DNA of 64,000 nt from Escherichia phage vB_EcoS-26175I. The stretch lies in the sequence record NC_133255.1; one strand, given 5' to 3'. Shown here in pieces: positions 1 to 64,000 of the stretch. The translations under genes were made by a program, and so were the position numbers. Every line of letters begins with the position of its first letter. Within the stretch, counting starts at the first letter, position 1. Below the pieces are notes generated by a model, which worked only from the letters and a program-made list of their open reading frames with translations, searched no databases and had not been told where the DNA came from.

Positions 1-342
1 AAAAAGTTTTTATGCGGGAAAGTATTATTTTGAACCGACGTTAGAATAAAACGGCGACCGGATTTAACTTCCCATTGTTCAACGGTACTAGAAACAATTC
101 CCGCCGCTTCTGGACGATCATCATTTTTAATCGCCTTTTCAGCTTTTGCCGCTTTCGGTTTCGCTGGCTTATTTGCTTCCAGCCAGTCACAAATTGCGGT
201 CGAATGTTTCGGCGTATCATAAACAGCTTTTGAAATATCGTCGCAAACTTCCAATTTAGTAGCGCGTAAACGCTTACCATAGAAATTAAAATCAGCGGCC
301 ATTTTCAAAATTTGAGCTTGTTTTTCTGCGGAAATATTCATA
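1..342 (-). CDS. hypothetical protein, 3' end truncated by window edge (starts MNISAEKQAQILKMAADFNFYGKR)
   Basis: ATG at 342-340 preceded by AGGAG; open frame without stops to position 1; not in ORF track because no stop lies in the window. Confidence 0.45.
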
Positions 343-447
343 ACTAAATCAACTCCTATAAAGGGATAAATATTAATACTGGCAATATTGCCAAATATAA
401 TGCCTTGCCCGAAGTGGGGACTTTTAAAGGCATTATAATTTGCAACA

Positions 448-681
448 TTATTCCGATAAAATAAATTGCACTTGTTCAATTACCGAAAGAATAAGCGCGG
501 TAATAATAAAGAATCTAGCCAGCCATAAGGCGCTATTTTGAGACTGTAAAAGCCATTTAGTATTTGTAACACTAATTGCTTTATTAGCGTATTCAAGGCA
601 AAGTGAACCGAATTTATATTCTAGAGTATAGAATAATGCCGCCATGAAATAACAAGCTAGAACTATATAAATGTTAATCAC
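448..681 (-). CDS. small hydrophobic membrane protein
   Basis: 77-aa ORF with two hydrophobic segments. Confidence 0.4.
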   Translation of the reverse strand: MINIYIVLACYFMAALFYTLEYKFGSLCLEYANKAISVTNTKWLLQSQNSALWLARFFIITALILSVIEQVQFILSE

Positions 682-730
682 TAAATTCTCCTTTAAGGGA
701 TAGCGGGGAATAATCCCCGCTAATTAAAAT

Positions 731-1147
731 TTATTCACCTGCGGCCTGTTTTACTTCCTCCGCTACGCCTAACAATTGCGCTACGGCTTCCAGCGTTTCA
801 AGTTTTGCACTTTCCAAACTTGCCAGATCATCGGCATCTTTAATAACGCCAGCATCAATGGCATGTTTAGCCATAACGCGCACATAGTGAGCTTTACGGA
901 TTGAGCTACCGCCGCCAACTTTGCGAGGCTTGTCGCTTTTCTGATACGCTTTCGCGCTGGTCAGTTTAGAACGTACAGACACTGGACTAGCAGCGCCAAC
1001 GGCGGCGGCAATTTCTTTCAGGCCGTCACTGTTAGCAAATTCAATTCCGCTTTTAGCGACCATTTCAGAATACATAGAAACAGCTTTTTCGGTGTTTTCT
1101 TCGTTCCAAGAGAATTTTGCGGTTTTTTCGGTTTTAACGTTAGACAT
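731..1147 (-). CDS. hypothetical pre-early-region protein, Ala/Lys-rich
   Basis: 138-aa ORF; position in the pre-early-like segment. Confidence 0.5.
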   Translation of the reverse strand: MSNVKTEKTAKFSWNEENTEKAVSMYSEMVAKSGIEFANSDGLKEIAAAVGAASPVSVRSKLTSAKAYQKSDKPRKVGGGSSIRKAHYVRVMAKHAIDAGVIKDADDLASLESAKLETLEAVAQLLGVAEEVKQAAGE

Positions 1148-1454
1148 AGTTTAATACTCCATTCAATTATTAATTAAGGGATTATGATTAACTAAATGTT
1201 AATCGCTATATATTCTAATTAGATAATTAATATTACCGCTTTCGCTTAGACAATTAATTATTTAATACAGCTAGAATATATAACGGAAACATTTTATTTT
1301 TATTTCCTATTTAATGCCTTTTAGCGGCGACATTGTATATATACGCTGTCGATCTGATCACTATTACCCCATTCGACGGGAATCGTTAACGCTAGATTAT
1401 TCGAATCATCGTTATAGCCTGATTAAGCGTGATATGTTTAGTTACTACCGCTTA

Positions 1455-1706
1455 TTATGCGATAGCTTGCCATTTATCTTCCTTTTGAATGACCTTTACA
1501 ACGTCGCCAGATTTAACGCGAACGTTATAAATTGGCTTGCCGTTGTTACTGCGTTCCGTTTCAGCGTATACCGCTTCGATTTTATCGAAAGGAACAAGCG
1601 CCGCACCTTTAATACGTTCGGCTTTTCCGGTTAATTCATCCGTTTTAGTAACAAAAGGAATGAATACAGATTGACCTACTTTCGGCGCGGTAATAACGTT
1701 TTGCAT
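1455..1706 (-). CDS. hypothetical protein
   Basis: 83-aa ORF with a globular-looking sequence. Confidence 0.4.
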   Translation of the reverse strand: MQNVITAPKVGQSVFIPFVTKTDELTGKAERIKGAALVPFDKIEAVYAETERSNNGKPIYNVRVKSGDVVKVIQKEDKWQAIA

Positions 1707-1870
1707 TTTTAATACTCCGGTTTATTGGGGATTATTCCACAATAGCGCCTCGATACTTTGAAACGCTATTAGATTATAATCCGCTAGGAGTTAGCCTAAA
1801 CATTACCGTTATCCAAATTGTTAAAGAGCAGTTACTACGGGGAACATCTTAAAACCTATCGGCTAGCGTG

Positions 1871-2089
1871 TCAAGCGTTTTTTAAACTTTTTTCGATTTG
1901 ATGGGAGTTATATAAATCAATCATTATATTACGCCACACCATTTCCAGACCTTGCTGCTTGCCTTTCTTGTATTGCTTGAATCGGTATTTTACCGATCGT
2001 TGCGCTACTGTCAACAAATTTTTTGTTCTGCTATCTAATGCACTAGCAGGTTTCGCACTAATCACTAAAGCGTTTTTTGATTTGATCAT
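1871..2089 (-). CDS. small basic hypothetical protein
   Basis: 72-aa ORF with weak RBS. Confidence 0.3.
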   Translation of the reverse strand: MIKSKNALVISAKPASALDSRTKNLLTVAQRSVKYRFKQYKKGKQQGLEMVWRNIMIDLYNSHQIEKSLKNA

Positions 2090-2159
2090 TATCGTCGATT
2101 CCTTATATTATATAAGTTTACCGCCGATAGGCTTTAAGATGTTCCCTAGTTTTTAAAGA

Positions 2160-3160
2160 GCGCGGCGGTAAACTTTCCCGCCGTGTAGTTCGTCATTGCC
2201 GCCCTACGTGATAAATAATAGGAGAATACCGAGAAGGGCGCAACCTTATTTTTGTAAAGAAACGTAAAGACAAACGCCACTGCACCACGTCCAGCGGCGC
2301 ACTAAATTTAATGAAACGGGCGCGCGAATAACACCAAAACAACCATTTTAGCAAGTAATTTTCTCATTTATATTTGCTTTGCCCTACTTGACAAAATCTA
2401 AAATCCTCGTGGTGAGGTTTTCTCGGTGTACCCCTTATGATTGCCTATCTTTTCCTTTGAGGCGCTTAGAATGCGTTACAGAGCGTTTTAGACCCTGTTA
2501 ATAACTTATACAAAAAGCAAAAATGAAATTTAATGAGTTATCCACTTGATTTTTCAAAAAAGTATTTTCTGCTATTATTTTTCATTGACAAATAAGTTTA
2601 GACGTGCATTGATTGGTTAGCAGACTAACAATCGCTAGGATGATAATCACGCTGGTGGATTGTAACAGCTGAAACAGTTAGCAGACTATTAATACTCTAG
2701 AAACCTGTTAGCCAACTAACTATTTCATATTATATAATATACATATAAATTAATAAGAAATAATAACTATAAGAAACTATCAGCTAAGTGAGAACCACTA
2801 TCATTTAGGTTATTCACAAAGTTATCCACAGCACAAAATAACTTGACGCAATAGGCGACGTTTTGGCGACTTATCCACAGACTTATATACAGGTTATCCT
2901 ACTGTATAAATATACAGGGTAAATAGGTAGCAGTAACAACCGCAATCAAATTTAAGCGGCCTAGAACGCATTCTAAGCGATTTTCTCACTGCTACCCTTA
3001 TTATAATAAAGCCTTGTGTACGCTTACAGAGAGCTAGAAATAGAAAACGCGCGGTTATCATAAAAACAGGCAGTAGGCAAGGAATAAAAAACCTTTTCTT
3101 TTTTCTTGCCCCTAGCGAACAATTATCTATATCATTCACTCACCGATTAACGAGGGAGAC
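2160..3160. repeat. non-coding module A: DnaA-box-like sites (TTATCCACA near 2822-2830 and 2871-2879, TTATCCACT near 2538-2546), palindrome CTGTATAAATATACAG near 2901-2917, repeated GTTAGCAGACTA motifs, and a ~27-bp element TTAGAATGCGTTACAGAGCGTTTTAGA (about 2466-2492) with an inverted partial copy near 2966-2980
   Basis: Motifs read directly from the sequence; the same elements recur at 5800-5975. Confidence 0.6.
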
Positions 3161-3166
3161 AAAGAA

Positions 3167-4168
3167 ATGTCTACTGTAAGAATTGCAGTACCAGCAAACG
3201 CCACTATTATTAAGGGTAGTTTGCGCAACCTGCTAGACGGATCAAGTCCAGCAAGCCTACAACATACGGCGGCAATGGTTGAAAAGATTCACGATGATAT
3301 TTTAGATAATAATGATACTCATTATTGTTTAAGTGATTTCACACAACTACTAGACCCTACCCGCGTTCTAGTGCTTTACAACCGTGACTATCACATCATG
3401 CGAAATCAGCGGGGAAGCGATATTGATTTTATCATTGTAGGTCACGACGAAAAAAGCTATATTGCCCGTGGTTACAATGTACAAGAAAAGGAAATGGTTT
3501 TCGCTACTCGCGTAAATGGTATTAATTCCAGCGATGTAGAAGATTTACTATCTAGTATTTGGGGCGAATTGACAAGCGCCATTAAACGTGCTGATAGTGA
3601 CGCAATCGAAACAACTGGCGTATTGTGTTTTGAACGCGCTAGCGGTAACATGTTGATCCCTAACGATTATTTAGAGTATGGGAATGAATCAAACGTTGCA
3701 AACGCTGGATTTACACTTTTACCGCTTGACAATGTAACAAAACAGGCTGTAAGATCTAACACTCAAACTTCAAGCGCAAATGCGCAAACTACTGAAAATA
3801 AAGGAAATATTATGTCTAAAGTATCTTCTATCGTTGCTGCTAACAAATCTGCTGTTGTAAACGCTGCTAAACTGGAAGCGGGTAAAATTGCACTGACTCA
3901 AATCACAAAAGTAGCGGCGAAAAAAGCACCGTTTATGATTAAAGGGTATATTGATACGCCGATTGGTCGTGTAGTGATCGCTAACCTGCTGAGTGTAGCG
4001 GTTGACCAGTACGCCCCGACTAATGCGAAAGCGAAAGCGGTAGCAGGCGCGGCAATGGAAGCAGCAATGCTGGAAATGGTGCAGAGTTTCAATATTGCTG
4101 AAATGATCGATGAAATGGTAAAAGGCATTGACATTTCTACTTTTACCACTAACACCGAAAGCGAGTAA
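3167..4168 (+). CDS. hypothetical protein with Ala-rich C-terminal half
   Basis: 333-aa ORF with GAGGGAG RBS; followed by a hairpin plus T-run. Confidence 0.6.
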   Translation: MSTVRIAVPANATIIKGSLRNLLDGSSPASLQHTAAMVEKIHDDILDNNDTHYCLSDFTQLLDPTRVLVLYNRDYHIMRNQRGSDIDFIIVGHDEKSYIARGYNVQEKEMVFATRVNGINSSDVEDLLSSIWGELTSAIKRADSDAIETTGVLCFERASGNMLIPNDYLEYGNESNVANAGFTLLPLDNVTKQAVRSNTQTSSANAQTTENKGNIMSKVSSIVAANKSAVVNAAKLEAGKIALTQITKVAAKKAPFMIKGYIDTPIGRVVIANLLSVAVDQYAPTNAKAKAVAGAAMEAAMLEMVQSFNIAEMIDEMVKGIDISTFTTNTESE

Positions 4169-4195
4169 TAAATAGTCTAATGTAAAGTTTTGTAA

Positions 4196-4224
4196 AGGTC
4201 GCCCTAATCGGCGGCCTTTTTTGT
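4196..4224 (+). terminator. rho-independent terminator
   Basis: GC hairpin (GGTCGCC...GGCGGCC) followed by TTTTTT, just after the 4168 stop. Confidence 0.5.
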
Positions 4225-4287
4225 TATAATGCCTTTACACCGAAACGGTGGACTGAAAATTTTCCCTAATTTCTAGGAGGCGTTAAA

Positions 4288-4437
4288 ATGGTTATTTTTC
4301 GATCTATTCTGGCTAGTATCTTGGGCGCTATTTTATCCTTGTTTGTAATAGCTTTCGGCGTTCACGTGGTTATTATTGGAGCAGGTATCGCGGGGTTTTC
4401 TTACTTGTTAGGCTGTATGACTGGTAAAGGGGAATAA
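4288..4437 (+). CDS. 49-aa hydrophobic membrane peptide (MVIFRSILASILGAILSLFVIAFGVHVVIIGAGIAGFSYLLGCMTGKGE)
   Basis: Strong RBS TAGGAGG 8 nt upstream; frame checked codon by codon; below the ORF-track size cutoff. Confidence 0.5.
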   Translation: MVIFRSILASILGAILSLFVIAFGVHVVIIGAGIAGFSYLLGCMTGKGE

Positions 4438-4439
4438 AA

Positions 4440-4652
4440 ATGTTAAAGAATGTTTCCCTTGCCCGTTCCAAAGGTTTTAAGCTGGTGGATGTTAACACGT
4501 TCGAGCGTCCAGATTGTAAAATCGAATATGTAGCACGCAACAAAAACGCTTTCCGTGTTACAGAAAAGAAATTTGACAAGCGCGGCAATTTGGTAGCCGA
4601 AACGGTCAAACACTTTGCCACCTTTTACGCTGCATTTCGTGGGGTATTATAA
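4440..4652 (+). CDS. hypothetical protein
   Basis: 70-aa ORF with AAGGGG RBS, tightly packed after the previous gene. Confidence 0.5.
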   Translation: MLKNVSLARSKGFKLVDVNTFERPDCKIEYVARNKNAFRVTEKKFDKRGNLVAETVKHFATFYAAFRGVL

Positions 4653-4758
4653 TGGAAAGGGCAATTGTTAAAATGTTAACTTTTGTTTGTGGCGTGTCTA
4701 GTGCTACTCTGTTGATCACGCTAGTGATTATGATTATCCGTGACGCGAGGATCTTTTA

Positions 4759-5103
4759 ATGGTAATTTATGAGGGCAATCGTTTTGTTACTAATTGCCGT
4801 CCGGCATTATTAGCAAACTATTTAAATCAGCTTTCACCAGTTTATAAAGGCGTAGTTAATATCTATGAGGGCAAAGCACATTATAAGATTAATGCCATTG
4901 TTGCCCGTGAACTAGCGTTTCAATTTTTAACTTTCGGGTCTTGTGACGTTCAGGTTATGGGGGAAGCGTTAATAGCAGAAAATGAAAATGAATTTATCGA
5001 CATTTTCCGCAAAGTATATACAGAGCGCCTGATTATGAAAGGCGCGTATATTCAATCAACCGCTGAAAGTATCGAAACAGCGTTTCGAAAGGTGGCGCAA
5101 TGA
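4759..5103 (+). CDS. hypothetical protein
   Basis: 114-aa ORF with GAGG RBS. Confidence 0.55.
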   Translation: MVIYEGNRFVTNCRPALLANYLNQLSPVYKGVVNIYEGKAHYKINAIVARELAFQFLTFGSCDVQVMGEALIAENENEFIDIFRKVYTERLIMKGAYIQSTAESIETAFRKVAQ

Positions 5104-5285
5104 CTAGAAATGAAGCTGTTAAAGCTATGTTAGAAGGTAAAAAAGTAACTCATCGTTATTTTTCCATGCATGAATATTTATTCATGAAATATGAAGTGAT
5201 CACCACGGAGGATGGTTATAAATTTAATCATGAATTTTATAGCCGTGAAATGTTTAATGATGGCTGGCAGCTTTATTATGAATAG
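5100..5285 (+). CDS. hypothetical protein
   Basis: 61-aa ORF with ATGA start/stop overlap to the upstream gene. Confidence 0.45.
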   Translation: MTRNEAVKAMLEGKKVTHRYFSMHEYLFMKYEVITTEDGYKFNHEFYSREMFNDGWQLYYE

Positions 5286-5522
5286 CTGGTGGCGTAAAAC
5301 GCAAAGTCACAAATCTAATAATACCGCTGGGAATGTTTCCCAGCGTTTACGATTTGGTAATGGCTTTACAATGATATTGATAATCATTCTCATTCTAGGA
5401 GCGATGGCGTTATGAGACTATATATTTTCGTGGGTAATATTAAGCCTGCTAATGATCCCAACGGTGGCGACAATATCCGCCGCTATTTTCAACAATACAT
5501 CTATTAATAACGGGGCGTTACT

Positions 5523-5717
5523 ATGAGTGATAAAATTGTTATTCGTAAAACTAGTGTTACCGTGGATACATTCTATGTAGAAGATACAAAAGAAAACCGC
5601 GCAATTTGTGAGAATCAAGAGTATGACAAACTTATATATGATGAGTATGGTTACTACACTAATCTAGTAGATTCCTACGGTGAAAGCGTAGAGTTCTCCC
5701 ATCAAATACCGGACTAA
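5523..5717 (+). CDS. hypothetical protein
   Basis: 64-aa ORF followed by a terminator hairpin. Confidence 0.45.
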   Translation: MSDKIVIRKTSVTVDTFYVEDTKENRAICENQEYDKLIYDEYGYYTNLVDSYGESVEFSHQIPD

Positions 5718-5723
5718 TAATAA

Positions 5724-5756
5724 CGGGGCGCAACTATCGGCCCCGCCTTTTCTGGC
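5724..5756 (+). terminator. rho-independent terminator
   Basis: CGGGG...CCCCG stem followed by CCTTTTCT. Confidence 0.5.
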
Positions 5757-5799
5757 CTTCCTCAAATTTTCCCTTATTAAAATACCCCCTCCAAAAATA

Positions 5800-5975
5800 A
5801 ACGCGTTAGAATGCGTTACAGAGCGTTTTAGAGCTATATTAGAGTTATTCACCACGCAGGAATACTGTATAAATATACAGTAGAATAACCTGTTGATAAG
5901 TCTGTTGATAACGCCTCAAAATCGCTAGGATTTTGTCAAGTCAAATCGTGCTGTTAATAAACCTGTGGATAACTT
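5800..5975. repeat. non-coding module B: second copy of the 27-bp element (about 5806-5832), palindrome TACTGTATAAATATACAGTA (about 5863-5882), tandem TGTTGATAA DnaA-box-like sites (about 5891-5910) and a reverse DnaA box TGTGGATAA (about 5965-5973)
   Basis: Direct comparison with 2160-3160. Confidence 0.6.
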
Positions 5976-5999
5976 AAATAACAGTGTTTCTCACTTCCC

Positions 6000-6900
6000 T
6001 TTCTAAATGCAAATCATTCTCATTATGCGACTCATTCGCATTCAACTCTGTAAATGATAACCATTCTCATTCCGCTTTCTAAACGCGAATCATTCTCATT
6101 CGCATTCAACTTCTCAAATGCGAATCAATCTCATTATCATTCGCATTTCGGCAGGCAGGGCATTTTCATTTTTGCCCTGCGCTTTTGTGCAAATCCGACA
6201 TTTGCCCCCACGGATTACGTGCCAGCGTGCATGTGCGAATCCGACAATTTTTGGTAGTGTGCAAATCCGATGGGAAATATTTTTTATATGTGCGAATCCG
6301 ACAATGAATTTTCCTAAAAACTCCAGCAATCAACAACTGCGATGCAATCCAGCTGGATTTACTAGAATATGTGCAGATCCGACAAGTGTTAAGGTGTGCG
6401 AATCCGACAAGATTTTTGTGACTTCGATGAGAGGGTGTGTGATTGTGTGAGTTTGGGGAGAAGTGCGAATCCGATGAGATTTTGGGAGGAACTACGGAAG
6501 GAGCAGCGGTGTTGGTGCTTCAGCACCGGTTTGCTGCGTTTTTGGGGATAATGTGGGATGTTTTGGCTAGAATTGAGATTAGGGGAGATAAAGCGAAATT
6601 TTATTAGCAAAATGGGGCAGAATAGCTTGACAAGTGAAAATTCCTGTGGCTCTAAAAACTCAGGCAAATATGGGCCTTCGGCCCGAAATAATGCTGCTAT
6701 TTTCAGTGTTCCTAAAAACTTTGGAGACTCCTATCAATGTGCAAATCCGACCATAAATTTCTAGAAACATAATGTGCAAATCCGATAGCAATTTCCAGAA
6801 ATGTGTTTTGGAAAAATGTCTTCTAGAAATAACCGCCCTCCCTATAACCGCCCTCTATAGGAAACCGCCCTAGGATATGTAACGTTGGAGAGAAACTGCC
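6000..6900. repeat. injection-stop-like repeat locus: tandem CATTCTCATT / CATTCGCATTCAAC units (about 6005-6160); about 9 dispersed copies of GTGC(G/A)AATCCGA(C/T) (about 6186-6790); three to four AACCGCCCT units (about 6830-6900)
   Basis: Repeat families read from the sequence; only short junk-like ORFs; irregular spacing, not CRISPR. Confidence 0.6.
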
Positions 6901-7323
6901 CTAGAATGCGTGAGTTTTCCTAGAAACTTAGGAGTCTACTAGAAAGTGTTGTGCCATCCTAGCAGATGAGCGGCAACCGGTGTATCATCTTGAACGTTAA
7001 TTTATCTATTCAACAGTATTAGTTTTTATATAAGTATAAGATCCCCCAGGGTTCTCATATAGAGCTTTGCCCCCCGTCAGAAGGTCTCGTGATGTTTCTA
7101 GTAATCTTTACTAAATTACCTGTTGACTTGTCCTGTCGCTCCGTAACCTACGCTACAAGTCAGTAATTTAAGATTCCTGAACCACCACACCTTCTGTGTG
7201 GCAACTCTAAATGGTTAATTTTATTAACTCATAGAGTTATGATAACATACATTTAGTTATCTGTCAACGAGAGTTTGTATTTGAGTCTCGGTACAGGTAT
7301 TGTGCACCGAGACATGCAGGATC

Positions 7324-8211
7324 TTACAGTAACTCTTGGTATGCTTTTTGATACGCCTCAGTGTTAGTAGGTGTATCTTTTGCAATAGCTATTAATTCAT
7401 CTGTGATCTGAATATTTGTATTATAACGTGTGTGGAACTCGTCAGGAATTTCTAAATATCTATTGATGAATGCTGCAGCAAGCGGTGAAGCTATACCCAT
7501 TTCTAGAACCCATCCAACTTGTTTCTCAAACTTCAGATAAGGAGATTCTGTTTGAGTAGTAGAAGTTTTGGTTTCCTTGACTTCTTTAGTTGGTAGAATT
7601 GGATTTTCATAACGTGCTTCTTCTGGAATAGCAGATCTACGTTCTTTATAAATATAAGTTTCTAGATCCGATGCTTTAGACCCTGAGTACACTGCAAAGA
7701 CACTTGCTTTACCTTGTGATGCTCTAATTGGAAGATAACAATTTGGATAGCTTCTTAAGGCATCATGGAACGGGCTTCCAGAATATTGATAACGATCTCC
7801 ATATAAATCATCAATATTCATTCGTTCATCTTCAAAGATGTGGAATGCACTAAATGAAGGTAGCGTAAAATATTCTGTCTCTAGCGCACGAATTAAGAAA
7901 CGATGTGCATATGCACTAATCTTAATAACTGTGTAAGGTTTTTCTCCTTCTTTAAGAGCGTTACCCTTAGATGTAACTTGATAACGTTTCCCAAAGAACT
8001 CTACTAAACGTTTCTCATTTAACGAGAGCGTAGAGTATAAACGTCCATTCAGTCCTAGCAAAGTATCAAACATAAATGCTAGCTTATCTTTTTCTTCTTG
8101 GGTTAGTTCAGGGAACGGTAGGATCTTAGCATTTGGAATATTATTTGTTTCCTTAGCTTTTCCTTTGCCAGCATTTTGTCTCAGTTTGTCTTTAAAATTA
8201 TATGTACTCAT
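7324..8211 (-). CDS. hypothetical early protein
   Basis: 295-aa ORF. Confidence 0.6.
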   Translation of the reverse strand: MSTYNFKDKLRQNAGKGKAKETNNIPNAKILPFPELTQEEKDKLAFMFDTLLGLNGRLYSTLSLNEKRLVEFFGKRYQVTSKGNALKEGEKPYTVIKISAYAHRFLIRALETEYFTLPSFSAFHIFEDERMNIDDLYGDRYQYSGSPFHDALRSYPNCYLPIRASQGKASVFAVYSGSKASDLETYIYKERRSAIPEEARYENPILPTKEVKETKTSTTQTESPYLKFEKQVGWVLEMGIASPLAAAFINRYLEIPDEFHTRYNTNIQITDELIAIAKDTPTNTEAYQKAYQELL

Positions 8212-8280
8212 TGTGTTTCCTTTTTAAGGTCAGATGACCTGCTTTTTATTTTAAAGCCTCCGTAGAGGCTTGTGTATTAG

Positions 8281-8529
8281 TTACTTTTTATTACGTGGTA
8301 TTACATCTACGCATACTAAACCTAACTGTTTGATAAGACCTGCTAGATAACAGTGATGCAAGATCGCTTCTTTTGGTATTTTACTTATTAACTCAATAAT
8401 AGTACGTAGATCTTGTTGATTAGCAAAGAAAACATGCCTGATTTCTTCTTTTAAGTAAATACCGAACGTATCAGTATTAACAAGTTTTATACTAAAATCT
8501 TCATGTTCATAGGAGAGTAGTATATCCAT
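8281..8529 (-). CDS. hypothetical protein
   Basis: 82-aa ORF abutting the next gene. Confidence 0.45.
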   Translation of the reverse strand: MDILLSYEHEDFSIKLVNTDTFGIYLKEEIRHVFFANQQDLRTIIELISKIPKEAILHHCYLAGLIKQLGLVCVDVIPRNKK

Positions 8530-9140
8530 TAACGACCTCTAGCCTTATCTGCATCAATAGCTTCGAATACTTTCGTTAACATTTCTTCAAGCTCACCTTC
8601 TTTGCTAGGATTGCTCAAACGAATAGTATATGAGTTCCTAGAAACTCCGGAGTCTTCCTGTGCTCCGCGATCTTTAGCAAAGCTCATCATTGTAACGCCA
8701 GCTTTATTCCACTCGTCTACGCTAGACGCTTCCCCAAACTTATATGATTGCGTATTACTCACCACGCCACCACAAGGAATATTGTGCATATCCGACATTA
8801 ATCTTTTATCGGAGTTATTCAGCATTGCGATTGGTCCCGACTGCCACGGATCTCTAATAGTCACTGGAGTACTAGGGCGATTCACCTCAGTCTTCACGAG
8901 TTTGTACCCCGCATCGATCAGTGCATTAATCAGATTATCAGCCGGGATGCGAGCTGTGCCAAAGATAGCACGAGCATTCATGAGTTTAGCCTGAAATTCC
9001 TTGCAACCTTGAAGATCAGTGTGCAAAAACGACAGTTGCATAGATTTAAACTGTACTGTAGCAGTCAGATCTTTAAAGCTGTAATCCCATGTGTCGAGTT
9101 CATGATCTGCTACTACTTTAATGGTTTGTTGTGTAAACAT
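8529..9140 (-). CDS. hypothetical protein
   Basis: 203-aa ORF. Confidence 0.6.
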   Translation of the reverse strand: MFTQQTIKVVADHELDTWDYSFKDLTATVQFKSMQLSFLHTDLQGCKEFQAKLMNARAIFGTARIPADNLINALIDAGYKLVKTEVNRPSTPVTIRDPWQSGPIAMLNNSDKRLMSDMHNIPCGGVVSNTQSYKFGEASSVDEWNKAGVTMMSFAKDRGAQEDSGVSRNSYTIRLSNPSKEGELEEMLTKVFEAIDADKARGR

Positions 9141-9325
9141 TATTTATTCTCCAGTTTATCTAACAGCTTACGAGCTGCGATATTATGTTGTTTAAGTTCA
9201 CGATTGAGAATCTGGTTCTCACTAATTAATTCTAGATTCTTGGTATTAAGACTACTACAGCAAACCACTAATCCTAGAACTGCCACTAGAGACGCTACTA
9301 ATATAACGAGAAATAATATTTCCAT
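9140..9325 (-). CDS. small membrane protein
   Basis: 61-aa ORF with N-terminal transmembrane segment. Confidence 0.45.
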   Translation of the reverse strand: MEILFLVILVASLVAVLGLVVCCSSLNTKNLELISENQILNRELKQHNIAARKLLDKLENK

Positions 9326-9558
9326 TATTTAATTCCCATGTATCTTTTTAGGTATTCGATGAAGTCTTCAGCTTTATGCTCTTGACTGCCCTGAGCCACG
9401 AATAACTTTAGAACCTCACGCTGTTGTTTAAGAACAGAGACTTCTCTCCGCAATTTCACAGTATCGTCAATGATCTGGTTAGCATAACGAGTCTTGCGCA
9501 CAGCGGTATTGATAGCGAAGACTAGTGCGATTAGTAAAATAATTAATACATATTCCAT
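9325..9558 (-). CDS. small membrane protein
   Basis: 77-aa ORF with N-terminal transmembrane segment. Confidence 0.45.
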   Translation of the reverse strand: MEYVLIILLIALVFAINTAVRKTRYANQIIDDTVKLRREVSVLKQQREVLKLFVAQGSQEHKAEDFIEYLKRYMGIK

Positions 9559-9845
9559 CAGTTACTCCAGATTAGCATCCAGCTCTTGTCGAACGTGGCT
9601 GCTCTGTTAATTAATTCGCCCATAGAAACGTTATTGTTGTCTATGGCTTCTTGTACAAACTCTTTACCGAAATCATCTACTAGGTATTCTGTACCATTTA
9701 TAATAATCTTGTAGAGAGTTGGGACTAAAGGATGTTGATGATTAAGAGGACTCTCGTTAACAATTATCTCATTCCTTCCCCACGTCGTCTTGAACAGTTT
9801 GTGGGAGAGTAGAGCTAATGGGTTTGACCAGACTACGTACTCCAT
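9558..9845 (-). CDS. hypothetical protein (start uncertain)
   Basis: 95-aa ORF overlapping the upstream gene by about 77 nt. Confidence 0.35.
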   Translation of the reverse strand: MEYVVWSNPLALLSHKLFKTTWGRNEIIVNESPLNHQHPLVPTLYKIIINGTEYLVDDFGKEFVQEAIDNNNVSMGELINRAATFDKSWMLIWSN

Positions 9846-10311
9846 CTTTCTTTAACTCCTGCTTTAACTTTTGATCTTTATTATACCAAATTATATGCTC
9901 ACCGTCAACTACAAATTTGTGGAAAGGTGCTGGTACGGTGTACACTCCATATTCTGTTAAGCGTGTCACAACTTTATGAGCGCATAATCGGCAACCATGT
10001 CCTTCTAAGTGAGACCGTGCAGTTTGCAAGAAGTAACCATCGTGATCTGGGCAATAGATCTCAACCTGCTGCTGCATAGTTCTATACTTAACTCTCTCAT
10101 ACCCAAAGAACTTACCATGTGCTTCTACAGCTCTCCTAATAAAAATAAGATTAAGTGCGTCTTGCTGGAAGTCTGGATGAAGTTGTTTAAGTTTAGTTCT
10201 ATTAATAGATCCATCTGATTTAGTGAATCTATTTATGGGGAATTGTAATGATTCCTCATAAAGTAATTCGTTTATTTTATCTCTCATAGTATACACGAAA
10301 GGCCAGAACAA
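9769..10311 (-). CDS. hypothetical protein with Cys/His cluster (HLEGHGCRLCAH)
   Basis: 180-aa ORF. Confidence 0.5.
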   Translation of the reverse strand: MFWPFVYTMRDKINELLYEESLQFPINRFTKSDGSINRTKLKQLHPDFQQDALNLIFIRRAVEAHGKFFGYERVKYRTMQQQVEIYCPDHDGYFLQTARSHLEGHGCRLCAHKVVTRLTEYGVYTVPAPFHKFVVDGEHIIWYNKDQKLKQELKKDGVRSLVKPISSTLPQTVQDDVGKE

Positions 10312-10331
10312 TTAAGTCCTGGCCTCTAGGA

Positions 10332-10715
10332 TTAGTGAAGTTGCTTGCCGTTTAAGGCCATATCAGCAGTTTCCAGAAGAGATTCAGTAATCTCACGAGA
10401 AACTAGATATTCATCAATTGAGTGGCGGCGTTTATAGGCATAAGCATTAACAATCAGATCTAGAGCACCGAGAACATCATGAACAGTTACTTCTTCATCA
10501 TTATCTAGCTCTTCTTGGGTAATCTCGATTAACTGGCCAACTGCCATTAAAAGCCCAAGAATATCTGCTGTTTCACCTGCCACCAGCGGATTAGCACATC
10601 CTACTGTAAGATCGAAAGCATGATTGACAATTGACTGCCCATCAACGCTTCCTTCTTCAATCTGCTTCTCCAACTGCTTCATCTGCTCTAGCACTGGATT
10701 TTTCTTTTGTGTCAT
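10332..10715 (-). CDS. hypothetical acidic protein
   Basis: 127-aa ORF. Confidence 0.5.
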   Translation of the reverse strand: MTQKKNPVLEQMKQLEKQIEEGSVDGQSIVNHAFDLTVGCANPLVAGETADILGLLMAVGQLIEITQEELDNDEEVTVHDVLGALDLIVNAYAYKRRHSIDEYLVSREITESLLETADMALNGKQLH

Positions 10716-11124
10716 GGTAAAGATTTCCTGTATCAGTTGGAAGGAATGCCGACTGTGCCTTCGGCGGATGTTGTTTAGCGATCCAGTTGAAGATCAGTAC
10801 ACGGCTAGGAACGATATCAGTGTTATACCAGAAGTCATGAACCCAATGTCGTGCATCTTCGAACTTACCGAACTTATACGCTTTCTTAAACAGTTCAAAA
10901 CCAAAACAATCAGGTGCAAAATCTACATCACGATAAGGAATTACCTTAGAACCGGTGAGATCTTGAATCGCTGCATTAATCTCTGTATGCGAGAACTTCG
11001 TCTCATGGAAAGTATTAAAGAAGCGGTAATTAAAACGTCCGTTCGTTTCGACAAACAACTGGATGAATAAATCATTAAATTGGTCATCAAACCAGTAATT
11101 CTGTAATCTTTGCAGTGCTGTCAT
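10657..11124 (-). CDS. hypothetical protein
   Basis: 155-aa ORF. Confidence 0.5.
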   Translation of the reverse strand: MTALQRLQNYWFDDQFNDLFIQLFVETNGRFNYRFFNTFHETKFSHTEINAAIQDLTGSKVIPYRDVDFAPDCFGFELFKKAYKFGKFEDARHWVHDFWYNTDIVPSRVLIFNWIAKQHPPKAQSAFLPTDTGNLYHDTKEKSSARADEAVGEAD

Positions 11125-11321
11125 TTACGAACTCCATTAATTGCTGCGATAACGCCTTCATACATGAAAGGAAGAGTTTGTGAAATGTGGAAATCTTGAA
11201 CTGTCCAACCAGCTTCTTGATACATAATGTTAATGATTGCATAACTTAACGTAAAAGCTGGTAGAATTATAAAGTAATCCCACGTTGCTTTTTGCAAGTT
11301 AGGGTTATAAAAATTAATCAT
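11121..11321 (-). CDS. small membrane protein
   Basis: 66-aa ORF. Confidence 0.4.
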   Translation of the reverse strand: MINFYNPNLQKATWDYFIILPAFTLSYAIINIMYQEAGWTVQDFHISQTLPFMYEGVIAAINGVRK

Positions 11322-11422
11322 CTATTTTTTAAGTCTCCGTATTACTTTGGCCTGCTCAACGATTATGAAAACGGCAACCACTAAACCGAAGATTAGGATT
11401 GCCGTAACAGTTGTTAAATCAA

Positions 11423-11755
11423 TCAAGGTAGACGCCAGACGTAATCTTTAGTCCACAATGGTTCAGGTTCATCATCATGTTCTAACAGTACAAACTCTGG
11501 AGAGTAGCTAGAGGCCAGTTCACGACGAACCATCTCACGTTCTTCACCAGATTGAATATTTTTAACAATCACTTTCATATTAAGAGGAGTTAACTCAGAA
11601 AGCGGTCGCCATAAGTCTTCCAGATCTATTTTAGTTTTATTCTGGATAGATTGAAGGACTTCTAGTGTCTGGTGGTCTACGTTAATAAATCCACGTTCAG
11701 TAACAAAACCTAGAAACTCGTCCAGCAGGGTTAATTCACTAAAATTAAGCTTCAT
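11423..11755 (-). CDS. hypothetical protein
   Basis: 110-aa ORF. Confidence 0.5.
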   Translation of the reverse strand: MKLNFSELTLLDEFLGFVTERGFINVDHQTLEVLQSIQNKTKIDLEDLWRPLSELTPLNMKVIVKNIQSGEEREMVRRELASSYSPEFVLLEHDDEPEPLWTKDYVWRLP

Positions 11756-11990
11756 CTTTCAGAATATCCTCGATCAGGTCAGAAGATTGCTGTAGTTCGT
11801 CTACAATGCGTTTAACGTCGGTTTTTGTTACTTTACCTGCCAACATCGTGAACAGCATAGCAACGATGATGATAGGAACTGGCAGAACAAACAGTGCTAC
11901 TTTACCAATGTTCTTCGGAGTCCATGTATGATACTTAGTAACCAGAATACCAACAATAACCAGATAAAAAGCTAAGATAATTAACATCAT
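11745..11990 (-). CDS. membrane protein
   Basis: 81-aa ORF with two transmembrane segments. Confidence 0.45.
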   Translation of the reverse strand: MMLIILAFYLVIVGILVTKYHTWTPKNIGKVALFVLPVPIIIVAMLFTMLAGKVTKTDVKRIVDELQQSSDLIEDILKDEA

Positions 11991-12283
11991 TTCTTAATCT
12001 CCGTGATTACCTGAGCGCGCAGGACTTTAATAGGAAGTTTAGTATTACCAACAAGAGCTTCAACATTCTTTAGCTTTTCTTTAAGAAGATCTGAACGTCT
12101 TTGTGTATCCTCGATATCTTTTTCAGCAGCTATATATTTTTCCCAAAGCGCATTGTTGGTAGCCTTCATTGCTTCCATATTTTTACTAGCATTAAGAATG
12201 CCAATGATTCCTCCAATTGCTGCTAAAGTAGTAAGAACCAGCAATCCAATTAAAATTTCTGTAATCATTAAGTGCTCCTGCAT
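11987..12283 (-). CDS. membrane / coiled-coil protein
   Basis: 98-aa ORF. Confidence 0.45.
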   Translation of the reverse strand: MQEHLMITEILIGLLVLTTLAAIGGIIGILNASKNMEAMKATNNALWEKYIAAEKDIEDTQRRSDLLKEKLKNVEALVGNTKLPIKVLRAQVITEIKK

Positions 12284-12428
12284 TTTTCATTATCTGGGAT
12301 ATTTTTGCACATTTCTACTTTTAATTCCTTCACTGAATCCTCTAAATGGGACACTTTACCATGAATAAATCCTAATACCATTGCTTGGAAAGCTAGTACT
12401 ACTACTAATATAGCTAGTTTAGCTTCCA

Positions 12429-12698
12429 TTATTTCTTACCTTTCAGTTGCTTAACTTCACGCTCAAAAGATGCTGCACGACGTTCGGCAGTTGCCTGATG
12501 CTCTTTCGCAAAACGTGCTTCCTGTTTTGCTAGGTTGAATGCCATAGCATTCTTGTTCAGAGAATCATACATCTTTTTCATTGCCGGAATAGACATCTTC
12601 ATGAGCTGACCTTCAAACCCTTGCATGTCCAGCAGGATAGCCAATACGTTTGCCATTTCAGTTTTAGTCATGTTTTCCATTTGAACTTCCTCTCTCAT
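12429..12698 (-). CDS. hypothetical protein
   Basis: 89-aa ORF directly downstream of an early promoter. Confidence 0.5.
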   Translation of the reverse strand: MREEVQMENMTKTEMANVLAILLDMQGFEGQLMKMSIPAMKKMYDSLNKNAMAFNLAKQEARFAKEHQATAERRAASFEREVKQLKGKK

Positions 12699-12712
12699 TA
12701 ATTTATAATTAT

Positions 12713-12741
12713 ATTATATAAGATTTCTGGACATTTAGCAA
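12713..12741 (-). promoter_or_regulatory. early sigma70 promoter (-35 TTGCTA, 17-bp spacer, -10 TATAAT)
   Basis: Plus-strand TAGCAA and ATTATA; conserved leader and RBS toward the gene. Confidence 0.6.
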
Positions 12742-12754
12742 GTAAATTATTTAT

Positions 12755-13186
12755 TTACCAATCGTTAACGAAACCTGAGAACTCCGAAGCAAATACTAAC
12801 TCAAATTTCTCAGCAATTTCAGGATAATCCTTACAGATCAGTTCGATGCACTTCTCAGGTTCCATACCGTCTTCTTCAGGATCACCGTAATACTTGTCCC
12901 AAAGATCATCTGGAATAACTTGCTCGGCTATATCTTGGAAGTTCACTAACTGATAGCGTGGAGTATCTTCATTAATAAAGATCTCCTGCAATTCCTCAGA
13001 TACTTCTCCCCTATAATCGGAAATTAGCAGAGCATTGCAAGTAAAACATTCCCACATCATCAAACGCTCAGAAATCGGGTTCGATCTGTCTTGAACATAG
13101 GACTGAAAGACTGCCTTAAAAGTAGCTTTAACTTGCTCAAACTTATCTGCTGTTGCGATTAAAAGTGCTTTATCAATCTTTTGCAT
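12755..13186 (-). CDS. hypothetical acidic protein
   Basis: 143-aa ORF. Confidence 0.55.
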   Translation of the reverse strand: MQKIDKALLIATADKFEQVKATFKAVFQSYVQDRSNPISERLMMWECFTCNALLISDYRGEVSEELQEIFINEDTPRYQLVNFQDIAEQVIPDDLWDKYYGDPEEDGMEPEKCIELICKDYPEIAEKFELVFASEFSGFVNDW

Positions 13187-13216
13187 TTTGATTCCTTCTC
13201 ATCAATTTATAAAGTA

Positions 13217-13245
13217 ATTATACAGAAAACTAAGCATTTTAGCAA
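13217..13245 (-). promoter_or_regulatory. early sigma70 promoter (TTGCTA / TATAAT)
   Basis: Same module architecture. Confidence 0.6.
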
Positions 13246-13255
13246 ATGAAGTTTT

Positions 13256-13285
13256 AAAATAAAAGGCCTAAGCCTAGGCCCGTAA
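13256..13285 (-). terminator. rho-independent terminator (GGCCTA..TAGGCC hairpin plus T-run)
   Basis: Palindrome followed by T-run on the minus strand. Confidence 0.45.
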
Positions 13286-13347
13286 AGAAAGAGATAAGAA
13301 CTACTATCCCTATTGCTATAAATATCTCACGAGCCATGCCATCAAAA

Positions 13348-13938
13348 TCAAACATTAATATCTCCCCTTAATACTGCTGCCACATCTTCACCGATTTGGA
13401 GTACTTCACCAGTAGTGCAGTTAACCACTTTATCATAGCTTGTGAACTTGCCAGACACAATATCTTCTAGAGGAATAGGAGTCTTACTCATCTCAAAAGA
13501 GACGTTGATATAATGTGGGTCACGCACAGAATTGGTGTGCACATGTCCGTGAATATTTAGCTTACCACGAAGTTCTGCTTCGTGCAATGGACAGTGTGAC
13601 AGCCAAAACTTCTTGCCACCACCTGTTTGCTTACCTAGAGCCTGAATATCATCATAAACGTCTACAAGATCTTTAATACGCAGACCCTGACGTTCAGCAT
13701 CGTGGTTGCCCATGATTAACTGGTTAGGCACATTGTGGATAACCGACTTTAATTTAGCCAACCCTTCACGCCCCACGGCAATATCCCCTAGCAAGACGAG
13801 CTTAGTACGCTTGCCAATGTGCTTGGACAAAGTATCTAGGATATATTCATCATGTTCTTTCATGTTCTTAAACCACGGACGGAAGCGAAGAGTTCCAGGG
13901 TGGTCTAAGTGCAAATCCGACCAGAATTTAACTTTCAT
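13348..13938 (-). CDS. calcineurin-like metallophosphoesterase
   Basis: Motifs DLHLDH, LGDIAVG, GNHD in the 196-aa product. Confidence 0.65.
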   Translation of the reverse strand: MKVKFWSDLHLDHPGTLRFRPWFKNMKEHDEYILDTLSKHIGKRTKLVLLGDIAVGREGLAKLKSVIHNVPNQLIMGNHDAERQGLRIKDLVDVYDDIQALGKQTGGGKKFWLSHCPLHEAELRGKLNIHGHVHTNSVRDPHYINVSFEMSKTPIPLEDIVSGKFTSYDKVVNCTTGEVLQIGEDVAAVLRGDINV

Positions 13939-14144
13939 TATTTATTCCTTACACATGTGGATGTAATAGTATAACTATCGTAGAATATACCTTTTGTGAG
14001 TCCAATTTGAATACTGGAATAATCTAGCTCACCTCCAGCTACATCACATAAGTGTTTTGTATCTTCTGCAGTAAATCTCATATTATCATCGTAGGAATCA
14101 CATCCAGCTAGTATTAGTACTGATAATAGTAGTAATCTCTTCAT
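13938..14144 (-). CDS. small lipoprotein (lipobox LAGC)
   Basis: 68-aa ORF with signal peptide plus Cys. Confidence 0.45.
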   Translation of the reverse strand: MKRLLLLSVLILAGCDSYDDNMRFTAEDTKHLCDVAGGELDYSSIQIGLTKGIFYDSYTITSTCVRNK

Positions 14145-14511
14145 TACAGAACTTCCTCCGCATATTTATTCCAACCCTGACAATAACTACTAATACCACG
14201 AAGTTTGAATATTTCATCATGAATCTCATGATGTTCTTTTTGCTTCTTGATATCCTTTGTCAAGTTCTTCTTGTCGTGCTTGCTCAAAATCAACACGATT
14301 CTCTAGCATTTTCCAGACTTCTTCATACTCTGGCCAGTCATGCTCTACCACAACGGTTTTGAGATCCTTTTTCCACGTTGTGCTCGACTATACCAGAGCT
14401 TAGTTAGTATATGTTCCAAACTAACTATAGTACTATCACTGATATGCCCTAATTCTAGGGCTTTCTCAATATCAGACAACTTTATTACTACATAACGTTC
14501 TTCACGTTCCA

Positions 14512-15390
14512 TTATAGAATCCTCTGTACACCACAGCTATCATTTTTATCTGTGGTAAATGTCAAGATCTTACCAGCTTCATCATTAACTTGCGCAACCG
14601 TCAACTGCCCATTGAAAACACCGCCAGTATCGAGATAAACACGGTTCTTGTACAGAATTGGGTAAGGAACACCAGTGTGACCATGGAATACGAAATCTAC
14701 ACTTTCAACTTCTGGCACTTCCACAGTCAGTTCATCTTTAAATCCTGCATAACGCTGGAAATAGGGGTGCTCTGCACCTTGCTTAGACAGATGAAAACCA
14801 ATTTCCTGAATTACATCACGATCCCATAGATATGGCTCAATGTAATAACTAGGATGATCATTAGGATCATTTTCACTTGCAGCGATATGATCAATAATAT
14901 CATCCCAATTAGGTGTATGTACATCGAATCCCGCATCTTTATATTGGAATGGTATTCCACCATGAACAACACCATATTTCTTGCCACGATGGAGTACAGT
15001 CATGAATACTGGCATTTTAACTGCCATATCTTCTGCGATACCTTTAATTGTATCGGTATCTAGATCATTCATTGCCCACATTCCACCATTATACATCCAG
15101 TTGGCGTAGTCACCAGCAATCATAAACTGATCATGGTTGCCACGAACGCTGCGGAAGCGTGGGTTATATAAGAATTTGGCTAGAACCTGTAAGTTCTGCG
15201 GGCCACGGTCGATCAGGTCTCCAACACAGACAACATAGTCACGCTTTTCTTTATACCCTGCTAGTTTAAGAGCATCTTCCAACATATCATTACAGCCGTG
15301 AATATCTCCTACGAAGAACAGGTTAACATCATCTGGTACTACTAACATTTCATGCAGGTTAACTTCTTTTTTCATTATCGAGTCATCCAA
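14512..15390 (-). CDS. Ser/Thr protein phosphatase (PPP family)
   Basis: GDIHGC, GDLIDRG, GNHD motifs; 292 aa. Confidence 0.8.
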   Translation of the reverse strand: MDDSIMKKEVNLHEMLVVPDDVNLFFVGDIHGCNDMLEDALKLAGYKEKRDYVVCVGDLIDRGPQNLQVLAKFLYNPRFRSVRGNHDQFMIAGDYANWMYNGGMWAMNDLDTDTIKGIAEDMAVKMPVFMTVLHRGKKYGVVHGGIPFQYKDAGFDVHTPNWDDIIDHIAASENDPNDHPSYYIEPYLWDRDVIQEIGFHLSKQGAEHPYFQRYAGFKDELTVEVPEVESVDFVFHGHTGVPYPILYKNRVYLDTGGVFNGQLTVAQVNDEAGKILTFTTDKNDSCGVQRIL

Positions 15391-15755
15391 TTAGTGTGTT
15401 TTTCAGCTTCTGTATCATTTGGCTCAAAGACAACATGACAGTCTACTACTTCCCAGAAGCATTCACGGATAATAGCATTTTGCTCTGCAATATCCAGCTC
15501 TTCCCACTCTTCCATTGTTTCTAGGTCAGTATCAACTTCGGTATCAGCCCCAACCAAGCCCAAAGTAACAACAATAGTAACGCTACCTTCACGTTCTTCG
15601 GGATAAGCTTCAGCATATTCCCAAGCAGCTTGTTCAACATAATATTCTTGTTCCTTTTCAGTCAGTGACTTATACTTTTCTTCTGTGATCCCCATTTCTA
15701 CAGCACGAGTACCACAGACCACGTTGTTATGTATTATAAGATATGCGTAATTCAA
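15375..15755 (-). CDS. hypothetical acidic protein
   Basis: 126-aa ORF. Confidence 0.5.
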   Translation of the reverse strand: MNYAYLIIHNNVVCGTRAVEMGITEEKYKSLTEKEQEYYVEQAAWEYAEAYPEEREGSVTIVVTLGLVGADTEVDTDLETMEEWEELDIAEQNAIIRECFWEVVDCHVVFEPNDTEAEKHTNWMTR

Positions 15756-15786
15756 TGTGATACTCCTCTCATCAATTTATACATAT

Positions 15787-15815
15787 ATTATATCAAAATT
15801 TTTAGCAGAAAGCAA
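15787..15815 (-). promoter_or_regulatory. early sigma70 promoter (TTGCTT / TATAAT)
   Basis: Same module. Confidence 0.55.
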
Positions 15816-15825
15816 GTAATAAAAA

Positions 15826-15852
15826 AGCCTAGTCAGCTAAGACTAGGCTTTG
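15826..15852 (-). terminator. rho-independent terminator
   Basis: GCCTAGTC...GACTAGGC hairpin flanked by A-run and T-run. Confidence 0.5.
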
Positions 15853-15856
15853 GGTG

Positions 15857-16147
15857 TTAATCCCTTGGATTATCTTCCAAGAAGTTTTTGATTGCATCGT
15901 GCATAGTTTCTTTACGAAGTTGACGACCAATCAGAATGTGGTTGGCTTCCACACGACCATTAGGGAGACGATCGGCTAAAACTACTACAGGTACTTGTCT
16001 AACACCGAACTTCTGCATAAGTTCTGTGTTATCAGTCTCTTTATGAACTTCTAGACTGTAGTCCTGTACTACTTTATCAAATACAGGCTCGAAAAGTTTA
16101 CAAGGATTGCAGGTAGATCCCTTCAGTAGATATACTAATTTACTCAT
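15857..16147 (-). CDS. thioredoxin/glutaredoxin-like protein (CNPC)
   Basis: CxxC near the N-terminus; 96 aa. Confidence 0.55.
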   Translation of the reverse strand: MSKLVYLLKGSTCNPCKLFEPVFDKVVQDYSLEVHKETDNTELMQKFGVRQVPVVVLADRLPNGRVEANHILIGRQLRKETMHDAIKNFLEDNPRD

Positions 16148-16550
16148 GTTTATTAATGGCCTCCAAAAATGCCTTCATCACTTTAACAGTTGCAGTGCTA
16201 AGATCTAATGTAACACCTAAGCACTCGGATACAGCAGCTTGATAAGGGGCTTTTAGCCTGCCTTCCGGTACTTGTACTTTCTTATAGGTTTTCTTCTTGA
16301 CTTTATCCAGCATCGTTTCAAGAACATTGAGAGGCAACTTCTGACCTTCAATATTCACGCCAAGCTCTTCCATTAGCATGGTATTTAAGTCAATACGAGT
16401 AAGTTTCTTGCCCTTGCTAGACATACGAATTCCCGCCTTTTTCTCAAGTTTTGCACGCTCTGGTGAATCGAGGTCACGTAATGCGATGTTCAATTCATAC
16501 GGAGCCATATTGTAATGGTTAGCCATCTGAGTATAGTAACGATCTGACAT
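16140..16550 (-). CDS. hypothetical protein
   Basis: 136-aa ORF. Confidence 0.5.
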   Translation of the reverse strand: MSDRYYTQMANHYNMAPYELNIALRDLDSPERAKLEKKAGIRMSSKGKKLTRIDLNTMLMEELGVNIEGQKLPLNVLETMLDKVKKKTYKKVQVPEGRLKAPYQAAVSECLGVTLDLSTATVKVMKAFLEAINKHE

Positions 16551-16582
16551 TTGTGAAACTCCTCTGATTCAATTTATACAAA

Positions 16583-16611
16583 TATTATATAAAAATTTCA
16601 GCGGAAAGTCA
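16583..16611 (-). promoter_or_regulatory. early sigma70 promoter (TTGACT / TATAAT)
   Basis: Same module. Confidence 0.55.
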
Positions 16612-16625
16612 ATTACTTTTTTATA

Positions 16626-17042
16626 TTAATGTGCTTGATGTGGGAATCTCTTCCTAACTAAGTACATAGTTATTGGATATACTGAATACATAAGTATAGG
16701 GGAGAAAAGGGTGAAATAAGCCGTGACTCCCCCAGCTAACATTAGTGGTATCAATGCTAGAGTAAGGGCCATAAGAATCATACCGAATGAGACAGCCAGG
16801 GCTACTGTGATGCAGTTTTCTAACTCCATCCAAAGCCAACAATATTTCGTATTTCTCTGGCAGTTGCATTTGCAAACGCCGAATGTGCCCATAATTATAT
16901 ACTCTAGCCCATGAATGACTTTCTTTAATGTATCATTTTGGGTAGCTAGTGCGACAACAGTGAGAATTATCATTAAGATGAAAACTACTAGGCTTATTTT
17001 CCATATTCCTAGTAATATCATGGTGAATAGTTCTGCAAACAT
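16626..17042 (-). CDS. polytopic membrane protein
   Basis: 138-aa ORF with several transmembrane segments. Confidence 0.5.
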   Translation of the reverse strand: MFAELFTMILLGIWKISLVVFILMIILTVVALATQNDTLKKVIHGLEYIIMGTFGVCKCNCQRNTKYCWLWMELENCITVALAVSFGMILMALTLALIPLMLAGGVTAYFTLFSPILMYSVYPITMYLVRKRFPHQAH

Positions 17043-17080
17043 GGCTTTCTCCTATCATTAAGTTTTTAAAGCCCCCTTTT

Positions 17081-17105
17081 GCTTTAAAAGGCGGGGTAAC
17101 TCCCG
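17081..17105 (-). terminator. rho-independent terminator
   Basis: GGCGGG...CCCGCC hairpin then T-run on the minus strand. Confidence 0.45.
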
Positions 17106-17118
17106 CCTTGATTTATTA

Positions 17119-17532
17119 TCAGGCTAATTCTACGTGACCACCGTCGTAAGTACCACGATCGATCTCATCATGATAATCACCAGAACTATTCCAGTCGGCA
17201 CCAAAACGAAGTTTGATACCAAGTTCCTTACCAGCTTGTTCAAAAGCCTTCTTAACAGCCCAAAATGCTTCCAGATCTTTCCAATCAATCTTACCATTAA
17301 TATATGGTGCAAAATCTATAGCATCTCCAGTTACATGCTTACTTTTGCTAGGGTCTTTCAAGAATGAAGTACCATTAGCAATATTTTGGGCACTTTGTGC
17401 TACTGTACGAATACCTTGTACGATTGTGAAATCGTATGGGGATAGTTCTAAAGCCCTACGAGCTACCTTTTGTAGCTCGGGCTTAACAGTTGCTAATTGT
17501 TTTTCACTATTTTTACCAAATTTAAAACTCAT
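17119..17532 (-). CDS. lys: endolysin, L-alanyl-D-glutamate peptidase (M15 family, T5 Lys-like)
   Basis: 137 aa; zinc-ligand motifs HVTGDAID and DGGH; size and position match the T5 endolysin. Confidence 0.8.
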   Translation of the reverse strand: MSFKFGKNSEKQLATVKPELQKVARRALELSPYDFTIVQGIRTVAQSAQNIANGTSFLKDPSKSKHVTGDAIDFAPYINGKIDWKDLEAFWAVKKAFEQAGKELGIKLRFGADWNSSGDYHDEIDRGTYDGGHVELA

Positions 17533-18185
17533 ATAGATCTACCTAATGATCTCCGTTGTGGGGAACAGAGCTTTGCTAAGTACTCATTAAATTGTTCCGA
17601 ATCAGCTGTATCTACGGGTTTATCCTTCCATGCAATACCTATGTATCCAGCATAGATATTATTTAGGTTGAAATATGGACAAGTGTAGACGTAATTAAAA
17701 GTAATGTTCTTAAATGCTGGTATATTTGACCCCGTATACTTATTTACTTTTACACTTAAATCCGCAGCGTAGTTAAAGCCTTCCAGGTGACGTCTATAAA
17801 GTTCAGACGTCTTATTTACTGCTTTATCGGCCAAGTCAGCCCTATCCAATTGCGCATTGCTTTCCCATGCAATAATGTTTGAATAATCATTTATAGCATC
17901 TGGTTTATACTTTACTACAAAAACGGCATCCGCACCAGTCTGGGAGAAAAGAACCATACTCTTTTCTCGTGCTACATTAGGAAAGTTATCTATCCTTTGG
18001 GTTTGAACATCCTGTAAAACCGAAGACGTGGAGAAAGTCTTTAAAAATGACATCACCTCGCTAGTGTTACTTACAAACAAGAAAATAATGACAGCAACTA
18101 AGATAGTTAGCAGACGTTTTAGTAGCGAAGCTGGATCTTTCGCTTCTTGTAGCAGTATCGTTAATAGTTGTATAAACTTTTCCAC
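17529..18185 (-). CDS. hol: holin (T5-type)
   Basis: 218 aa with N-terminal transmembrane segment, immediately upstream of and overlapping the endolysin gene. Confidence 0.6.
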   Translation of the reverse strand: MEKFIQLLTILLQEAKDPASLLKRLLTILVAVIIFLFVSNTSEVMSFLKTFSTSSVLQDVQTQRIDNFPNVAREKSMVLFSQTGADAVFVVKYKPDAINDYSNIIAWESNAQLDRADLADKAVNKTSELYRRHLEGFNYAADLSVKVNKYTGSNIPAFKNITFNYVYTCPYFNLNNIYAGYIGIAWKDKPVDTADSEQFNEYLAKLCSPQRRSLGRSI

Positions 18186-18310
18186 TTGTAACCTCCTCTA
18201 ACCACTACCATTATACTAATTCTAGAGTAAAATTACAATGTGTTTTTTAAGATCACTTCTGGAGCACAATTTTTTGTCGTTGTCAAGAAGAATTTTAGGC
18301 AAAAGAAAAG

Positions 18311-18334
18311 CCAGAGTCGTTAAACTCTGGCTTA
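18311..18334 (-). terminator. rho-independent terminator
   Basis: GCCAGAGT...ACTCTGGC hairpin with T-run. Confidence 0.5.
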
Positions 18335-18341
18335 AAACTAC

Positions 18342-18941
18342 TTACACTTCTCCATGTTCTTCTGGATGCGGGGCTTGAGCTTTACTACACTGCTCTTTAC
18401 GATAATTCGCCAAAATTTCAATACGCTTATTGATTTCTTTGCTGTTGAGATAGATATTCTTATTCTCTTTTACCATGTCCTCGATTTCGTCGACAGAGAA
18501 GAACGGAAAGTAAATATCTAGCATCATATCTTCTACAAACTGGTTGTAGGATTCATAGGCTTTCTTGATTTCTTGACCTTTCTCGCAGAATCCGCCAGAG
18601 AACGTATGTCCCATAAGCGTAGCATGTGGATGTACAACCCAACCGTGGCAAGATAGGAAGATTGTGCAGTAAGCAGAAGCACTAGGACCGAGCAGGTGCC
18701 CAATAACCGTTCCACGACAGTTAGCTATTAGGTTAGATAGCTGTGCAGCAGTATCAACGTAACCACCAGGCCCATTAATCATCAGATTAATTTCATCATC
18801 TTCACTAGCCTGCATCAGTATCATTGATAGATCACGATACTCATCCGGTGAGCCTAACTCTTCGTCAAAGAAAAAGGTATACTCATTAGATTGGCGAACA
18901 GTGTGAAACAGGTTAGTCTTTTCTTCTTTCTTATTAGTCAT
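18342..18941 (-). CDS. ClpP-like serine peptidase (S14 fold)
   Basis: INGPGGYV and GPSASA motifs; 199 aa. Confidence 0.55.
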   Translation of the reverse strand: MTNKKEEKTNLFHTVRQSNEYTFFFDEELGSPDEYRDLSMILMQASEDDEINLMINGPGGYVDTAAQLSNLIANCRGTVIGHLLGPSASAYCTIFLSCHGWVVHPHATLMGHTFSGGFCEKGQEIKKAYESYNQFVEDMMLDIYFPFFSVDEIEDMVKENKNIYLNSKEINKRIEILANYRKEQCSKAQAPHPEEHGEV

Positions 18942-18953
18942 AGTGATCCTTAA

Positions 18954-19706
18954 TTATCCAACTAGTGGTTCTAGCTCTAAGTCACAGAAGTGGTACACAT
19001 CGGTACGAAGTGCATCAAGTCCATTGAAGGTATTCTCAAATTTATGAGAAATGTATTTTTCAGGAATACCGCTTTCAGACGGATGATCTGTCTCGATGCG
19101 ATACTTATTAGTAATACCAGATTCAACCTTAATAAGTATGGAATCCATATCTAGAGTATTGGTTTCCATGATTAGCTCTCCCTCATTGGGAAAACGCACA
19201 TCGGTAACGATTGCGACGTCTGGGTCGTCTTTATCGATGGATTGCTCCAGAATTATGAGCCAAATGCGTTCATGCACCAGCTGCCTTCCTAACTCAGTAC
19301 CTACAAGCTGTAGCATTTTTCTTGGGGAGATAAATACGCTATACAGCGCATCATCAGCTTGCCCAATTAACTGCTGAGGATCAAGGTATTTTCCTTCAAA
19401 AATCGGCCAAACGTACGAGAAGTCCTCAAACTTATCGATACCATACTTAAACCATACGTCTCTAGCTCGCTCCAATTGAGATTGTGTGACCGTAAACCAT
19501 TGGTCAATCTCTTTTCCCCTGCGCTCTCCCAGAAACTCTGGAGTTACCCCGAGGATTACGGATGCAAGTTCGTAAACGGGTTTAGCAAAACTGTAACGAC
19601 GAGATAAACACGTTGGGAACGTGTCATTACACCAATCAATCATTAATTCTGCAACGGTATCTTTTCCCGCACCAGCCTCACCATGTAAACCGACTAATAC
19701 TGACAT
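18954..19706 (-). CDS. dnk: deoxynucleoside monophosphate kinase
   Basis: P-loop GEAGAGKDT at the N-terminus; 250 aa as in T5 dNMP kinase. Confidence 0.7.
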   Translation of the reverse strand: MSVLVGLHGEAGAGKDTVAELMIDWCNDTFPTCLSRRYSFAKPVYELASVILGVTPEFLGERRGKEIDQWFTVTQSQLERARDVWFKYGIDKFEDFSYVWPIFEGKYLDPQQLIGQADDALYSVFISPRKMLQLVGTELGRQLVHERIWLIILEQSIDKDDPDVAIVTDVRFPNEGELIMETNTLDMDSILIKVESGITNKYRIETDHPSESGIPEKYISHKFENTFNGLDALRTDVYHFCDLELEPLVG

Positions 19707-20059
19707 TAATCTTTCCTATTTGTAATGGGTGGATAATAAACTAAGCAACGTTTTTCTTGTAAATCTTGACGATAGAAGCAAACCATACCGGTCAGTCGTG
19801 AAATGTAAGAGTAAACTGCTTCCTCGCATTTTGCTTTTGCATTCCAATCTTTGTAAGGTACAACAACTACTACGCCATCTTCACCATTTGTAGCTAATTT
19901 CTTTTCGAATTTGAAATCAAAGCTACACGGCTGAAGTCCTTTAGGCCAATCTATATGAGCTTGCTTTAACTCATGGGATGGCTCCGGTTTTATTTCTTCT
20001 GCACAGCCTGTGATTGTGATTGCGGCTGCGAGCAGTACTCCAAGTTTCCAGTTAAACAC
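19706..20059 (-). CDS. lipoprotein (lipobox ITGC)
   Basis: 117-aa ORF with signal peptide. Confidence 0.5.
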   Translation of the reverse strand: MFNWKLGVLLAAAITITGCAEEIKPEPSHELKQAHIDWPKGLQPCSFDFKFEKKLATNGEDGVVVVVPYKDWNAKAKCEEAVYSYISRLTGMVCFYRQDLQEKRCLVYYPPITNRKD

Positions 20060-20439
20060 GCTAATCTTTCCTCGAACTCTTTATTCTGCTTTTTAGCAAT
20101 TAATGTTACCAATCCAGGCTTTGCAGCGATAACATCTTGACGACTAAGAGCTTTATCTAACTGCTTAATCTTTTTGTCTAGATCTGCTTGCGAAATATTA
20201 TTCATTGTGAAATACTGGTTCATTCGAGTCTCACGAAGTTCACTCTCAGTTTTCACTTTATTAAGAGAAGTCTCTAGAGTGGAGATCTTTTTAGTCGCAA
20301 CTGCAAGATCACCTGCTAGAGTCTCAACCTTATTAACTAAGTGATAAGCACCGAACCCGATGCCTATCGCTAGACCTGCTCCCAGGATATACCACTTACC
20401 TTGCCATATTCCTGAAAGAAGTTTTTGTATCAAATCCAT
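19990..20439 (-). CDS. membrane-anchored coiled-coil protein
   Basis: 149-aa ORF with N-terminal transmembrane segment. Confidence 0.45.
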   Translation of the reverse strand: MDLIQKLLSGIWQGKWYILGAGLAIGIGFGAYHLVNKVETLAGDLAVATKKISTLETSLNKVKTESELRETRMNQYFTMNNISQADLDKKIKQLDKALSRQDVIAAKPGLVTLIAKKQNKEFEERLACLTGNLEYCSQPQSQSQAVQKK

Positions 20440-21094
20440 GTGCTGCTAACCTGTCTTTATCTGATACGGTAATCATATCAGGCTCACCAGTTCCTAGTAC
20501 ACCGAAGATATACTGTTCGAGAACTTGGTGTAAACGGTATAAGTTACTTTCAATTTCCTGCCACGGAATACCTGACTGGTGGAAACGAATGTTTGTCTGA
20601 ATTACGAAGTTACGAACATCATCGTTATCGTTCTTCTTAATACCTTTCACATATGCAATTGGTACGCGCAGTTCAGATAAGATACGTTCTGCTTTAGGTT
20701 TTGCTTCAACCAACATATCTCGCATGGTTTCACGAACATCACCACGATTCTTGTCTAGTAAGTAAGAACGGGCATGTAATCCCATTTCTTCCATTTTATC
20801 AAATACAGCATCGATGTTGAACGTTTTGAAACTGAATGCCGGATGCCAGCAGGACAGCTCATGTAACCAGTAAACTTCACCTGCAATAAACAGCGGATTT
20901 ACTGAGTATTCGAAATCACCACGGAAGGATAAGGAACCTTCACGAAACACCTGACGATTATGAACAATATTCTTTTCTACATCGTCGGTTACTTTTACTA
21001 GCAGCTCTTCAGTTTTACGCTCCCAGACACGATCTGGATCAAATAAACTATTCTGCAAATCGTATACATCATTGAACTTTGAAATGATTCTCAT
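20396..21094 (-). CDS. hypothetical protein
   Basis: 232-aa ORF. Confidence 0.6.
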   Translation of the reverse strand: MRIISKFNDVYDLQNSLFDPDRVWERKTEELLVKVTDDVEKNIVHNRQVFREGSLSFRGDFEYSVNPLFIAGEVYWLHELSCWHPAFSFKTFNIDAVFDKMEEMGLHARSYLLDKNRGDVRETMRDMLVEAKPKAERILSELRVPIAYVKGIKKNDNDDVRNFVIQTNIRFHQSGIPWQEIESNLYRLHQVLEQYIFGVLGTGEPDMITVSDKDRLAAHGFDTKTSFRNMAR

Positions 21095-21125
21095 AAATTA
21101 TCCTTTTGCCTCAATCTATAAACAT

Positions 21126-21154
21126 ATTATACAATACTTGTGGCATCTGAGCAA
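21126..21154 (-). promoter_or_regulatory. early sigma70 promoter (TTGCTC / TATAAT)
   Basis: Same module. Confidence 0.5.
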
Positions 21155-21175
21155 CTGAAATTTTATTACAAAAAT

Positions 21176-21206
21176 AGCCCAGTCGCAAAATTGCAGGCTG
21201 GGCTTT
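21176..21206 (-). terminator. rho-independent terminator
   Basis: AGCCCAG...CTGGGCT hairpin with T-run. Confidence 0.5.
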
Positions 21207-21239
21207 GTCATTATTATTCTTGCTAGGAGGTGATTATCA

Positions 21240-21629
21240 TCACTCTTGTTTACTTAATTCTCTAGCACGACGTAGCGATCCAGCGGTTCTCCATAGTTTA
21301 ATGTCGTCAACAACTTCTTTGTAGGGAGCAATAGTAAGACCTAGCGGCCCCGCTACCAACAGTCCAAAGAAACCAATTACACGCATGTAAAGCAAGCATT
21401 CTTTGGGAGTCATTGACTGGACAGCCTGTCTTTCCTCAGCACTGTCGAACTCGTGTTCTTGATCGTCTAAACGTAGGTACTTAATAAACCATTCAGCAGA
21501 ATATTCATCCAGATGACGAATAACTGCAATAGCATAGCCTAAACCAATAATAAACCATGCTGCTACAATGAATAAAATAAAGCTCATGATATCTCCAGTT
21601 AAAGTTGAGGTCAGCGACCAACTCACCAC
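21240..21629 (-). CDS. membrane protein
   Basis: 129-aa ORF with transmembrane segments. Confidence 0.5.
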   Translation of the reverse strand: MVSWSLTSTLTGDIMSFILFIVAAWFIIGLGYAIAVIRHLDEYSAEWFIKYLRLDDQEHEFDSAEERQAVQSMTPKECLLYMRVIGFFGLLVAGPLGLTIAPYKEVVDDIKLWRTAGSLRRARELSKQE

Positions 21630-21703
21630 TTACCGCACTAAGGGGCACGACTCCCTTATCCGTAACAGTTGCAGGTGACGCAACTCGGTCCTACGCGAGT
21701 TCT

Positions 21704-21988
21704 TTACTTGCTCTGCATTTCAGCACGGAACTTTTTCATCTTACGAGTTTTACGGAAGAAGAAATAAGTAGCTACTGGCCCGAACAAGGTGTCCATAATA
21801 AGCATACCTGACATAATGAATTTGAACATCTTTTCATCGTCAAATTCTGCTAATTCTGGCGGACGATATTTGTTTATAACATAAAGAATAACATCTTTAT
21901 TTTTAGAGATATACAGATCATCAATCAGACTGTAAATCGCGACAACTGCACCAATAACAAACCACAAAGCAAATGGAGAGATAATCAT
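21704..21988 (-). CDS. membrane protein
   Basis: 94-aa ORF. Confidence 0.45.
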   Translation of the reverse strand: MIISPFALWFVIGAVVAIYSLIDDLYISKNKDVILYVINKYRPPELAEFDDEKMFKFIMSGMLIMDTLFGPVATYFFFRKTRKMKKFRAEMQSK

Positions 21989-22278
21989 TTAAGATCCTTT
22001 TCGTCAATTAGAATAGTAACAAACAATGGTATACAACCTGGGCACAAATATTTACCAAACTTTTCCATCACATCCCAAAGTGGTAAAGTAATCAGACCAT
22101 TCTTAACTCTAGGATCTGTATACTCAGCTATTCGTTTATTTGCAAAATCAGTAGCTAAATCTGAGTTATGCTCGTAGCTATAATCAGTCCAGAATTTAAC
22201 ATGATCCTTTCTAAGATATTCTAGTACAGCATCAGTTGCTGGAATCTGTACTAGACTGTTGAGATTTAGCTCTTTCAC
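21985..22278 (-). CDS. hypothetical protein
   Basis: 97-aa ORF. Confidence 0.45.
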   Translation of the reverse strand: MKELNLNSLVQIPATDAVLEYLRKDHVKFWTDYSYEHNSDLATDFANKRIAEYTDPRVKNGLITLPLWDVMEKFGKYLCPGCIPLFVTILIDEKDLK

Positions 22279-22729
22279 GTTCTTCTCTCCGACGTTTGCG
22301 TTCTTTCATCATGTAAGCTGCTACAACTTCATGGTAGTAGTCGTTAATGTTACCTTCAGGTAAGAAATGCTTAATCGTTTCTAGCTGGCAGACAACACGG
22401 TAAAGATGTTTATTTGGTAAACATAATTTCATGCCCATAACAAATCCAGAGAAGCCTGGAACACTGAACATGGGTTGGGCTTCTACGTTGCCCTCTGGGT
22501 TGATACTAAGTTCAATCGAGATGCCCATTTTCATGCTATAAAGCTGACAGCCTTCACCATTGCCAAATCTTGACCAAACAGTGAAGTCCTCATCTATCTG
22601 ATCTTGGATTTCTTCGACTGCATGTTTAATTCTAGGGTCTAAATTACTCATCTTCACCTTCAAAGCCGCAGTCATAACGGCAAGTAAAAGAATCAGAACT
22701 ATTAGTACGTTGAGTAGTGATTTCACCAC
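22232..22729 (-). CDS. hypothetical protein with N-terminal transmembrane segment
   Basis: 165-aa ORF. Confidence 0.5.
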   Translation of the reverse strand: MVKSLLNVLIVLILLLAVMTAALKVKMSNLDPRIKHAVEEIQDQIDEDFTVWSRFGNGEGCQLYSMKMGISIELSINPEGNVEAQPMFSVPGFSGFVMGMKLCLPNKHLYRVVCQLETIKHFLPEGNINDYYHEVVAAYMMKERKRRREERERAKSQQSSTDSSN

Positions 22730-23009
22730 GTTTACTAACAGTAATAGCCGGAGTAGAGAAGTTTTTATTAGTATAGATTTCTACTTTGCCATTACGTTCT
22801 TTAACATCACGTACTTTACCATATTCGGTGGTAATGCCGTTCTGCTGAACTTTAACATTACCATTTTTCATAGAAACTTTGGTAGATGCCAGAGAACCGA
22901 AACTAACTGCTGAGATTACTAGAGCAATAATAAACTTATTCATCTTCATCGTCCTCTTCACAGTCACGGCATACATCATAATCATTGAAAGAATGTTCGT
23001 GAGCTTCAC
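22644..23009 (-). CDS. secreted protein (signal peptide)
   Basis: 121-aa ORF; start uncertain because of overlap. Confidence 0.4.
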   Translation of the reverse strand: MKLTNILSMIMMYAVTVKRTMKMNKFIIALVISAVSFGSLASTKVSMKNGNVKVQQNGITTEYGKVRDVKERNGKVEIYTNKNFSTPAITVSKRGEITTQRTNSSDSFTCRYDCGFEGEDE

Positions 23010-23217
23010 ACCACCAAGAACAAGAATCGCACAAGAAAATTTCTGTTTTCTCTATTGCCTGTCCAAGCAGTTCGTCTGCTTCATCTTCGGTGATTTTCAA
23101 ACTACAAACATCAGCAACACGTTTAACAATCATTTTACCTGCTTCATGATAAGACATACAAGTCCCAACAACATCATGCTCAAGTACGTGAACAGCACAG
23201 TCTAGGCGAGTTTTCAT
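22936..23217 (-). CDS. Cys-rich acidic protein (putative zinc ribbon)
   Basis: CDSCSWWC and CRDC motifs; 93 aa. Confidence 0.5.
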   Translation of the reverse strand: MKTRLDCAVHVLEHDVVGTCMSYHEAGKMIVKRVADVCSLKITEDEADELLGQAIEKTEIFLCDSCSWWCEAHEHSFNDYDVCRDCEEDDEDE

Positions 23218-23247
23218 TTCAAAGCCCTCTCATCAATTTATATAAAT

Positions 23248-23276
23248 ATTATATCAAAAGGAGAGGGTTTTAGCAA
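23248..23276 (-). promoter_or_regulatory. early sigma70 promoter (TTGCTA / TATAAT)
   Basis: Same module. Confidence 0.6.
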
Positions 23277-23293
23277 ATGAATTATTTACGAAA

Positions 23294-23689
23294 TTAGTCG
23301 TAGCACCACCATAACCCACGCTTACGCAGATCATGATCGCGATTATAGTCGTAATTTTCTGGATCTTTCATCACACGATGAAGTTCGCGACGGTTTCCCT
23401 GACGAACCATTTTGTTAGAATGCCACTTAACATTCCTACTAACAGAATCCCACCAGTGCCCATCTTTCTTCTCGTTACGGATGATATTTTCCTGAATCTC
23501 CTTCTCAATTTCATCCCAAGTTTTAGCCCATGCTTCATTGGATCGAACTTGATAATACTTCCACTGCTTACCATCCCTATCCGTGTAGATATACGGAATA
23601 CGGATATTAGTGCTATGAAAATTATAAGTAGAACGATGTGCATCACGCCAGTGACGATCACCAGATTGTTTACGATATGTACGGCTCAT
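23294..23689 (-). CDS. hypothetical basic Trp-rich protein
   Basis: 131-aa ORF. Confidence 0.5.
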   Translation of the reverse strand: MSRTYRKQSGDRHWRDAHRSTYNFHSTNIRIPYIYTDRDGKQWKYYQVRSNEAWAKTWDEIEKEIQENIIRNEKKDGHWWDSVSRNVKWHSNKMVRQGNRRELHRVMKDPENYDYNRDHDLRKRGLWWCYD

Positions 23690-23747
23690 ATTACCTCCAT
23701 TAAGTCTTTTAAATTAACTTAATGTGGGCGAACTTCAAAATATAACA

Positions 23748-23933
23748 TCAGTAATCTCCGTTGTCGTTGTATACTACCCCACTGCTCGGGAGTTCTTCTA
23801 CTGTCACATCCTCGAATTCTATAGAACTTCTATGGTTTCTAGCCAGTTCGATTGCTTCTTCTGCAGTTTCTGCAACGACAATAGCTGTACCACCTAACCA
23901 CAGGCCGCTATAGTTCACTTTAAAAATTTTCAT
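23748..23933 (-). CDS. small hypothetical protein
   Basis: 61-aa ORF. Confidence 0.4.
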   Translation of the reverse strand: MKIFKVNYSGLWLGGTAIVVAETAEEAIELARNHRSSIEFEDVTVEELPSSGVVYNDNGDY

Positions 23934-23947
23934 TTCGAAAATCCTAC

Positions 23948-23985
23948 ATACAAGAAAACCCCAGACTACCTATTCAATAGCTGGG
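23948..23985 (-). terminator. rho-independent terminator (bidirectional hairpin)
   Basis: AACCCCAG...CTGGGGTT stem. Confidence 0.45.
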
Positions 23986-23997
23986 GTTTATTATTAA

Positions 23998-24297
23998 TTA
24001 GATAATTTCGACAATATCCTGAGTTACAAAACCGTCGAATTCATCAGAGATACCACCTGTAAAGGTGATGCCCATAATCATTGCATCCATCTTTTTAATC
24101 TCCGAGATTTTCATACCTGCTTTACTATTCTTATAGTATTTGCGAGGATTCCCACACATCCAACAAGAACAGATGCAAGGAGTGGTAGTGATAATGCCTA
24201 ACCGCTTAGGACTTTCTTCATGTGGGAAGACTGTCCAATACTTTTTGCGATTGTTTTTCACACGTTGCCGGTGATGGCGTCTTAATGCTCGATCCAC
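23998..24297 (-). CDS. mini radical-SAM protein, NrdG-like glycyl-radical activase candidate
   Basis: C-x3-C-x2-C (CICSCWMC) and Gly-rich ITFTGGISD resembling NrdG SLSGGDP; only 99 aa. Confidence 0.4.
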   Translation of the reverse strand: MDRALRRHHRQRVKNNRKKYWTVFPHEESPKRLGIITTTPCICSCWMCGNPRKYYKNSKAGMKISEIKKMDAMIMGITFTGGISDEFDGFVTQDIVEII

Positions 24298-24378
24298 ACA
24301 TTTCTCCTAAAACTTGGGAGATAAATGGAGTTTGCTCGACTACCTTGCGTAGCTGGGAGAAATCGTATCCAAATCCCA

Positions 24379-24747
24379 TTATATCGCCTGAGTAAATGTA
24401 CGACTAATAACGTCGTTCTGTTGTTCACGCGTCAATGCGTTAAATCGAACAGCATAGCCAGAGACACGGATGGTCAACTGAGGATATTTTTCAGGATGTT
24501 TCTGTGCATCCAAAAGCTGATCACGGCTTAACACATTGACATTTAGGTGCTGACCACCCTCGACTTGAGGAACCACTTCCACATCTACAATGCGAAAGGC
24601 CTCAGGGTCAAAGTGAGGTGTGATACCTTCTAGATCTTCGACTAGAACTTTCTGTTTAAGTTCACCATCTTTAGAATATAGTTGAATGATCTGATTGTTA
24701 TGAACAATGTTAATTACGCCAGACTTAAGACTTTGATATGCTTTCAT
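24379..24747 (-). CDS. grcA: autonomous glycyl radical cofactor, GrcA/YfiD-like
   Basis: C-terminal region almost identical in pattern to E. coli GrcA ([10 protein letters not shown]...[28 protein letters not shown]); glycyl-radical motif RVSGY. Confidence 0.75.
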
Positions 24748-25111
24748 TAGATCTCCCTGATGTTAGAATTTGGCTCAGCTTTTTGTTAACCCAGAAGCAA
24801 GATAAAAACTGGAAGGCAGGCTTGCTTATTAAGTGAATACCCGATAATCGCTCGTAGTCCGGCTTGTGGATTGATAGTCCCATTCAGTTTAATAAGCACA
24901 GGAGCTTTGATTTTAACGTTGCGATCTCCTGGTCTGTTGCAACTACGTGATTGCTCACGCTAAGACAATGGCTATCTAAAGTCCTAGCTTCTACATTTAT
25001 ACTCCTGGATAGCATGGAGTTGCAGTCTACTTCCTGCTGTCACGCCCGGCCATTTATAGAATGTGGACTCTCTTCTCAGCAGGATCTGGTACAAAGACCT
25101 GATCCTCTGTT

Positions 25112-25187
25112 TGGTAGTTAGTAGTGGATTTGAACCACTGTAGTCGCCCCGTATGAAGGAGGTGCATAACCACTCTGCCAACTAACT
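25112..25187 (-). tRNA. tRNA-Met/Ile2 (anticodon CAU), CCA encoded
   Basis: Hand-folded cloverleaf: acceptor AGTTAGT/ACTAACT, T-arm AGTGG-TTCAAAT-CCACT, loop TTCATAC. Confidence 0.5.
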
Positions 25188-25193
25188 ATAATT

Positions 25194-25269
25194 TGGTACT
25201 CCGAGTTGGAATCGAACCAACGTTTGACGATTATCGGTCGCCCGTTCTAACCTATTGAACTATCAGAGC
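25194..25269 (-). tRNA. tRNA-Ile (anticodon GAU), loop CCGATAA with C at position 33
   Basis: Hand-folded: D-stem GTTC/GAAC, T-arm GTTGG-TTCGATT-CCAAC. Confidence 0.5.
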
Positions 25270-25270
25270 A

Positions 25271-25537
25271 TTAATACGGGTACTTGGCTCTTTTCACTGC
25301 TCTTTCAAATTCTCTAATATGTTCTCTAGAGAGTGCAGATAAATCAAAGGCACAAGATACTAAACGTTCTTTCTTGAAGAATCCTAAATAAAAGGAGGCT
25401 GTTATACATTGCGTAGGTCTAGCAAAGATCTTGTAAACTCCGGATTTAGGGATTCCCATACCCTTTTGATAATTACTGCCATTTGTAGGCCCAGCCATTA
25501 AGTTTTTGGGTACTAAGTCAAAACGTATTTTAATCAT
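25271..25537 (-). CDS. hypothetical protein
   Basis: 88-aa ORF. Confidence 0.45.
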   Translation of the reverse strand: MIKIRFDLVPKNLMAGPTNGSNYQKGMGIPKSGVYKIFARPTQCITASFYLGFFKKERLVSCAFDLSALSREHIREFERAVKRAKYPY

Positions 25538-25827
25538 CGCATAATATCCAAATAAGATTCATAACGATAGTCTGTTAGGCCTTCCTCCGTCACCGTAACC
25601 TTCACTGGAGGTACCCGACGAACTAAACCATGAATCATCTTGTACTGAATAGACTTAGATGGTTCGTGATCTTTTGGAAATACTTGTTTAACCGTTACTA
25701 CTTTGAAGCCTTCACGAGGTGTTAGCACAACAACTTGATCACCTTCTTTTATTTTCCAAGACTCAGGAAATTCGTAAGTATAGCGTTGACCACCAGTTTG
25801 GAACACGACAGAAAGATAACGTTTCAT
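25534..25827 (-). CDS. hypothetical protein
   Basis: 97-aa ORF downstream of an early promoter. Confidence 0.5.
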   Translation of the reverse strand: MKRYLSVVFQTGGQRYTYEFPESWKIKEGDQVVVLTPREGFKVVTVKQVFPKDHEPSKSIQYKMIHGLVRRVPPVKVTVTEEGLTDYRYESYLDIMR

Positions 25828-25857
25828 TTGGTTTCCCTCTCATTAATTTATATAAAT

Positions 25858-25886
25858 ATTATAACAAGAAATAAGAGAGAAGGCAA
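25858..25886 (-). promoter_or_regulatory. early sigma70 promoter (TTGCCT / TATAAT)
   Basis: Same module. Confidence 0.5.
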
Positions 25887-25905
25887 ATGAATTTTTTAAA
25901 TTTGA

Positions 25906-25977
25906 TGCTCCCACCAGGAATCGAACCCAGTTCAGATGCTTACAAGGCAACTGCATCGCCAGCAATGCTTTAGGAGC
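25906..25977 (-). tRNA. tRNA-Thr (anticodon UGU)
   Basis: Hand-folded: loop CTTGTAA, T-arm CTGGG-TTCGATT-CCTGG. Confidence 0.5.
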
Positions 25978-26143
25978 ATTAACCCGTTATTTCAACGGGA
26001 TTTCTTTTTCATATACAGGAGACTTATCAGACATTACTGTCCTAGCCAACTGCTGTAGAAATTCGAAGGAGAGTTTTAAACGTTCTTCACCCAACTCAAC
26101 CTCAACGCACTTCATTTGTTTATCAACCTTTAGCTTTAGATTA

Positions 26144-26365
26144 TCAGCCATCTTCGGATTCTCTTTGCTCAGCTATTGCTAGCCAGTTTGGTAAAAGAAA
26201 CTTCGTACGAAATTCTTCATATGTTTCTTCTGGATGAAAGCTATAACCTTGCTTTTCATCATTTAATAAAACCGAACCGTCTTCCTGTTCATAAGCTCGG
26301 TATGTTTCACCAATAATTAAAACTCGTCTATTAGGATTTTTATTACGAAACTCAAAAACGTGCAT
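26144..26365 (-). CDS. hypothetical protein
   Basis: 73-aa ORF. Confidence 0.45.
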   Translation of the reverse strand: MHVFEFRNKNPNRRVLIIGETYRAYEQEDGSVLLNDEKQGYSFHPEETYEEFRTKFLLPNWLAIAEQRESEDG

Positions 26366-26380
26366 AACGTTTCCTTAAAT

Positions 26381-26455
26381 TGGTGCGGGATACGAGAGTC
26401 GAACTCGTGTCTACTGGTTGGAAGCCAGTTATTCTAGCCACTGAACTAATCACGC
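26381..26455 (-). tRNA. tRNA-Gly (anticodon UCC)
   Basis: Hand-folded: anticodon stem ACTGG/CCAGT, loop CTTCCAA. Confidence 0.55.
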
Positions 26456-26461
26456 ATGAAT

Positions 26462-26537
26462 TGGCTGGAGAAGGAGGAATCGAACCTACCATTAACGGAG
26501 TCAAAGGCCGTTGTGCTAACCGTTACACTACTCTCCA
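26462..26537 (-). tRNA. tRNA-Gln (anticodon UUG)
   Basis: Hand-folded: loop CTTTGAC. Confidence 0.45.
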
Positions 26538-26543
26538 AGTATT

Positions 26544-26619
26544 TGGCTGGGATGCCACGGATCGAACGTGGAACCTTCGGAGTCAGAGGCCGACGATCTG
26601 CCAATTGATCTACATCCCA
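26544..26619 (-). tRNA. tRNA-Gln (anticodon CUG)
   Basis: Hand-folded: loop CTCTGAC, D-stem GATC/GATC. Confidence 0.45.
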
Positions 26620-26627
26620 ATAATTTT

Positions 26628-26828
26628 TTATTCTACAGGAACCGTGGCGATTGGATCAGGTTCTTCTAGACGTTTACCATTATGATCAACACGAATAATA
26701 CCACAACCCTCACAGATTACAACAGCACCATAGCCTTCTTTAACTTCGGCTTCTGTAATCAGCCCAGAAAGATCACCAGTATCTTTTCCCCACATATCAA
26801 TGGAACATTCTTTGCAGAAATCAGCCAT
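26628..26828 (-). CDS. small zinc-ribbon protein (CKEC...CEGC)
   Basis: 66-aa ORF with two CxxC pairs. Confidence 0.45.
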   Translation of the reverse strand: MADFCKECSIDMWGKDTGDLSGLITEAEVKEGYGAVVICEGCGIIRVDHNGKRLEEPDPIATVPVE

Positions 26829-26851
26829 ATTTTATTTCCCGTTTAAGTTAG

Positions 26852-26927
26852 TTGGTGCATCCTCAGGGAATCGAACCCCGATCGTAAAGTTCGTAGCTTT
26901 ACATTCTTTCCATTGAAATAAGGACGC
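26852..26927 (-). tRNA. tRNA-Arg (anticodon ACG)
   Basis: Hand-folded: perfect anticodon stem TAAAG/CTTTA, loop CTACGAA. Confidence 0.6.
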
Positions 26928-26933
26928 AATATT

Positions 26934-27010
26934 TGGGGTGACTAGTGGAATTCGAATCCACATAGGCCTGATTCACAATCAGGATCATTAACCAATTATG
27001 ATATAGCCAC
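26934..27010 (-). tRNA. tRNA-His (anticodon GUG), discriminator C
   Basis: Hand-folded: anticodon stem CCTGA/TCAGG, loop TTGTGAA. Confidence 0.6.
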
Positions 27011-27188
27011 AATTGAAATCTCTAGTTATCCCTTTCGTAGGGGCTAAAGGGCGATACCCATCCTAAAGACTTCAATTGTGGCGGCTCTCCGAAACTCATC
27101 ACACTAACAACTAGTTGATTACTTCTGGATTCTCGCCCAGAAAATTCTCTAGAAAGGTGCACCGTTACTCTTTGAGCCATTGAATATC

Positions 27189-27320
27189 AAGAAGTAGAAG
27201 GACTCGAACCTTCACGAGATAGACCATTTATCTCAGCCTCGTTTTCGGGTATCTTATGAGGAGTGGATGTTCCCCTTACGCCCTTTAGGAAGCCCCGTCT
27301 ACCGATTCCGGCATACTTCA
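27189..27320 (-). ncRNA. tRNA-like element with canonical T-arm (GAAGG-TTCGAGT-CCTTC) but no cloverleaf I could complete
   Basis: T-arm at 27197-27213; no 5' acceptor partner within normal tRNA length. Confidence 0.25.
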
Positions 27321-27325
27321 AGATT

Positions 27326-27413
27326 TGGCAGAAGATAATGGAGTCGAACCATCACCGTATCACTACAGCGGGCCGGTTTTCAAGACCGGTTACGTACCAC
27401 TACGTCCTATCTT
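27326..27413 (-). tRNA. tRNA-Ser (anticodon UGA), class II with long variable arm
   Basis: Hand-folded: anticodon stem CCGGT/ACCGG, loop CTTGAAA; 88 nt; acceptor AGAAGAT/ATCTTCT. Confidence 0.6.
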
Positions 27414-27770
27414 CTATTGTTCGTATATTACAAAGTTTACAGATTCAGAGTAATAACCATTACTAGAACCATGCCATTTAACGGTTACACAGCCTTTAGC
27501 TGTGGCAAACTTATACCATGTATGGGTTACTGAATCCCAATCTTCTGTAGCGTGTGTGATTACTTCCTCTGCTTCTATGATTGGATAACCTAAAAGGTCA
27601 TGTAAATCACCAATAATATCATCTATATGAACATCTTCACAGCAGTCCTGCTCATGATAAAACTTATAGTTCTTACCATCAGTACAAATGAAGATAAGAG
27701 TATCTTGGTCTTGGCATACATTAGTAAAAATTTTGCCAAGCATTTCATTATAGATTGTCACTTCTGACAT
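27414..27770 (-). CDS. hypothetical acidic protein
   Basis: 118-aa ORF. Confidence 0.5.
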   Translation of the reverse strand: MSEVTIYNEMLGKIFTNVCQDQDTLIFICTDGKNYKFYHEQDCCEDVHIDDIIGDLHDLLGYPIIEAEEVITHATEDWDSVTHTWYKFATAKGCVTVKWHGSSNGYYSESVNFVIYEQ

Positions 27771-27792
27771 ATTAGTTTCCTAGTAAGTTGTT

Positions 27793-27882
27793 TGGCGGAA
27801 GAAGAGAGATTCGAACTCTCAAGCCGTTTTACCAGTCAGCCACTTTCCAAGCGGTTTTCGTCACCTATCGATTTGCTCTTCC
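27793..27882 (-). tRNA. tRNA-Ser (anticodon GGA), class II
   Basis: Hand-folded: loop TTGGAAA; 90 nt; acceptor GGAAGAG/TTCTTCC. Confidence 0.5.
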
Positions 27883-28057
27883 GTAGATCTCAGGATTAAA
27901 TCATAAACTTCATTAGCGGATACTGGAAGTATGAGATTATACATCTTTTGGTCATACCTCTGACCATACTCTATAAACACATACTCTTTAGTTAATGTAT
28001 TAACAGCTAACCAGATATCAGTTATAGGAGTTTTCATCATGAGTTAATCCAATGTTT

Positions 28058-28138
28058 GGTAGGGATGGAGGGACTCGAACCCACACCCGAAGACTAGAAC
28101 CTAAATCTAGCGCGTCTGCCAATTTCGCCACATCCCCA
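28058..28138 (-). tRNA. tRNA-Leu (anticodon UAG)
   Basis: Hand-folded: anticodon stem CTAGA/TCTAG, loop TTTAGGT; 81 nt. Confidence 0.45.
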
Positions 28139-28144
28139 TTTTAT

Positions 28145-28363
28145 TTAGTTAGAAATAAATAATAATCCCGCAACAATAGAACCTACGCCACTGAATACCA
28201 TTATCAGCATAGCTTCTAAGCTGATAAAGCGGACAGTATATGGAGCGCCCCAAGAATAATCAGTAAAGAAAGTTTTCTTTTCTTTAGCTAAATCTTTAAT
28301 AGTTCTAAAATAGATAGCTAGTGCTAAAGCTGCAAGAACTACAGAGGCTGCTAAGAATACCAT
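28145..28363 (-). CDS. small membrane protein
   Basis: 72-aa ORF with two transmembrane segments. Confidence 0.45.
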   Translation of the reverse strand: MVFLAASVVLAALALAIYFRTIKDLAKEKKTFFTDYSWGAPYTVRFISLEAMLIMVFSGVGSIVAGLLFISN

Positions 28364-28382
28364 ATTATTTCCTTAATTTGTT

Positions 28383-28458
28383 TGGTGGAGTCACTCAGAA
28401 TTGAACTGAGTTCCACTGCTTGCAAGGCAGTAAGTTTAACCAAATAACCTATGACCCC
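28383..28458 (-). tRNA. tRNA-Ala (anticodon UGC) with G3:U70
   Basis: Hand-folded: anticodon stem ACTGC/GCAGT, loop CTTGCAA; acceptor GGGGTCA with G3-U70 identity pair. Confidence 0.6.
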
Positions 28459-28463
28459 GAATT

Positions 28464-28542
28464 TGGTGGAGAATAAGAGATTCGAACTCTTCTGATATCC
28501 TCGGTGCAAGCGAGGTGTCCACTCCAAGCAGACCCATTCCCC
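28464..28542 (-). tRNA. second UGC-anticodon tRNA (Ala-like, G3:U70, 11-nt D-loop, 7-nt variable region)
   Basis: Hand-folded: anticodon stem CCTCG/CGAGG, loop CTTGCAC. Confidence 0.4.
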
Positions 28543-28551
28543 AAAATTTAT

Positions 28552-28815
28552 TTATTCTCTATACATATCGAGAACAGTTGCTACAATCTGAGCTTCTAGC
28601 CTAGCAATATCTTTATTCACTATATCAGATTCTACTACTAAGTGATTATATATTGCTTCAGTTTTAGCAAGATCTATATCAGATAGTTTATTAAGACTAT
28701 TATAATACTTAGCATTATTGCAACGTTTCTTCATATCGGAAACTCGTTTATGGAGGGTTCTTTGTTGATAACGTTGCGACATTAGTTTCTTAGCCATATC
28801 TTTAAGATCAAACAT
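28552..28815 (-). CDS. hypothetical protein
   Basis: 87-aa ORF. Confidence 0.45.
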   Translation of the reverse strand: MFDLKDMAKKLMSQRYQQRTLHKRVSDMKKRCNNAKYYNSLNKLSDIDLAKTEAIYNHLVVESDIVNKDIARLEAQIVATVLDMYRE

Positions 28816-29080
28816 AGATATTCCTTCTAGTTTACTAAGGCTATTAGCTCGGTGTGCGTATTACCCTCAGACATTAGCCAGTAGAGGATAACCGCTCTTC
28901 ACAAACCCGATACACTATTCAGTTGCCGCTGAATCTAGTGGACTAATCTAGAACTTATTGCAAAGTATCCCCTGCCATTAGGGGTCTAATTGCAATTGTG
29001 CTTTTTGGCAGCCAGTCCTAGGTCGAGCTAATACCTTAGTGAACTTTGATGAGGATTTCTCCTCATCAATTTATATAAAT

Positions 29081-29109
29081 ATTATAACAAGAAATTAAGC
29101 ATCAAGCAA
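29081..29109 (-). promoter_or_regulatory. early sigma70 promoter (TTGCTT / TATAAT)
   Basis: Same module; followed by about 265 bp without an ORF. Confidence 0.55.
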
Positions 29110-29461
29110 GTACATTTTTAGCGATTTCTTGTAGTTCCTTAACGTCGCTAACGAAAAGGTAATCAGAGCTTCCAGAGTGCATACTCTGCATAACCACACC
29201 ATCCTCTGGTGCATCTTCCTTCAAAGTAAGTCCTAACCAGAACTTGGCAAAACCAGGTGTTACCTCACCTTGACTTGCCTTGAACACATCGCCTTCTGTG
29301 ATCTCTTGACCAGTAGAGAGTCCCATGTATGGTACGTTCAGATCAATATCTTTGTAGAACTCAGCTAGATCTTGCTCGAAATCCCAACCTTTAGAGATAG
29401 CGAACTCCATTGTTACATGACCGAAATAGCCTTGAACCTTGCTTGATAATTGCATTTGCAA
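29102..29461 (-). CDS. hypothetical protein
   Basis: 119-aa ORF. Confidence 0.55.
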   Translation of the reverse strand: MQMQLSSKVQGYFGHVTMEFAISKGWDFEQDLAEFYKDIDLNVPYMGLSTGQEITEGDVFKASQGEVTPGFAKFWLGLTLKEDAPEDGVVMQSMHSGSSDYLFVSDVKELQEIAKNVLA

Positions 29462-29480
29462 TTCCTTATTTTGAGTTAAT

Positions 29481-29554
29481 TGGTACTCGGTGATAGAATC
29501 GAACTATCGCAACCGCCGTGTAAAGACGGGGTTCTCCCATTAAACTAACCGAGT
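29481..29554 (-). tRNA. tRNA-Val (anticodon UAC)
   Basis: Hand-folded: loop TTTACAC, T-arm GATAG-TTCGATT-CTATC. Confidence 0.55.
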
Positions 29555-29558
29555 AATT

Positions 29559-29635
29559 TGGTGGATTGCCTGGGATTCGAACCCAGAACTGACGGATTAA
29601 AGGTCCGCTACTCTTATCCAGTTGAGCTAGCAATC
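29559..29635 (-). tRNA. tRNA-Lys (anticodon UUU), loop CCTTTAA with C at position 33
   Basis: Aligns arm by arm with E. coli tRNA-Lys except C33 in place of U33. Confidence 0.6.
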
Positions 29636-30100
29636 CAATTTTTCTACTAATAATTTAAAAGCATCTAGTACAGGTACTTCAAACCATTCTCCAGATACTC
29701 TATAATCTTTAAGAAGATTATGTAATTCTTTCTCTGTACGTCTTTTATCAGACGAAAATCTGAAATGGTATAGCTTGTAGTCTCTATTAGGTGAATAAGT
29801 TTGATAACTTGCTAACCTCTCATTCACATCTATAGTCATACCTATTTTATACATGCCTGGCCATGCTGGATTACCAATTACATATACAAAACCTTCCGTT
29901 ATAGGTATTTTATGCTCCCTTTTATACTTTAAGAGATTTAAGGCTGCCATTCGATAACAGAATCTAAACTCTGAAGTTTTTAACTTACCTTCTTTACCCG
30001 AAATTTCGTTATATTTGCTCATATAAGCTCTTATGAGCTTATCATCTATAATGAAGTTATCAGGAAGGTTTAAGGCAGCTAAAACTTTATTAATTAGCAT
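29627..30100 (-). CDS. T5orf172-domain protein (GIY-YIG-like putative homing endonuclease)
   Basis: GFVYVIGNPAWPGMYKIGMT...RL motif typical of the T5orf172 / MUG113 family. Confidence 0.6.
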   Translation of the reverse strand: MLINKVLAALNLPDNFIIDDKLIRAYMSKYNEISGKEGKLKTSEFRFCYRMAALNLLKYKREHKIPITEGFVYVIGNPAWPGMYKIGMTIDVNERLASYQTYSPNRDYKLYHFRFSSDKRRTEKELHNLLKDYRVSGEWFEVPVLDAFKLLVEKLDC

Positions 30101-30277
30101 AGACTTCCTTAATAGAATAAACTTTTAAGTAAGGGTGATTAATACCAAATTCCGCCATCACTTCGTTTTCATCTTTACCGTAATGGGCTAGTGGATACTT
30201 CTTACGATCTTTGCTAGAACGTAGATCACTTACTTTTAAACGAAATAATTTCATTTCGAAATCCTTCTATTAAATTG

Positions 30278-30354
30278 GAAGCGGGTGCAGGAATCGAACC
30301 TACCTCTTTCTAGCTTATGAGACTAGCGATCTCTACCAGAGATCTAACCCGCAA
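30278..30354 (-). tRNA. tRNA-Met/Ile2 (anticodon CAU)
   Basis: Hand-folded: loop CTCATAA; 1:72 mismatch. Confidence 0.45.
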
Positions 30355-30359
30355 TTGTT

Positions 30360-30437
30360 TGGTCTCCGTGGGAGGATTTGAACCCCCGACCCTACCGCCC
30401 CAAACGGAACGCTCTGGCCAAACTGAGCTACACGGAG
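30360..30437 (-). tRNA. tRNA-Pro (anticodon UGG)
   Basis: Hand-folded: loop TTTGGGG, acceptor CTCCGTG/CACGGAG. Confidence 0.55.
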
Positions 30438-30469
30438 AATATTCTTTGTTAACTCACTTTATAAAATAT

Positions 30470-30498
30470 ATTATACAGATATTTAAGCATAATAGCAA
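30470..30498 (-). promoter_or_regulatory. early sigma70 promoter (TTGCTA / TATAAT) driving a tRNA operon
   Basis: Same module, directly upstream of tRNA genes. Confidence 0.55.
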
Positions 30499-30744
30499 AT
30501 GAGTTTTTAATAAATTTACTTATTGCGTAGGCCACCTCACGCTTCAAACGCTCTGCTGACAAAGAAGTTTGCGAGACTTCTCTTAAATGCCAGAATAGAC
30601 CCGCCGATCTATCGGAACCTACTCAATAAGTAAACTTTCGTTTACCTACACCTACCTGGTCGGGAGGATTTTCAGCGACTAGAACCGGCCGGAAACTCAT
30701 CGCCTTGTTTATCTAGGAGTCCGTTCTCTAGGAAGCAGAAACCT

Positions 30745-30818
30745 AAATTTGGTGCGGTCGGAGGGAATCGAACCCTCAACTTCTGGTTGGCAACCAAAAA
30801 TTATACCTTTTAACTACG
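30745..30818 (-). tRNA. tRNA-Gly (anticodon GCC)
   Basis: Hand-folded: loop TTGCCAA, T-arm GAGGG-TTCGATT-CCCTC. Confidence 0.55.
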
Positions 30819-30825
30819 AACGCAT

Positions 30826-30955
30826 AATAAGTCAATCTAGGCAGGACTTGAACCTGCTATCACTTGTGCGGATTTACGAGAACCATTCTTTCACTCGAAT
30901 CGAACGAGCTTCTACCCTCGGCAAGCTGGTGTCCCCTCTCCACCACGCTAGAATG
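30826..30955 (-). ncRNA. two tRNA-like T-arm elements without complete cloverleaves (pseudo-tRNAs or small RNAs)
   Basis: GCAGG-ACTTGAA-CCTGC at 30836-30852 and ACTCG-AATCGAA-CGAGC at 30888-30904; no matching acceptor stems. Confidence 0.25.
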
Positions 30956-30956
30956 T

Positions 30957-31034
30957 TTAATTGGTACACCTGCTGAGATTCAAACTCAGGATCTTCCGAT
31001 TAAGAGTCGGTTGCTTTAAGTCAACTAAGCTACA
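30957..31034 (-). tRNA. tRNA with loop CTCTTAA (anticodon CUU, Lys)
   Basis: Hand-folded: D-stem GCTT/AAGC, T-arm CTGAG-TTTGAAT-CTCAG. Confidence 0.45.
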
Positions 31035-31579
31035 GATGCATTTATATCTTTATAGGACTTACCAGCCAGTCTTGTATAGCGTTTTCGCAAACCATTATCT
31101 GACATGCCCAATTCTCTAGAAGCTCTAGACCATGAGTAATTTTTAACCCAGTACTCTATTTGTTCTACAGTAATTTCTTGTGGATTTTGACAGTGCTGTT
31201 TGCAGTAACTAGCTCTTTTAGCTATTTCTTTGTTGCAAATAGGACAGAAATTTTTATCTGAACTTAATCCACGTTCTTCTATAGTTTTGAGAATATGATC
31301 AGCTTTACTTCGTACAATCAGATTTTCAAGAGAGAAATTTAGTTTATTTGTATCATCATGATCTACTTCTAAGTCAGAACTCAAAGATGGTAGATCTTTG
31401 TATACTCTCGCTAATACTCTGTGTAATAGAAGATGTTTTGATTTTCCATTATGTTGAACAGTAAAGAAAGGATACCCAGAAGTATTAATCTGTATTGAAA
31501 GTATACGATTAACTTTAGTACTAAATACTTCCCCAGTCTCACTTATTAAGTATTCTGGATATTCGGGTATTTCTTTCAT
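31025..31579 (-). CDS. HNH homing endonuclease
   Basis: HRVLARVY...EVDHDDTNKLNFSLENL HNH core; 184 aa; inserted among tRNA genes. Confidence 0.7.
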   Translation of the reverse strand: MKEIPEYPEYLISETGEVFSTKVNRILSIQINTSGYPFFTVQHNGKSKHLLLHRVLARVYKDLPSLSSDLEVDHDDTNKLNFSLENLIVRSKADHILKTIEERGLSSDKNFCPICNKEIAKRASYCKQHCQNPQEITVEQIEYWVKNYSWSRASRELGMSDNGLRKRYTRLAGKSYKDINASVA

Positions 31580-31595
31580 TACTGTTCCTTATAAT

Positions 31596-31672
31596 TTGGC
31601 GCGACCGATGGGATTCGAACCCACATTCTCTCCCGTGACAGGGGAGTACCATTACCAAGCCAGCCCCGATCG
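31596..31672 (-). tRNA. tRNA-Asp (anticodon GUC)
   Basis: Hand-folded: perfect anticodon stem CTCCC/GGGAG, loop CTGTCAC. Confidence 0.6.
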
Positions 31673-31682
31673 CATAATTTGT

Positions 31683-31868
31683 TTACTCAGCTTTGAGTTT
31701 TTCGATAGCTTCCTCAACCTCTTTTAGAGCTTCACGACGCTCTACTTGACCTTGAAGTTCTTCAAGAAGTTCAGCTTTCAGAGCCTTAATAATATTACCA
31801 CGAACCTTAATATTATTAATCAGATTATCACGATCAGCTTCTAGTCGAGCAATTGCACGAGTTGTCAT
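31683..31868 (-). CDS. small coiled-coil protein
   Basis: 61-aa ORF. Confidence 0.4.
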   Translation of the reverse strand: MTTRAIARLEADRDNLINNIKVRGNIIKALKAELLEELQGQVERREALKEVEEAIEKLKAE

Positions 31869-31895
31869 ATCTATTTCCTCAGTTGTTAGTGAAAT

Positions 31896-31981
31896 TGGCG
31901 GGCCGTGTAGGAGTTGAACCTACTTTATCCTTGCGGATACGGATTAACAGTCCGGCGCTTAAACCGTTCAGCCAACGGCCC
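31896..31981 (-). tRNA. class II (long variable arm, Tyr-like body) tRNA with anticodon loop CTGTTAA (GUU)
   Basis: 86 nt; acceptor GGGCCGT/ACGGCCC; 3-bp D-stem; loop differs from the Tyr loop CTGTAAA at one position. Confidence 0.4.
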
Positions 31982-31988
31982 TAAAATT

Positions 31989-32064
31989 TGGACGACCGCA
32001 TGAGATTCGAACTCACATAAGGAGGTTTTGCAGGCCTCCGCCTAAGCCATTCAGCCAACGGTCG
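31989..32064 (-). tRNA. tRNA-Cys (anticodon GCA), discriminator U
   Basis: Hand-folded: loop CTGCAAA. Confidence 0.55.
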
Positions 32065-32242
32065 ATTTATCTTGTTTTTCGAGATTAGTAAATTCTAAGT
32101 CTTTGGAATGCCCTATAGATCTAGCATAATAACCATCTCCAGCATCGTAGCCTGATTTACCACACTCACACATCTTAAACTCCCGATAACGAGTGAATAT
32201 ATGCTCAGAACCACAACACTTAAATTTAACTAACATTTTCAT
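32051..32242 (-). CDS. small Cys-rich protein
   Basis: 63-aa ORF; its 3' end overlaps the tRNA-Cys call. Confidence 0.35.
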   Translation of the reverse strand: MKMLVKFKCCGSEHIFTRYREFKMCECGKSGYDAGDGYYARSIGHSKDLEFTNLEKQDKSTVG

Positions 32243-32481
32243 GAAACACGCTCCGGTAGATCTTCTAATTTATACTCAGTAGCTACATTAGTAGCGTCTA
32301 GTAATAAACCCATATGTTTAAGGATTTTAGTAATAGATTCGCCTTCAGCTTCTTCTACAAAAGTGCGTAGTTGAATGAAGTCAATACCACCATCCATACC
32401 AGAGAAAATGTTTAGTAAGCGAAGCATTACCAGCTTACGTTCTTTTAATTCTTGTTCTGTCATGTTGCTTCTCCAGTTCAA
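32239..32481 (-). CDS. hypothetical protein
   Basis: 80-aa ORF. Confidence 0.45.
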   Translation of the reverse strand: MNWRSNMTEQELKERKLVMLRLLNIFSGMDGGIDFIQLRTFVEEAEGESITKILKHMGLLLDATNVATEYKLEDLPERVS

Positions 32482-32493
32482 TTTATGTAATAA

Positions 32494-32521
32494 TTATACA
32501 GAACTTTAAGGATTTAAGCAA
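32494..32521 (-). promoter_or_regulatory. early sigma70 promoter (TTGCTT / TATAAT)
   Basis: Same module. Confidence 0.5.
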
Positions 32522-32801
32522 CTACATTTTTCAGAAATTTGATGCCTTTCTTTTTCTTCTTATATTTCCACGTTAACGGGTTCTGTCGATTATGAACGCT
32601 TGAGATCTTTGTCTCGTCAAAGTTCTTCAATACCATGTAATCACATGCCAACTGCTCTAGTGGAATGGTTTCTCCATCAAAAGCATAAACATAAGGCTGT
32701 TGACTAGCACGATAATGATAGACTTTGTTAATTCTACATTTCAGCGACTTATCCGCGCAGTAAATAAAGAAGTTTTCAGGATGCATCAGCATCTCCTTCA
32801 A
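32514..32801 (-). CDS. hypothetical protein
   Basis: 95-aa ORF. Confidence 0.45.
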   Translation of the reverse strand: MKEMLMHPENFFIYCADKSLKCRINKVYHYRASQQPYVYAFDGETIPLEQLACDYMVLKNFDETKISSVHNRQNPLTWKYKKKKKGIKFLKNVVA

Positions 32802-32803
32802 AT

Positions 32804-32878
32804 TGGTGCACCCTGTTCGTATCGAACGAACCTCTCAAGCTCTTCAGGCAAGCGCTAATCCATCTCAGCTAAAGGTGC
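32804..32878 (-). tRNA. tRNA, possibly Phe (anticodon GAA) with a weak anticodon stem
   Basis: T-arm GTTCG-TTCGATA-CGAAC, acceptor GCACCTT/AGGGTGC; loop CTGAAGA. Confidence 0.35.
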
Positions 32879-32884
32879 AAATAT

Positions 32885-32962
32885 TGGCAAACCTACTAGG
32901 ACTCGAACCTAGACCGTACGGTTTTGGAGACCGACATGCTGTCCAGTAACACTCTAGGAATG
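32885..32962 (-). tRNA. tRNA-Trp (anticodon CCA), acceptor stem imperfect
   Basis: Anticodon arm CGGT-CTCCAAA-ACCG, T-arm CTAGG-TTCGAGT-CCTAG. Confidence 0.4.
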
Positions 32963-32969
32963 CAGAAAT

Positions 32970-33046
32970 TGGCGTCCTGTGCGGGGATCGAACCCGCAAA
33001 TCCTACCTTGAAAGGGTAGTGACTTTACCAGTTTGTCTAACAGGAC
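32970..33046 (-). tRNA. tRNA-Glu (anticodon UUC)
   Basis: Perfect acceptor GTCCTGT/ACAGGAC; anticodon stem CTACC/GGTAG, loop CTTTCAA. Confidence 0.65.
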
Positions 33047-33053
33047 TTAAATT

Positions 33054-33134
33054 TGGTGGGGGATGGAGGACTCGAACCTCCGCGTGGTATACCCGGTCTA
33101 CAGCCAGGCGCCGTCGCCACTGAGCCAATCCCCC
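33054..33134 (-). tRNA. tRNA-Tyr (anticodon GUA)
   Basis: Acceptor GGGGGAT/ATCCCCC; anticodon arm CCTGG-CTGTAGA-CCGGG; 81 nt. Confidence 0.5.
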
Positions 33135-33260
33135 CCTATTTGAATGAAAAGTAAGTCGGTTAAACTCAAGGTGGAATATTTCAGGATTTCCTGACTTTAC
33201 CCCTAAAAGTCAACTCGCTTAATTACTTCTCATTCAGATATGTTTCCAAATTAGATAACT

Positions 33261-33289
33261 ATTATATCAAGTTTTATGGCACTGAGCAA
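33261..33289 (-). promoter_or_regulatory. early sigma70 promoter (TTGCTC / TATAAT) upstream of a tRNA operon
   Basis: Same module; -35 lies inside a 12-bp perfect inverted repeat. Confidence 0.5.
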
Positions 33290-33318
33290 GTCAAATTTTA
33301 AAGAACTTGCTCAGTGCT
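33278..33318. promoter_or_regulatory. 12-bp perfect inverted repeat GCACTGAGCAAG...CTTGCTCAGTGC overlapping the promoter -35 (candidate operator)
   Basis: Read from sequence; 17-nt spacer; no T-run, so not a typical terminator. Confidence 0.4.
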
Positions 33319-33325
33319 GTATTAG

Positions 33326-33601
33326 TTAGTCGAACTTAGGAGTGACAGTTAAGGAGAACGGAAGTTCAAAAACTTCTTCACCCTCATCACTAACAGTGAT
33401 TACACGACCTTTAAGTTCAGACATTGAAATATCAATATCAGCTTTTGCATCTGGAGCCATGCCAGCTTCAACACATTTAGCTTTAATTTCCGGCAGAAGT
33501 TCTACATCATAGAAATAAAGCCATTCAATCTCACCTTCCCAGCCTTCCCAGGATTTACAGATTGCACTTTCAATACCAGTTGTTATAACACGATTTTGCA
33601 T
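33326..33601 (-). CDS. hypothetical protein
   Basis: 91-aa ORF. Confidence 0.5.
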   Translation of the reverse strand: MQNRVITTGIESAICKSWEGWEGEIEWLYFYDVELLPEIKAKCVEAGMAPDAKADIDISMSELKGRVITVSDEGEEVFELPFSLTVTPKFD

Positions 33602-33631
33602 TCGTTAACTCCTTCATCAATTTATATAACT

Positions 33632-33661
33632 ATTATACCAGAAATTTAAAGCAAAAGGCAA
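33632..33661 (-). promoter_or_regulatory. early sigma70 promoter
   Basis: Same module; -35 TTGCCT-like. Confidence 0.45.
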
Positions 33662-33691
33662 GTACATTTTTAAAAATTCTGTTTGGAGGAG

Positions 33692-33898
33692 CTAAACTCC
33701 AGATTCTTCAGCCAGATCAAGCCCAACCAATGTGATTGCCATAATAGCCGCGCCATGTTCTTTCTCTCCTAGCTCTTTGGCTTGAGTGAGAATATTTAGG
33801 AACTGCTTGTGGAAATCTTCCACTTCTTCTGTCATGCCTGCTTCAGAAATAATACCTTTCAGCATAAAGCGCTGTGCAGTAATTTCAGGATTAGCCAT
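33692..33898 (-). CDS. hypothetical protein
   Basis: 68-aa ORF. Confidence 0.4.
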   Translation of the reverse strand: MANPEITAQRFMLKGIISEAGMTEEVEDFHKQFLNILTQAKELGEKEHGAAIMAITLVGLDLAEESGV

Positions 33899-34049
33899 TT
33901 ATTATCTCCAGTTATTTAGAATGTAAGCCAAACTTAGGATCATAGCGATCATAAGTCGTACCATTAGTTGAAGTCTTGATGCTATGAAAACGACAGTACA
34001 TAAATTTACGTAGTGCTTTCTTAATAGCTTTCATTTTATTTCCTTAATT

Positions 34050-34126
34050 TGGTAGGGGTGGTGGGATTCGAACCCACAAAACCTGAATTTTAAGTCCAGT
34101 ACCTATGCCAATTCGATTACACCCCC
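34050..34126 (-). tRNA. class I tRNA with anticodon loop CTTAAAA (UAA, Leu-type anticodon on a short-variable-arm body)
   Basis: Acceptor GGGGGTG/CACCCCT, T-arm GTGGG-TTCGAAT-CCCAC, anticodon stem CTGGA/TTCAG. Confidence 0.4.
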
Positions 34127-34135
34127 ATGTAATCT

Positions 34136-34483
34136 TTAGAGTTCGTAACCCTGAATATATCGAGCAAAACCAGTAATCTCGAACTGAATTGCCCATGCTA
34201 CTTCCATATGCTCAATCTTACTAAAATGAGCGTCAGACTGTTCTAGGAAATAACGAGAGATTATAGGGAACTCAATGTCAAAATCTTCCTTATCCATACC
34301 ATAGAAGAAGTTTCCAGAAATATTACGAACTTCACGAAAGAAATCCTCAATCTGAAAATCCATCAGAGGATAAGTATATTCCTCTTTGCTATCATCCGTT
34401 TGGAAGAAGCGGAAATGCACAAGGCAAGAGCCAATCAGATTTACTGCTGGAGTAGTGTAAATATCCATGTTAACCTCGATCAA
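34136..34483 (-). CDS. hypothetical protein
   Basis: 115-aa ORF. Confidence 0.5.
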   Translation of the reverse strand: MIEVNMDIYTTPAVNLIGSCLVHFRFFQTDDSKEEYTYPLMDFQIEDFFREVRNISGNFFYGMDKEDFDIEFPIISRYFLEQSDAHFSKIEHMEVAWAIQFEITGFARYIQGYEL

Positions 34484-34655
34484 TATCTAGAGAAATTCCA
34501 AATTCTGGATTAATACCAGAACCATTACATGCTGCGCATTCCCACTCTTCAAAACGCATATCGCCAGGTTCAGCATCATTAATAGTACCTGTTCCATGGC
34601 AGTGAGTACACATGCACTCTTCTAGTTCTTGTTTAAGCTCTTGAAACTTAGACAT
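34470..34655 (-). CDS. small zinc-finger protein (CxxCxGxG repeats, DnaJ-like)
   Basis: CTHCHGTG and CAACNGSG motifs; 61 aa. Confidence 0.5.
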   Translation of the reverse strand: MSKFQELKQELEECMCTHCHGTGTINDAEPGDMRFEEWECAACNGSGINPEFGISLDIDRG

Positions 34656-34672
34656 ATAGTCTCCTAGTTAAT

Positions 34673-34750
34673 TGGTGGCTCCCGGAGGATTCGAACCTAC
34701 CTACCTTTCGCTTATGAGGCGACGGCTCATACCAAATGAGCTTGAGAACC
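34673..34750 (-). tRNA. tRNA-Met/Ile2 (anticodon CAU)
   Basis: D-stem GCTC/GAGC, loop CTCATAA, T-arm GTAGG-TTCGAAT-CCTCC. Confidence 0.5.
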
Positions 34751-34755
34751 AAATT

Positions 34756-34844
34756 TGGAGGAAGAAGTGGGAATCGAACCCACAAGGCTATGTTTCAAAC
34801 CGACAGATTAGCAATCTGCTGCAATACCGTTATGCTATTCTTCC
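34756..34844 (-). tRNA. tRNA-Ser (anticodon GCU), class II
   Basis: 89 nt; perfect acceptor GGAAGAA/TTCTTCC; loop TTGCTAA; long variable arm. Confidence 0.55.
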
Positions 34845-35354
34845 TTAATTATTTCGGGCATATTCCCCATGAAGTTTCTCTCTCAGTTGAATTAGAGCTT
34901 CATTTGCTGCTTCAGGAGTACTGTGCAGCCCTGCGGAGTATGACTTACCTTTAAACATTATTCTATCCTGCCACTGACCAGATGCTTTGTGGTAGGATAC
35001 TCCCTTAAATCCGCTAGTATTCCTAGAAGATTTACTAGCATTATGAGTATTAGTGGTACTATCCGCTGCTCTTAAATTTAAAGGATGTATGTTTAACTTA
35101 TTGCAGTCTTTATGATCAATCATTTCCGGCCTATACCCATAATATAGTATAAATACTATGATATGAGCTAAGTAATCTTGGTGATCAACGTTAACTCTGA
35201 TATACCCAGAGCTTTTGTGCAAAGATCCCGCAGGTTTATTGGCAAACTTAGTATTAAATATCTTCTCCTCTCTGGAGTTTCCGGAGAGCGGATTCCACAC
35301 CAGTACACCATCTTCTAAACGGAATCTATAAAGTATAGACTCATAGTCTAGCAT
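34845..35354 (-). CDS. HNH-AP2 homing endonuclease
   Basis: HNH core IDHKDCNKLNIHPLNLR plus AP2-type DNA-binding segment GVSYHKASGQWQ; 169 aa. Confidence 0.7.
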   Translation of the reverse strand: MLDYESILYRFRLEDGVLVWNPLSGNSREEKIFNTKFANKPAGSLHKSSGYIRVNVDHQDYLAHIIVFILYYGYRPEMIDHKDCNKLNIHPLNLRAADSTTNTHNASKSSRNTSGFKGVSYHKASGQWQDRIMFKGKSYSAGLHSTPEAANEALIQLREKLHGEYARNN

Positions 35355-35387
35355 AAATAGTTCCTAATCTTACAAATTTATGAATAT

Positions 35388-35416
35388 ATTATACAGAAAA
35401 TTTCGGCATTAAGCAA
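35388..35416 (-). promoter_or_regulatory. early sigma70 promoter (TTGCTT / TATAAT)
   Basis: Same module. Confidence 0.55.
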
Positions 35417-35424
35417 GTGAAATT

Positions 35425-35739
35425 TTACTGAACATTGCACTGATATACCTGTTTGATACGTGTCACTGACTTCTTAGTTGGGTTGATAGAAGAACCCTGC
35501 CACCAACGTGATTCTGAGCTGAGAACAGCACCAGGAACAGCTTGTTCTTTTGGCAGAACAATATCAAAACACTGTTCACCCATATTATCTTTAATGTGCG
35601 ACCAAATGTCTAGAGTAAATCGTTCTAGCTTATTACAAACTTGAACTTGACAAAGTTCCTGTTGTGGAGCAGCAAATACAGAAGTAGATACTAGAGTCAA
35701 TGCAAGTACAATGCGTTTCATATTTGATTCCTCTCTCAA
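35425..35739 (-). CDS. secreted Cys-containing protein (signal peptide)
   Basis: 104-aa ORF with N-terminal signal sequence. Confidence 0.5.
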   Translation of the reverse strand: MREESNMKRIVLALTLVSTSVFAAPQQELCQVQVCNKLERFTLDIWSHIKDNMGEQCFDIVLPKEQAVPGAVLSSESRWWQGSSINPTKKSVTRIKQVYQCNVQ

Positions 35740-35751
35740 ATTTATAAATAT

Positions 35752-35780
35752 ATTATACAGAAATTTTCTATATTAAGCAA
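35752..35780 (-). promoter_or_regulatory. early sigma70 promoter (TTGCTT / TATAAT)
   Basis: Same module. Confidence 0.55.
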
Positions 35781-35793
35781 GTGAAAATTTCTG

Positions 35794-35820
35794 TATAATA
35801 GCCCTCGCTTAGAGGGCTAT
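35794..35820 (-). terminator. hairpin TAGCCCTC..GAGGGCTA within a conserved TATAATAGCC-hairpin element
   Basis: Just downstream of the pnuC stop; the same element recurs at 47315-47336. Confidence 0.4.
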
Positions 35821-35827
35821 AGCTACT

Positions 35828-36520
35828 TTATTTGTTAACGCGTACAAAGTATCCTTTATAGGCTCCCATAATAGAGTTACCTAAGAATACTAGCCACATT
35901 GCTAGGATTGCATAAGATGCACCTGTAGATTGAGTAGTTACAAGCCAAATGTACACAGTACCAATGTTAATAGCAATCCAGATCAGCCACTGCTCGGCAT
36001 ACTGCTTAACCATAAGCCACATAGCGATCACACTACCTACCGCAGTAAATGCATCCAACATTGGGAATGGATCAGCCGTAGTAGCTAAGAAACTACCATA
36101 CCCTAACGTGGCTACTGCTAGAATCCCTAGAGTCAGCAGAGCTTGGACTTTAGTCAGAATCTTAGTTGGAACATCTGGCAGATTACTTGGCTTATTTTTA
36201 TGCCATAAGTACATTCCATAAAACTGCATAGGAACGTAGTATAGCAGGTTTAGTGCAGCGTTACCATAAAGATCTGCGTTTAAAGCTGTAATACCATAGG
36301 TAAGAACACCAACTAAGCCCCAAATATAGTTAGAAACACGTCCTTTAGCAACCAAAATAACACAAACTACGTTGGTTATCGCAGTAGCCCAATCTAGAGC
36401 TGTACCATTATAGTTTGCTAAACTAATAAAGGCGACTGCCATAAACAGCCACAGATATTCCAAAGGTTTCCAGTTTTTAAAGTCATTTACAAGATAGTTA
36501 GTCATATTAAAACTCTCCAA
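35828..36520 (-). CDS. pnuC: nicotinamide riboside transporter PnuC
   Basis: 230-aa polytopic membrane protein with PnuC-like Trp/Gly-rich helices; overlaps nadR. Confidence 0.7.
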   Translation of the reverse strand: MESFNMTNYLVNDFKNWKPLEYLWLFMAVAFISLANYNGTALDWATAITNVVCVILVAKGRVSNYIWGLVGVLTYGITALNADLYGNAALNLLYYVPMQFYGMYLWHKNKPSNLPDVPTKILTKVQALLTLGILAVATLGYGSFLATTADPFPMLDAFTAVGSVIAMWLMVKQYAEQWLIWIAINIGTVYIWLVTTQSTGASYAILAMWLVFLGNSIMGAYKGYFVRVNK

Positions 36521-37613
36521 CGTTAAAGTGATGAATCAGCCAGTCTACTGCGTTTACTGCTTCGTCCATACGAACTTTGTAGTCCGGGGAGTCGATGTAA
36601 ACAGTACGTCCTTCAGGGAACTGATTTGGAAATTCTTTCTTCATCTGCTCGAACAGTTCAGAAGTAATTGAACGATCGGAGTTAATACGTAAACCATCAT
36701 CTACCCACTTGACAGTAGGCGCTAGAACAATTACTAAATCGTAATGTTCTTCTTTTGCAATTGCTGTAACCACAGGATTCTTACGATGTTCATAAAGTCT
36801 GTGGTAGAACTCAGTAATAAAAGCATTTGTATCCACAAACATGATCTTATTTGCAGTACGTTCTGCTTCAAACTCTAGCTCTTTGTGTCTGAACGCAATT
36901 TTACTATAATCTTCGCTGGTAAGCAGATTTTCGTTACCAACTAGATCAACTTCACAATACGTTCGACCATATTCTTCTACCCACGAAGTGTTGTATAGCT
37001 TCGCAAGGTATTTTGTTAAAGTAGTCTTTCCCGAGCTTTCAGTCCCAATGAGTACAACCTTACGCACGTAATCTTTACGAACTACGCTAGGAAGAAACTC
37101 CCAATACTTCATAAGATCATTACGAATCATTGTAGCTGAGATTGGAACACGAGTCCGATCAGAATCTACAATATAATGACCAAACTTCGGCAGATATTTC
37201 TTATATTCTGCATCATAGTCTAGTTCGCTAGAGAAAATGGTGATCTCAGGCAAATGTCCATAATTTTCATTAAGGATTCTAGCATATTCCGGCCAACCAT
37301 TCGGATATTCAGGAATATCATCTTCAATAATGTACTCTACCGAAACGTGCTCAATATCCGCGTAAGTTTGTTCTAACCAACGAAGACGATTCTTTAACTG
37401 TAATACTTCCTGATCACGTGTGTTCTGCTTATCCAGCCAACGATTATCATGACTAACTACAATAATAACTCGTTCACACATAGTTGCTGCTGTGTTTATT
37501 AGGTTAATATGACCACGCGTTAATGGTGCGAACTTACCAATTACTAGACCAGTCTTAATCATGTTTGATTCCTCTCTCAAATTTATAAATATATTATACA
37601 GAGAATTTAGCAT
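36507..37613 (-). CDS. nadR: bifunctional NadR-like NMN adenylyltransferase / ribosylnicotinamide kinase (no HTH domain)
   Basis: N-terminal GKFAPLTRGH nucleotidyltransferase motif and C-terminal Walker A GTESSGKTT; 368 aa. Confidence 0.8.
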   Translation of the reverse strand: MLNSLYNIFINLREESNMIKTGLVIGKFAPLTRGHINLINTAATMCERVIIVVSHDNRWLDKQNTRDQEVLQLKNRLRWLEQTYADIEHVSVEYIIEDDIPEYPNGWPEYARILNENYGHLPEITIFSSELDYDAEYKKYLPKFGHYIVDSDRTRVPISATMIRNDLMKYWEFLPSVVRKDYVRKVVLIGTESSGKTTLTKYLAKLYNTSWVEEYGRTYCEVDLVGNENLLTSEDYSKIAFRHKELEFEAERTANKIMFVDTNAFITEFYHRLYEHRKNPVVTAIAKEEHYDLVIVLAPTVKWVDDGLRINSDRSITSELFEQMKKEFPNQFPEGRTVYIDSPDYKVRMDEAVNAVDWLIHHFNVGEF

Positions 37614-37621
37614 TCAAGCAA
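37593..37621 (-). promoter_or_regulatory. early sigma70 promoter (TTGCTT / TATAAT) for nadR-pnuC
   Basis: Same module. Confidence 0.6.
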
Positions 37622-37825
37622 TCGAATTTTTAAACTTTTTAGTGGAAAAATCTCAAGGCATTTAGTGGTAGCACGTTGTTGCTGCAATAATAGTATATGA
37701 TTCTAAAGAATTAAATACTAAAGACCTTAGTTGAATAACTTATGGGATTTTCTTTTACCTTAAATACAGAAAAGCCCGCGCTCTCGGAGGAAACGCGGGC
37801 TTGTTTCGAAGATTACGTGGAACTA

Positions 37826-38770
37826 TTACTTATTACGCATATCCATAATCATTTGACCATCGTAGCCAGTACCGACAACAGTCTGCGGTACACCACCTTG
37901 GTATTTTTCAGCACGAAGCATTTCAACTTCCAGCTGCTTCCAACGAATCATTTCAGGAGTAATGGTACGTTGCAGAGCGGCGTTAGCTTCAGCTTCTTTC
38001 TTAGCTGCGTACAGTTTAGCATCTGCGTCACGTTCGTTAGCTACTGCCATGTTTTCACGAGCGGAACGATCTGCCTCAGCTTGCTTAACTTTCTGCTGTG
38101 CTTCTTGTTCAACACGAGCCAGTTCAGCTTTTGCAGCGTTAACTTGTTCTTCACGAACTTTAGTGTTCTGTACCTGTTCCATGATTACCGGTGGCAGAGT
38201 AATATCCTGAAGGAATACTTGCTTAACCGTGTAACCATAAGGACGCGCGTACTCTTCTACCTCTTGCTGAATAGCAGTTTGCAGTTGAGCCTGAATCTTA
38301 GCGTCGAACAGATCTTGTGCTTTTGGTACGGACTTACCAAACTCACGAATCGTAGACAGCATCTTCTCTTCAACGTATTTGTTCAGAGCCTGATCCTGAG
38401 TACCTGCGTTAACACGGTTCATAGGAGCTTTAGCACCATCAAACTGCAACATAACGGTAATGTCAACAGTAGACTTAAACTTATCCTGGCTAGGAACCTG
38501 AAGTTTATCCAGTTTCATGGAAATATCTTTCGTACTAAAAGTATCAAAAGAAGCAAATGGGTTAACAATATGGAAGCCTGGCAATACAGGATTAGGGCTA
38601 ACTTTACCCAGGAAGGTTTGAGTCTTAACAGTACCATCCTGAACAACTGTATAGGAATTGAGAGCCAGAATAAGAGCACCAAGACCAACAGCAGCACCAA
38701 CACCCCAACGTTTAATAGTACGAATTACTTTTTGCTCAGAAGTCAGTTCTTTAGTGTTTTTAGTAAACAT
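37826..38770 (-). CDS. SPFH / band-7 (prohibitin / HflC-like) membrane protein
   Basis: N-terminal transmembrane segment, SPFH-like core, Ala/Glu-rich coiled coil; 314 aa. Confidence 0.6.
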   Translation of the reverse strand: MFTKNTKELTSEQKVIRTIKRWGVGAAVGLGALILALNSYTVVQDGTVKTQTFLGKVSPNPVLPGFHIVNPFASFDTFSTKDISMKLDKLQVPSQDKFKSTVDITVMLQFDGAKAPMNRVNAGTQDQALNKYVEEKMLSTIREFGKSVPKAQDLFDAKIQAQLQTAIQQEVEEYARPYGYTVKQVFLQDITLPPVIMEQVQNTKVREEQVNAAKAELARVEQEAQQKVKQAEADRSARENMAVANERDADAKLYAAKKEAEANAALQRTITPEMIRWKQLEVEMLRAEKYQGGVPQTVVGTGYDGQMIMDMRNK

Positions 38771-38781
38771 ATATTTCCTTA

Positions 38782-38982
38782 TTATTTAGAAGAGTTATCT
38801 ACTACAGTTACTTTAGTTGCAGAAATAAATAGGCTAGCATCCACAGCAAATTCAGGAGCTTTGATATCTCCATTATGAAATATGACTATACCGGAGACTA
38901 CTTCAAATGCTAGTGCTGTAACATCGGTGGTCTTTAGTTGTGAATGTTCACCTACTACTTTTACTATATATCGTGTTTTCAC
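38782..38982 (-). CDS. hypothetical protein
   Basis: 66-aa ORF. Confidence 0.4.
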   Translation of the reverse strand: MKTRYIVKVVGEHSQLKTTDVTALAFEVVSGIVIFHNGDIKAPEFAVDASLFISATKVTVVDNSSK

Positions 38983-39008
38983 TTTATTTTCCTAGCAGTT
39001 AATAAAAT

Positions 39009-39083
39009 TGGCCGAGGTGACAGGATTCGAACCTGCATAAAGGAATTTAGAAGACTCCTGCCTATCCCTTAGACTACACCCCG
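39009..39083 (-). tRNA. tRNA-Arg (anticodon UCU)
   Basis: Acceptor CGGGGTG/CACCTCG, loop CTTCTAA, T-arm GCAGG-TTCGAAT-CCTGT. Confidence 0.55.
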
Positions 39084-39091
39084 AGAATAAA

Positions 39092-39601
39092 TTACTTAAT
39101 GATTTCGTTCAGTTTGGTTTGGCTTTCTAGCGCTGCTTTAGCTGATTTCTCAGCATCCCTAGCAGCACGTCGTGCTTTAGAGTCAATCAATAGCTTGTCA
39201 TACTTGATATTAACGAACTCTTTAATATCATGGTAGAAACGTTGATGTGCCATGTATTCTTGTGCATCTGCATCGTAACAGCGCATATAGAAGTAATCAC
39301 TAGGCTCTCCACGAAGTGTACGCTCTAGAATCTGAGGTCGATAACGACGTAATGTATCTTTCGCCATTTTTATTTCATCAGTTTCTTCACCAAGCTGAAC
39401 TAGGTGATAAAGACGAGTATTGTCGATGTAATCCAAAGCTACGCTAAAGTATTCACCTTCTCGAAGATTGTATCCTGTAATCTCACTCATTTTCTCACGA
39501 GCTTGATCAAGTGTCAGGCGTTCTGGAAAATGTGCTATATGCAGAATACGAGGGCAACACATTTCTTGATGATCAAAGATACAAGTTGTTCCTAGATTCA
39601 T
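39092..39601 (-). CDS. hypothetical protein
   Basis: 169-aa ORF. Confidence 0.55.
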   Translation of the reverse strand: MNLGTTCIFDHQEMCCPRILHIAHFPERLTLDQAREKMSEITGYNLREGEYFSVALDYIDNTRLYHLVQLGEETDEIKMAKDTLRRYRPQILERTLRGEPSDYFYMRCYDADAQEYMAHQRFYHDIKEFVNIKYDKLLIDSKARRAARDAEKSAKAALESQTKLNEIIK

Positions 39602-40560
39602 ATTGATTCCTTTTGTTAGGTATTTTTAAGAACTCTCGTAAAAGTCCTTAAAGATACCCGGCGGTAGGTAGGGTCAGCCCCCTCAGATTAAGCTCTGCAG
39701 CCCTTCCGTCAGACAATATCTTCCAGTTTAAGTCAGGGTGACTTTGTGGTTATTCAGCTAAGGCTGATCGGCAGCTCTTAGGTCATGACTCCTCGTCGCT
39801 CTTTACTCACCGGCTAGGAAGTTATCTCGAGTTCTTCCTAGCTCTTTAGTCGTGCCATTAAGGTGCCTTCTAAGAGACTTACCTTTTCCCACTTTCGATT
39901 TGGGCATGTATCAGGTAAGGGTAGCCAAATCAGCATCCTAGTCCTACGGGGTCTCATCAAATTACATACCACCGCTTTTCGATATGTAATGCCCATGTCT
40001 ATACGGGAGAAGAAAATGGGCATCTTTCTCTTCGTCTGATAGCTTGAAAAACGACTCCTCATGGAGGAAAAACTTCACTATCTAGGCTAAAGCCTAAAGT
40101 TCTTCTTTAATCCGGCAAAGCAAAACCGTAGTATATACTTTTCAGGAATGGTTGGTTAGTCTGGAACCAACTACCGCGTGGTTTTGGCAGTGCACAGCTG
40201 CCTGCGATTGCTTCGCCATTAGAAGCACCAGTTATCCAACTCTTTCCGACCGTGGGACTCGAACCCACATCTTCAGGCGGTGAAGCCCTAATAATACCTA
40301 TTATACTAGGACGGCAGTGTTGTTACATAAGTGGTTTCGGCACCCCACTAACATAAACTAGAGAAGAGTTTACGAGATTTCGGGACAGCTCCCGAGTTTT
40401 CCGCAGATTTTCAGTTCCCTATCAATAGCAATAAGCGTTAGCTCGTAGCCTCTCTCAGAGTACTTACTAGTCTCCAACTCACCGACTCTATTCAGTGGAA
40501 TAGCTATCCTAGTAGGAGTCACTAAACTCACTCAGCGTAATCGGCTCGCTGTTCTCTAAT
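39602..40560 (-). ncRNA. about 1 kb promoter-driven ORF-poor, relatively GC-rich stretch containing a tRNA-like 3' element (T-arm GTGGG-TTCGAGT-CCCAC at 40252-40268); candidate structured non-coding RNA
   Basis: Early promoter immediately upstream; only a junk-like 74-aa ORF inside. Confidence 0.3.
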
Positions 40561-40570
40561 TTATGAATCT

Positions 40571-40599
40571 ATTATACAGAATTTTGAAGCGTTTAGCAA
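40571..40599 (-). promoter_or_regulatory. early sigma70 promoter (TTGCTA / TATAAT)
   Basis: Same module; reads into the ORF-poor region. Confidence 0.55.
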
Positions 40600-40607
40600 A
40601 TCAATTT

Positions 40608-41042
40608 TTAATTAAATTCGCCAGCAACCTGAGCAGCAACTTTACCCTCGTAACGACCAGGAAACTCTTCCTTAATCGCTTTCATTAGCTGGCCTTTAGT
40701 GATTCCAGAATTTAATTTAACCAGTTCGGCAAAGTAATTACGAATCTGTACTTCTGATAACTGCTCTAACGCGTATTCGTATTCTAGACCCGCTAACAGA
40801 TCGAGATATTCAGCATCCGGAGTATATTCAATGTTTGCCTTTTCAGCAGCCGCCTGAGTATTTTCGATTGCTTTGAACTGCGATTTAATCCAGTTAGTAA
40901 ATTCTAACTTAGTTACGCAGTCCTTATCAATACGCTGCAAGTCACCTAAAATCGTACTTAGGTGCTTAACCGACACAGTGTCACCACGTTTGCGAGCAGC
41001 TTCAATCAACTCTCGCAGTACACGAATCATATTCGTACCCAT
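40608..41042 (-). CDS. hypothetical protein
   Basis: 144-aa ORF. Confidence 0.55.
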   Translation of the reverse strand: MGTNMIRVLRELIEAARKRGDTVSVKHLSTILGDLQRIDKDCVTKLEFTNWIKSQFKAIENTQAAAEKANIEYTPDAEYLDLLAGLEYEYALEQLSEVQIRNYFAELVKLNSGITKGQLMKAIKEEFPGRYEGKVAAQVAGEFN

Positions 41043-41233
41043 TATTTTATTCCTAATGCTTGGTTAAAAGATTGTTCTGTCATAACTGCTGAGACTTTGG
41101 CGAAATCAAACTTCTTAGGATTTGTAGTAATTTCAGCAACGTTAGTAGTTTTAACTGTTTTCGTAGTACGAATACCGTGAGTGTTAACACCAATAATTAC
41201 AACTGATTTCATATTTCGCTTTCCTCTCATCAA
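41042..41233 (-). CDS. small hypothetical protein
   Basis: 63-aa ORF. Confidence 0.4.
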   Translation of the reverse strand: MMRGKRNMKSVVIIGVNTHGIRTTKTVKTTNVAEITTNPKKFDFAKVSAVMTEQSFNQALGIK

Positions 41234-41244
41234 TTTATACAGTT

Positions 41245-41273
41245 ATTATACAGAAATTTAAGGCTTTAAGCAA
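41245..41273 (-). promoter_or_regulatory. early sigma70 promoter (TTGCTT / TATAAT)
   Basis: Same module. Confidence 0.55.
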
Positions 41274-41281
41274 TCGAATTT

Positions 41282-41749
41282 TTAAGTTTTCTTAACCACA
41301 GGCTTGTAGAACGTATGGCCTTGAATCTTCGTTGTTTTCTTAAACTTCTTTGTCCAGTACGGTTTATCTTTACCACTATGGAAGTATAACGCTCCATGTG
41401 TTGGATCTTGTGGTAAATCAACGTAGTATATCACTCTAGCTAAATTCTTAGCAACTTGCCAAGCCTCATCGGTTTTATCAACTTTTGGTCTCTTGGCCAC
41501 CCAAGAGAACTGGTTAGACTGATATACTACTTTACAGTAAGAATCAGGAAAAGTACCAGAGTTAACACGGTTTTTAGTAACCTGTGCAACTGCGATCATT
41601 CCTTTAGTGCCCTCACCTCGTGCTTCGAAGTAGATATTTTTTGCAATGCAATCAATCTGCTTTGAGTCGTAGGTCGCATGACTATTGAAGCTATAGGTTA
41701 GGGCAGCTATTAAAAGCAAAGCTGCCTTCATTTTATTTACTCCGGCCAA
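41282..41749 (-). CDS. SleB-like cell wall hydrolase with signal peptide
   Basis: Signal peptide plus NIYFEARGE...AVAQV..NR motif of the SleB / Hydrolase_2 family; 155 aa. Confidence 0.6.
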   Translation of the reverse strand: MAGVNKMKAALLLIAALTYSFNSHATYDSKQIDCIAKNIYFEARGEGTKGMIAVAQVTKNRVNSGTFPDSYCKVVYQSNQFSWVAKRPKVDKTDEAWQVAKNLARVIYYVDLPQDPTHGALYFHSGKDKPYWTKKFKKTTKIQGHTFYKPVVKKT

Positions 41750-42054
41750 TCGTACTCAATACGATTAGGGCTTTCTTGATACCCTTCGTCAAGCAAATCA
41801 TTGCGCATGTTCTGCTTAGCTACAGGGTTCGAGGTTACTAGTACCACTTTCTTGGGTCTCTGACCAAATTCTAGGAGTAAACGAAGAATTTGATAACCTT
41901 CCATACCATCTACAGCCAGATCGTTATCCATATAAACGAAATGACCCGTGGTATCGGTTGTATTCAGAAACTCAATAGCGGCTTCGGGGGTTCGAATGAT
42001 AATGTCCATTCCATGGAGGTTACGCACATCATCAATCAGAATATGAAAAATCAT
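41737..42054 (-). CDS. hypothetical protein
   Basis: 105-aa ORF. Confidence 0.5.
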   Translation of the reverse strand: MIFHILIDDVRNLHGMDIIIRTPEAAIEFLNTTDTTGHFVYMDNDLAVDGMEGYQILRLLLEFGQRPKKVVLVTSNPVAKQNMRNDLLDEGYQESPNRIEYDWPE

Positions 42055-42084
42055 AATAGCCTCGTCTCATCAATTTAAAAATAT

Positions 42085-42113
42085 ATTATACAGATAATTA
42101 AACTGTTTTGCAA
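42085..42113 (-). promoter_or_regulatory. early sigma70 promoter (TTGCAA / TATAAT)
   Basis: Same module. Confidence 0.5.
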
Positions 42114-42494
42114 ATACATTTTTAGATTGAGAGAACTAGTAAACCGATAAACAGCCTAGAGGCGCCACAGGCCATATCTTATGAGCCATGTACCTTTGAT
42201 CTAGGGTTTGAATCATCAACGAATACTTTGCATCTTTTAGCTTTAGAAGGTTAGAAGTTTGAGTGCTTTTAACTTTTCAGCTTTCATACTTGAGCGTTGA
42301 TCTTTGAAGTTGTGTTGGTACTACCAACGACCGTTTTTACAGTTCAGCTTAAGAGGCTGGTGTAATAAACATAATCTCCAATAGATTATACTTTATAGTA
42401 TGGTCAGCGGTCTTATTTAACCTCGTATTTCAACCGCTGCTGCGAGGTAAGATGCTTGGGCTTTCGTCTACCGATTTACTAGTCTTTTAAATTA

Positions 42495-43133
42495 TTACTC
42501 TACTTCGATAAAAGTAGAGGCGTTGGACTCAGACAGAACAAAGTCAACGTTGGTTGCAAAGTCCTGGTATTCTTCGTCGTGTTGCTTGATCAGCTTTTCC
42601 AGCTCCAGTGGATCGATCAGGAACGGAGTGTTCTTGAGTTCCAGCAGGTTAAGCTGCATCTTAACTTCATCCTCGGAAGTCTTCTTGTCGCGGGTAGCCA
42701 TGGTATCCTGCAAACGCTCATACTTAGCATCAAACTGAGCTTTCTGAGTGTTAAACTTAACAGTAGCAGCATGGAACTGCTTACGCATGTTAGCCAGCAA
42801 CTGAGCTTTGAGTTCCATAGAACGCTTAGCTTCGATTGCTTCCGCAACAGTCATAGAGCGCGAACCGATCTCTACAACAGTTTCAGCATTGCTCTTGATC
42901 AGCGCAGCTTTCAGACGATCACGCTGGGACATCATATCCAGCAGAGACTGGAAATCAGTCTTAATACGGGTAGACAGAGCATCTACTTCGATTGCAGCGC
43001 CAACGACAACTTGGTTCTTGTCCTTACCTTCACCAACAGCGATCAAAAGCTGTTGTTCAGTAGCTTTACGGATTTTAGCTTCCAGAGACTTGATAGTTGC
43101 CAGAGCACGAGTTTTAGAGATACGAGTAGTCAT
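42495..43133 (-). CDS. coiled-coil protein
   Basis: 212-aa ORF. Confidence 0.6.
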   Translation of the reverse strand: MTTRISKTRALATIKSLEAKIRKATEQQLLIAVGEGKDKNQVVVGAAIEVDALSTRIKTDFQSLLDMMSQRDRLKAALIKSNAETVVEIGSRSMTVAEAIEAKRSMELKAQLLANMRKQFHAATVKFNTQKAQFDAKYERLQDTMATRDKKTSEDEVKMQLNLLELKNTPFLIDPLELEKLIKQHDEEYQDFATNVDFVLSESNASTFIEVE

Positions 43134-43187
43134 TATTTGCTTCCTTATATGAAGTTTGAGATTTGAATTTGTTTTAAAAACGGTCTA

Positions 43188-43370
43188 TTACAGACCGATT
43201 GCCAGCATAGTGCGCAGAACAGTATCAGAACTGTTATCAATATTCGGATTGGCGCGATTCAGTACGTTAAAGATTTTCTGGATGCCGGACTGACGTTCAG
43301 CCATACGACGCAGACCCAGGTTACGTTTTGCTACTTTACCATTTTTACGGACGTTTTTAGATACTGGCAT
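43188..43370 (-). CDS. small basic protein
   Basis: 60-aa ORF. Confidence 0.45.
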   Translation of the reverse strand: MPVSKNVRKNGKVAKRNLGLRRMAERQSGIQKIFNVLNRANPNIDNSSDTVLRTMLAIGL

Positions 43371-43410
43371 AATTATTTTCCTTTTGTTGTTCTCTCAAAT
43401 TTATGAATAT

Positions 43411-43439
43411 ATTATACAGAATTTTGGAGCTGAAAGCAA
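43411..43439 (-). promoter_or_regulatory. early sigma70 promoter (TTGCTT / TATAAT)
   Basis: Same module. Confidence 0.55.
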
Positions 43440-43440
43440 A

Positions 43441-44142
43441 TCAAATTTTGATTTTTTCGATCATGACGGCTACACAATAACTTTCAACTAAAGCATCGAA
43501 TGCTGGATCATGCTTCACAGGATAGATTCCATAACGAATGGTGTCCATCTTTTCCATTTTAGCTTTTGCCCAGCTAGCACCTTCGGCTTCTAGATCTTTA
43601 TAGCTATAACCAGCTTGCATCCACTGATTACGGAAAGATCGAACGTTACCTAAGTTCCAGAATTTCCACGGAACTATTTCTTCATGAGTTCCGGCATGGA
43701 ACGTATTTGCAGAGTAGATTGTCATATCAAACTCTGGGCCATTGCCGTAATACAGAGCATTATCTCCTAGAGACAATTCCATAATGTTCTGAGCCATAGA
43801 GAAGGCAGCATAATTAGAGCCTACGTCATTAGTGCAGTGATGCTTACCATCACGGAAGGCAATCAGTTTAGGATTACGATCATTTAGAGCCTCCATAATA
43901 TGGAGCGCAGATGGACTGTTTTTAGCTTGATCCATCCAGAATGCAATAGTAGAGGCAGTTACCTTAGCACCCGCATTAAGCTGATCTTGAACGTCTAGAG
44001 TAACGAATACCAGATCAGGATCTTTATCAATTCCGTGCATCGCTACAAAAGCGAAAGAAGGCATTGCAATATGAGTAGTACCGCAATTTCCTGGAGTACC
44101 TAGAGATTCAATGTCCAGCATACCAAAGGGCTTGAATTTCAT
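43441..44142 (-). CDS. DEDDh-family 3'-5' exonuclease
   Basis: Exo I LDIESLG, Exo II YGNGPEFD, Exo III H..FDAL motifs; 233 aa. Confidence 0.6.
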   Translation of the reverse strand: MKFKPFGMLDIESLGTPGNCGTTHIAMPSFAFVAMHGIDKDPDLVFVTLDVQDQLNAGAKVTASTIAFWMDQAKNSPSALHIMEALNDRNPKLIAFRDGKHHCTNDVGSNYAAFSMAQNIMELSLGDNALYYGNGPEFDMTIYSANTFHAGTHEEIVPWKFWNLGNVRSFRNQWMQAGYSYKDLEAEGASWAKAKMEKMDTIRYGIYPVKHDPAFDALVESYCVAVMIEKIKI

Positions 44143-44172
44143 AATTATGTCCTTTATTGTTGTAGAAAACTA

Positions 44173-44427
44173 TTAAAGAGCTGTCTCTTTAATAGACTCC
44201 CACTGTTTGGGGTCTTTCAGAGGAAGTTCCTCTTCTTCAAACAGGTCTATTCCACTTTCGTTAACATCCCAATTTTCTTCCATGATCTCTTCTAGAAGCT
44301 CATGTTTAGAAAGACGAGTGTAGTCTCTAGCAGATTTATGAGTGCTAGCACGGTTAAAATCATTCTTTGCAACGAAGTTACGCATAGTTTCTCCAAATAA
44401 GAGGGGCTTTCGCCCCCTGCATATCAA
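44173..44427 (-). CDS. hypothetical protein
   Basis: 84-aa ORF. Confidence 0.45.
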   Translation of the reverse strand: MICRGRKPLLFGETMRNFVAKNDFNRASTHKSARDYTRLSKHELLEEIMEENWDVNESGIDLFEEEELPLKDPKQWESIKETAL

Positions 44428-44741
44428 AGATAAGTTCTACAGTAGTGCTCTAAAGCACTCTGAGCTTCTCCAGGCGTAACGAAGTATCCCTCGCTAAACT
44501 GTTCACACTCATCAGAGTATTCATACCAAGTAAATGTTTGGTTGTACAAAGAATCTGGATCATCTGATATCCGAAACTCTAGTTTCCAGATATTTGGAAA
44601 TTCAGTTTTGTACGCTTTTACTGCACCATCGTAGAACAGGCGTTGCAGCATACCTGACATAATACGAGCGTTATTTTCTCTCATATTACTTGCCCAGCAG
44701 TTTAAGGATGTTTTCCTTAATAGTTTGAGCAGATTTTTCAC
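44424..44741 (-). CDS. hypothetical protein
   Basis: 105-aa ORF. Confidence 0.5.
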   Translation of the reverse strand: MKNLLKLLRKTSLNCWASNMRENNARIMSGMLQRLFYDGAVKAYKTEFPNIWKLEFRISDDPDSLYNQTFTWYEYSDECEQFSEGYFVTPGEAQSALEHYCRTYL

Positions 44742-44901
44742 TCTTATTGGTTTCAGCCAGTTTCAGAGCGAGTTCTTCCTGCTGTTTCTGAATATCAGCA
44801 GCAGTTTTCTGGTCCGCTTCAATACGAGCTTGAAGTTCATCAGTAATAATGGTAAAGGAAGCAACGATTTCAGTAACGGAACGTGGTTTCTTAGAGAACA
44901 T
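44686..44901 (-). CDS. small coiled-coil protein
   Basis: 71-aa ORF. Confidence 0.4.
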   Translation of the reverse strand: MFSKKPRSVTEIVASFTIITDELQARIEADQKTAADIQKQQEELALKLAETNKSEKSAQTIKENILKLLGK

Positions 44902-44962
44902 AAAGATATCCTTAATTAGTCAGAGAAAGAGTTAGTATATGGGGCTTTCGCCCCATCAATCA

Positions 44963-45478
44963 TTACTTCGCTTTACGCTTACGAGTAGGTTTAGCGGATT
45001 TACGATCGGAAGCACCAGTAAACTTAATACCGATACCGTAGCACAGAGCGCGAACGTTGTCACGGCTATACTCTACACCGAAAATATTCGGTTTAACGGA
45101 GCCAAACTGTCCACGGGATTCACGCATTACGTCAGCCATTGGCTTACGCTTCTGATTGACTGCTTTTTCGTAGTCTTTCAGAGCCATACCGTTGCGGGCG
45201 AACATCTCAGCACCGCCGTTAAAGCTCAGAGTTACCGGTACAGACTTATGACCTTCACCCTTGATGAACACAACCTGCTTAGCAGTTGCGCGAGTAGAGT
45301 TCTTGGCCTTCGGCTTCTGGCGAACCGGAGCCGGAGACTTCAGGGCAGTCTGAGCCTGAGCATCAGTAGGATGCTTACGCAGATGACGTTCCAGACGAGC
45401 CTTACGATTGGCTTCGGTCTGGGCGAAAGTTTTAACTGCCGGAGCTGCCTGAGTTTTTGCGTTTTTCTGCTTAGCCAT
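44963..45478 (-). CDS. highly basic Lys/Ala/Arg-rich protein (possible nucleic-acid-binding)
   Basis: 171-aa ORF. Confidence 0.55.
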   Translation of the reverse strand: MAKQKNAKTQAAPAVKTFAQTEANRKARLERHLRKHPTDAQAQTALKSPAPVRQKPKAKNSTRATAKQVVFIKGEGHKSVPVTLSFNGGAEMFARNGMALKDYEKAVNQKRKPMADVMRESRGQFGSVKPNIFGVEYSRDNVRALCYGIGIKFTGASDRKSAKPTRKRKAK

Positions 45479-45516
45479 TATTTGTTTTCCTTTTTGTTGA
45501 TCAATTTATGAGATAT

Positions 45517-45545
45517 ATTATACGAAATTTTGAAGCGTTTAGCAA
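45517..45545 (-). promoter_or_regulatory. early sigma70 promoter (TTGCTA / TATAAT)
   Basis: Same module. Confidence 0.55.
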
Positions 45546-45561
45546 ATGAATTTTTTAAAAA

Positions 45562-45840
45562 TTATCTGCCGATCATCTTAGCTTGTTCCTCACTGGAAAC
45601 GTACTGATAACCACCCTTGTTATATGCAGGAGCAGTACACAGTTTCTTGCGCTCAATTTCTTCTTGAGCTTTGCGTTCCCTTTCGGCTAATTCTTCATCT
45701 AGATAAACTAGACGCTGCTCCGGAGGTGGTGGAAGCCTAGTTTCTGGCTCACCAATATTTGCCTTTCTGATCTGACGCGGAGATTGTGCGCGTTTTCTCA
45801 ACGGTTTAAATCCTAATGAATTTGAGTTGTAAATTCGCAT
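45562..45840 (-). CDS. hypothetical protein
   Basis: 92-aa ORF. Confidence 0.5.
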   Translation of the reverse strand: MRIYNSNSLGFKPLRKRAQSPRQIRKANIGEPETRLPPPPEQRLVYLDEELAERERKAQEEIERKKLCTAPAYNKGGYQYVSSEEQAKMIGR

Positions 45841-45867
45841 AAAGCCCTCCTCACTTTCAATACGAAT

Positions 45868-45896
45868 ATTATACTAAATTCTAGGGCTTTAAGCAA
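45868..45896 (-). promoter_or_regulatory. early sigma70 promoter (TTGCTT / TATAAT)
   Basis: Same module. Confidence 0.55.
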
Positions 45897-45916
45897 GTGA
45901 ATTTTTAAATTATTTA

Positions 45917-46405
45917 TTACATCTCAGCAAGTTCTTGCTCAGTAATTACAGTATTGCATAGAGCATCAACTTCTTCATTACCACGAATACCTGAGTGACC
46001 TTTAACCTTAACAAAGGTTGGATTGGTATCATGGAAGTTAATATACTGTTGAGTTAGTTTAAATGCTTCTTGCCAGAGTTCTAGATTGAGAGGAGTTTCA
46101 CCATCTCCCTTCTTCCAGCCTTTCTTCTGCCAAGACCACATCCAGCTTTCCATACCATTTTTACAGTAAGCAGAATCAGTGTAGATAATTACTGGACGAT
46201 TATCTTTCTTAGTAGACCAACGAAGAACTTCAACAATTGCAGTAAGTTCCATTTCGTTATTAGTAGTTTTAGGGCTGAAGCCAGATTTAGAGCCAATACG
46301 ATCATCATTATCATTATAGACAACGAATCCCCACGCACCTAAACCAGGATTGCCTTTACATGCACCATCTGTATATATGTGGAAAACCGACATTATTTGC
46401 TCCAA
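45917..46405 (-). CDS. rnhA: ribonuclease H (RNase HI-like)
   Basis: TDGAC...GNPG, YTDS, GH.G..GNE.D catalytic motifs; 162 aa. Confidence 0.8.
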   Translation of the reverse strand: MEQIMSVFHIYTDGACKGNPGLGAWGFVVYNDNDDRIGSKSGFSPKTTNNEMELTAIVEVLRWSTKKDNRPVIIYTDSAYCKNGMESWMWSWQKKGWKKGDGETPLNLELWQEAFKLTQQYINFHDTNPTFVKVKGHSGIRGNEEVDALCNTVITEQELAEM

Positions 46406-46662
46406 TCAATTTCAAGCCAAAAACCTTCACGCTGTTCATACTTAGCTTCTACAACATAACCTAGTTTGCTAAGTTTTTGCATGACGCTATTTCTAGCGTT
46501 TTCTGAGTATTCAGTTAATCCCTGGATGTGACAGTTAAATTCTTTATCTTTAATAGCTTTGTCAATCTCTACGGCAATAAGTGATTCTAGGTCAATTACT
46601 TCCTTTTTAATGCTAGCAATAGTATTTTGTTTTGCTTCTAAAGCAGATAAAAGAATAGACAT
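46393..46662 (-). CDS. hypothetical protein
   Basis: 89-aa ORF. Confidence 0.45.
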   Translation of the reverse strand: MSILLSALEAKQNTIASIKKEVIDLESLIAVEIDKAIKDKEFNCHIQGLTEYSENARNSVMQKLSKLGYVVEAKYEQREGFWLEIDWSK

Positions 46663-46664
46663 AT

Positions 46665-47243
46665 TTATTCTCCAATTACTAAAACATCATGTTGAGAAGA
46701 TACACCACACATATAATCTGCACAATGCGTAAAAGCCAGATCAATGATTTCAAATATATCATCTACATCTAAATCTGTGGCTCGACAATCCGCAATAGCT
46801 AAACCTGTACGAATACTGGAAAGTACATCTTCTCCTCCACAGCCTACACCGGCATATTCAACTTCTAGAATAGAAGCATTAGATTGGAAAATAAAGATTC
46901 TTCCTTTGTAGAGCATAATAAATTGTCCCAGATTAGGTTCAGCATATTTTTCATTTTTCTTTTCGCCAAAATCTTTCTGGTTAAACATATCACGTAATTT
47001 AGGTACTATTTCCGTATATAAATATTTATCATCGGAAATATCCGCTAAACGTGGTGGTACAGTAAAGCTATGCTCTAGTAATTGTCCCATGTAGAAGGAA
47101 CTAGTGTATCCGAAGTACAAATCATCAGAGATTTTGAATACTTTCGGATTTTTAACCAGCAGTTTCGTATAGCCATTAGAACCCATACGATCACCAGCTA
47201 AGTATACTTTATCTTTATATTTAAATGCTACTATGGCTGTCAT
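46665..47243 (-). CDS. hypothetical protein with an HslV / proteasome-beta-like N-terminus (MTAIVAF..VYLAGD)
   Basis: 192-aa ORF; weak resemblance only. Confidence 0.3.
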   Translation of the reverse strand: MTAIVAFKYKDKVYLAGDRMGSNGYTKLLVKNPKVFKISDDLYFGYTSSFYMGQLLEHSFTVPPRLADISDDKYLYTEIVPKLRDMFNQKDFGEKKNEKYAEPNLGQFIMLYKGRIFIFQSNASILEVEYAGVGCGGEDVLSSIRTGLAIADCRATDLDVDDIFEIIDLAFTHCADYMCGVSSQHDVLVIGE

Positions 47244-47273
47244 TATTAAATCCTTCTGTCAAATTAGAAGTAT

Positions 47274-47302
47274 ATTATATTTGAATTTCACTCAGTAAGC
47301 AA
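47274..47302 (-). promoter_or_regulatory. early sigma70 promoter (TTGCTT / TATAAT)
   Basis: Same module. Confidence 0.55.
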
Positions 47303-47314
47303 ATGAAATTTAAG

Positions 47315-47336
47315 TATAATAGCCCCGAAGGGCTAT
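47315..47336 (-). terminator. hairpin TAGCCCC-GAA-GGGGCTA within a conserved TATAATAGCC-hairpin element
   Basis: Directly downstream of the 47342 gene stop. Confidence 0.4.
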
Positions 47337-47341
47337 TTGAA

Positions 47342-47695
47342 TTAGATTATAATCAAGATTATTAGGGCGTATGTCAGATAATGCAGTAACTGATCAAATC
47401 CTAAAGCTATCCAAAACTTAGCGTCGCTTATAGCGTATTTACAGCGTTGTGCTTTCCAATAATCTATAATAAAGTGTAGAATTAATTCCATAATAGCTAA
47501 AGCTATAGACATTCCTAGTGATGTGAATAGGATTAGAATTGCAAATGTTAATCCAGCATGTACTAGCGAATGGGTTAATAATGGAAGTTTCCACCCTATT
47601 TTATGCGTCTTTCTTAGCATATATGGTGTTTGGAGGGGATAATCGGCCATAAAATGTTTTAGAAAGAATATGACAAATAATAGTATAATTAACAT
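47342..47695 (-). CDS. polytopic membrane protein
   Basis: 117-aa ORF. Confidence 0.5.
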   Translation of the reverse strand: MLIILLFVIFFLKHFMADYPLQTPYMLRKTHKIGWKLPLLTHSLVHAGLTFAILILFTSLGMSIALAIMELILHFIIDYWKAQRCKYAISDAKFWIALGFDQLLHYLTYALIILIII

Positions 47696-47698
47696 ATG

Positions 47699-48553
47699 TT
47701 ACACCGTAAATGGATATGCAATAGCAGGATGGTGTTCATAGCCACGAACAGTAAAATCATCCTTACTTACCCACGTTAATACATCATCCAAAGTTCTAAT
47801 ATTTGGATTGATTTCTAAAGTAGGGGGTGCAAAAGGTTCACGATCGAATTGCTTGTGCTCCATCAGAACATTATACTGATCTTCATAGATATGAAGATTA
47901 ATAATCTTTTGACGAGCAATACCTGGCTTAAGACCTGTAATCTGTGCCATAATAGCTAGAAGTGCATAGCATTGCACCATATTAAATACTTGGCCCAGCA
48001 AGAAATCATTAGACCTCTGGAAAGAGTTTAGGTATAGTGTATCACCTAAAATAGAGAATTGATGGGTATGCATACACGGACGTAGGCATCCTTTACGAAA
48101 TTCCCCAGGGTTCCAAAAAGTTAAAATTTCTCCACGATCGTCAATCCCTCTTTTCAAATTATGATAGACTTTGGCTAACTGATCAAATACCATACCATCA
48201 GAATTAGTCCAATGACGTCCTTGAACACCATAGACTCGTCCCATATCATCCTCGCCTTTACGGAATGGATTACCTAGCCAGGCAATATTTTCATTTGCAT
48301 TAGCATTCCATGTATTAACACCAATAGCGCGGAATTGTGCTGCTGAGTCGTACCCACGGAGATATCCGATCATTTCCATTATTGCTTGTTTAGCAAATGC
48401 TTTACGAGTAGTTACTAGCGGCAGTTCTCCTGCTCCTACGTTAAAGGTAAAGTCTGCATCAATAATAGTTAGGCAACGAATCCCTGTTCTAGGATTCGTT
48501 ACCCATACACCCTCTTCAAGAATACGTTTTCCAGTTTCAATATATTGGCGCAT
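47699..48553 (-). CDS. thyA: thymidylate synthase
   Basis: Active-site [10 protein letters not shown]; 284 aa; adjacent to DHFR. Confidence 0.85.
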
Positions 48554-49080
48554 TAATAAGTCACCAGTTCTTGTACAAAAGATAAACTTTTGTCTGCATT
48601 ATGCCCTACTGCATAGTCCATCCTAGTTGCTGTTGAATTAGTCATAGTAATATGATGGTGAAGATGTACATCAGCAGATAATGGTGTGGCTGAATTAATA
48701 GTAGATACATACGCCATATCTAGATGATTATTGACGTACATTTCAAGAAGCAGAGTTGCTCCTCCTAATACTACAGTTACTTCTTCCTTGAGGAAATCAG
48801 GCAGACTGTATCCAATATTACTTATGCGTGTGGCTGATCCTACAGAGTTAGGTAGTGGTCTATTTGCATAAATAAATAGGTCAGAATCTCCTAGTATTCT
48901 TTTTTGCAGAGTCTCAGGGAAGGCTAACCAAGTCCCTGCTCCTACAATAATATTATCAGGTGCTAGAGAATCCAAAGTAGCGTAGAAGATATCTAGTTCT
49001 TCTTTGAAAGAACCCCAAGGGAGTTTACCGTTGAGGCCGAACTCCCCATTCGGCCCAGTTGCATAGATTGCTGCTATCAT
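48553..49080 (-). CDS. folA: dihydrofolate reductase
   Basis: N-terminal [22 protein letters not shown]; 175 aa. Confidence 0.8.
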
Positions 49081-50225
49081 TAGAACATACCCTCAAATTC
49101 GTTGCCAAGATCTTTCAGAGTATCAGCAGAGGTTTCTGTGACTTGACCTACGCGGTAGGCTGCACCAATCTGAATCTCTTGCGGAGCAGGTTGTAGAGAA
49201 GTAGTATCCAACCAGTTCATGATCCACGGAATCGGATTCTTAGTAATTACAGGTAAGTGGCTTGGCCATTCTACACCAATGTGCATAAATGCGTTACGTC
49301 CTACAAAGTAAAGGTATTCTTCAAGCAGTTCTGCGTTCAAACCAATCAGACTACGGCCTTTAAAGATAAAGTGACCCCATTCAATCTCAGTTTTCAGAGT
49401 TTTTAGGAGTTGTGCTGGTGCTTTAGCTAATGCTTCATCTACCAGATCTTTATCAAACTGCTGGAACATAATCTGGATGATAGCTTTAGACATTTGAGTA
49501 TGTAGAGCTTCATCTTTAGCGATTAATTGCAGGTTCTTAGCAATACCTTGCAGAATATCGTTCTCTGCTAGAGCAAAGGTACATGCAAAGGATGCGTAGA
49601 ACTGCATTGCTTCCAGACCGTAGATTGCAAAGTAAGCATCTAACAGCTTAGCCTGAGTTTCACGTTTAACTTCAGGGAACTCAGTTTCTGGATAAGTATT
49701 ATCACCACGATGATCACGTACTGCAAGGAAATACTGACCTAACAGATACAATTCATCAAACAGTTCAACAGAATCTGCGATACGTGCAAATGCTTCTTGG
49801 TTTTTAGTTACAGAATCAATAAATTCTGCTGGATCAGTCAGAACGTTACGAATAATGTTACTATATGCACGGCTATGCAGATCTTCGAAGTAGCTCCACT
49901 GCTTGAGCATACCCTCCAATTCAGGACGGCTTACAAGCGGCATAATAGCTGCTTCAGGAGCACGGCTAATGAAAGAATCTGTTTGAGTCTGCCATGCTAA
50001 GTTCAGGAGAGTAATTTCCTGAATATCACGCGGGAGGTTTGGCCATTGTTTCTTATCGGCTTCCAGACTGATTTCAGTTTCAGTCCAGAATTGAGAGCGA
50101 GCTAATAACGCCAGCCTTTCTAGCTCTGGATGAGCTACTCGTACATAATCTGCAATACCAAGAGAATCACCGAGAAATAGATCTTTATTGGTATGATCCC
50201 AGTTTAAGTTAAGTAAAGTTGTCAT
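49080..50225 (-). CDS. nrdB: ribonucleotide reductase small subunit (class Ia beta)
   Basis: Ferritin-like E..H ligand motifs (KDEALH); 381 aa. Confidence 0.8.
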   Translation of the reverse strand: MTTLLNLNWDHTNKDLFLGDSLGIADYVRVAHPELERLALLARSQFWTETEISLEADKKQWPNLPRDIQEITLLNLAWQTQTDSFISRAPEAAIMPLVSRPELEGMLKQWSYFEDLHSRAYSNIIRNVLTDPAEFIDSVTKNQEAFARIADSVELFDELYLLGQYFLAVRDHRGDNTYPETEFPEVKRETQAKLLDAYFAIYGLEAMQFYASFACTFALAENDILQGIAKNLQLIAKDEALHTQMSKAIIQIMFQQFDKDLVDEALAKAPAQLLKTLKTEIEWGHFIFKGRSLIGLNAELLEEYLYFVGRNAFMHIGVEWPSHLPVITKNPIPWIMNWLDTTSLQPAPQEIQIGAAYRVGQVTETSADTLKDLGNEFEGMF

Positions 50226-50233
50226 TAGTTCTC

Positions 50234-50749
50234 CTATTTATCTGTGTTTCTAAGTAGTGTTGGGTCTTTGGTTATAGAGAGGATTAAAGAATCTCGATAC
50301 TCTATCGCCTCTTCGAGAGTTGGAAGAGTTTTCACGTATTCTTTTCCGTTAATGGATTTTCTAACTTGAAATCCAGACCCTTTCTTCCGAATATTCTTAG
50401 TACCCAATATATTATTTTTACTGGTTTTTCTGTTTTGACTATTTAACTGCCAGTCTGCTTCTCTTAGATTAGTCCACTTATAGTTTAGTGAATCTCCATC
50501 TATATGATCAACCATAACTTTAGGTAAGTTTCCTGTCATGTACAGGAAAGCAATATTTTGTGCAGGATATTTCTTACCATTGATTTGTATTACTAAGTCT
50601 TTTCGGTTAGGATCTACTGAGTGGGGTTTTAAACAACCAGCAGGTAGTCCTCTTACTTTATTGTGTACTTCTTGGTTATTTAACCAAGTAAATGTTCCTT
50701 CATCTGGATTATACTCCAGAATCCTTTTTAATTCATCTTGTGTTATCAA
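50234..50749 (-). CDS. HNH homing endonuclease with AP2-like domain, inserted between nrdB and nrdA
   Basis: VDHIDGDSLNYKWTNLR HNH core plus GFQVRKSINGKEY segment; 171 aa. Confidence 0.65.
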   Translation of the reverse strand: MITQDELKRILEYNPDEGTFTWLNNQEVHNKVRGLPAGCLKPHSVDPNRKDLVIQINGKKYPAQNIAFLYMTGNLPKVMVDHIDGDSLNYKWTNLREADWQLNSQNRKTSKNNILGTKNIRKKGSGFQVRKSINGKEYVKTLPTLEEAIEYRDSLILSITKDPTLLRNTDK

Positions 50750-50774
50750 AACTAATCTCCTTAACTAATGGAGA

Positions 50775-50803
50775 TATTATAGCAAATCTGGTAGCAATTA
50801 GCA
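50775..50803 (-). promoter_or_regulatory. early sigma70 promoter (TTGCTA / TATAAT)
   Basis: Same module. Confidence 0.5.
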
Positions 50804-50825
50804 AGTAAAATTTCAAAGAAAAAGG

Positions 50826-50848
50826 AGACCCGAAGATCTCCTTGTTTT
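50826..50848 (-). terminator. rho-independent terminator after nrdA
   Basis: AGGAGATC..GGTCTCCT hairpin plus T-run. Confidence 0.5.
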
Positions 50849-50850
50849 TA

Positions 50851-53241
50851 TTACAGGTTACAACCGCCTGATGCACAACCTGCTGCTTCTTCACCAGCTC
50901 CACCACCATTTTCAGTGTTGAAGTTAGCGTAGTACCAAGTTTTCCAACCGTACTTAACAGCAGTCATAAAGTCACGAACTACTACTGGGCCAGGAATTAC
51001 CTCATTCTCAAACTTAGTATAGTCATAGTACATATTCGTACTGATAGACTGGCTAAAGAATTTCTGCATAGTTGCTACCCATTTGATCCACTCGATACGA
51101 TCTACATCATAAGCCAGTTTATAGCTCATTAATGTATCCCAATCGGTTGCACCTGGAGCAATTGCAATTACTTTATTCACTGCACTACCCTTGATAGATA
51201 CAATCTTACGAGGTGGTTCAATAGAGTTAGTAACACCTAGCAGTACAGAGGAACTTTCACCCGGCATCTGAGCAGTCAGAACAGAGTTGCGCATACCATA
51301 TTTCAGAATATCTGCACGCAGAGATTCCCAATCCATTTCTAGACCTACAGTTACCAGTTCATCAACAGTTTTCTTGTACGTGTCGATTACCAGAGTTCCT
51401 TGCGAAGGCTTAGTACGATTAAACCAGTCACATGCACCTTGTTCTTTAGCCAGACGTACAGAGGCTTTATGCAGGAAGTAGGACAGCTTTTCAGCTTCAC
51501 GGTGAATCCAGTTACGAGCTTCAACACCTTCGTAAGCCAAACCTTCTGCTGCCATTGCGCCTGCTGCGTTCATCAGACCAATACCAACGTTACGACGTTT
51601 CTTAGCCGTGTACTCCATAGTTGGGAATGGGTAATCCTGAATCTCGATGATTGTATCAACGAATTTCAGAAGAATGTAGCAAGTTTTCTCCCATTCAGCC
51701 AGAGATTCCATGCGACCTAGCACAACACCACCTAAGTTACACAGAGATACTTCACCAATATCTTCTGGACGCATATCATCTAACTGATCTTGGGTCTTAT
51801 ACAGTTCCGTAATATGGTGGAATGGGCGAGTTGGCTGAGTAATTTCAACACAAAGGTTGGTCATACGAATCGGGTCAAGGAAGTTACCATGACGGTTAGA
51901 TTCACCAATGTGATGAGCATACATACGCCCTGTTTCCATACGGATACGTAACCAAGTATCTAGGATTTCTTTTGCAGAGATTCTAGGAGCTGCTGGAATT
52001 GTTTTTCCTTCATGGTCGATCTTTGTAAGAGATGCCACACGTTTCTCCGCTGCCACGTAGATTTCTTCAAACTTAGCCTCATCTTCGCCATAAAACGCTT
52101 CATGAACTTCTGGTGCGTAGAAGTAGGACATTAGCGTAATATCTTCGTTTTTCAGGTAACGTTTTAACAGAAGGTTGTTAAAGCTCAGAGAGTAATCCAT
52201 CTTATCGATTTTATTCTCGTCTGTAGCACGTTGTTGTTTAACCTGCATCAACTGAATGATTTCAGGATCGAAGTATGGATAAGACACAGTAGCAGAACCG
52301 CCACGGGTTTGCTGAGTGTTAGCTTTTACTGATCGGTCAATGTGTCGATAATATGGCAGTTTTCCGGAATGCGGGAATGCCCCATTTCGCACCGGATCAG
52401 CAATTGATCGGCTTTCAAGATGATACCCGATTCCCGCTCTGGCTGCGACCATTTTGAAGACGATGTGCTCGGCTGTGTCGATTGAATCGAGCGTGTCAGT
52501 GGAATCCACGAGGCAGCAACTAGCAAATCCACGGTCACTAGAGCGCAGGCCAACCAGTGGCGGCGTAGGAACGTTGATTTTGTGGAGTGACATTGCATTG
52601 TAGAGGTCGATTGCATCTAGAATTGTCCAGTTAGGTTGAGATAACATCGCCATTGCCATACCCATGTAGGCAAACTGCGGGGTTTCATAAATTTCACCAG
52701 TTGCAATATTACGACGAGAATACTTGTCGAAGAACTGTTTCAGTCCACCACTAGTGAATAAACGATCGCGATCATGATCAATAACTTGGTTCAGAGCGTC
52801 AAACTGATCATCGCTAATCCATGCACTCATATTTTCCCAAGCGCCAACACGAACCATATGATCGTGGAAGAAACGCAGAGAAGGTGGTTCGAAGGAATCA
52901 TATAGGCGTTTACGCATCTGCGCAAGACGTAATTCCTTCGCTACAGTATCATATGCTGGATTGTCTTTGATAAGACCTTCAGCAGCTTTAATTAACACAT
53001 CTTGGAGTGTATCGGAGTCTACAACACCTTTGGGTAGATTTTTCAGGGCAGCCATAACTACGGCAGACCAACTTACGTCAGTATCTTTACATGCCCATGC
53101 AGCCCAATCATTGAGTTTTTCAGGAGCAAAGTCCTGAACAGTACCGTCACGTTTAATTACTTTTTCTATGCGATGGCTCATTTGGCTTTCCTTTTTGTAG
53201 TTATCAGGATTTAAATAGTATTCTACTTTATTCTCAGTCAT
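50851..53241 (-). CDS. nrdA: ribonucleotide reductase large subunit (class Ia alpha)
   Basis: 796 aa; active-site NLCVEI and C-terminal Cys pair. Confidence 0.9.
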   Translation of the reverse strand: MTENKVEYYLNPDNYKKESQMSHRIEKVIKRDGTVQDFAPEKLNDWAAWACKDTDVSWSAVVMAALKNLPKGVVDSDTLQDVLIKAAEGLIKDNPAYDTVAKELRLAQMRKRLYDSFEPPSLRFFHDHMVRVGAWENMSAWISDDQFDALNQVIDHDRDRLFTSGGLKQFFDKYSRRNIATGEIYETPQFAYMGMAMAMLSQPNWTILDAIDLYNAMSLHKINVPTPPLVGLRSSDRGFASCCLVDSTDTLDSIDTAEHIVFKMVAARAGIGYHLESRSIADPVRNGAFPHSGKLPYYRHIDRSVKANTQQTRGGSATVSYPYFDPEIIQLMQVKQQRATDENKIDKMDYSLSFNNLLLKRYLKNEDITLMSYFYAPEVHEAFYGEDEAKFEEIYVAAEKRVASLTKIDHEGKTIPAAPRISAKEILDTWLRIRMETGRMYAHHIGESNRHGNFLDPIRMTNLCVEITQPTRPFHHITELYKTQDQLDDMRPEDIGEVSLCNLGGVVLGRMESLAEWEKTCYILLKFVDTIIEIQDYPFPTMEYTAKKRRNVGIGLMNAAGAMAAEGLAYEGVEARNWIHREAEKLSYFLHKASVRLAKEQGACDWFNRTKPSQGTLVIDTYKKTVDELVTVGLEMDWESLRADILKYGMRNSVLTAQMPGESSSVLLGVTNSIEPPRKIVSIKGSAVNKVIAIAPGATDWDTLMSYKLAYDVDRIEWIKWVATMQKFFSQSISTNMYYDYTKFENEVIPGPVVVRDFMTAVKYGWKTWYYANFNTENGGGAGEEAAGCASGGCNL

Positions 53242-53303
53242 TTAGCAAGTACAATTTTTCTGATAGAAAAGGCCCGAGTATTTTCATACCCAGGCCTTCT
53301 ATA

Positions 53304-53546
53304 TTACCAGTCTAGTTTTTCGGCTTGATTAATTACTTTTGCTTTCGCATTCGCCCTCAGAAGAATATCTACTGATGTTGAAAGTTCATTATAATTAAAA
53401 GGCCGATTTGGATTAGAGGCTACAATTTTCCATGCTAGGGTAGTCTTAGGACTTTCTTCCCCTTCCTTACGTGTAATCATATTAGCAGCACTCAATGAAG
53501 TACGGTGGATCTTAGTTTTGCGGTGCAGATGTACGACGTTTCCCAT
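53304..53546 (-). CDS. hypothetical protein
   Basis: 80-aa ORF. Confidence 0.45.
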   Translation of the reverse strand: MGNVVHLHRKTKIHRTSLSAANMITRKEGEESPKTTLAWKIVASNPNRPFNYNELSTSVDILLRANAKAKVINQAEKLDW

Positions 53547-53547
53547 A

Positions 53548-54309
53548 CTACACCTTCCCCATATCCTTAAAGATATCGTAGAATGCTTTAGACTCTGGTG
53601 AGCGAACGTTGTCGATCAGTTCGATCATAGAGAAAGGAGAGTTTTCGTACTTCTCATAGACTTCCATAAGAAGTGCTAGACCTGAATCACCCTTGATGTC
53701 TTTCTGAGCTATATCCCCACAGATAATTAAACGACAATCTTGTCCTACACGAGTCAGGAGACAGATCATTGCTTCAACGGAGATATTCTGAGCTTCATCG
53801 ACAATTACATAGGAGTTGTTGAAAGTTCGGCCACGGGCATGTTCGATAGCCAGGAATTTGATTTTCTGACGTTCGACATATCCTTTGTAGGCGTGATCAC
53901 CGATTGCCCATTTCATGCCATCGGCTATTGGTTCCAACCAAGGTTCTAGCTTTTCTGCTAGATCACCTGGGAGCATACCAAGAGATTTACCTAGAGGTTC
54001 GTTCGGACGCACGAGGATCACTTGCTCAATATCTGAGTGAATGTCTACGAGTTCCTGAGCTGCAAGAACGGACGGAATAAAGGTTTTACCAGTACCTGGT
54101 TCACCGATACCCACAGTCACTGTGTTGTTCTTGATCATATTGATATATGATTTTTGCTCACGGTTTTTACCAACTAGGGATTTAGCAACTGGATTGGCGT
54201 AATCACCAGAGAAATCTGCTTGAATTACGTTACTCTCGTACTTGTTGCCACGCTTTCTTGAACCATTGCGGTTCTCTCTTTTTTGACGTGCTTTTCCCAT
54301 AAATAACAC
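53548..54309 (-). CDS. phoH: PhoH-like ATPase
   Basis: Walker A GEPGTGKTF; 253 aa. Confidence 0.8.
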   Translation of the reverse strand: MLFMGKARQKRENRNGSRKRGNKYESNVIQADFSGDYANPVAKSLVGKNREQKSYINMIKNNTVTVGIGEPGTGKTFIPSVLAAQELVDIHSDIEQVILVRPNEPLGKSLGMLPGDLAEKLEPWLEPIADGMKWAIGDHAYKGYVERQKIKFLAIEHARGRTFNNSYVIVDEAQNISVEAMICLLTRVGQDCRLIICGDIAQKDIKGDSGLALLMEVYEKYENSPFSMIELIDNVRSPESKAFYDIFKDMGKV

Positions 54310-54373
54310 TCCTATAGTGTACTTCGCTAACAGAGGATCAACAAAAAGATCTTGTTTATCAACTTACAAATAT

Positions 54374-54402
54374 ATTATACCAATATATACGGGAGAAAGC
54401 AA
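54374..54402 (-). promoter_or_regulatory. early sigma70 promoter (TTGCTT / TATAAT) for phoH
   Basis: Same module. Confidence 0.55.
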
Positions 54403-54594
54403 CTACAATTTTAAATAAGCCTATGATATTGCATTTAAATAAAAAATTTGCTTGCTTTTATTGGGAAATGTATGGTACTAGATAATCATTTTATATCGCG
54501 TACACGGGTGCGTGATTATACTATTTTTAGTAGAGGTTGGCAAATAAAATTTTTTGACTCAGATCAATTTACAGAATGTTATAGTAAAATATTG

Positions 54595-54623
54595 TTGACA
54601 TCCGCCTTCGAATGAGTTATAAT
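54595..54623 (+). promoter_or_regulatory. sigma70 promoter for nrdD (TTGACA, 17-bp spacer, TATAAT)
   Basis: Consensus hexamers read from sequence; RBS GAAGGAGAG follows. Confidence 0.65.
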
Positions 54624-54652
54624 AGTAGTCTTAGTTAGAGAAGGAGAGTATA

Positions 54653-56527
54653 ATGAATCGCAATGAAGAACTAAAGTATAAAGGAATGCAGTCCTTGATT
54701 CGAAACTGCAAAGAAATTATCGAAGGTTCAGCAGATGAAGAGCTGCTGTTTAATAATGCCAATAAGCCCTCAGAACGTTTCCCTACACAAAGGGATATGC
54801 TTGCAGGGGAATTGAGTAAATATCTGATTCTGGAAGAAATGCCAATCCAGATTCGAAATGCTCACATGATTGGTGATATTCACTTCCATGATGCTGATTA
54901 CGCTGCGTTAGGTATGACTAACTGTTGCCTGGTTGCTTTGGAAGATATGTTGAAGAATGGTATGAAGGTTGGTAATGCTGAAATCAGTACACCAAACTCT
55001 ATTACTACTGCGGCTGCTATCACAGCTCAGATTATCACTCAGGTTAGTTCACATCAATATGGTGGTACTTCTGTAGACCGATTAGATGAAGTACTGGCTC
55101 CTTATGTTCGTAAGTCTTATGATAAGAATCATGCGTTTGCAAAACGTTGGACTAAGGATGAAGCCAAAGCATCTGTAATGGCTACGGAAATGACTGAGAA
55201 AGAAGTTTACGATGCCTGTCAGGGCCTGGAGTATGAAATCAATACGATGTTCAACTCTAATGGTCAGAGTCCATTTATTACCTTTGGTTTTGGTCTAGGA
55301 ACTTCCTGGGAAGCACGTCTTGTACAGAAAGCAATCTTAGAAGTGCGTATGGATGGTTTGGGTATCAATAAACGTACAGCTATCTTCCCTAAACTGGTAT
55401 TTGTTTTGCGTGATGGCGTAAACATGAAACCTGGTGATGTTAACTATGATATCAAGAAGTTAGCTATGAAATGTACTGCCGAACGTATGTACCCCGACTA
55501 TATCAGTTATGATAAGGTTGTAGAAGTTACTGGTGACTATAAAGTCTCTATGGGTTGTCGTTCATTCCTGGCTGCTGCGGAAGATGGTGAAACTTCTGGT
55601 CGTAACAACTTAGGCGTTGTTTCCGTAAACCTTCCTCGAATCGCTATCGAAGCAGAAGGAAATATTGATCTATTCTTCGATCTGCTTGAGCTGCGTGTGG
55701 ATACCGCGTTAAAAGCATTGGAGTGGAGGGTTGATCGCTTAAAATACATTCAAGCTAAAGCTGCGCCCATCCTCTATATGTCAGGAGCCTTTGGATTACG
55801 TCTGGGACCCGATGAATATGTATTTGATCATTTCTACAAGCGTGCTTCTGTATCTCTAGGATATATTGGTTGCCACGAAATGTTGCAGCTCATGTTTGGT
55901 AAAGATGTAGATACAATGTCTGAGTCTTGTATCAAGTTCGTTCAACGTGTGCTACAATATATGCGTGATCGTGCTGATCAGAAGAAGGAAGAGACTCAGT
56001 TAGGTTATAGTCTGTATGCTACACCATCTGAATCTCTGTGTGATCGCTTCTGTCGTCTAGACCGTGAGTACTTCCCAGAGCATGAGGATATTCTGGCTAA
56101 AGGATACTACACTAACTCCCATCACCTTGATGTAGAACGTAAGGTTGCTCCAAATGTGAAATTTGATTATGAGTCTAACTTTACTCCTATTGCTTCTGGT
56201 GGGTGCATTTCCTACGTGGAATTACCTGACATGAAGAAATTCCCAGATGCCCTAGAATGGGTAATTAACTATGCTGCAAGTAAAGTTCACTACTTTGGTA
56301 TTAATACTCCAGTTGATTCTTGTGGTGAGTGTGGATTCTTAGGCGAAACAATTGCTTCTGAAGATGGATTTAAATGCCCAATTTGTGGCAACCATGATCC
56401 TGAGACTCTTGAGGTAACACGTCGTGTTTGTGGGTACCTTGGTAATCCAGGTGCACGCCCATTTAACCCAGGTAAACAGCATGAGGTTATGGGACGAATC
56501 AAGCATGCAGATGTAAGAGCTAAATAA
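54653..56527 (+). CDS. nrdD: anaerobic ribonucleoside-triphosphate reductase
   Basis: 624 aa; C-terminal Zn ribbon CPICGNHD and glycyl-radical motif RRVCGYLG. Confidence 0.85.
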   Translation: MNRNEELKYKGMQSLIRNCKEIIEGSADEELLFNNANKPSERFPTQRDMLAGELSKYLILEEMPIQIRNAHMIGDIHFHDADYAALGMTNCCLVALEDMLKNGMKVGNAEISTPNSITTAAAITAQIITQVSSHQYGGTSVDRLDEVLAPYVRKSYDKNHAFAKRWTKDEAKASVMATEMTEKEVYDACQGLEYEINTMFNSNGQSPFITFGFGLGTSWEARLVQKAILEVRMDGLGINKRTAIFPKLVFVLRDGVNMKPGDVNYDIKKLAMKCTAERMYPDYISYDKVVEVTGDYKVSMGCRSFLAAAEDGETSGRNNLGVVSVNLPRIAIEAEGNIDLFFDLLELRVDTALKALEWRVDRLKYIQAKAAPILYMSGAFGLRLGPDEYVFDHFYKRASVSLGYIGCHEMLQLMFGKDVDTMSESCIKFVQRVLQYMRDRADQKKEETQLGYSLYATPSESLCDRFCRLDREYFPEHEDILAKGYYTNSHHLDVERKVAPNVKFDYESNFTPIASGGCISYVELPDMKKFPDALEWVINYAASKVHYFGINTPVDSCGECGFLGETIASEDGFKCPICGNHDPETLEVTRRVCGYLGNPGARPFNPGKQHEVMGRIKHADVRAK

Positions 56528-56568
56528 TGAATCAGCCAGGTCGCTAGTCGATCTGGCTTTTATTTTAC

Positions 56569-56597
56569 TTGCTTTCTAGCTAAAACTTATGTATAAT
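56569..56597 (+). promoter_or_regulatory. sigma70 promoter (TTGCTT / TATAAT)
   Basis: Same module in plus orientation. Confidence 0.55.
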
Positions 56598-56626
56598 TGA
56601 TTTATAAATTTGAGAGGAGAAAACGA

Positions 56627-56845
56627 ATGGCAAAAGTACCACAAGAATTTACGGATGGAATTAAGGCAGATCTAGATGTAATGCTAATGGCCCAATGGGA
56701 GTCTGGCTTCCGAGATGGAATTGATTGTTGTGTGGCCGTGCTCGATACTATTAGTTGGCAGCTTATTCAATCTGGAAATGATGCAGAAGGCAACCTTCTA
56801 GCTAACCTTTCTAAACAAATTAGGGAAATGAAATGCGCAGATTAA
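56627..56845 (+). CDS. hypothetical protein (MAKVPQEF...)
   Basis: Start moved to the ATG with GAGAGGAG RBS; the ORF-track start at 56597 is TTG inside the -10. Confidence 0.5.
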   Translation: MAKVPQEFTDGIKADLDVMLMAQWESGFRDGIDCCVAVLDTISWQLIQSGNDAEGNLLANLSKQIREMKCAD

Positions 56846-57684
56846 TTATTGTTAGTGGTGCAGGTTTGAGTGTAGACAGTGGTGTTCGTGCTTTCCGTAC
56901 TGATACTTCTAGTGGAAAATCTTTGTGGGATGAGTACGATCTAGAGGAAGTATGTAGCTTGCCTAACTTTGAAGCTGGCTTCCGTCGCTTCTGTGGTGAA
57001 GATGATCCTAACTACTTCAGTGCTCGTTTCCCTGGCATTGATGAAGATGGTAACGATCTGTATCTCAAGACTCATGAGTTCTACAACATGCGTCGTCAGG
57101 AATTACAGACTGTTGAGCCTAACATTGCCCATCTGCGAATTGCAGAATGGTTCCAGCGTTATGGTGCGGATAGCGTGAAGAACTTCACTACTAACGTTGA
57201 TGACCTTCTGGAACGTGCTGGTATCCCTCGTGATGAAATCATCCATGCTCACGGATACTTGAAAGAGGTGATCTATCGTCGGGGTCGCAATCAAATCATC
57301 GAAGATGTTGGATACACTGCAATTGTTCCTGAAGATTACGAATGGGTAAAACCAAACGTGGTGTTCTTTGGTGAGACAGCTCCGTGGTACATGGGTCAAA
57401 TCAACCTGTTTGATACTCTTACTAGCAATGACATGGTTATTGTGGTGGGTTGTAGTAACCAAGTTATCAACTTCAACTGGGAATTATTTCCTGCTGTATG
57501 TCGTGGAACTAAGATGATGGTTGTTAACCCACAAGTTCGTTATGACGAGCAGCTTGAGTATGAGAAACGTGGTGTTACTGTATGGCGTGCTGGAGCTGCC
57601 GAAGTTTTTGGTAACAAGCATTTCATTGATCAAGTTGAAGCCTTTATGGAAGGAACTATTTATGCACCAGAAAAACATAGGTGA
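56833..57684 (+). CDS. Sir2-like NAD-dependent deacylase / ADP-ribosyltransferase
   Basis: N-terminal GAGLSVDSGVRAFR sirtuin NAD-binding motif; 283 aa. Confidence 0.65.
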   Translation: MRRLIIVSGAGLSVDSGVRAFRTDTSSGKSLWDEYDLEEVCSLPNFEAGFRRFCGEDDPNYFSARFPGIDEDGNDLYLKTHEFYNMRRQELQTVEPNIAHLRIAEWFQRYGADSVKNFTTNVDDLLERAGIPRDEIIHAHGYLKEVIYRRGRNQIIEDVGYTAIVPEDYEWVKPNVVFFGETAPWYMGQINLFDTLTSNDMVIVVGCSNQVINFNWELFPAVCRGTKMMVVNPQVRYDEQLEYEKRGVTVWRAGAAEVFGNKHFIDQVEAFMEGTIYAPEKHR

Positions 57685-57844
57685 TCTTTTAGTATGGCCG
57701 GATGGTAGTTGGTGCTACCGTTTCGAATTTGCTACCGATGACTTCTCATGGAAGAGTGATGATTTCTGCGTTATCTACGAAGATACAGCGGAATGGAAAG
57801 AATTCCTGATTAAGGAGGGAGAATATGGTGAAGAAGATTTTTAA
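57662..57844 (+). CDS. small hypothetical protein
   Basis: Internal ATG with GGAAGGA RBS; the longer ORF-track form overlaps Sir2. Confidence 0.35.
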   Translation: MHQKNIGDLLVWPDGSWCYRFEFATDDFSWKSDDFCVIYEDTAEWKEFLIKEGEYGEEDF

Positions 57845-58010
57845 GGGTATCTGGAAAGGTCTAGTATGGTTTGTCAACCTAATTGGTATGATTACCATTT
57901 ATTCTCTGTTCCTATCTGTTATGTGGGGTAAAGGTGAACTGAAGGTTCCGGTTCCTTTTACTAATGAAGTTAAAGTCTGGACGTGGGATGCTACTGGTGG
58001 AAATAAGTAA
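57825..58010 (+). CDS. small membrane protein
   Basis: 61-aa ORF with AGGAGGGAG RBS and one transmembrane segment. Confidence 0.5.
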   Translation: MVKKIFKGIWKGLVWFVNLIGMITIYSLFLSVMWGKGELKVPVPFTNEVKVWTWDATGGNK

Positions 58011-58503
58011 TACTCCTGTGATTTTCCTGGATATTGATGGGGTGCTCAATTCGAGCATCTCTCACCATCATGCTCCAGATAATGAAAAGCTGTTCTTTGG
58101 CAGTGATTGGGTTTATAAACCGTTACTCCAGGCTTTTCAGAACTTCCTTAAACCTTCTCCAATAATGATTGTTGGGGTATCTTCATGGTTTTCTGTACGA
58201 AACGAGATGGAGAACGTTCAGATTATGACCGGGCTCGGTTTGATCGATCGTTTTCTTGGTACAACAGATTTTACTGGTGGCGGTTTATCTCGTGGTAATT
58301 CTGTCTTACGTTTCGTAGAAAAACATAAGCTCAAGCATTGGTGCGTCCTAGATGATGCTGGTGCTATGATGTATCAATTTCCTACTGTTATTGTAAATGG
58401 CAGGACTGGAATAAACTTTCAAGATTTAAATGCTATCAGCTATACGCTGGAATTTAGTCCAGATCTTGAAATGTGTAAGGCTCTTCAGAAACTCAAGGTG
58501 TAG
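57988..58503 (+). CDS. HAD-superfamily phosphatase-like protein (start uncertain)
   Basis: VIFLDIDGVLN motif near the N-terminus. Confidence 0.4.
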   Translation: MLLVEISNTPVIFLDIDGVLNSSISHHHAPDNEKLFFGSDWVYKPLLQAFQNFLKPSPIMIVGVSSWFSVRNEMENVQIMTGLGLIDRFLGTTDFTGGGLSRGNSVLRFVEKHKLKHWCVLDDAGAMMYQFPTVIVNGRTGINFQDLNAISYTLEFSPDLEMCKALQKLKV

Positions 58504-58505
58504 AT

Positions 58506-58934
58506 ATGTTCGATAATCTTTTCATGAAAGAGGTAAACCCTATGCTTCTCAACTTCTGGCGTTCTCTCCCTAATGGTATGTACAATGAAACCATCAATCT
58601 GCTTAAGATTTGGTGTGAGAATAACGATATCTTCTTATCCTTTAAAGGCCCACTAGAGGAAGCTCCGTGTATTGGAGTTAGTGTGGATTTAGGGGAGGGA
58701 GTAGAAGAAATTGTGGACTGGAAAGAACTCGATGAAATGGGTCTGGTTTTTGCCTTGAACCATAAGCTGTTTATGCCTGCAAATCACCGTCTTATTGTAA
58801 ATTATCGCACTGGTGAAGCTCCTGCTTTCCAGGTAAATGAACGTGAGGGCTGGTCATATTCGCCCGAGGAAGTAAATGAGGGGATTCAGAAACTTCGTCG
58901 TTTCGGGTATATGATCCCAGGTTTAACTGCTTAA
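58506..58934 (+). CDS. hypothetical protein, paralog 1
   Basis: 142 aa; shares W.EL..MGL..ALN...F.P......R..TGE.P...QV...W.Y...PGL with the next gene. Confidence 0.6.
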   Translation: MFDNLFMKEVNPMLLNFWRSLPNGMYNETINLLKIWCENNDIFLSFKGPLEEAPCIGVSVDLGEGVEEIVDWKELDEMGLVFALNHKLFMPANHRLIVNYRTGEAPAFQVNEREGWSYSPEEVNEGIQKLRRFGYMIPGLTA

Positions 58935-58943
58935 GGAGGCAGA

Positions 58944-59339
58944 ATGGAACAAGTATTTTGGCGTCAGATAGATCCTAGTTTGGTAGAGCGTGCTGAAGGG
59001 CTCCTTGCACGTTGGTTGGGGGTTGACAAGGTTAGTGTAACATTTCCGTTTACTTCTGTAACAGACCCTAGTGTAGGTGTCTTTGTGGACGAAGATGAAG
59101 ATGATGGTTGGGAAGCTGACTGGAATGAATTGTCCAGCATGGGCTTGATTGTTGCCCTCAACTTCTCTATATTCCATCCACGTGGCTTAGCCATTACACG
59201 TGACCCCGAGACTGGTGAATCCCCTTATCTTTTGCAAGTAGAAGATGATATTTGGGAGTACACCGAAGATATTCTCGAAGAAGCTAAAGGTCAATTAAAT
59301 CTCATTGGAATCTATGTCCCAGGCCTAAATGTTGATTGA
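58944..59339 (+). CDS. hypothetical protein, paralog 2
   Basis: 131 aa; tandem divergent duplicate of the previous gene. Confidence 0.6.
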   Translation: MEQVFWRQIDPSLVERAEGLLARWLGVDKVSVTFPFTSVTDPSVGVFVDEDEDDGWEADWNELSSMGLIVALNFSIFHPRGLAITRDPETGESPYLLQVEDDIWEYTEDILEEAKGQLNLIGIYVPGLNVD

Positions 59340-59430
59340 TTTTCATTAGTTCAATCCTGATTACCGAGTCATTTTGGCTCGGTTTTCTCCGTGCTCAAAG
59401 ACACTGATAGCACCTTCGGAAAAATTTTAC

Positions 59431-59459
59431 TTGCAGGATGCTCAAAATCTTGGTATAAT
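59431..59459 (+). promoter_or_regulatory. sigma70 promoter (TTGCAG, 17-bp spacer, TGGTATAAT)
   Basis: Hexamers read from sequence; followed by a long leader of about 590 nt. Confidence 0.5.
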
Positions 59460-60051
59460 ATTTATATTGAATTGAGAGACATTAGTAAAAATTGATTTTG
59501 CTAATTTTTCTTAATGAAGCTGACAATGGATTTACGGCGAGAGCGATCGATGACCCGTAAATAGCTGCATAAGGTACGTTGCTAGAGCTTTATGAAAAAG
59601 TTTTTCTTGTTTACAATCCGCAATACGGAACAGTTAGGCTGCCCCATTAAAGGTTGTTTTAACTATTACTAGTGTTTATACTGCATTAGTTAATTATCAA
59701 TTAAGTGATCTGCGTACCCTGAATTCGGAAAGGTAAATCCAAACCGTGCATATTTAGCTCGTTATATAGGCAGAGCTTTATATGGGGGTGCGAACGAAAA
59801 GAGCAGCGAATGGTGACACGTCCAGTAGCCACCTACCAATAGGATAGTGAGGGCAATCAGAATCGGCTTAGCGGCCAATGACCTAGGTTCTGATCTGGAT
59901 AAGAGTTAAGAGAGCGCAGCACTGAGGTATGATAACTTATTCATACTGCTTGATGATGATTAATGTTTGTGTAAATGGTAGTAATAGTTGTTCTATTCTT
60001 TTGAATAGTCCTAAAGAAAGATATCCGAATAACCAACATAGGAGTATTGTT

Positions 60052-62841
60052 GTGTTCTCAATCCTACAAGGTCACGCAGGATTTTCCAGAGATAAAGCCA
60101 CTGGCATCTGGAAAGAGATCAAAGTGGAAGATTACACCTTTGCAAAGCGATTCTCTAAAGAGCATCCAGAAGGTAAACCAGCTTCCATGCCCTTCAAATT
60201 TGACGTACTTGAAGAACTTGACCCGCAAAACCTTGCTGAAATGTTACCTATCATGCGTCGTCTTACCAAAGATCCGCATATTGTAGCTATTCGTGGTAAA
60301 TGTCTAGCTCCAAAAGATAATGTGCGTCGTACCAGAGGAAACTTTAACGTATCCAATCCTAGTCATATTATTGCTATGGACGTGGATGGTATTGTAGATA
60401 CTGGTGGCTATGACAAGTTTAATCTTGTTGGCATGGCACGTCATATTATTAAGATGTTGAATAGTATTAGTGAGGATATGTTTCCTCTTGATGCAGGGTT
60501 TATTGCCCATGCATCGTCTTCGGCTGGATTAAAACCAGGTATCCGAATGCACTTAATGCTAGAATCTAATGTCAAGGTAACGCAGGGACAGTTAAAGTTC
60601 TTATTTACATCTATCAATGATAGTAGTAAGCAAAAGTACGGCTTTGATATTGCTGACTTAGCTTATTATTCTTCTGTTCAGCTTCACTATTTCGCAGATC
60701 CCTTATTTGATGATGGTATAGTCGATCCGTTTAAAGCGGAGAATAAACCACGTCTTGTGTATGTTAAGGGTTCGAAGGTGAATCTACCTAATAACCTAGT
60801 TGACTTTGAGACAACTAGAGGTGAGTTTAAAGAAGAATTCTATTCCTTACTTGACCAAATTAAAGGCAAGAAGGCTGCATCTGATAAAGTGGAAGAAACC
60901 ATCAGCGAACTAGAAGAAGCTGAGGATGGAGTGTACCTGCGTATTATCCCAAAGCTGTATCACAGAGCATTGGAAGATGGTGTGGACTTCGCATGGTTAG
61001 AAAAGGAGATTAAACCAGCCTTATCTGAGTATATTGCAACTAAGGATAATAGTCGTAACATTCAAGATTACTTTAATAACGGTCGTAAGCAGGCTCTCAA
61101 AGCCTTTGTAAATAACTCCAAACGTGAGATTCCACCAAACTTAAAAGGTGTACCATTAAAACGTCTAGATACAGATTCACCACCAGAAGTTCCATACCTG
61201 AAAATTAACATTGTACCACCAAAAGGACATTTAACATTTGTTAAGGCAAGTCTTGGTACGGGTAAAACTACAGCAGTAACTAAGTGGCTAGATGCAGGTG
61301 TTCTTCCAGGAAACTTTATTGCAATCACGAATACTAGGGCACTTGTATCTTCAAACGCGAAGAAATTCAGTGCTGGCCAGTATGATAAGTCAGTTGATAT
61401 GCTAAACTTCAAACGTGGTGCTATTGATCGTATGTCTTCAACTATTCACTCTATCCATAAGTTCAAGAGCTTTGTGGGTCAGATTGATACGATCTTTATT
61501 GATGAATGTGATGCAGTAATGAATGATCTGTTATTCGCTCCGGTTGTTAAAAACCGTCGTGAATGTATTCAGGTTCTTCGTGATATCCTTATTACTGCTA
61601 AAACTGTTATCTTATCTGATGGTGATATCAGTGCAGAAACGATTGAAGCCTATGGTTCTTTGATTGATTTTGATAAACCAGTTGCATTCTATAATCATCA
61701 CCGTAAAATGCTGGCGAAAGCTCACGCTTATGAATTCCCTGACGAATCCAGTATTTGGGTTGCACTTCAAACATCTCTAGAGATGGGGGAGAAGTCAATC
61801 CTAGTATCTGACTGTGGACCGGATGAACTGAATGAAAAGGGAATGGCGTTACGTCGTAATACTGGTGCGTTAGTTAAAGAAATTCACTCAAACTCTACAT
61901 CTGATGTAGATATCCGACGTATTCTGGATTATACAACTAATGAGCTAATTGATCAACAGATTGATTGTTTGTTATGTAGTCCATCTGTAACGAGTGGTGT
62001 TGACTTTAACTATTTTGATAACGTATTCGTAATCACTAGAACCTCAAACCAAGCGCCAAACATGCGTTTCCAAGCAATCAGGCGCGACCGTGGTGCTCAG
62101 AATATCTATTACTTCATTGATAAGTCTACAAGTGGATTTTCTGCGGGTTCCGAGCAGTATAATATTGATGAAGGTTGGATTGAGTTAGCCCAACAACTGT
62201 ACGCACGTCGTCGTGAGCTGGAATCTAAAAACTATACTAGTACTTTGCGTTATTATCTACTTGATCAGGGTGCAACTATTGATATTTTCAGTGAAAGCTG
62301 GGGAACTATCGAAGGTGCAGGCAAAGAGTATACAGAAGAGCGAATCAAAGCTATTTTGTACTCAACTCCTGAATATTGCGCACCACGTCATGCAGATGCC
62401 TATGAAGCCAAGATACTTCTGGTTCGCTATTATCATCTGGATTCTATTAAAGATGTAACAGTGGAACACGTTGAACAGTATATCAAGGATAAACCGAATG
62501 ATCGAGCTGCATTTTTCCATAAGATGCACGAGATGTTCTGGGAAGATATTAAAAAGTGTTCAAACGTAACAATCAAACCGTTTATCGAAGCTCTTAAGAA
62601 TAAGAAGAAGGATTTCTTCCTTAAGACAGGTCAGAGCGCTAACCCAAAATATGCTCGTATGTATCTTGGCATGATGGGTATCGGTAAAGATCTGGATACG
62701 GAAAAGATTGTGGACTGGTACAGAACTTACTGTAAGATCGAATGTATGCCGATTCCAGTTAAGTTTATGACAGATGAAGAACGTCAGATGCATGAGGAAG
62801 CTCTTGCTGAATTGGGAGCTAGAAATGACAGTGAAGAATAA
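60052..62841 (+). CDS. P-loop NTPase, putative helicase / replication origin-binding-type protein
   Basis: Walker A GTGKTT and Walker B FIDECDAV; start placed at GTG 60052 after AGGAG (in-frame ATG at 59929 lacks an RBS). Confidence 0.6.
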   Translation: MFSILQGHAGFSRDKATGIWKEIKVEDYTFAKRFSKEHPEGKPASMPFKFDVLEELDPQNLAEMLPIMRRLTKDPHIVAIRGKCLAPKDNVRRTRGNFNVSNPSHIIAMDVDGIVDTGGYDKFNLVGMARHIIKMLNSISEDMFPLDAGFIAHASSSAGLKPGIRMHLMLESNVKVTQGQLKFLFTSINDSSKQKYGFDIADLAYYSSVQLHYFADPLFDDGIVDPFKAENKPRLVYVKGSKVNLPNNLVDFETTRGEFKEEFYSLLDQIKGKKAASDKVEETISELEEAEDGVYLRIIPKLYHRALEDGVDFAWLEKEIKPALSEYIATKDNSRNIQDYFNNGRKQALKAFVNNSKREIPPNLKGVPLKRLDTDSPPEVPYLKINIVPPKGHLTFVKASLGTGKTTAVTKWLDAGVLPGNFIAITNTRALVSSNAKKFSAGQYDKSVDMLNFKRGAIDRMSSTIHSIHKFKSFVGQIDTIFIDECDAVMNDLLFAPVVKNRRECIQVLRDILITAKTVILSDGDISAETIEAYGSLIDFDKPVAFYNHHRKMLAKAHAYEFPDESSIWVALQTSLEMGEKSILVSDCGPDELNEKGMALRRNTGALVKEIHSNSTSDVDIRRILDYTTNELIDQQIDCLLCSPSVTSGVDFNYFDNVFVITRTSNQAPNMRFQAIRRDRGAQNIYYFIDKSTSGFSAGSEQYNIDEGWIELAQQLYARRRELESKNYTSTLRYYLLDQGATIDIFSESWGTIEGAGKEYTEERIKAILYSTPEYCAPRHADAYEAKILLVRYYHLDSIKDVTVEHVEQYIKDKPNDRAAFFHKMHEMFWEDIKKCSNVTIKPFIEALKNKKKDFFLKTGQSANPKYARMYLGMMGIGKDLDTEKIVDWYRTYCKIECMPIPVKFMTDEERQMHEEALAELGARNDSEE

Positions 62842-63058
62842 AAAGTGGGAAACAAGGAAGTTTCCAGTAAAAGAACGTAAAACTTCTGTTTACGATACCG
62901 CGGAGAAACTATGTAGGGTTGTACCACCTCGTCTCGCTGGCATCCCTAACGTCTCCATATGGTTACTTAAACAACGGAAGACTCGTGTGTCTCTTCGCAT
63001 TGGCTTTGAGTTAGATAAAGTCTATGCTGAACTTGCTTCTTTGCTCAAAGAATCATAA
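62825..63058 (+). CDS. small hypothetical protein
   Basis: Internal ATG with RBS; overlaps the upstream stop by 17 nt. Confidence 0.4.
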   Translation: MTVKNKKWETRKFPVKERKTSVYDTAEKLCRVVPPRLAGIPNVSIWLLKQRKTRVSLRIGFELDKVYAELASLLKES

Positions 63059-63066
63059 AAATTTAT

Positions 63067-63095
63067 TTGCTTTCAGGAAAAATTTTCTGTATAAT
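63067..63095 (+). promoter_or_regulatory. sigma70 promoter (TTGCTT / TATAAT) with conserved leader
   Basis: Same module in plus orientation. Confidence 0.6.
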
Positions 63096-63126
63096 AGATT
63101 CATAAATTTGAGAGAGGAGTTTAAAT

Positions 63127-63831
63127 ATGGCTGGTTCTCGTAGAAAGAAACTTATCCATGAAATCCCTGATGAAACCTTTAAAAAGGTTATTGAACATCT
63201 GGAGAATGGTGGTACTAAGAAAGCAGCATGTGAAATGCTCGGTGTTTCTTCTAACCCAACTATGGAACGAATGATCGAAGAATGGAGAGATCGTCAGGTT
63301 CAGGTTGCGGAAATGAAAAAGAAGAAGCGCGGAACACTGATTGAAGGTGTTGAGCTTGCAAACGTAATTGAACAGTATCTTTCTGGTGATTCTTTTGAAG
63401 AAATTGCTGATCGTAACTATCGTTCTGTAGCGATGATTAAATCTGTTCTGGAACGTTATGGTGCTCTGCTTCGTTTAAACGATATTGTTGATCCATTGAA
63501 TCCTCCATTGATTCCTGATGATGCGATGGCAGAAGAATTTGAAGTTGGTGAACTTGTTTGGGTTCCTGGATATCAGTGTATTGGTGAAATCAAGAAAGCA
63601 ATGACTAATCCAGTTGGTTGCTATCGTGTTTGGTTGTTATCAGAAGGTAAACAACAGAACGTTCACTATATGCACTACGAATTAGCTTCTGTTAAACATC
63701 TGGAAAAGCTGGGTGTTGATGTTAAGGCTCTGGGCTTTAAGTGGAGTCGTGAAGAAGTTATCACGTTGGTTAATGAAGCTGTTAAAGCTGCCTTGAAACT
63801 CGATAAAGAGAAAGGAAAACGCCGTGAGTAA
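63127..63831 (+). CDS. hypothetical protein with putative helix-turn-helix
   Basis: 234-aa ORF with GAGAGGAG RBS. Confidence 0.6.
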   Translation: MAGSRRKKLIHEIPDETFKKVIEHLENGGTKKAACEMLGVSSNPTMERMIEEWRDRQVQVAEMKKKKRGTLIEGVELANVIEQYLSGDSFEEIADRNYRSVAMIKSVLERYGALLRLNDIVDPLNPPLIPDDAMAEEFEVGELVWVPGYQCIGEIKKAMTNPVGCYRVWLLSEGKQQNVHYMHYELASVKHLEKLGVDVKALGFKWSREEVITLVNEAVKAALKLDKEKGKRRE

Positions 63832-64000
63832 ACTAACTGATCTGTTAAAAGCTGGAGACGTAAAATATCTCCAGCGAGATAGTTGGGTTAACTGGGATGT
63901 TCGTAGCTGCTACTCTACCATTATAAAGGTAGATGTTGATAATAATGATATTATCGAATTTACTTGGTGGCCTGATGTAGATGGATATACTAATCTCTCT
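63826..64000 (+). CDS. hypothetical protein, 3' end truncated by window edge
   Basis: GTG start with AGGAAA RBS; open to the end of the window. Confidence 0.3.

What the first reader, a model, noticed from the sequence alone, without database searches (positions are those of the whole stretch)
25112..34844. Large tRNA cluster with non-canonical anticodon loops (C33 in tRNA-Lys and tRNA-Ile)
About 30 tRNA genes sit on the minus strand in short promoter-driven operons, interleaved with homing endonucleases. By hand folding, tRNA-Lys(UUU) at 29559-29635 has loop CCUUUAA and tRNA-Ile(GAU) at 25194-25269 has loop CCGAUAA, both with C where U33 is nearly invariant; the Lys tRNA otherwise aligns arm by arm with E. 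coli tRNA-Lys. Altered anticodon loops in phage tRNAs are consistent with escape from host anticodon nucleases such as PrrC, which cleaves tRNA-Lys next to the wobble base.
Basis: partly seen in the sequence, partly recalled or inferred. Interest (0 to 1): 0.6.

Follow-up and report, generated by a model that had tools for sequence, protein, structure and literature searches.

The report
Phage tRNAs with C at position 33
A T5-like coliphage carries about 30 tRNA genes, and its lysine and isoleucine tRNAs have a C where almost every tRNA has a U, right beside the anticodon. This may help them escape bacterial tRNA-cutting defences, but nobody has tested it.

Summary
ARAGORN and the Rfam tRNA model both give loop CC-UUU-AA for tRNA-Lys(UUU) (29559-29636, C33 = 29602) and CC-GAU-AA for tRNA-Ile(GAU) (25194-25269, C33 = 25236). 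The other 29 tRNAs have U33.

The window is Escherichia phage vB_EcoS-26175, an Epseptimavirus, and the cluster is the known, publicly annotated T5-type tRNA-rich region.

C33 belongs to particular alleles:
- The Lys allele is in about 85 phage records and the Ile allele family in about 200. Every variant I read keeps C33.
- T5 and SP15 carry other alleles with U33.
- Unrelated Aeromonas T4-like phages have C33 in exactly the same two tRNAs.
- IMG/VR holds at least 15 (Lys) and 26 (Ile) distinct C33 lineages.
- In bacterial genomes this C33 Lys stem-loop occurs only inside dense tRNA arrays.

Position 33 is the nucleotide 5' of the PrrC cut. In vitro, U33C on E. coli initiator tRNA-Met blocks t6A37 synthesis.

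Nuclease evasion is therefore plausible and fits published work on T5-like tRNA-Lys, but it is untested for C33.

Three findings weaken it. Phage tRNAs deviate 2-3% at other invariant positions too. The Lys allele travels with a homing endonuclease. C33 is not enriched in the t6A class.

Verdict: a new variant of a known kind, of moderate interest.

The parts
25112..34844 (-). tRNA-rich region with 29 tRNA genes, syntenic with the T5 tRNA region
   Evidence: ARAGORN and Rfam. 100% identical to Escherichia phage vB_EcoS-26175 I-V. All tRNAs are annotated in MK907270. Gene order matches T5.
29559..29636 (-). tRNA-Lys(UUU), 78 nt with encoded CCA. Anticodon stem GCGGA/UCCGU, loop CCUUUAA (29597-29603), C33 at 29602.
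   Evidence: The cloverleaf is kept by compensatory changes across alleles.
25194..25269 (-). tRNA-Ile(GAU), 76 nt with encoded CCA. Anticodon stem GGCGA/UCGUC, loop CCGAUAA (25231-25237), C33 at 25236.
   Evidence: 100% of cells are paired across alleles, and 15 pairs change on both sides.
29627..30100 (-). 157-aa T5orf172/MUG113 (GIY-YIG-like) putative homing endonuclease. Its last 10 nt overlap the 5' end of tRNA-Lys(UUU). It is not annotated in MK907270.
   Evidence: Pfam E = 1e-18 and 7e-15. About 84 phage records carry a copy at 80% identity or more. A 49-50% identical homologue lies next to the C33 tRNA-Lys of Aeromonas T4-like phages. Annotated 'putative homing endonuclease' in Bas30 TrudiRoth.
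30962..31039 (-). tRNA-Lys(CUU) with normal U33, an isoacceptor that is absent from T5, SP15, DaisyDussoix and Kpn_3
31025..31579 (-). 184-aa NUMOD4 + HNH_3 putative homing endonuclease that overlaps the 5' end of tRNA-Lys(CUU). It is not annotated in MK907270.
34845..35354 (-). 169-aa HNH_3 + AP2 putative homing endonuclease directly upstream of tRNA-Ser(GCU)
39009..39083 (-). Outlying tRNA-Arg(UCU) with U33
40243..40316 (-). Outlying tRNA-like gene with anticodon UCA, called 'SeC' by ARAGORN, with U33
   Evidence: Rfam 33 bits. Sequence.

Best explanation
These are two intact, functional elongator tRNA genes in the tRNA-rich region of a T5-like phage (Epseptimavirus).

They belong to an allelic series. 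At both the Lys(UUU) and the Ile(GAU) locus, related phages carry interchangeable tRNA genes that differ throughout, including completely in the anticodon stem, while keeping the cloverleaf.

The alleles here have a U33-to-C change. I propose that they replace host tRNA-Lys(UUU) and tRNA-Ile(GAU) when those are destroyed by anticodon nucleases during infection, and that C33 is one of the changes that make the phage copies poor substrates.

Shown:
- The genes, their loops, their conservation and their recurrence in other phages.

From the literature:
- Position 33 supplies the 3' side of the PrrC/RloC cut.
- Host Lys(UUU) is a target of PrrC, AriB and a bacterial Schlafen.
- Host Ile(GAU) is a secondary target of HepS.
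- E. coli TsaBCDE cannot make t6A37 on an E. coli initiator tRNA-Met carrying U33C.

Inferred:
- C33 lowers cleavage, either directly because the base at the scissile junction changes, or indirectly because the loop lacks t6A37 and so looks different to the nuclease.
- The tRNAs still decode AAA/AAG and AUU/AUC well enough.
- Homing endonucleases in the cluster move such alleles between phages.
For: - Intact tRNAs. Rfam scores are 59.9 and 62.3 bits. Across alleles, 98-100% of stem positions stay paired, with 17 and 15 pairs changed on both sides.
- Allelic series. There are four Lys(UUU) anticodon stem-loops at one syntenic site: GCGGA-CCUUUAA-UCCGU, CUGGU-CUUUUAA-ACCAU, UCCGA-CUUUUAA-UCGGA and CCGAG-CUUUUAC-CUCGU. 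There are three Ile(GAU) stem-loops.
- C33 is retained. The Lys allele is in 85 of 293 records. It is unchanged at 33 in Shin27, Elw, Bas30 and Bas32, although they differ elsewhere. The Ile family is in 201 records. It is C33 in six Demerecviridae variants at 88-100% identity, spanning Epseptimavirus, Tequintavirus and Sugarlandvirus. An 84% identical homologue in the unrelated phage KP2025 has the same stem but U33.
- Recurrence. A second, divergent Ile(GAU) in phiR2-01 also has C33. Aeromonas T4-like phages phiAS4 and L039 have C33 in Lys(UUU) and Ile(GAU) among their 16 tRNAs; one of the two also has an 85-nt Phe(GAA) call with G33.
- Specific to mobile elements. The C33 Lys 17-mer has 18 hits in 185,579 species genomes. 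Six are tRNAs, all in arrays of 5-22 tRNAs per 8 kb or less, and those arrays hold further C33 tRNAs.
- Substitutions at 33 are almost always to C (38 C, 2 G, 1 A), as expected if a pyrimidine is still needed.
- Literature. PrrC cuts 3' of U33. T5-family tRNA-Lys defeats PARIS and PrrC170. HepS cuts Ile(GAU). A Schlafen nuclease is described as recognising the U-turn, cutting just 5' of the conserved uridine. The 2023 survey listed coliphage tRNA-Lys(ttt) as 'No mutation' at CU-UUUAA, so this allele fills that gap. U33C on E. coli initiator tRNA-Met blocks E. coli t6A synthesis.
- Demand. AAA and AUU are the third and fourth most used codons in the window's long ORFs.
Against: - No cleavage, modification or charging data exist for any C33 phage tRNA.
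- The experimentally protective tRNA-Lys genes of T5 and SP15 have U33, so C33 is not needed for evasion of PARIS or PrrC170.
- For the one nuclease where U33C was tested, K. lactis gamma-toxin, it had no effect.
- The Lys allele keeps U36-A-A-U-C-C41, the same site as E. coli tRNA-Asn, which is a secondary AriB target. It also keeps U39, whose change to A is what abolishes AriB cutting. It may therefore still be PARIS-sensitive.
- In my sample of 1,441 phage tRNAs, other 'invariant' positions deviate just as often as U33: G53 2.6%, T54 3.6%, T55 2.0%, C56 1.7%, A58 2.6%, against U33 2.8%.
- In loci not selected for it, C33 is only 2/28 for Lys(UUU) and 1/28 for Ile(GAU).
- C33 is not enriched in ANN-decoding tRNAs (7/466 against 33/1065, p = 0.08).
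- Lys and Ile C33 do not co-occur significantly.
- Loss of t6A37 should cost decoding, and for tRNA-Ile it should also cost charging.
Confidence: 0.4

Rival explanations
1. C33 is a tolerated, nearly neutral variant. Phage tRNAs are under looser constraint than cellular ones, U33 is not strictly required for decoding, and a U-to-C transition became fixed in these alleles without any role in defence evasion.
For: - Phage tRNAs deviate 1.7-3.6% at G53, T54, T55, C56, A58 and C61, the same range as U33 at 2.8%.
- C33 is scattered over many isoacceptors, including Val, Pro, Ser, His, Ala, Glu and Gly.
- There is no significant enrichment by tRNA class and no Lys/Ile co-occurrence.
- U33C had no effect on the one nuclease tested.
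- From my own knowledge, not checked here: yeast tRNAs with U33 replaced still suppress amber codons and react with ribosomes (Bare et al. 1983; Dix et al. 1986).
Against: - C33 is kept in every sampled variant of two alleles that are spread over about 85 and about 200 phage genomes and three genera, while other positions change.
- The same two isoacceptors carry C33 in unrelated Aeromonas T4-like phages, and a second, divergent Ile body in phiR2-01 does too.
- Replacements are almost only C, not purines.
Confidence: 0.3
2. The spread of the Lys allele is driven at the DNA level by the adjacent homing endonuclease. The T5orf172 nuclease cuts phages that lack it, and repair copies the nuclease gene together with the neighbouring tRNA-Lys allele. 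C33 is then either a passenger or one of the target-site differences that protect the carrier from its own nuclease.
For: - The nuclease ORF overlaps the tRNA by 10 nt.
- About 84 records carry it at 80% identity or more, against 85 records with the allele.
- The same ORF-tRNA pair, at 49-50% protein identity and with an identical anticodon stem-loop, occurs in Aeromonas T4-like phages of another family.
- Precedent: T4 SegB cuts inside tRNA genes and drives inheritance of the T4 tRNA region. [quoted passage not shown]
- Elw has a hybrid gene with the acceptor stem of another allele and the rest from this one, as gene conversion would produce.
Against: - Elw keeps the C33 allele without the nuclease.
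- Only 5 of 32 loci with a C33 Lys(UUU) hold a T5orf172-like ORF.
- No homing endonuclease was seen next to tRNA-Ile(GAU): the neighbouring ORFs are short or annotated hypothetical, and were not run against Pfam.
- Many other differences between alleles could give target immunity, so C33 is not needed for it.
- This explains spread, not why position 33 in particular changed. It is compatible with the main explanation.
Confidence: 0.15
3. C33 makes these tRNAs independent of t6A37 or otherwise tunes decoding. t6A37 normally prevents a U33:A37 pair across the loop, and C33 removes that pair. A heavily transcribed phage tRNA could then work without competing for the host t6A enzymes, or it could read AAA and AUU/AUC with altered wobble or frameshift behaviour.
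For: - E. coli TsaBCDE does not modify E. coli initiator tRNA-Met carrying U33C, and yeast KEOPS does not modify tRNA-Thr(UGU) carrying U33C.
- The role of t6A in preventing U33:A37 pairing is stated in PMC7102964.
- Both C33 tRNAs here are ANN decoders.
- All three T5-like phages with the C33 Lys(UUU) allele also encode a separate Lys(CUU) for AAG.
Against: - C33 is not enriched among ANN decoders in phage tRNAs. If anything it is rarer: 1.5% against 3.1%, p = 0.08.
- Two phages with U33 Lys alleles also carry Lys(CUU).
- The E. coli result is for one tRNA in vitro.
- t6A is a positive element for charging tRNA-Ile, so its loss should be costly.
Confidence: 0.1
4. The C33 tRNAs are not used in translation. 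They act as decoys that bind and occupy an anticodon nuclease, or they are decaying genes.
For: The PARIS study raises the possibility that overexpressed viral tRNAs inhibit AriB by competition. U33 is the most conserved loop base in elongator tRNAs.
Against: - The cloverleaves are perfect, the T loops canonical, CCA is encoded and the Rfam scores are high.
- The stems show compensatory evolution.
- In this phage they are the only genes for anticodons UUU and GAU, which read about 66 and 56 codons per 1000.
Confidence: 0.05

Closest known systems
T5 tRNA-Lys(UUU), the PARIS (AriB)-resistant viral tRNA (Burman et al. 2024, PMC11464382; PMC12409363)
   Same: It is the same locus in the same phage family, the same isoacceptor and the same gene neighbourhood (fMet-Pro upstream, Val downstream). 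It is a phage copy of a host tRNA that defence nucleases destroy, and it differs from the host in the anticodon arm.
   Different: T5 has U33 and escapes through U39A and A41C on the 3' strand of the stem. The allele here has C33, keeps U39 and has only A41C. It is a different solution, possibly aimed at a different nuclease, and it is untested.
Phage SP15 tRNA-Lys, which rescues phages from the PrrC170 anticodon nuclease (Azam et al. 2024, PMC11555353)
   Same: It is a T5-like phage tRNA-Lys(UUU) that counters a PrrC-type nuclease, which cuts between positions 33 and 34.
   Different: SP15 has loop CUUUUAA with U33 and stem UCCGA/UCGGA, so its protection does not depend on C33.
Anticodon-loop mutation hypothesis for phage tRNAs (van den Berg et al. 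2023, PMC10264068)
   Same: It is the same logic: phage tRNAs differ from host tRNAs at or near nuclease cleavage sites.
   Different: That survey lists coliphage tRNA-Lys(ttt) as having no mutation at the PrrC/RloC junction CU-UUUAA and explains it by RNA ligases. The CC-UUUAA allele found here is a mutation at exactly that junction and is not in that paper or its supplement.
Initiator tRNA-Met of multicellular eukaryotes (C33)
   Same: It is the only well-known natural tRNA class with C33, and it shows that a C33 loop can work on the ribosome.
   Different: Those are initiators with their own identity features, and their t6A enzymes have adapted to C33. The tRNAs here are bacterial-type elongators that act in hosts whose t6A enzyme was blocked by U33C on initiator tRNA-Met in vitro.
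T4 SegB and the T4 tRNA gene region (PMC2330249)
   Same: A GIY-YIG-type free-standing homing endonuclease sits inside a phage tRNA cluster and carries flanking tRNA genes with it.
   Different: SegB activity and preferential inheritance were demonstrated. For ORF 29627-30100 only the domain, its position and its distribution are known.

Membership tests
Bacterial-type elongator tRNA (Rfam RF00005) | Cloverleaf with 7-bp acceptor stem, 4-bp D stem, 5-bp anticodon stem, 7-nt loop and 5-bp T stem | tested here: met
   Full-length model matches 1-71 at 59.9 and 62.3 bits. ARAGORN cloverleaves.
Bacterial-type elongator tRNA (Rfam RF00005) | U at position 33 (U-turn) | tested here: not met
   C33 in both. 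The literature calls U33 conserved in elongators, with only exceptional departures.
Bacterial-type elongator tRNA (Rfam RF00005) | Canonical T loop (GTTCGAnTC) and a purine at position 37 | tested here: met
   GGTTCGAATCC (Lys) and GGTTCGATTCC (Ile), with A37 in both.
T5-type tRNA-rich region of Demerecviridae | Same gene order and genomic position as the T5 tRNA cluster, with homing endonucleases interspersed | tested here: met
   76-100% of the 10-kb region is covered at 94-100% identity in Epseptimavirus genomes. The order Met-Ile-Thr-Gly-Gln-Gln...Val-Lys-fMet-Pro...Phe-Trp-Glu-Tyr...Ile2-Ser is the same as in T5. Nuclease domains.
Nuclease-resistant phage tRNA (as T5 tRNA-Lys against AriB) | Phage copy of a host isoacceptor that a defence nuclease targets | tested here: met
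   Lys(UUU) is a target of PrrC, AriB and RorSlfn5. Ile(GAU) is a secondary target of HepS.
Nuclease-resistant phage tRNA (as T5 tRNA-Lys against AriB) | Sequence difference from the host tRNA at or next to the cleavage site | tested here: met
   C33 against host U33 at the PrrC/RloC junction 33|34. At the AriB site only A41C, with U39 kept. The HepS cut site was not found in the passages of that paper that I searched.
Nuclease-resistant phage tRNA (as T5 tRNA-Lys against AriB) | Not cleaved by the nuclease, and rescues infection | not testable with these tools
   Needs cleavage and plaque assays. No published data on C33 alleles were found.
Free-standing homing endonuclease cassette (HEG plus flanking tRNA) | ORF with a homing-endonuclease-type nuclease domain | tested here: met
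   T5orf172/MUG113, E = 7e-15 and 1e-18.
Free-standing homing endonuclease cassette (HEG plus flanking tRNA) | Present or absent among otherwise syntenic relatives | tested here: met
   Present in the window, phiR2-01, L108, Bas30, Bas32 and Shin27. Absent at that site in T5, SP15, DaisyDussoix and Elw.
Free-standing homing endonuclease cassette (HEG plus flanking tRNA) | Cuts the allele that lacks it and is preferentially inherited | not testable with these tools
Eukaryote-type C33 initiator tRNA | CAU anticodon, three G:C pairs closing the anticodon stem, A54/A60 | tested here: not met
   The anticodons are UUU and GAU, the stems are GCGGA and GGCGA, and the T loop is TTCGAAT/TTCGATT. Only C33 is shared.

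The most novel reading that the evidence does not exclude
C33 marks a class of phage ANN-decoding tRNAs that the host cannot modify to t6A37. With both the base at the scissile junction and the neighbouring modification changed, they would be invisible to a set of HEPN-type anticodon nucleases (PrrC/RloC for Lys, HepS-like for Ile). The Lys version would be the anti-defence cargo of a homing-endonuclease cassette that has moved between siphoviruses of enterobacteria (Demerecviridae) and myoviruses of Aeromonas (Straboviridae).
Probability: 0.15. Interest if true: 0.75.

Novelty: new variant of a known kind. Interest (0 to 1): 0.45.

Why it matters
U33 is among the most conserved nucleotides in biology, and natural elongator tRNAs without it are regarded as exceptional.

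If C33 protects phage tRNAs, that would show three things:
- The nucleotide at the PrrC/RloC junction is a specificity element for these nucleases.
- A phage may give up a near-universal modification (t6A37) in order to hide a tRNA.
- There is a second, independent way, besides the T5 stem changes, to escape tRNA-targeting immunity.

It would also help when choosing or engineering therapeutic T5-like phages for hosts that carry anticodon nucleases.

The reagents already exist. BASEL phages Bas30 (TrudiRoth) and Bas32 (IrisVonRoten) carry the identical C33 tRNA-Lys, and Bas31 carries a U33 allele.

If C33 is neutral, the result is still useful. It would show that about 3% of phage tRNAs break 'invariant' rules without consequence.

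Tried and rejected
- E. coli genome search. BLAST of both phage tRNAs against 5,426 complete E. coli genomes gave no match. These alleles were therefore not detectably present there, though short 76-78-nt queries against 28 Gb need high identity to score. I took the host tRNAs from MG1655 by coordinates instead.
- Linkage of Lys-C33 and Ile-C33. Counts in loci that hold both tRNAs were 4 CC, 4 CT, 22 TC and 38 TT, an odds ratio of about 1.7 under biased sampling. This is not significant, and within T5-like phages the two assort independently.
- C33 as a mark of t6A-class (ANN-decoding) tRNAs. Rejected as a general rule: 7/466 against 33/1065, p = 0.08, in the wrong direction.
- C33 linked to C32. 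Not significant, p = 0.39.
- U33 as uniquely variable in phage tRNAs. Rejected, because other invariant positions deviate at 1.7-3.6%.
- Denominators for C33 frequency. I could not get them from IMG/VR because the pattern scans stop at 120 rows.
- Promoter scan. It gave fewer sites than shuffled sequence, so it does not support the operon claim on its own.
- Literature. The RemAIN paper (PMC11840918) is not held. One search was wasted because 'RemAIN' matched the word 'remain'. No paper in the library gives the effect of U33 changes on PrrC or RloC.
- Overlapping-ORF constraint at the DNA level. Rejected, because the T5orf172 ORF covers only tRNA positions 1-10, not the loop.

Full report

Yes. 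ARAGORN finds 31 tRNA genes in the window, all on the minus strand, and 29 of them lie between 25112 and 34844. The Rfam tRNA model finds 27 of those 29 at its gathering score.

For tRNA-Lys(UUU) at 29559-29636, the structure-aware Rfam alignment and the ARAGORN cloverleaf agree. The anticodon stem is GCGGA/UCCGU and the loop is C32 C33 U34 U35 U36 A37 A38.

For tRNA-Ile(GAU) at 25194-25269, they give stem GGCGA/UCGUC and loop C32 C33 G34 A35 U36 A37 A38.

The two cytosines are window bases 29602 and 25236. The other 29 tRNAs all have T at position 33.

Both genes are among the best tRNA matches in the cluster, at 59.9 and 62.3 bits, and both encode CCA. The E. coli K-12 counterparts have loops CUUUUAA (lysT) and CUGAUAA (ileV).

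Only the 5' end of the Lys gene was one base short.

**2. What is the region?**

The 10-kb stretch is 100% identical to Escherichia phage vB_EcoS-26175 I-V, an Epseptimavirus (Demerecviridae, T5-like), and 94-97% identical to many Salmonella, Escherichia and Citrobacter phages.

The public record MK907270 annotates the same 31 tRNAs. Gene order matches the T5 tRNA region, where promoters, stable RNAs and the homing endonucleases F-TflI to F-TflVI are annotated. This is therefore the known T5-type tRNA-rich region.

Three ORFs in it have homing-endonuclease domains:
- 29627-30100 (T5orf172/MUG113)
- 31025-31579 (NUMOD4 + HNH_3)
- 34845-35354 (HNH_3 + AP2)

The first two overlap tRNA genes and are not annotated in the public record.

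My simple promoter scan gave 23 sites against 27.9 expected by chance. The 'promoter-driven operons' claim therefore rests on homology with T5, not on my scan.

**3. C33 belongs to particular alleles.**

I ran ARAGORN on the tRNA regions of eight relatives.

The Lys(UUU) gene at one syntenic site comes in at least four forms:
- GCGGA-CCUUUAA-UCCGU (window, phiR2-01, Elw)
- CUGGU-CUUUUAA-ACCAU (T5)
- UCCGA-CUUUUAA-UCGGA (SP15, DaisyDussoix, vaffelhjerte), with the near-variant CCCGA-CUUUUAA-UCGGA in Kpn_3
- CCGAG-CUUUUAC-CUCGU (EscoHU1)

Ile(GAU) comes in three forms:
- GGCGA-CCGAUAA-UCGUC (window, EscoHU1, Kpn_3)
- GAGAG-CCGAUAA-CUCUC (phiR2-01, a different tRNA body that also has C33)
- CUCGG-CUGAUAA-CCGAG (T5, SP15, Elw, DaisyDussoix, vaffelhjerte)

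The two C33 genes assort independently: Elw has only the Lys one and EscoHU1 only the Ile one.

Across alleles the cloverleaf is kept by compensatory changes. For Lys, 98.4% of stem cells are paired and 17 pairs change on both sides. For Ile, 100% are paired and 15 pairs change on both sides. None of 500 shuffles reached these values. These are working tRNA genes whose stems, the anticodon stem included, have been rewritten.

**4. How widespread and how stable is C33?**

The C33 Lys allele is present at 95% identity or more in 85 of the 293 phage records that have a detectable homologue. Variants differing in the D loop (Shin27) or the acceptor stem (Elw) keep C33. BASEL phages Bas30 and Bas32 carry the identical gene.

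The Ile allele family is in 201 records. Six Demerecviridae variants at 88-100% identity, from Epseptimavirus, Tequintavirus and Sugarlandvirus, all have C33. An 84% identical homologue in the unrelated 149-kb Klebsiella phage KP2025 has the same stem with U33.

Aeromonas T4-like phages (phiAS4 and IMG/VR contig L039, Straboviridae) have C33 in Lys(UUU) and Ile(GAU) among their 16 tRNAs. One of the two also has an 85-nt Phe(GAA) call with G33.

In 185,579 bacterial and archaeal species genomes, the 17-nt C33 Lys stem-loop occurs only 18 times. Six of these are tRNAs. All six lie in dense arrays of 5-22 tRNAs within 8 kb or less on metagenome-assembled contigs. Those arrays contain further C33 tRNAs (Asn, Thr, Asp, His, Glu). 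Such arrays are typical of phages. C33 therefore looks like a feature of mobile-element tRNA arrays, not of core cellular tRNAs, which fits the literature statement that U33 departures are exceptional.

**5. Controls that temper this.**

- In loci not selected for the tRNA in question, C33 is found in 2/28 Lys(UUU), 1/28 Ile(GAU) and 42/1535 other phage tRNAs.
- In 1,441 phage tRNAs with clean T arms, U33 deviates in 2.8%. G53, T54, T55, C56, A58 and C61 deviate in 1.7-3.6%. Phage tRNAs break 'invariant' rules at this rate everywhere.
- C33 is not enriched in ANN-decoding tRNAs (7/466 against 33/1065, p = 0.08).
- Lys-C33 and Ile-C33 do not co-occur significantly.
- One point does argue for constraint: replacements at 33 are nearly always C (38 C, 2 G, 1 A).

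**6. What could C33 do?**

*(a) The cleavage junction.* PrrC cuts tRNA-Lys '3' to the canonical U33', and RloC cuts there too after a first cut 3' of the wobble base. C33 therefore changes the nucleotide on the 5' side of the cut.

The 2023 survey that proposed nuclease evasion by phage tRNAs lists coliphage tRNA-Lys(ttt) as 'No mutation' at CU-UUUAA and invokes RNA ligases instead. The CC-UUUAA allele is the missing case.

*(b) Known targets.*
- Host Lys(UUU) is hit by PrrC, by PARIS AriB and by a bacterial Schlafen.
- Host Ile(GAU) is a secondary target of HepS, a HEPN anticodon nuclease of the Salmonella Gifsy-1 prophage that restricts siphoviruses.
- A CRISPR-associated Schlafen is described as recognising the canonical U-turn, cutting just 5' of the conserved uridine.

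*(c) Modification.* Reconstituted E. coli TsaBCDE cannot make t6A37 on E. coli initiator tRNA-Met carrying U33C, and yeast KEOPS cannot on tRNA-Thr(UGU) carrying U33C. The authors call C33 an anti-determinant.

Lys(UUU) and Ile(GAU) both decode ANN codons and normally carry t6A37. The phage C33 copies are therefore probably unmodified at position 37. This is an inference from one tRNA in vitro. t6A normally prevents a U33:A37 pair across the loop, and C33 would remove that pair.

*(d) Demand.* AAA and AUU are the third and fourth most used codons in the window's long ORFs.

**7. What argues against nuclease evasion by C33 specifically?**

- The two T5-family tRNA-Lys genes shown to protect phages, T5 against PARIS and SP15 against PrrC170, both have U33.
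- T5 escapes AriB through U39A and A41C. The allele here keeps U39 and reads U36-A-A-U-C-C41, the same site as E. coli tRNA-Asn, a secondary AriB substrate. It may therefore still be PARIS-sensitive.
- For K. lactis gamma-toxin, the only nuclease with U33C data in the library, the change had no effect.
- Nothing is known about cleavage, modification or charging of any C33 phage tRNA.

**8. The homing-endonuclease link.**

The T5orf172 ORF ends 10 nt inside the C33 tRNA-Lys gene. About 84 phage records hold a copy at 80% identity or more, close to the 85 records with the allele.

It is present but unannotated in phiR2-01, and present in Bas30, Bas32 and Shin27. A homologue at 49-50% identity sits just upstream of the C33 tRNA-Lys in the Aeromonas T4-like phages.

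This looks like a nuclease-plus-tRNA cassette shared between two phage families. It recalls T4 SegB, which cuts in tRNA genes and drives inheritance of the T4 tRNA region.

It explains how the allele spreads and why alleles are mosaic. It does not explain C33 itself, for three reasons:
- Elw keeps the allele without the nuclease.
- Only 5 of 32 C33-Lys loci have such an ORF.
- No homing endonuclease was seen beside the Ile gene; its neighbouring ORFs are short or annotated hypothetical and were not run against Pfam.

**9. Verdict.**

The concept is established for this phage family and the position is apt, but C33 itself is untested and is not needed for the protection already demonstrated.

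My best explanation, at confidence 0.4, is that these are functional replacement tRNAs from an allelic series shaped by conflict with anticodon nucleases. C33 would be one evasive change, acting directly at the junction or through loss of t6A37.

The rivals are:
- a tolerated neutral variant (0.3)
- spread or target immunity driven by the homing endonuclease (0.15)
- independence from t6A or tuning of decoding (0.1)
- a decoy or pseudogene (0.05)

The tRNA cluster is already known and annotated. The C33 alleles, their recurrence and the cassette appear unreported in the library I searched. I classify this as a new variant of a known kind, of moderate interest, and directly testable with Bas30 and Bas32.

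Noticed in passing
window 29627-30100 (-); L161 6638-7021; L039 3310-3576: A T5orf172/GIY-YIG-like ORF overlaps the 5' end of the C33 tRNA-Lys. A 49-50% identical homologue sits in the same position next to a C33 tRNA-Lys in Aeromonas T4-like phages. This looks like a nuclease-plus-tRNA cassette shared between Demerecviridae and Straboviridae. The ORF is not annotated in MK907270 or phiR2-01.
   Followed up: partly
window 31025-31579 (-) and 34845-35354 (-): Two further putative homing endonucleases: NUMOD4+HNH_3, which overlaps the 5' end of tRNA-Lys(CUU), and HNH_3+AP2, which abuts tRNA-Ser(GCU). The first is not annotated in the public record.
   Followed up: partly
window 40243-40316 (-); L001 19432-19505; L108: A tRNA-like gene with anticodon UCA, called 'SeC' by ARAGORN (33 bits in Rfam). 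The T5 counterpart, inside the annotated stable RNA 'RNAX', shares the acceptor, D and T arms but has a completely different anticodon arm (loop UAACUGG, A33). It could be an opal-reading tRNA or a tRNA-like RNA with a hypervariable anticodon arm.
   Followed up: no
window 27793-27882 (-) and 28464-28542 (-): ARAGORN calls tRNA-Ser(GGA) and a second tRNA-Ala(UGC), but neither reaches the Rfam gathering score. They may be degenerate or unusual tRNAs. T5 annotates several 'tRNA-like stable RNAs' in this region.
   Followed up: no
L003 12822-12895 (phiR2-01); L146/L152; L159: Some phage tRNA-Ile(GAU) genes have T loops AUCGUAA or AUCGUUA. The usual T54-A58 reverse-Hoogsteen pair appears swapped to A54-U58. 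In the wider sample, A54 (38 cases) and T58 (34 cases) occur at similar frequency.
   Followed up: no
L141 (IMGVR_UViG_3300037461_000469, 168.8 kb): A 35-tRNA array in which Lys(UUU), Asn(GUU), Thr(UGU), Thr(GGU) and Glu(CUC) all have C33, and an Ile(GAU)-like sequence has it too. The array also contains a normal U33 Lys(UUU). It may be a phage with duplicate 'hardened' copies of ANN-decoding tRNAs.
   Followed up: no
window 24379-24747 (-): A 122-aa ORF with a glycyl-radical domain (Pfam Gly_radical, E = 4e-18) lies just downstream of the tRNA cluster. It resembles a stand-alone spare part for pyruvate formate-lyase, and relatives annotate it as pyruvate formate lyase or acetyltransferase-related.
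   Followed up: no
window 31896-31981 (-) and 25904-25978 (-): The phage tRNA-Asn(GUU) keeps U36-A-A-U-C-C, the AriB site of E. coli tRNA-Asn. The phage tRNA-Thr(UGU) reads U36-A-A-G-C-A, which differs at position 39. Exposure of this phage's tRNAs to PARIS may therefore differ from that of T5.
   Followed up: no
window 30962-31039 (-): The phage encodes tRNA-Lys(CUU). It is absent from T5, SP15, DaisyDussoix and Kpn_3, and the K-12 lysT locus I fetched holds only Lys(UUU) genes. All three T5-like phages with the C33 Lys(UUU) allele have it, but so do two phages with U33 alleles.
   Followed up: partly

What the first reader, a model, noticed from the sequence alone, without database searches (positions are those of the whole stretch)
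31896..31981. Class II (Tyr-like body) tRNA whose anticodon loop reads GUU
An 86-nt tRNA with a long variable arm and 3-bp D-stem has anticodon loop CUGUUAA, one nucleotide away from the tyrosine loop CUGUAAA. GUU is an Asn anticodon and class II bodies are not used for Asn in bacteria. A separate GUA tRNA of 81 nt is at 33054-33134. This could be an unusual Asn tRNA, a Tyr-derived variant, or a misfold on my part.
Basis: seen in the sequence. Interest (0 to 1): 0.5.

Follow-up and report, generated by a model that had tools for sequence, protein, structure and literature searches.

The report
Phage asparagine tRNA with extra arm
This T5-like phage's only asparagine tRNA carries a conserved extra hairpin arm that textbooks reserve for leucine, serine and bacterial tyrosine tRNAs, and the same design is common in phages but almost absent from cellular genomes.

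Summary
Window 31896-31981 (- strand) is an 86-nt tRNA with anticodon GUU, a 3-bp D stem and a 15-nt variable arm (4-bp stem, GCAA loop, 3-nt spacer). ARAGORN and Rfam place the anticodon in the same register.

It is not a Tyr derivative. Its anticodon arm matches E. coli tRNAAsn at 16 of 17 positions. The discriminator is G73, against A73 in all 51 phage tRNATyr. It is the only Asn tRNA in a phage set covering all 20 amino acids.

It belongs to a large family of 82-91-nt Asn tRNAs. 587 GenBank phage records from unrelated families hold relatives, and more than 120 IMG/VR stretches match. About 16 of 185,579 species genomes do, mostly within tRNA arrays. All four variable-arm pairs covary, and the D arm has the class II form (13:22 unpaired).

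Best reading: a working Asn tRNA with class II architecture, charged through GUU plus G73. What the extra arm does is not shown. I infer, at roughly one in three, that it changes how host tRNA-targeting nucleases see the tRNA. I found no paper describing this architecture.

The parts
31896..31981 (-). tRNA-Asn(GUU) gene, 86 nt, class II architecture, CCA encoded
   Evidence: ARAGORN. Rfam RF00005 56.9 bits. 100% identical to the annotated tRNA-Asn of Escherichia phage vB_EcoS-26175II-V.
31946..31948 (-). anticodon GUU (tRNA nt 34-36), inside loop CUGUUAA
   Evidence: The + strand reads AAC at 31946-31948. ARAGORN puts the anticodon at position 34. The Rfam alignment uses the same register.
31939..31955 (-). 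anticodon stem-loop CCGGACUGUUAAUCCGU (tRNA nt 27-43); C27/U43 is unpaired
   Evidence: 16 of 17 positions identical to E. coli asnT. Pairs 29-41, 30-40 and 31-39 are invariant in 40 relatives.
31924..31938 (-). variable arm (tRNA nt 44-58): stem AUCC/GGAU, GCAA tetraloop, 3-nt spacer AAA
   Evidence: ARAGORN bracket structure. All 4 stem pairs show changes on both sides: 100% of cells paired in 18 sequences and 94.6% in 40.
31957..31972 (-). D arm (tRNA nt 10-25): 3-bp stem GCU/AGC with G13 and A22 unpaired, 10-nt loop
   Evidence: 13:22 can pair in only 34% of 92 long-arm Asn tRNAs, against 91% of 22 class I Asn tRNAs and 79% of 870 other class I tRNAs.
31899..31899 (-). discriminator G73
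   Evidence: G in 89 of 92 relatives.
31989..32064 (-). tRNA-Cys(GCA), 7 nt upstream in the same cluster; its D-arm region is the closest match to that of the Asn tRNA
31683..31868 (-). 61-aa ORF (DUF7337) between tRNA-Asn and tRNA-Asp; context only
31597..31673 (-). tRNA-Asp(GUC), next tRNA downstream; context only

Best explanation
The locus encodes the phage's own asparagine tRNA. It is one member of a widespread phage family in which tRNAAsn(GUU) is built on a class II scaffold.

What the sequences show:
- a normal acceptor stem, T arm and anticodon arm;
- an anticodon arm nearly identical to that of host tRNAAsn;
- discriminator G73;
- a selectively maintained variable-arm hairpin (3-5 bp, usually capped by a GNRA loop, followed by 3-4 unpaired bases);
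- a D arm remodelled to the class II form (3 bp, 13:22 unpaired).

What I infer from the published Asn identity rules: the host AsnRS charges it through GUU plus G73, and it reads AAC and AAU during infection. Where hosts lack AsnRS, the non-discriminating AspRS and GatCAB would do this job; U1-A72 in 58 of 92 relatives fits that route.

What I infer with much less confidence (about 0.35): the extra arm leaves decoding and charging intact but changes how other proteins read the tRNA's shape, above all host tRNA-targeting defence nucleases. On this view the phage keeps a host-like anticodon arm and still escapes. Phage T5 takes a different route at the same locus, with a class I tRNAAsn whose anticodon stem is heavily mutated.

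The confidence given below refers to the first part only: a functional, Asn-decoding class II-type tRNA that belongs to a phage family.
For: Real tRNA in the stated register.

Asn identity:
- The anticodon arm matches E. coli asnT at 16 of 17 positions.
- G73 occurs in 89 of 92 distinct relatives.
- The identity review states that the anticodon plus G73 transplant Asn identity into another tRNA (PMC9976931).

Needed as the Asn tRNA:
- The window's 31 tRNAs cover all 20 amino acids, and this is the only Asn tRNA.
- The other 50 kb of the genome hold no tRNA.
- 34 other viral stretches with at least 15 tRNAs hold only the long-arm Asn form.
- In T5, where a class I tRNAAsn is present, the equivalent slot holds only the tRNA-like 'rna3'.

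Selection on the arm:
- All 4 variable-stem pairs covary, and 0 of 500 shuffles reach the observed score.
- The D arm has co-adapted.

Spread:
- 587 GenBank phage records across Demerecviridae, Straboviridae and Stephanstirmvirinae hold relatives.
- More than 120 IMG/VR stretches match.
- No complete E. coli genome holds a relative.

For the defence idea:
- AriB of PARIS cleaves E. coli tRNAAsn at 40|41, a predicted model has it contacting D-loop positions 16-17, and T5 tRNAAsn helps rescue (PMC12409363).
- This tRNA keeps the host UAAUCC at that site, while the T5 allele does not.
- In the T5-like phage SP15, the variable loop of tRNATyr decides escape from Retron-Eco7 (PMC12673091).
Against: No aminoacylation, expression or cleavage data exist for any long-arm Asn tRNA, so charging by AsnRS is inferred from identity rules worked out on class I tRNAs.

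From my own recollection of the AspRS complex, not tested here: class IIb synthetases approach tRNA from the variable-loop side. If so, a long arm could hinder AsnRS.

This window's tRNA also carries several serine-type features: G1-C72, G2-C71, G73 and a long arm.

For the defence idea specifically:
- Nothing links the arm to any nuclease.
- The AriB recognition sequence is intact.
- Bas34, a T5 relative with its own tRNAAsn, still needed T5 tRNAAsn for rescue. I could not determine which allele Bas34 carries.
- Once the core is remodelled, the arm could be kept for structural reasons alone.
Confidence: 0.8

Rival explanations
1. The arm has no function of its own. It arose as an insertion in one or a few ancestral phage tRNAAsn genes. 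Once the D arm adapted to it, it became structurally indispensable. It then spread with the gene through exchange of tRNA cassettes between phages. The tRNA is simply an Asn tRNA.
For: - Covariation shows the hairpin is kept, but that is also expected if it is needed only for folding.
- The D arm is class II-like, which fits entrenchment.
- HNH homing endonuclease genes sit among the tRNA genes.
- Nearly identical variable and T arms occur in a T5-like and a T4-like phage, which shows gene exchange.
- GNRA loops are equally common in ordinary phage tRNASer arms.
Against: - The design is found in very diverse acceptor-stem backgrounds and host phyla yet is almost absent from cellular genomes. 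This points to a phage-specific advantage.
- Other class I isotypes in phages also carry such arms, and many phage tRNALeu lack them. That suggests recurrent remodelling rather than a single accident.
Confidence: 0.3
2. The tRNA is charged with serine by SerRS, which reads the long arm and G73 and ignores the anticodon. Serine would then be inserted at Asn codons, either as deliberate mistranslation or through a dual identity.
For: - This window's tRNA has G1-C72, G2-C71, G73, C11-G24 and a long arm.
- Allo-tRNAs and nematode nev-tRNAs are precedents.
Against: - The arm geometry differs from tRNASer of the same loci. Asn arms have 0-1 unpaired nt, a 3-4-bp stem, a tetraloop and 3-4 unpaired nt. 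Ser arms have 1 unpaired nt, a 5-7-bp stem, a tetraloop and 1 unpaired nt.
- The 2-71 pair is not conserved even among the closest relatives: GC 9, AU 5, CG 3, UA 1.
- 58 of 92 relatives have U1-A72, whereas 70 of 76 tRNASer have G1-C72.
- It is the only Asn tRNA in many complete phage sets.
Confidence: 0.06
3. It is a tRNATyr gene whose anticodon mutated from GUA to GUU. It is either still charged with Tyr or is a decaying copy.
For: - The loop differs from CUGUAAA by one base.
- The arm geometry resembles that of tRNATyr.
- G34 and U35 are retained.
Against: - A73 is present in 51 of 51 phage tRNATyr, and the review calls it critical. Here the base is G73, as in 89 of 92 relatives.
- The anticodon arm is 94% identical to E. 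coli asnT and 71% to tyrT; D-arm identity to Tyr tRNAs is 55-58%.
- GUU is found in all 587 BLAST relatives that carry an annotation.
- A separate tRNATyr is present.
Confidence: 0.02
4. It is mainly a decoy. It would be a tRNA-shaped competitor that soaks up a host tRNA nuclease or modifying enzyme, rather than a substrate for translation.
For: - Belukhina et al. raise the possibility that overexpressed viral tRNAs inhibit AriB by competing with host tRNAs.
- The host-identical anticodon arm would make a good bait.
Against: - The full Asn identity set, a perfect acceptor stem and an encoded CCA are conserved.
- It is the sole Asn tRNA in sets that cover all 20 amino acids.
- A pure decoy would not need G73.
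Confidence: 0.07

Closest known systems
E. coli tRNAAsn(GUU) (asnT, NC_000913 2044549-2044624)
   Same: Anticodon GUU, loop CUGUUAA, anticodon arm identical at 16 of 17 positions, discriminator G73.
   Different: The host tRNA is class I: 76 nt, a 5-nt variable loop AUGUC, U1-A72 and a different D arm (63% identity). Acceptor-stem identity is only 14%.
Phage T5 tRNAAsn (T5t17, NC_005859 33952-34029)
   Same: Same isotype, the same tRNA cluster next to tRNA-Cys and tRNA-Asp, G73 and an encoded CCA.
   Different: It is class I (78 nt, variable loop GGGUU). Its anticodon arm GCAUCUUGUUAAGUUGA is 47% identical to this one and has a weakened stem. It arrived alongside ORF T5.069, and the slot of the long-arm gene holds 'rna3'.
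Bacterial class II tRNATyr (E. coli tyrT/V; phage tRNATyr)
   Same: A long variable arm with a short stem and about 3 unpaired bases on its 3' side, G34-U35, and G1-C72 in this window.
   Different: Tyr tRNAs have A73 and A36. There is no special sequence similarity in the D arm or acceptor stem.
Bacterial tRNASer
   Same: G73, a long arm often capped by GAAA, and G1-C72/G2-C71 in this window.
   Different: Ser arms have 5-7-bp stems and 1 unpaired base on the 3' side. Ser anticodons are absent here, and the acceptor pairs are not conserved among relatives.
Nematode nev-tRNAs and bacterial allo-tRNAs
   Same: Both are class II-type bodies that carry anticodons of class I amino acids (PMC4033280; PMC7609411).
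   Different: Those are charged according to their body (Leu; Ser or Ala) and so recode. Here the anticodon-dependent Asn identity set is conserved, so no recoding is expected. Allo-tRNAs also have 8/4 or 9/3 acceptor/T stems, whereas this tRNA is 7/5.
SP15 (T5-like phage) tRNATyr with an altered variable loop
   Same: A T5-like phage tRNA in which the variable region, not the anticodon loop, decides escape from a tRNA-cleaving defence (PMC12673091).
   Different: That is an ordinary class II isotype with a longer loop, and it has been tested experimentally. The Asn case is a gain of an arm by a class I isotype and is untested.

Membership tests
tRNA (Rfam RF00005) | Cloverleaf with a 7-bp acceptor stem, D, anticodon and T arms, a 7-nt anticodon loop and a GGUUC-type T loop | tested here: met
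   56.9 bits against a gathering score of 29, full model 1-71. ARAGORN structure. 98.6% of cells paired over 24 pairs in 40 relatives.
tRNAAsn (bacterial asparagine identity) | Anticodon G34 U35 U36 | tested here: met
   Identity rule from PMC9976931.
tRNAAsn (bacterial asparagine identity) | Discriminator G73 | tested here: met
   89 of 92 relatives.
tRNAAsn (bacterial asparagine identity) | Aminoacylation with Asn by AsnRS, or by the AspRS/GatCAB route | not testable with these tools
   Needs a charging assay or analysis of the charged tRNA.
tRNAAsn (canonical architecture) | Class I body: 4-5-nt variable loop and a 4-bp D stem with 13:22 paired | tested here: not met
   15-nt variable arm, 3-bp D stem, G13 and A22 unpaired.
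Class II tRNA architecture | Variable region of at least 10 nt that forms a stem-loop | tested here: met
Class II tRNA architecture | 3-bp D stem with 13:22 not Watson-Crick | tested here: met
   G13/A22 in 41 of 92 relatives, and only 34% can pair. By comparison, G13/A22 occurs in 48 of 71 long-arm tRNALeu.
Class II tRNA architecture | Isotype is Leu, Ser, bacterial Tyr or Sec | tested here: not met
   The anticodon is GUU.
Bacterial tRNATyr | Discriminator A73 | tested here: not met
   G73 here. A73 in 51 of 51 phage tRNATyr.
Bacterial tRNATyr | Anticodon GUA | tested here: not met
   The anticodon is GUU.
Bacterial tRNASer | Long variable arm with the Ser-type length and orientation (5-7-bp stem, 1 unpaired nt on the 3' side) | tested here: not met
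   4-bp stem with 3 unpaired nt here.
Bacterial tRNASer | G1-C72, G2-C71 and G73 | tested here: inconclusive
   All present in this window. However, 2-71 varies among close relatives and 58 of 92 relatives have U1-A72.
Phage anti-defence tRNAs (nuclease-resistant variants such as T5 tRNALys and SP15 tRNATyr) | Resists a host tRNA nuclease that cleaves the host isoacceptor | not testable with these tools
   There is only context. AriB targets E. coli tRNAAsn, and the cleavage-site sequence is unchanged here.

The most novel reading that the evidence does not exclude
Remodelling of the variable arm may be a general, so far unremarked phage counter-defence strategy. Phages would add a class II-type arm to class I isotypes (Asn most widely; also Thr, Cys, Lys, Ile-UAU, Glu and Trp). 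They would shorten or delete it in class II isotypes (Leu, Tyr). The result would be that shape-reading host tRNA nucleases miss the phage copy while synthetases still accept it. Class II tRNAAsn would then be the commonest example. It would explain how a phage tRNA with a host-identical anticodon arm can survive nucleases such as AriB.
Probability: 0.3. Interest if true: 0.8.

Novelty: new variant of a known kind. Interest (0 to 1): 0.6.

Why it matters
Textbook tRNA biology limits long variable arms to Leu, Ser, bacterial Tyr and Sec. The known exceptions, nev-tRNAs and allo-tRNAs, recode.

Here a class I isotype has adopted the class II scaffold while keeping its own identity set. It does so across hundreds of cultured phages from unrelated families and many uncultured ones, yet almost never in cells.

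This offers three things:
- a natural test of whether AsnRS, a class IIb synthetase, tolerates a long arm;
- a ready-made orthogonal-looking scaffold for tRNA engineering;
- a concrete hypothesis for the current work on phage tRNAs versus tRNA-cleaving immunity (PARIS, retrons/Septu, OLD, PrrC), which has so far looked at anticodon stem-loops and, for tRNATyr, the variable loop.

It also matters for annotation, because isotype-specific models flag such tRNAs as inconsistent. An example is Sf14 tRNA-Asn (PMC12482277).

Tried and rejected
- BLAST of the tRNA against 5,426 complete E. coli genomes found no match at E <= 0.01. There is therefore no host or prophage copy, but this search gave no host comparison either. 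I fetched asnT, serU and tyrT/V by coordinates instead.
- My intended unbiased control pattern for tRNA-Lys was mis-specified. N{14,18} selects expanded variable loops, so it retrieved a separate family of long-loop tRNALys rather than a neutral sample.
The only result is that long-arm genes sit more often in clusters of at least 10 tRNAs: 51 of 120 against 32 of 120.
- The first covariance-model alignment (A2) mixed in other isotypes and was discarded. A stricter search gave A3.
- I could not determine which tRNAAsn allele phage Bas34 carries. The paper's supplements are not held, and the BASEL paper text does not name Bas34. That allele would have been an indirect test of AriB resistance.
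- Promoter and terminator scans around the gene gave nothing above shuffled expectation.
- The T5.081 homologue, annotated 'tRNA amidotransferase' in T5, has no Pfam match. I dropped it as a possible link to Asn-tRNA formation.
- Literature searches for any description of a long-arm phage tRNAAsn found none. Targeted reading of seven papers found none either.
- Whether T5 'rna3' descends from the long-arm gene stays open. The flanks match, but the body aligns poorly.

Full report
**The observation**

The minus strand of window 31896-31981 reads GGGCCGUUGGCUGAACGGUUUAAGCGCCGGACUGUUAAUCCGUAUCCGCAAGGAUAAAGUAGGUUCAACUCCUACACGGCCCGCCA. ARAGORN calls it tRNA-Asn(gtt), 86 nt, one of 31 tRNA genes on the minus strand between 25.1 and 40.3 kb. 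Rfam's tRNA model scores it at 56.9 bits against a gathering score of 29. That alignment uses the same anticodon register and puts a 12-nt insertion in the variable region.

ARAGORN's structure has a 7-bp acceptor stem and a 3-bp D stem (GCU/AGC) with a 10-nt loop. The anticodon stem is CGGA/UCCG plus an unpaired C27/U43, and the loop is CUGUUAA. The variable arm is AUCC-GCAA-GGAU followed by AAA. A 5-bp T stem, G73 and an encoded CCA complete it. The 81-nt tRNA-Tyr(gta) at 33054-33134 is also real.

**Where the window comes from**

The region is 100% identical to Escherichia phage vB_EcoS-26175III and IV, which are T5-like phages (Demerecviridae, Epseptimavirus) isolated on E. coli. The window starts at position 49875 of MK907270.1. 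The preceding 50 kb of that genome contain no tRNA gene. The window's tRNAs cover all 20 amino acids, and this gene is the only one with an Asn anticodon.

**It is one member of a large family**

BLAST of the 86 nt against 50,697 GenBank phage records finds relatives covering at least 80% of the query in 585 of 587 matching records. Representative copies were fetched and re-predicted. They are 83-86 nt long, carry GUU and come from three unrelated phage families:

- Demerecviridae: Epseptimavirus STG2 and Priunavirus PSTCR5.
- Straboviridae: Karamvirus CC31, Moonvirus Merlin, Winklervirus Vettismorki and the T4-like Klebsiella phage Roth04.
- Stephanstirmvirinae: Phapecoctavirus tuntematon.

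A T5-like copy (STG2) and a T4-like copy (Vettismorki) share identical variable and T arms. This implies that the gene moves between unrelated phages.

These stretches, the GenBank copies and the genome-collection hits described below together gave 92 distinct long-arm tRNA-Asn(GUU) sequences of 82-91 nt, with very diverse acceptor stems.

The same pattern hit only 69 stretches among the representative genomes of 185,579 bacterial and archaeal species. ARAGORN called 17 of these long Asn tRNAs. One is a class I gene with an 11-nt tandem duplication. Most of the rest lie in arrays of 7-36 tRNA genes within 8 kb, for example in Micromonospora and Verrucosispora. No complete E. coli genome contains a relative.

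**The extra arm is under selection**

In an 18-sequence alignment, all four variable-stem pairs change on both sides and every cell is paired. No shuffle out of 500 reaches the observed covariation score, and shifted registers drop to 33-47% paired. In 40 distinct sequences aligned with a covariance model, the four pairs again all covary, for example UA 16, AU 11, GC 11 and CG 1 at one pair, with 94.6% of cells paired.

Across the 92 sequences the variable region is 12-19 nt long. The usual layout is 0-1 unpaired base, a 3-4-bp stem, a tetraloop and 3-4 unpaired bases. The commonest loops are GAAA (29), GCAA (7), GUAA (5) and GGAA (3).

The D arm has changed along with the variable arm. Positions 13 and 22 can pair in only 34% of long-arm Asn tRNAs, and G13/A22 occurs in 41 of 92. 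The figure is 91% for class I Asn tRNAs from the same loci and 79% for 870 other class I tRNAs. G13/A22 is also the commonest state in long-arm tRNALeu, at 48 of 71. This is therefore a class II core and not a class I tRNA with a passenger insertion.

**Which amino acid**

The 17-nt anticodon arm matches E. coli asnT at 16 positions. It is 71% identical to E. coli tyrT and 65% to serU. The discriminator is G in 89 of 92 family members.

The tRNA identity review states that the anticodon and G73 transplant asparagine identity into tRNALys and that both are important in E. coli (PMC9976931). It also states that A73 and U35 are critical for tyrosine identity. All 51 phage tRNATyr in my loci have A73.

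Fifty-eight of the 92 have U1-A72 and 26 start with UCC, as E. coli asnT does. UCC starts 0 of 52 Tyr, 0 of 78 Ser and 0 of 122 Leu tRNAs.

The D-arm region of the window's tRNA is closest to the neighbouring phage tRNA-Cys at 84% identity. It is 55-58% identical to Tyr tRNAs and 30-63% to Ser tRNAs.

The body is therefore not Tyr-derived. The only Tyr-like trait is the arm geometry of a short stem with 3 unpaired bases on the 3' side. tRNASer of the same loci differ, with 5-7-bp stems and 1 unpaired base.

The serine alternative deserves mention. This window's tRNA does have G1-C72, G2-C71, G73 and a long arm, and serine identity rests mainly on the arm. Three things argue against it: the arm geometry, the variable 2-71 pair among close relatives and the U1-A72 majority. 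Charging by AsnRS remains an inference, because nobody has tested it.

**Comparison with phage T5**

T5 carries a 78-nt class I tRNAAsn whose anticodon arm, GCAUCUUGUUAAGUUGA, is 47% identical to this one and has a weakened stem. In T5, that gene and ORF T5.069 lie between tRNA-Cys and a 73-nt 'putative tRNA-like RNA' called rna3. rna3 occupies exactly the slot of the long-arm gene and has the same flanks.

About 136 GenBank records carry the T5-type allele at 95% identity or more. T5-like phages therefore use two alternative designs at one locus. One Asn tRNA appears to be enough.

**What the arm might do**

Nothing tested here settles this. The context is suggestive.

- The PARIS nuclease AriB cleaves E. 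coli tRNAAsn(GUU) between positions 40 and 41, next to a UAAU motif. A predicted complex with tRNALys places its second subunit on D-loop positions 16-17. T5 tRNAAsn contributes to rescue, and the authors say the rescuing T5 tRNAs carry substitutions at or near the cleavage site (PMC12409363).
- The long-arm allele keeps the host sequence UAAUCC there. If it resists, the cause must lie elsewhere in the molecule, and the arm emerges directly after the cleaved strand.
- In the T5-like phage SP15, deleting or swapping the variable loop of phage tRNATyr abolishes escape from Retron-Eco7 (PMC12673091). Variable-region remodelling is thus a demonstrated escape route in this phage group.
- An earlier survey found anticodon-loop mutations in three of the four phage tRNA types targeted by colicin E5 (PMC10264068). 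Long-arm Asn tRNAs keep the unmutated loop CUGUUAA.

Against the idea, Bas34 has its own tRNAAsn yet still needed T5 tRNAAsn for rescue, and I could not establish which allele it carries. I put the defence reading at about one in three. A structurally entrenched but otherwise neutral arm is about equally likely.

**Literature**

Seven full-text searches found no description of a long variable arm in a phage tRNAAsn. Neither did targeted reading of the main phage-tRNA and non-canonical-tRNA papers. Among the papers listed, none that uses the phrase 'phage tRNA' also contains 'long variable'.

One study noted, without explanation, that the tRNA-Asn-GTT of Shigella phage Sf14 scores best with a different isotype model (PMC12482277). 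The genes themselves are routinely annotated as tRNA-Asn. What is new is the architecture and its distribution, not the gene. Subscription-only literature could not be searched.

**Verdict**

This is a genuine and probably functional asparagine tRNA on a class II scaffold. It represents a widespread phage family that is nearly confined to phages and has not been described in the literature I could search. Its role beyond decoding is open.

Noticed in passing
window 40243-40316 (-): A 74-nt tRNA-like gene that ARAGORN calls tRNA-SeC(tca). It has an 8-bp acceptor stem with mismatches and scores only 33 bits in Rfam. The T5 counterpart is read as 'Ser(act)'. It may be a degenerate tRNA or a UGA-reading oddity.
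   Followed up: partly
window 33054-33134 (-): The phage tRNA-Tyr is only 81 nt long and has a 10-nt variable region, UAUACCACGC. The variable region is 15 nt in T5 and 13 nt in E. coli tyrT. Retron-Eco7 PtuAB cuts E. coli tRNATyr in the variable loop, and the SP15 tRNATyr loop decides escape (PMC12673091). This shortened arm may therefore be an escape variant.
   Followed up: partly
window 34050-34126 (-) and 28057-28137 (-): tRNA-Leu(UAA) is 77 nt long with a class I-like 5-nt variable loop, and tRNA-Leu(UAG) has only 9 nt there. In the fetched phage loci, 51 of 122 distinct tRNALeu lack a long arm. Phages therefore lose arms as well as gain them.
   Followed up: partly
IMG/VR loci, e.g. L026 5224-5314, L031 1697-1792, L064 7444-7538, L154 5454-5546: tRNA-Ile(UAU) genes of 91-96 nt whose variable arm carries a recurring AGAUUA/AGAUAA loop motif. 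Long-arm versions of Thr(UGU), Cys, Trp, Glu, Met, Gly and Asp tRNAs occur in the same set.
   Followed up: no
IMG/VR loci L200-L267, e.g. L201 near 7998-8031: A family of 82-86-nt phage tRNA-Lys(UUU). Its variable loop is 11-12 nt long, A-rich and apparently unpaired (UAUACAACAUC type). The acceptor stem starts GGAC, and the discriminator is U in most copies and A in some. It was found in 68 viral stretches by an accidentally mis-specified pattern. In those loci tRNAAsn is class I in 22 of 23 cases.
   Followed up: partly
L010 (phage T5) 9878-9950 (-): T5 'rna3', annotated as a putative tRNA-like RNA, lies exactly where the long-arm tRNAAsn lies in this window and in STG2, and has the same flanks. 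It may be a decayed copy of that gene.
   Followed up: partly
window 40608-41042 (-): A 144-aa ORF that corresponds by length and position to T5.081, which the T5 record annotates as 'tRNA amidotransferase'. It has no Pfam match at E <= 0.01, so that name is unsupported.
   Followed up: partly
window 31025-31579 (-): A NUMOD4 + HNH_3 homing-endonuclease ORF directly beside tRNA-Asp. Together with the HNH genes in the T5 tRNA region, it marks this cluster as a hotspot for cassette exchange.
   Followed up: no
L135, L136, L146, L190 (Verrucosispora and Micromonospora chromosomes): Arrays of 23-36 tRNA genes within 8 kb of actinobacterial chromosomes include an 89-90-nt long-arm tRNAAsn with U1-A72. 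Whether these arrays are prophage-borne was not checked.
   Followed up: no
L009 (Providencia phage PSTCR6) 296-368: A 73-nt tRNA-Asn whose 5' half matches the long-arm family, including the class II-type D arm. It has a short variable loop and a poorly pairing acceptor 3' strand, and it sits next to a homing endonuclease gene. It looks like a damaged derivative.
   Followed up: no

What the first reader, a model, noticed from the sequence alone, without database searches (positions are those of the whole stretch)
34050..34126. Class I tRNA body carrying anticodon UAA
A 77-nt tRNA with perfect acceptor and T-arm has loop CUUAAAA (anticodon UAA, decoding UUA/UUG Leu) but a short variable arm, whereas bacterial Leu tRNAs are class II. 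Either a non-standard Leu tRNA or a tRNA whose identity differs from its anticodon.
Basis: seen in the sequence. Interest (0 to 1): 0.45.

Follow-up and report, generated by a model that had tools for sequence, protein, structure and literature searches.

The report
Phage leucine tRNA lacking long arm
This is a real, conserved phage transfer RNA for leucine that lacks the long extra arm textbooks give every bacterial leucine tRNA, and the same short form is widespread in the tRNA gene clusters of phages and mobile elements.

Summary
Window 34050-34126 (minus strand) encodes a 77-nt tRNA with anticodon UAA, a 5-nt variable loop (GUUUU), discriminator A73 and an encoded CCA (ARAGORN; Rfam 57.4 bits).

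The window is a T5-like phage, 100% identical to Escherichia phage vB_EcoS-26175III. The gene is near-identical in more than 300 T5-like genomes, where it is annotated tRNA-Leu.

It carries the features reported to define leucine identity for E. coli LeuRS: A73, A14, A15 with U48, G18G19 and A20a in a leucine-type D arm, plus the G1·U72 pair of E. coli leuZ. Only the long arm is missing, and that arm is reported to be dispensable for E. coli LeuRS.

UUA is the phage's commonest leucine codon and swaps with other leucine codons in T5 orthologues.

Pattern scans found hundreds of similar short leucine tRNAs in viral contigs and bacterial tRNA arrays. A73, A14, A15 and U48 were invariant in them and all stems covary. 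Serine and tyrosine tRNAs in the same arrays keep long arms.

Verdict: a functional, non-standard class I tRNA-Leu, not an identity switch. Charging was not tested. E. coli LeuRS failed on the one bacterial class I tRNA-Leu assayed so far. I found no paper describing this phage family.

The parts
34050..34126 (-). Whole tRNA-Leu(UAA) gene, 77 nt including the encoded CCA, class I body
   Evidence: ARAGORN; Rfam RF00005 57.4 bits
34120..34126 (-). Acceptor stem 5' strand GGGGGUG (tRNA positions 1-7); G1 pairs with U72 as a wobble
   Evidence: E. coli leuZ and leuU have the same G1·U72
34101..34117 (-). D arm: 3-bp stem AUC/GGU around the loop GAAUUGGCAUA, carrying A14, A15, G18, G19 and A20a (leucine-type D arm)
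   Evidence: The signature matches all 6 E. coli Leu genes fetched (5 isoacceptors) and both window Leu tRNAs, and only 1 of 38 non-Leu tRNAs
34088..34094 (-). Anticodon loop CUUAAAA; anticodon UAA at 34092-34090; A36-A37-A38 follows
34078..34082 (-). Five-nucleotide variable loop GUUUU ending in U48, in place of the 13-15 nt arm of E. coli Leu tRNAs
   Evidence: U48 is invariant in 136/136 family members
34061..34077 (-). T arm GUGGG-UUCGAAU-CCCAC (U54, U55, C56, A58 present)
34050..34060 (-). Acceptor 3' strand CACCCCU (34054-34060), discriminator A73 (34053), encoded CCA (34050-34052)
28057..28137 (-). Paralogue tRNA-Leu(UAG), 81 nt. It has the same G1·U72, A73 and leucine-type D arm, and an unpaired 9-nt variable region, intermediate between class II and class I
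34136..34483 (-). Upstream small ORF whose stop lies 9 nt before the tRNA 5' end. The tRNA sits inside a run of small minus-strand ORFs
33912..34034 (-). Downstream 40-aa ORF starting 15 nt after the CCA

Best explanation
This is a functional leucine tRNA of a T5-like phage that has lost the long variable arm. It is transcribed with the neighbouring small early genes and cut out by host tRNA-processing enzymes (inferred). Host leucyl-tRNA synthetase then charges it with leucine. [quoted passage not shown] The tRNA then decodes UUA and UUG, supplementing a codon that the AT-rich phage uses heavily. The sequence features, the conservation and the codon evidence are shown. Charging, processing and expression are inferred.
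For: 1. It is a high-scoring tRNA with a clean cloverleaf.

2. Identity elements. The review PMC9976931 reports that E. coli leucine identity rests on A73, the A15-U48 pair, G18G19, A20a and the D/T tertiary pairs. It reports that neither the anticodon nor the long arm matters, and that variants lacking the anticodon and variable arms remain active. PMC6614811 adds A14 to the E. coli set. The target has every one of these.

3. Its D arm (3 bp plus GAAUUGGCAUA) matches the E. coli Leu D arm (3 bp plus RAAUYGGUAGA). Its G1·U72 is shared with leuZ (UAA) and leuU.

4. Relatives. Its nearest relative in the window is the other Leu tRNA. Among 3,651 unique tRNAs from fetched loci, the 40 nearest are all short Leu tRNAs. 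With those removed, class II Leu and Tyr tRNAs are enriched (7 each in the top 30).

5. Conservation. 387 phage records match the gene, 323 of them at 95% identity or more, and it is annotated tRNA-Leu. 77-nt Leu(UAA) and Leu(UAG) tRNAs also occur in Vibrio, Proteus and Aeromonas Demerecviridae and in a Pseudomonas Schitoviridae phage, with different stems.

6. Family. Pattern scans hit the 120-locus limit in both viral and bacterial collections. In 136 unique members in fixed register, A73, U8, A14, A15 and U48 are invariant although none of them was in the pattern. Nearly every stem pair shows three to six pair types with 96-100% pairing.

7. The arm loss is specific to Leu. In the same arrays 385/466 Leu tRNAs are short, while 190/193 Ser and 87/93 Tyr tRNAs are long.

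8. Codons. UUA is the top Leu codon in window ORFs (20.3 per 1000). 31 of 39 changed UUA codons are other Leu codons in T5 orthologues.
Against: No aminoacylation or expression data exist for this gene. E. coli LeuRS could not charge the only bacterial class I tRNA-Leu tested, S. coelicolor tRNA-Leu(CAA), and the authors state that EcLeuRS charges only type II (PMC6614811). That tRNA has C48 and not U48, which may explain the failure, but this is my inference. The same group reports that the E. coli LeuRS leucine-specific domain favours tRNAs with a large variable-region loop. Removing the arm lowered affinity for Aquifex LeuRS, so charging may be less efficient. Phage T5 itself lacks the gene at this position, so it is dispensable.
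Confidence: 0.8

Rival explanations
1. Identity switch: a class I tRNA of another amino acid acquired a UAA anticodon, is charged by its original synthetase, and puts a different residue at UUA/UUG codons. [quoted passage not shown]
For: The body is class I, which in bacteria is otherwise never Leu. tRNAscan-SE 2.0 documents such anticodon/isotype conflicts (PMC8450103).
Against: No single class I isotype stands out as a relative. There is no G3·U70, no long arm with G73, and no G-1. By my knowledge of E. coli identity rules, the other synthetases need anticodon bases that UAA does not supply. The leucine-type D arm, A73, U48 and G1·U72 are all leucine features. UUA exchanges with CUN/UUG codons in T5 orthologues just as CUG does.
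Confidence: 0.04
2. A non-decoding role: the RNA acts mainly as a decoy, competitor or regulator (for example soaking up a tRNA-targeting host nuclease or toxin) and not as an adaptor in translation.
For: T5-like phage tRNAs are known to neutralise tRNA-targeting defences: PARIS via tRNA-Lys, retron-Eco7 via tRNA-Tyr (PMC11464382; PMC13096335). T5 also encodes several stable tRNA-like RNAs of unknown function.
Against: The identity elements, the anticodon loop, the encoded CCA and the matching codon usage are all kept. That is what a decoding tRNA needs and more than a decoy would need. The known rescue tRNAs also work by decoding.
Confidence: 0.08
3. A decaying gene: a former class II tRNA-Leu that suffered a deletion of its variable arm and is on its way to being lost.
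For: T5 lacks the gene at this position. The window's Leu(UAG) and Tyr also show shortened variable regions.
Against: The gene is near-identical in more than 300 genomes. Hundreds of divergent relatives have compensatory stem changes and invariant tertiary positions. In the Vibrio VspSw_1 and Proteus phage 2 loci fetched (about 6 kb each), every Leu tRNA found is class I.
Confidence: 0.03

Closest known systems
E. coli tRNA-Leu(UAA), leuZ, and the other four E. coli Leu isoacceptors (class II)
   Same: Anticodon UAA; anticodon loop YUUAAAA; A73; G1·U72 (leuZ, leuU); 3-bp D stem with an 11-nt loop RAAUYGGYAKA; variable region ending in U48; standard T loop.
   Different: The E. coli genes have 13-15 nt variable arms with a stem (85-87 nt in all). 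The phage gene has 5 unpaired nucleotides (77 nt).
Minimalist E. coli tRNA-Leu variants lacking the variable arm (Larkin et al. 2002, Asahara et al. 1993/1998, as summarised in PMC9976931)
   Same: They show that E. coli LeuRS can charge Leu tRNAs without the long arm, provided A73 and the D/T elbow are intact. The phage tRNA has exactly this layout.
   Different: Those are laboratory constructs. This is a natural, conserved gene. The primary papers were not held in the library, so I rely on the review.
Streptomyces coelicolor type I tRNA-Leu(CAA) (PMC6614811)
   Same: A bacterial Leu tRNA with a 5-nt variable loop that coexists with class II Leu tRNAs and a single LeuRS.
   Different: Its loop is ACAGC (C48), its anticodon is CAA, and it depends on features of the Streptomyces LeuRS leucine-specific domain. 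E. coli LeuRS does not charge it. The phage family has an RUUYU loop with invariant U48 and occurs in phages of many host phyla.
Animal mitochondrial tRNA-Leu(UUR)
   Same: Class I body, UAA anticodon, and identity set by A73 and A14.
   Different: Organellar, structurally loose, and charged by a dedicated mitochondrial LeuRS. No sequence relationship was tested.
T5 tRNA-Tyr with a distinct variable loop that escapes retron-Eco7 / Septu PtuAB (PMC11555353, PMC13096335)
   Same: A T5-like phage version of a class II tRNA whose altered variable region has a shown biological consequence.
   Different: A different amino acid. That arm is altered, not removed. No nuclease acting on the variable arm of tRNA-Leu is known to me.

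Membership tests
tRNA (Rfam RF00005) | Cloverleaf and sequence scoring above the curated gathering score | tested here: met
   57.4 bits against 29, E = 2.5e-10, full model 1-71; ARAGORN cloverleaf
E. coli-type tRNA-Leu (substrate of bacterial LeuRS) | Discriminator A73 | tested here: met
   A at window 34053; A in 136/136 family members
E. coli-type tRNA-Leu (substrate of bacterial LeuRS) | A14, the A15-U48 Levitt pair, and G18G19 and A20a in the D loop | tested here: met
   D loop GAAUUGGCAUA; variable loop ends in U. Same layout as all E. coli Leu genes. Criteria taken from PMC9976931 and PMC6614811
E. coli-type tRNA-Leu (substrate of bacterial LeuRS) | T-loop partners for the elbow (U54-A58, U55, C56) | tested here: met
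   T loop UUCGAAU
E. coli-type tRNA-Leu (substrate of bacterial LeuRS) | Actual leucylation by LeuRS | not testable with these tools
   Needs an aminoacylation assay. Cautionary precedent: EcLeuRS fails on S. coelicolor type I tRNA-Leu
Class II (long-arm) tRNA | Variable region of 10 or more nucleotides forming a stem-loop | tested here: not met
   5 unpaired nucleotides, GUUUU
Class I tRNA-Leu of the S. coelicolor type | 5-nt variable loop on a Leu tRNA in a bacterial cytoplasm | tested here: met
   One search compared
Class I tRNA-Leu of the S. coelicolor type | Sequence relationship, and dependence on an adapted LeuRS leucine-specific domain | not tested
   Only the variable loop could be compared (ACAGC against GUUUU). 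The S. coelicolor gene was not fetched
Suppressor or recoding tRNA | Anticodon complementary to a stop codon, or codon reassignment visible in proteins | tested here: not met
   UAA reads UUA/UUG and not a stop codon. UUA swaps with Leu codons in 31 of 39 changes against T5
tRNAscan-SE bacterial Leu isotype model | Leu isotype model is the top-scoring isotype | not testable with these tools
   tRNAscan-SE is not available. Proxies used instead: the identity-element check and nearest-neighbour ranking. Deposited annotations say tRNA-Leu

The most novel reading that the evidence does not exclude
Loss of the long arm is an adaptation and not a neutral deletion. On this reading, phages and mobile tRNA arrays carry a distinct, horizontally spreading lineage of class I tRNA-Leu because the missing arm removes the handle used by host factors that act on class II tRNAs. 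[quoted passage not shown] LeuRS, which ignores the arm, would still charge the short form.
Probability: 0.2. Interest if true: 0.75.

Novelty: new variant of a known kind. Interest (0 to 1): 0.48.

Why it matters
Textbooks and the tRNA identity literature treat bacterial leucine tRNAs as class II. The one documented bacterial exception (S. coelicolor) was presented as rare, and E. coli LeuRS was said to charge only the long-arm type.

Hundreds of E. coli and Salmonella phages carry a conserved class I tRNA-Leu with intact E. coli identity elements. Many similar genes sit in phage and mobile-element tRNA arrays across bacterial phyla. Together these suggest that ordinary bacterial LeuRS enzymes do accept class I substrates when U48 and the elbow are right.

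That gives a natural test set for leucine identity rules. It matters for tRNA annotation, because isotype models trained on class II Leu may mis-score these genes. It also raises a testable link to defence nucleases that attack variable arms.

Tried and rejected
- Thermodynamic folding alone did not give the cloverleaf and was uninformative.
- A BLAST search of the tRNA against 5,426 E. coli genomes found no chromosomal relative, only 23-nt T-arm matches to plasmid tRNA-OTHER genes.
- My first collection pattern was mis-specified. N15 selects a 6-nt variable loop, so the target itself does not match it. It did reveal a second group of short Leu(UAA) tRNAs. The pattern was corrected.
- I considered that bacterial Schlafen nucleases might target class II tRNAs, as human SLFN11 is said to. 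The characterised RorSlfn5 cuts tRNA-Lys(UUU), T5 tRNA-Ala and tRNA-Met in the anticodon arm, so this gives no support.
- Eight completed literature searches (two further calls failed on term length) found no paper that describes a class I tRNA-Leu in T5-like phages or tRNA arrays. One search was badly designed and wasted. The 1980s T5 tRNA sequencing papers and Larkin 2002 are not in the library, so an earlier description cannot be excluded.
- Simple global-alignment nearest-neighbour ranking is noisy once the short Leu tRNAs are removed, so I treat it as supporting evidence only.

Full report
**What is there.** The window matches Escherichia phage vB_EcoS-26175III at 100% identity and hundreds of other T5-like phages (family Demerecviridae) at lower identity. 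ARAGORN finds 31 tRNA genes, all on the minus strand between 25.1 and 40.3 kb. The flagged gene at 34050-34126 is called tRNA-Leu(taa), 77 nt. Rfam's tRNA model scores it 57.4 bits against a threshold of 29.

The ARAGORN cloverleaf has:
- a 7-pair acceptor stem whose first pair is a G·U wobble;
- U8 A9;
- a 3-bp D stem around the loop GAAUUGGCAUA;
- anticodon stem CUGGA/UUCAG with loop CUUAAAA;
- a 5-nt unpaired variable loop GUUUU;
- a perfect T arm;
- discriminator A and an encoded CCA.

Energy minimisation alone prefers another fold (-24.7 against -20.9 kcal/mol), which I do not weigh.

**Setting.** The gene lies 9 nt after the stop of a small ORF (34136-34483) and 15 nt before the start of a 40-aa ORF (33912-34034), inside a run of small minus-strand ORFs and tRNA genes. 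The promoter and terminator scans showed nothing above the shuffled background. Processing from a polycistronic early transcript is inferred, not shown.

**Is it a leucine tRNA?** I fetched all five E. coli K-12 Leu isoacceptors. They share:
- a 3-bp D stem with an 11-nt loop RAAUYGGUAGA;
- A73;
- a variable region ending in U;
- in leuZ (UAA) and leuU (GAG), a G1·U72 pair.

The phage gene has the same D-arm layout, differing from the E. coli GAAUUGGUAGA loop at two loop positions. It also has A73, U48 and G1·U72.

A regular expression for this D arm matched all six E. coli Leu genes and both Leu genes of the window. It matched only one of 38 other tRNAs, a Glu tRNA with G73.

According to the identity review PMC9976931, E. 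coli LeuRS depends on A73, A15-U48, G18G19, A20a and the D/T tertiary pairs. Neither the anticodon nor the long arm matters, and truncated tRNA-Leu lacking both the anticodon arm and the variable arm remains active. PMC6614811 adds A14 to the E. coli set. All listed elements are present in the target.

From general knowledge of E. coli identity sets, no other synthetase has its determinants here. There is no G3·U70, no long arm with G73 and no G-1, and the anticodon bases U34 A35 A36 fit none of the anticodon-reading enzymes.

**Relatives.**
- By global alignment, the closest tRNA in the window is the other Leu tRNA (UAG, 28057-28137). It shares G1·U72, A73 and the D arm, and has an unpaired 9-nt variable region.
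- T5's own Leu(UAG) is a full 85-nt class II tRNA. Within this phage group the arm therefore comes in long, reduced and absent versions.
- Among 3,651 unique tRNAs collected from all fetched loci, the 40 nearest to the target are all short Leu tRNAs.
- With those removed, class II Leu and Tyr tRNAs each supply 7 of the top 30, although each is about 3% of the background. No class I isotype stands out.
- That argues against descent from another class I tRNA by an anticodon change.

**Conservation.** 387 phage records match the gene, 323 of them at 95% identity or more, mostly from Salmonella and Escherichia phages. Where annotated, it is called tRNA-Leu. Phage T5 itself lacks it: small ORFs and the homing endonuclease hegA occupy the corresponding stretch.

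More distant phages carry 77-nt Leu tRNAs with UAA and UAG anticodons, different stem sequences and the same architecture. These are Vibrio VspSw_1, Proteus phage 2, Aeromonas TS3 and the Schitoviridae Pseudomonas phage ZC08.

**A wide family.** I used a pattern made only of loop sequences: the D-loop end, the anticodon loop CTTARAA, and the T loop at the spacing that forces a 5-nt variable loop.
- It hit the same limit in one-genome-per-species bacterial assemblies from many phyla.
- An earlier, mis-specified pattern found a further set with 6-nt loops.
- Parsing gave 353 unique short tRNAs with Leu anticodons from the three scans. The discriminator was A in 346 and the last variable-loop base was U in 343.

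I then took the 136 unique sequences that fit the target's exact register. In these, U8, A14, A15, U48 and A73 are invariant although none of them is in the pattern. Nearly every stem pair shows three to six pair types, with 96-100% pairing.

Three points of circularity need stating. The acceptor stem was used to choose the register. The G53-C61 pair is fixed by the pattern. So are G18 G19 Y A U A in the D loop. Those particular numbers are true by construction.

The loci are dense tRNA arrays, with a median of 15 tRNAs per viral locus and 10 per bacterial locus of 8 kb or less. That points to phages and mobile elements. One clear cellular case is the 200-kb endosymbiont Candidatus Nardonella.

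**Only leucine loses the arm.** In those arrays 385 of 466 Leu tRNAs are 79 nt or shorter, whereas 190 of 193 Ser and 87 of 93 Tyr tRNAs are 83 nt or longer. The loci were chosen for holding one short Leu each. Even so, that leaves about 147 extra short Leu tRNAs against 71 long ones. This is the pattern expected if the synthetases set the limits. By my knowledge of the identity rules, SerRS needs the long arm and bacterial TyrRS contacts it, while LeuRS does not.

**Decoding.** In 60 long ORFs of the window (39.5% G+C), UUA is the commonest Leu codon at 20.3 per 1000 (22.7% of Leu). CUA stands at 15.3 per 1000. From my own knowledge of E. coli codon usage, CUG makes up about half of Leu codons there and CUA about 4%. 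The two phage Leu tRNAs (UAA and UAG) thus serve the codons the phage over-uses.

In 24 orthologous protein pairs with T5, 89 UUA codons aligned. Fifty were unchanged, 31 had become other Leu codons and 8 had become other amino acids. That is the same behaviour as CUG and CUA, so UUA means leucine in this phage.

The A36-A37-A38 run suggests that host MiaA would modify A37, as it does in E. coli UUX-reading tRNAs (see PMC4836647, listed). This is an inference.

**Counter-evidence.**
- PMC6614811 reports that E. coli LeuRS could not leucylate the S. coelicolor type I tRNA-Leu(CAA), and states that EcLeuRS charges only type II.
- That tRNA's variable loop is ACAGC, with C48 and not U48. It therefore lacks the A15-U48 element. 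I think this, and not the short loop itself, may explain the failure, but that is untested.
- The same group reports that the E. coli LeuRS leucine-specific domain favours tRNAs with a large variable-region loop.
- Removing the arm lowered affinity for Aquifex LeuRS.
- The phage tRNA may therefore be a weaker substrate than leuZ.

**Why lose the arm?** A neutral deletion permitted by LeuRS is the simplest view. An adaptive view has a precedent. [quoted passage not shown] No such nuclease is known for tRNA-Leu. The bacterial Schlafen studied so far is not specific to class II tRNAs. I give the adaptive reading about 0.2.

**Novelty.** The gene is routinely annotated, so as a gene it is not new. 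Eight completed literature searches found no description of its class I architecture, of the phage and array family, or of its bearing on E. coli LeuRS specificity. Older subscription papers on T5 tRNAs are not held. I file it as a new variant of a known kind: a natural class I tRNA-Leu that keeps the bacterial leucine identity set.

Noticed in passing
window 31896-31981 (-): tRNA-Asn(GUU) is 86 nt, with a 4-bp variable stem capped by a GCAA loop and G73. This is a class II-like body on an asparagine anticodon, the mirror image of the finding. T5's Asn tRNA is 78 nt, and Proteus phage 2 annotates an 85-nt Asn. Whether SerRS could touch it is unknown.
   Followed up: partly
window 28057-28137 (-) and 33054-33134 (-): tRNA-Leu(UAG) and tRNA-Tyr(GUA) are both 81 nt with unpaired 9-nt variable regions, against 85 and 88 nt in T5. 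The Tyr case bears on the retron-Eco7/Septu nucleases that cut the tRNA-Tyr variable loop. In Salmonella phage BD13 the Tyr homologue is annotated as a tRNA-OTHER pseudogene.
   Followed up: partly
window 40243-40316 (-): ARAGORN calls a 74-nt 'tRNA-SeC(tca)' with a UCA anticodon, an 8-bp acceptor stem with two mismatches and no CCA. Rfam gives only 33 bits. It could be an opal-suppressor-like tRNA or a tRNA-like relic.
   Followed up: no
window 28383-28458 and 28464-28542 (-): Two adjacent tRNA-Ala(UGC) genes of 76 and 79 nt. T5 tRNA-Ala(UGC) is one of the preferred substrates of the bacterial Schlafen RorSlfn5 (PMC13056530).
   Followed up: no
L299 5664-5739 (Candidatus Nardonella dryophthoridicola chromosome): A 76-nt class I tRNA-Leu sits between tRNA-Gln and tRNA-Met in a 200-kb endosymbiont genome. 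It looks like a cellular gene and not part of a phage-type array.
   Followed up: no
L008-L127 (viral contigs): A second group of short tRNA-Leu(UAA) genes has 6-nt variable loops (often ACAGGU) and D loops such as CAACUGGCAGA. They mostly have A73 and often G1·U72.
   Followed up: partly
L006 (phage T5 28-41 kb): T5 lacks the Leu(UAA) gene. The homing endonuclease gene hegA lies in the corresponding interval, so presence of the gene varies within the T5 group. The T5 record also lists several stable tRNA-like RNAs of unknown function among the tRNA genes.
   Followed up: no
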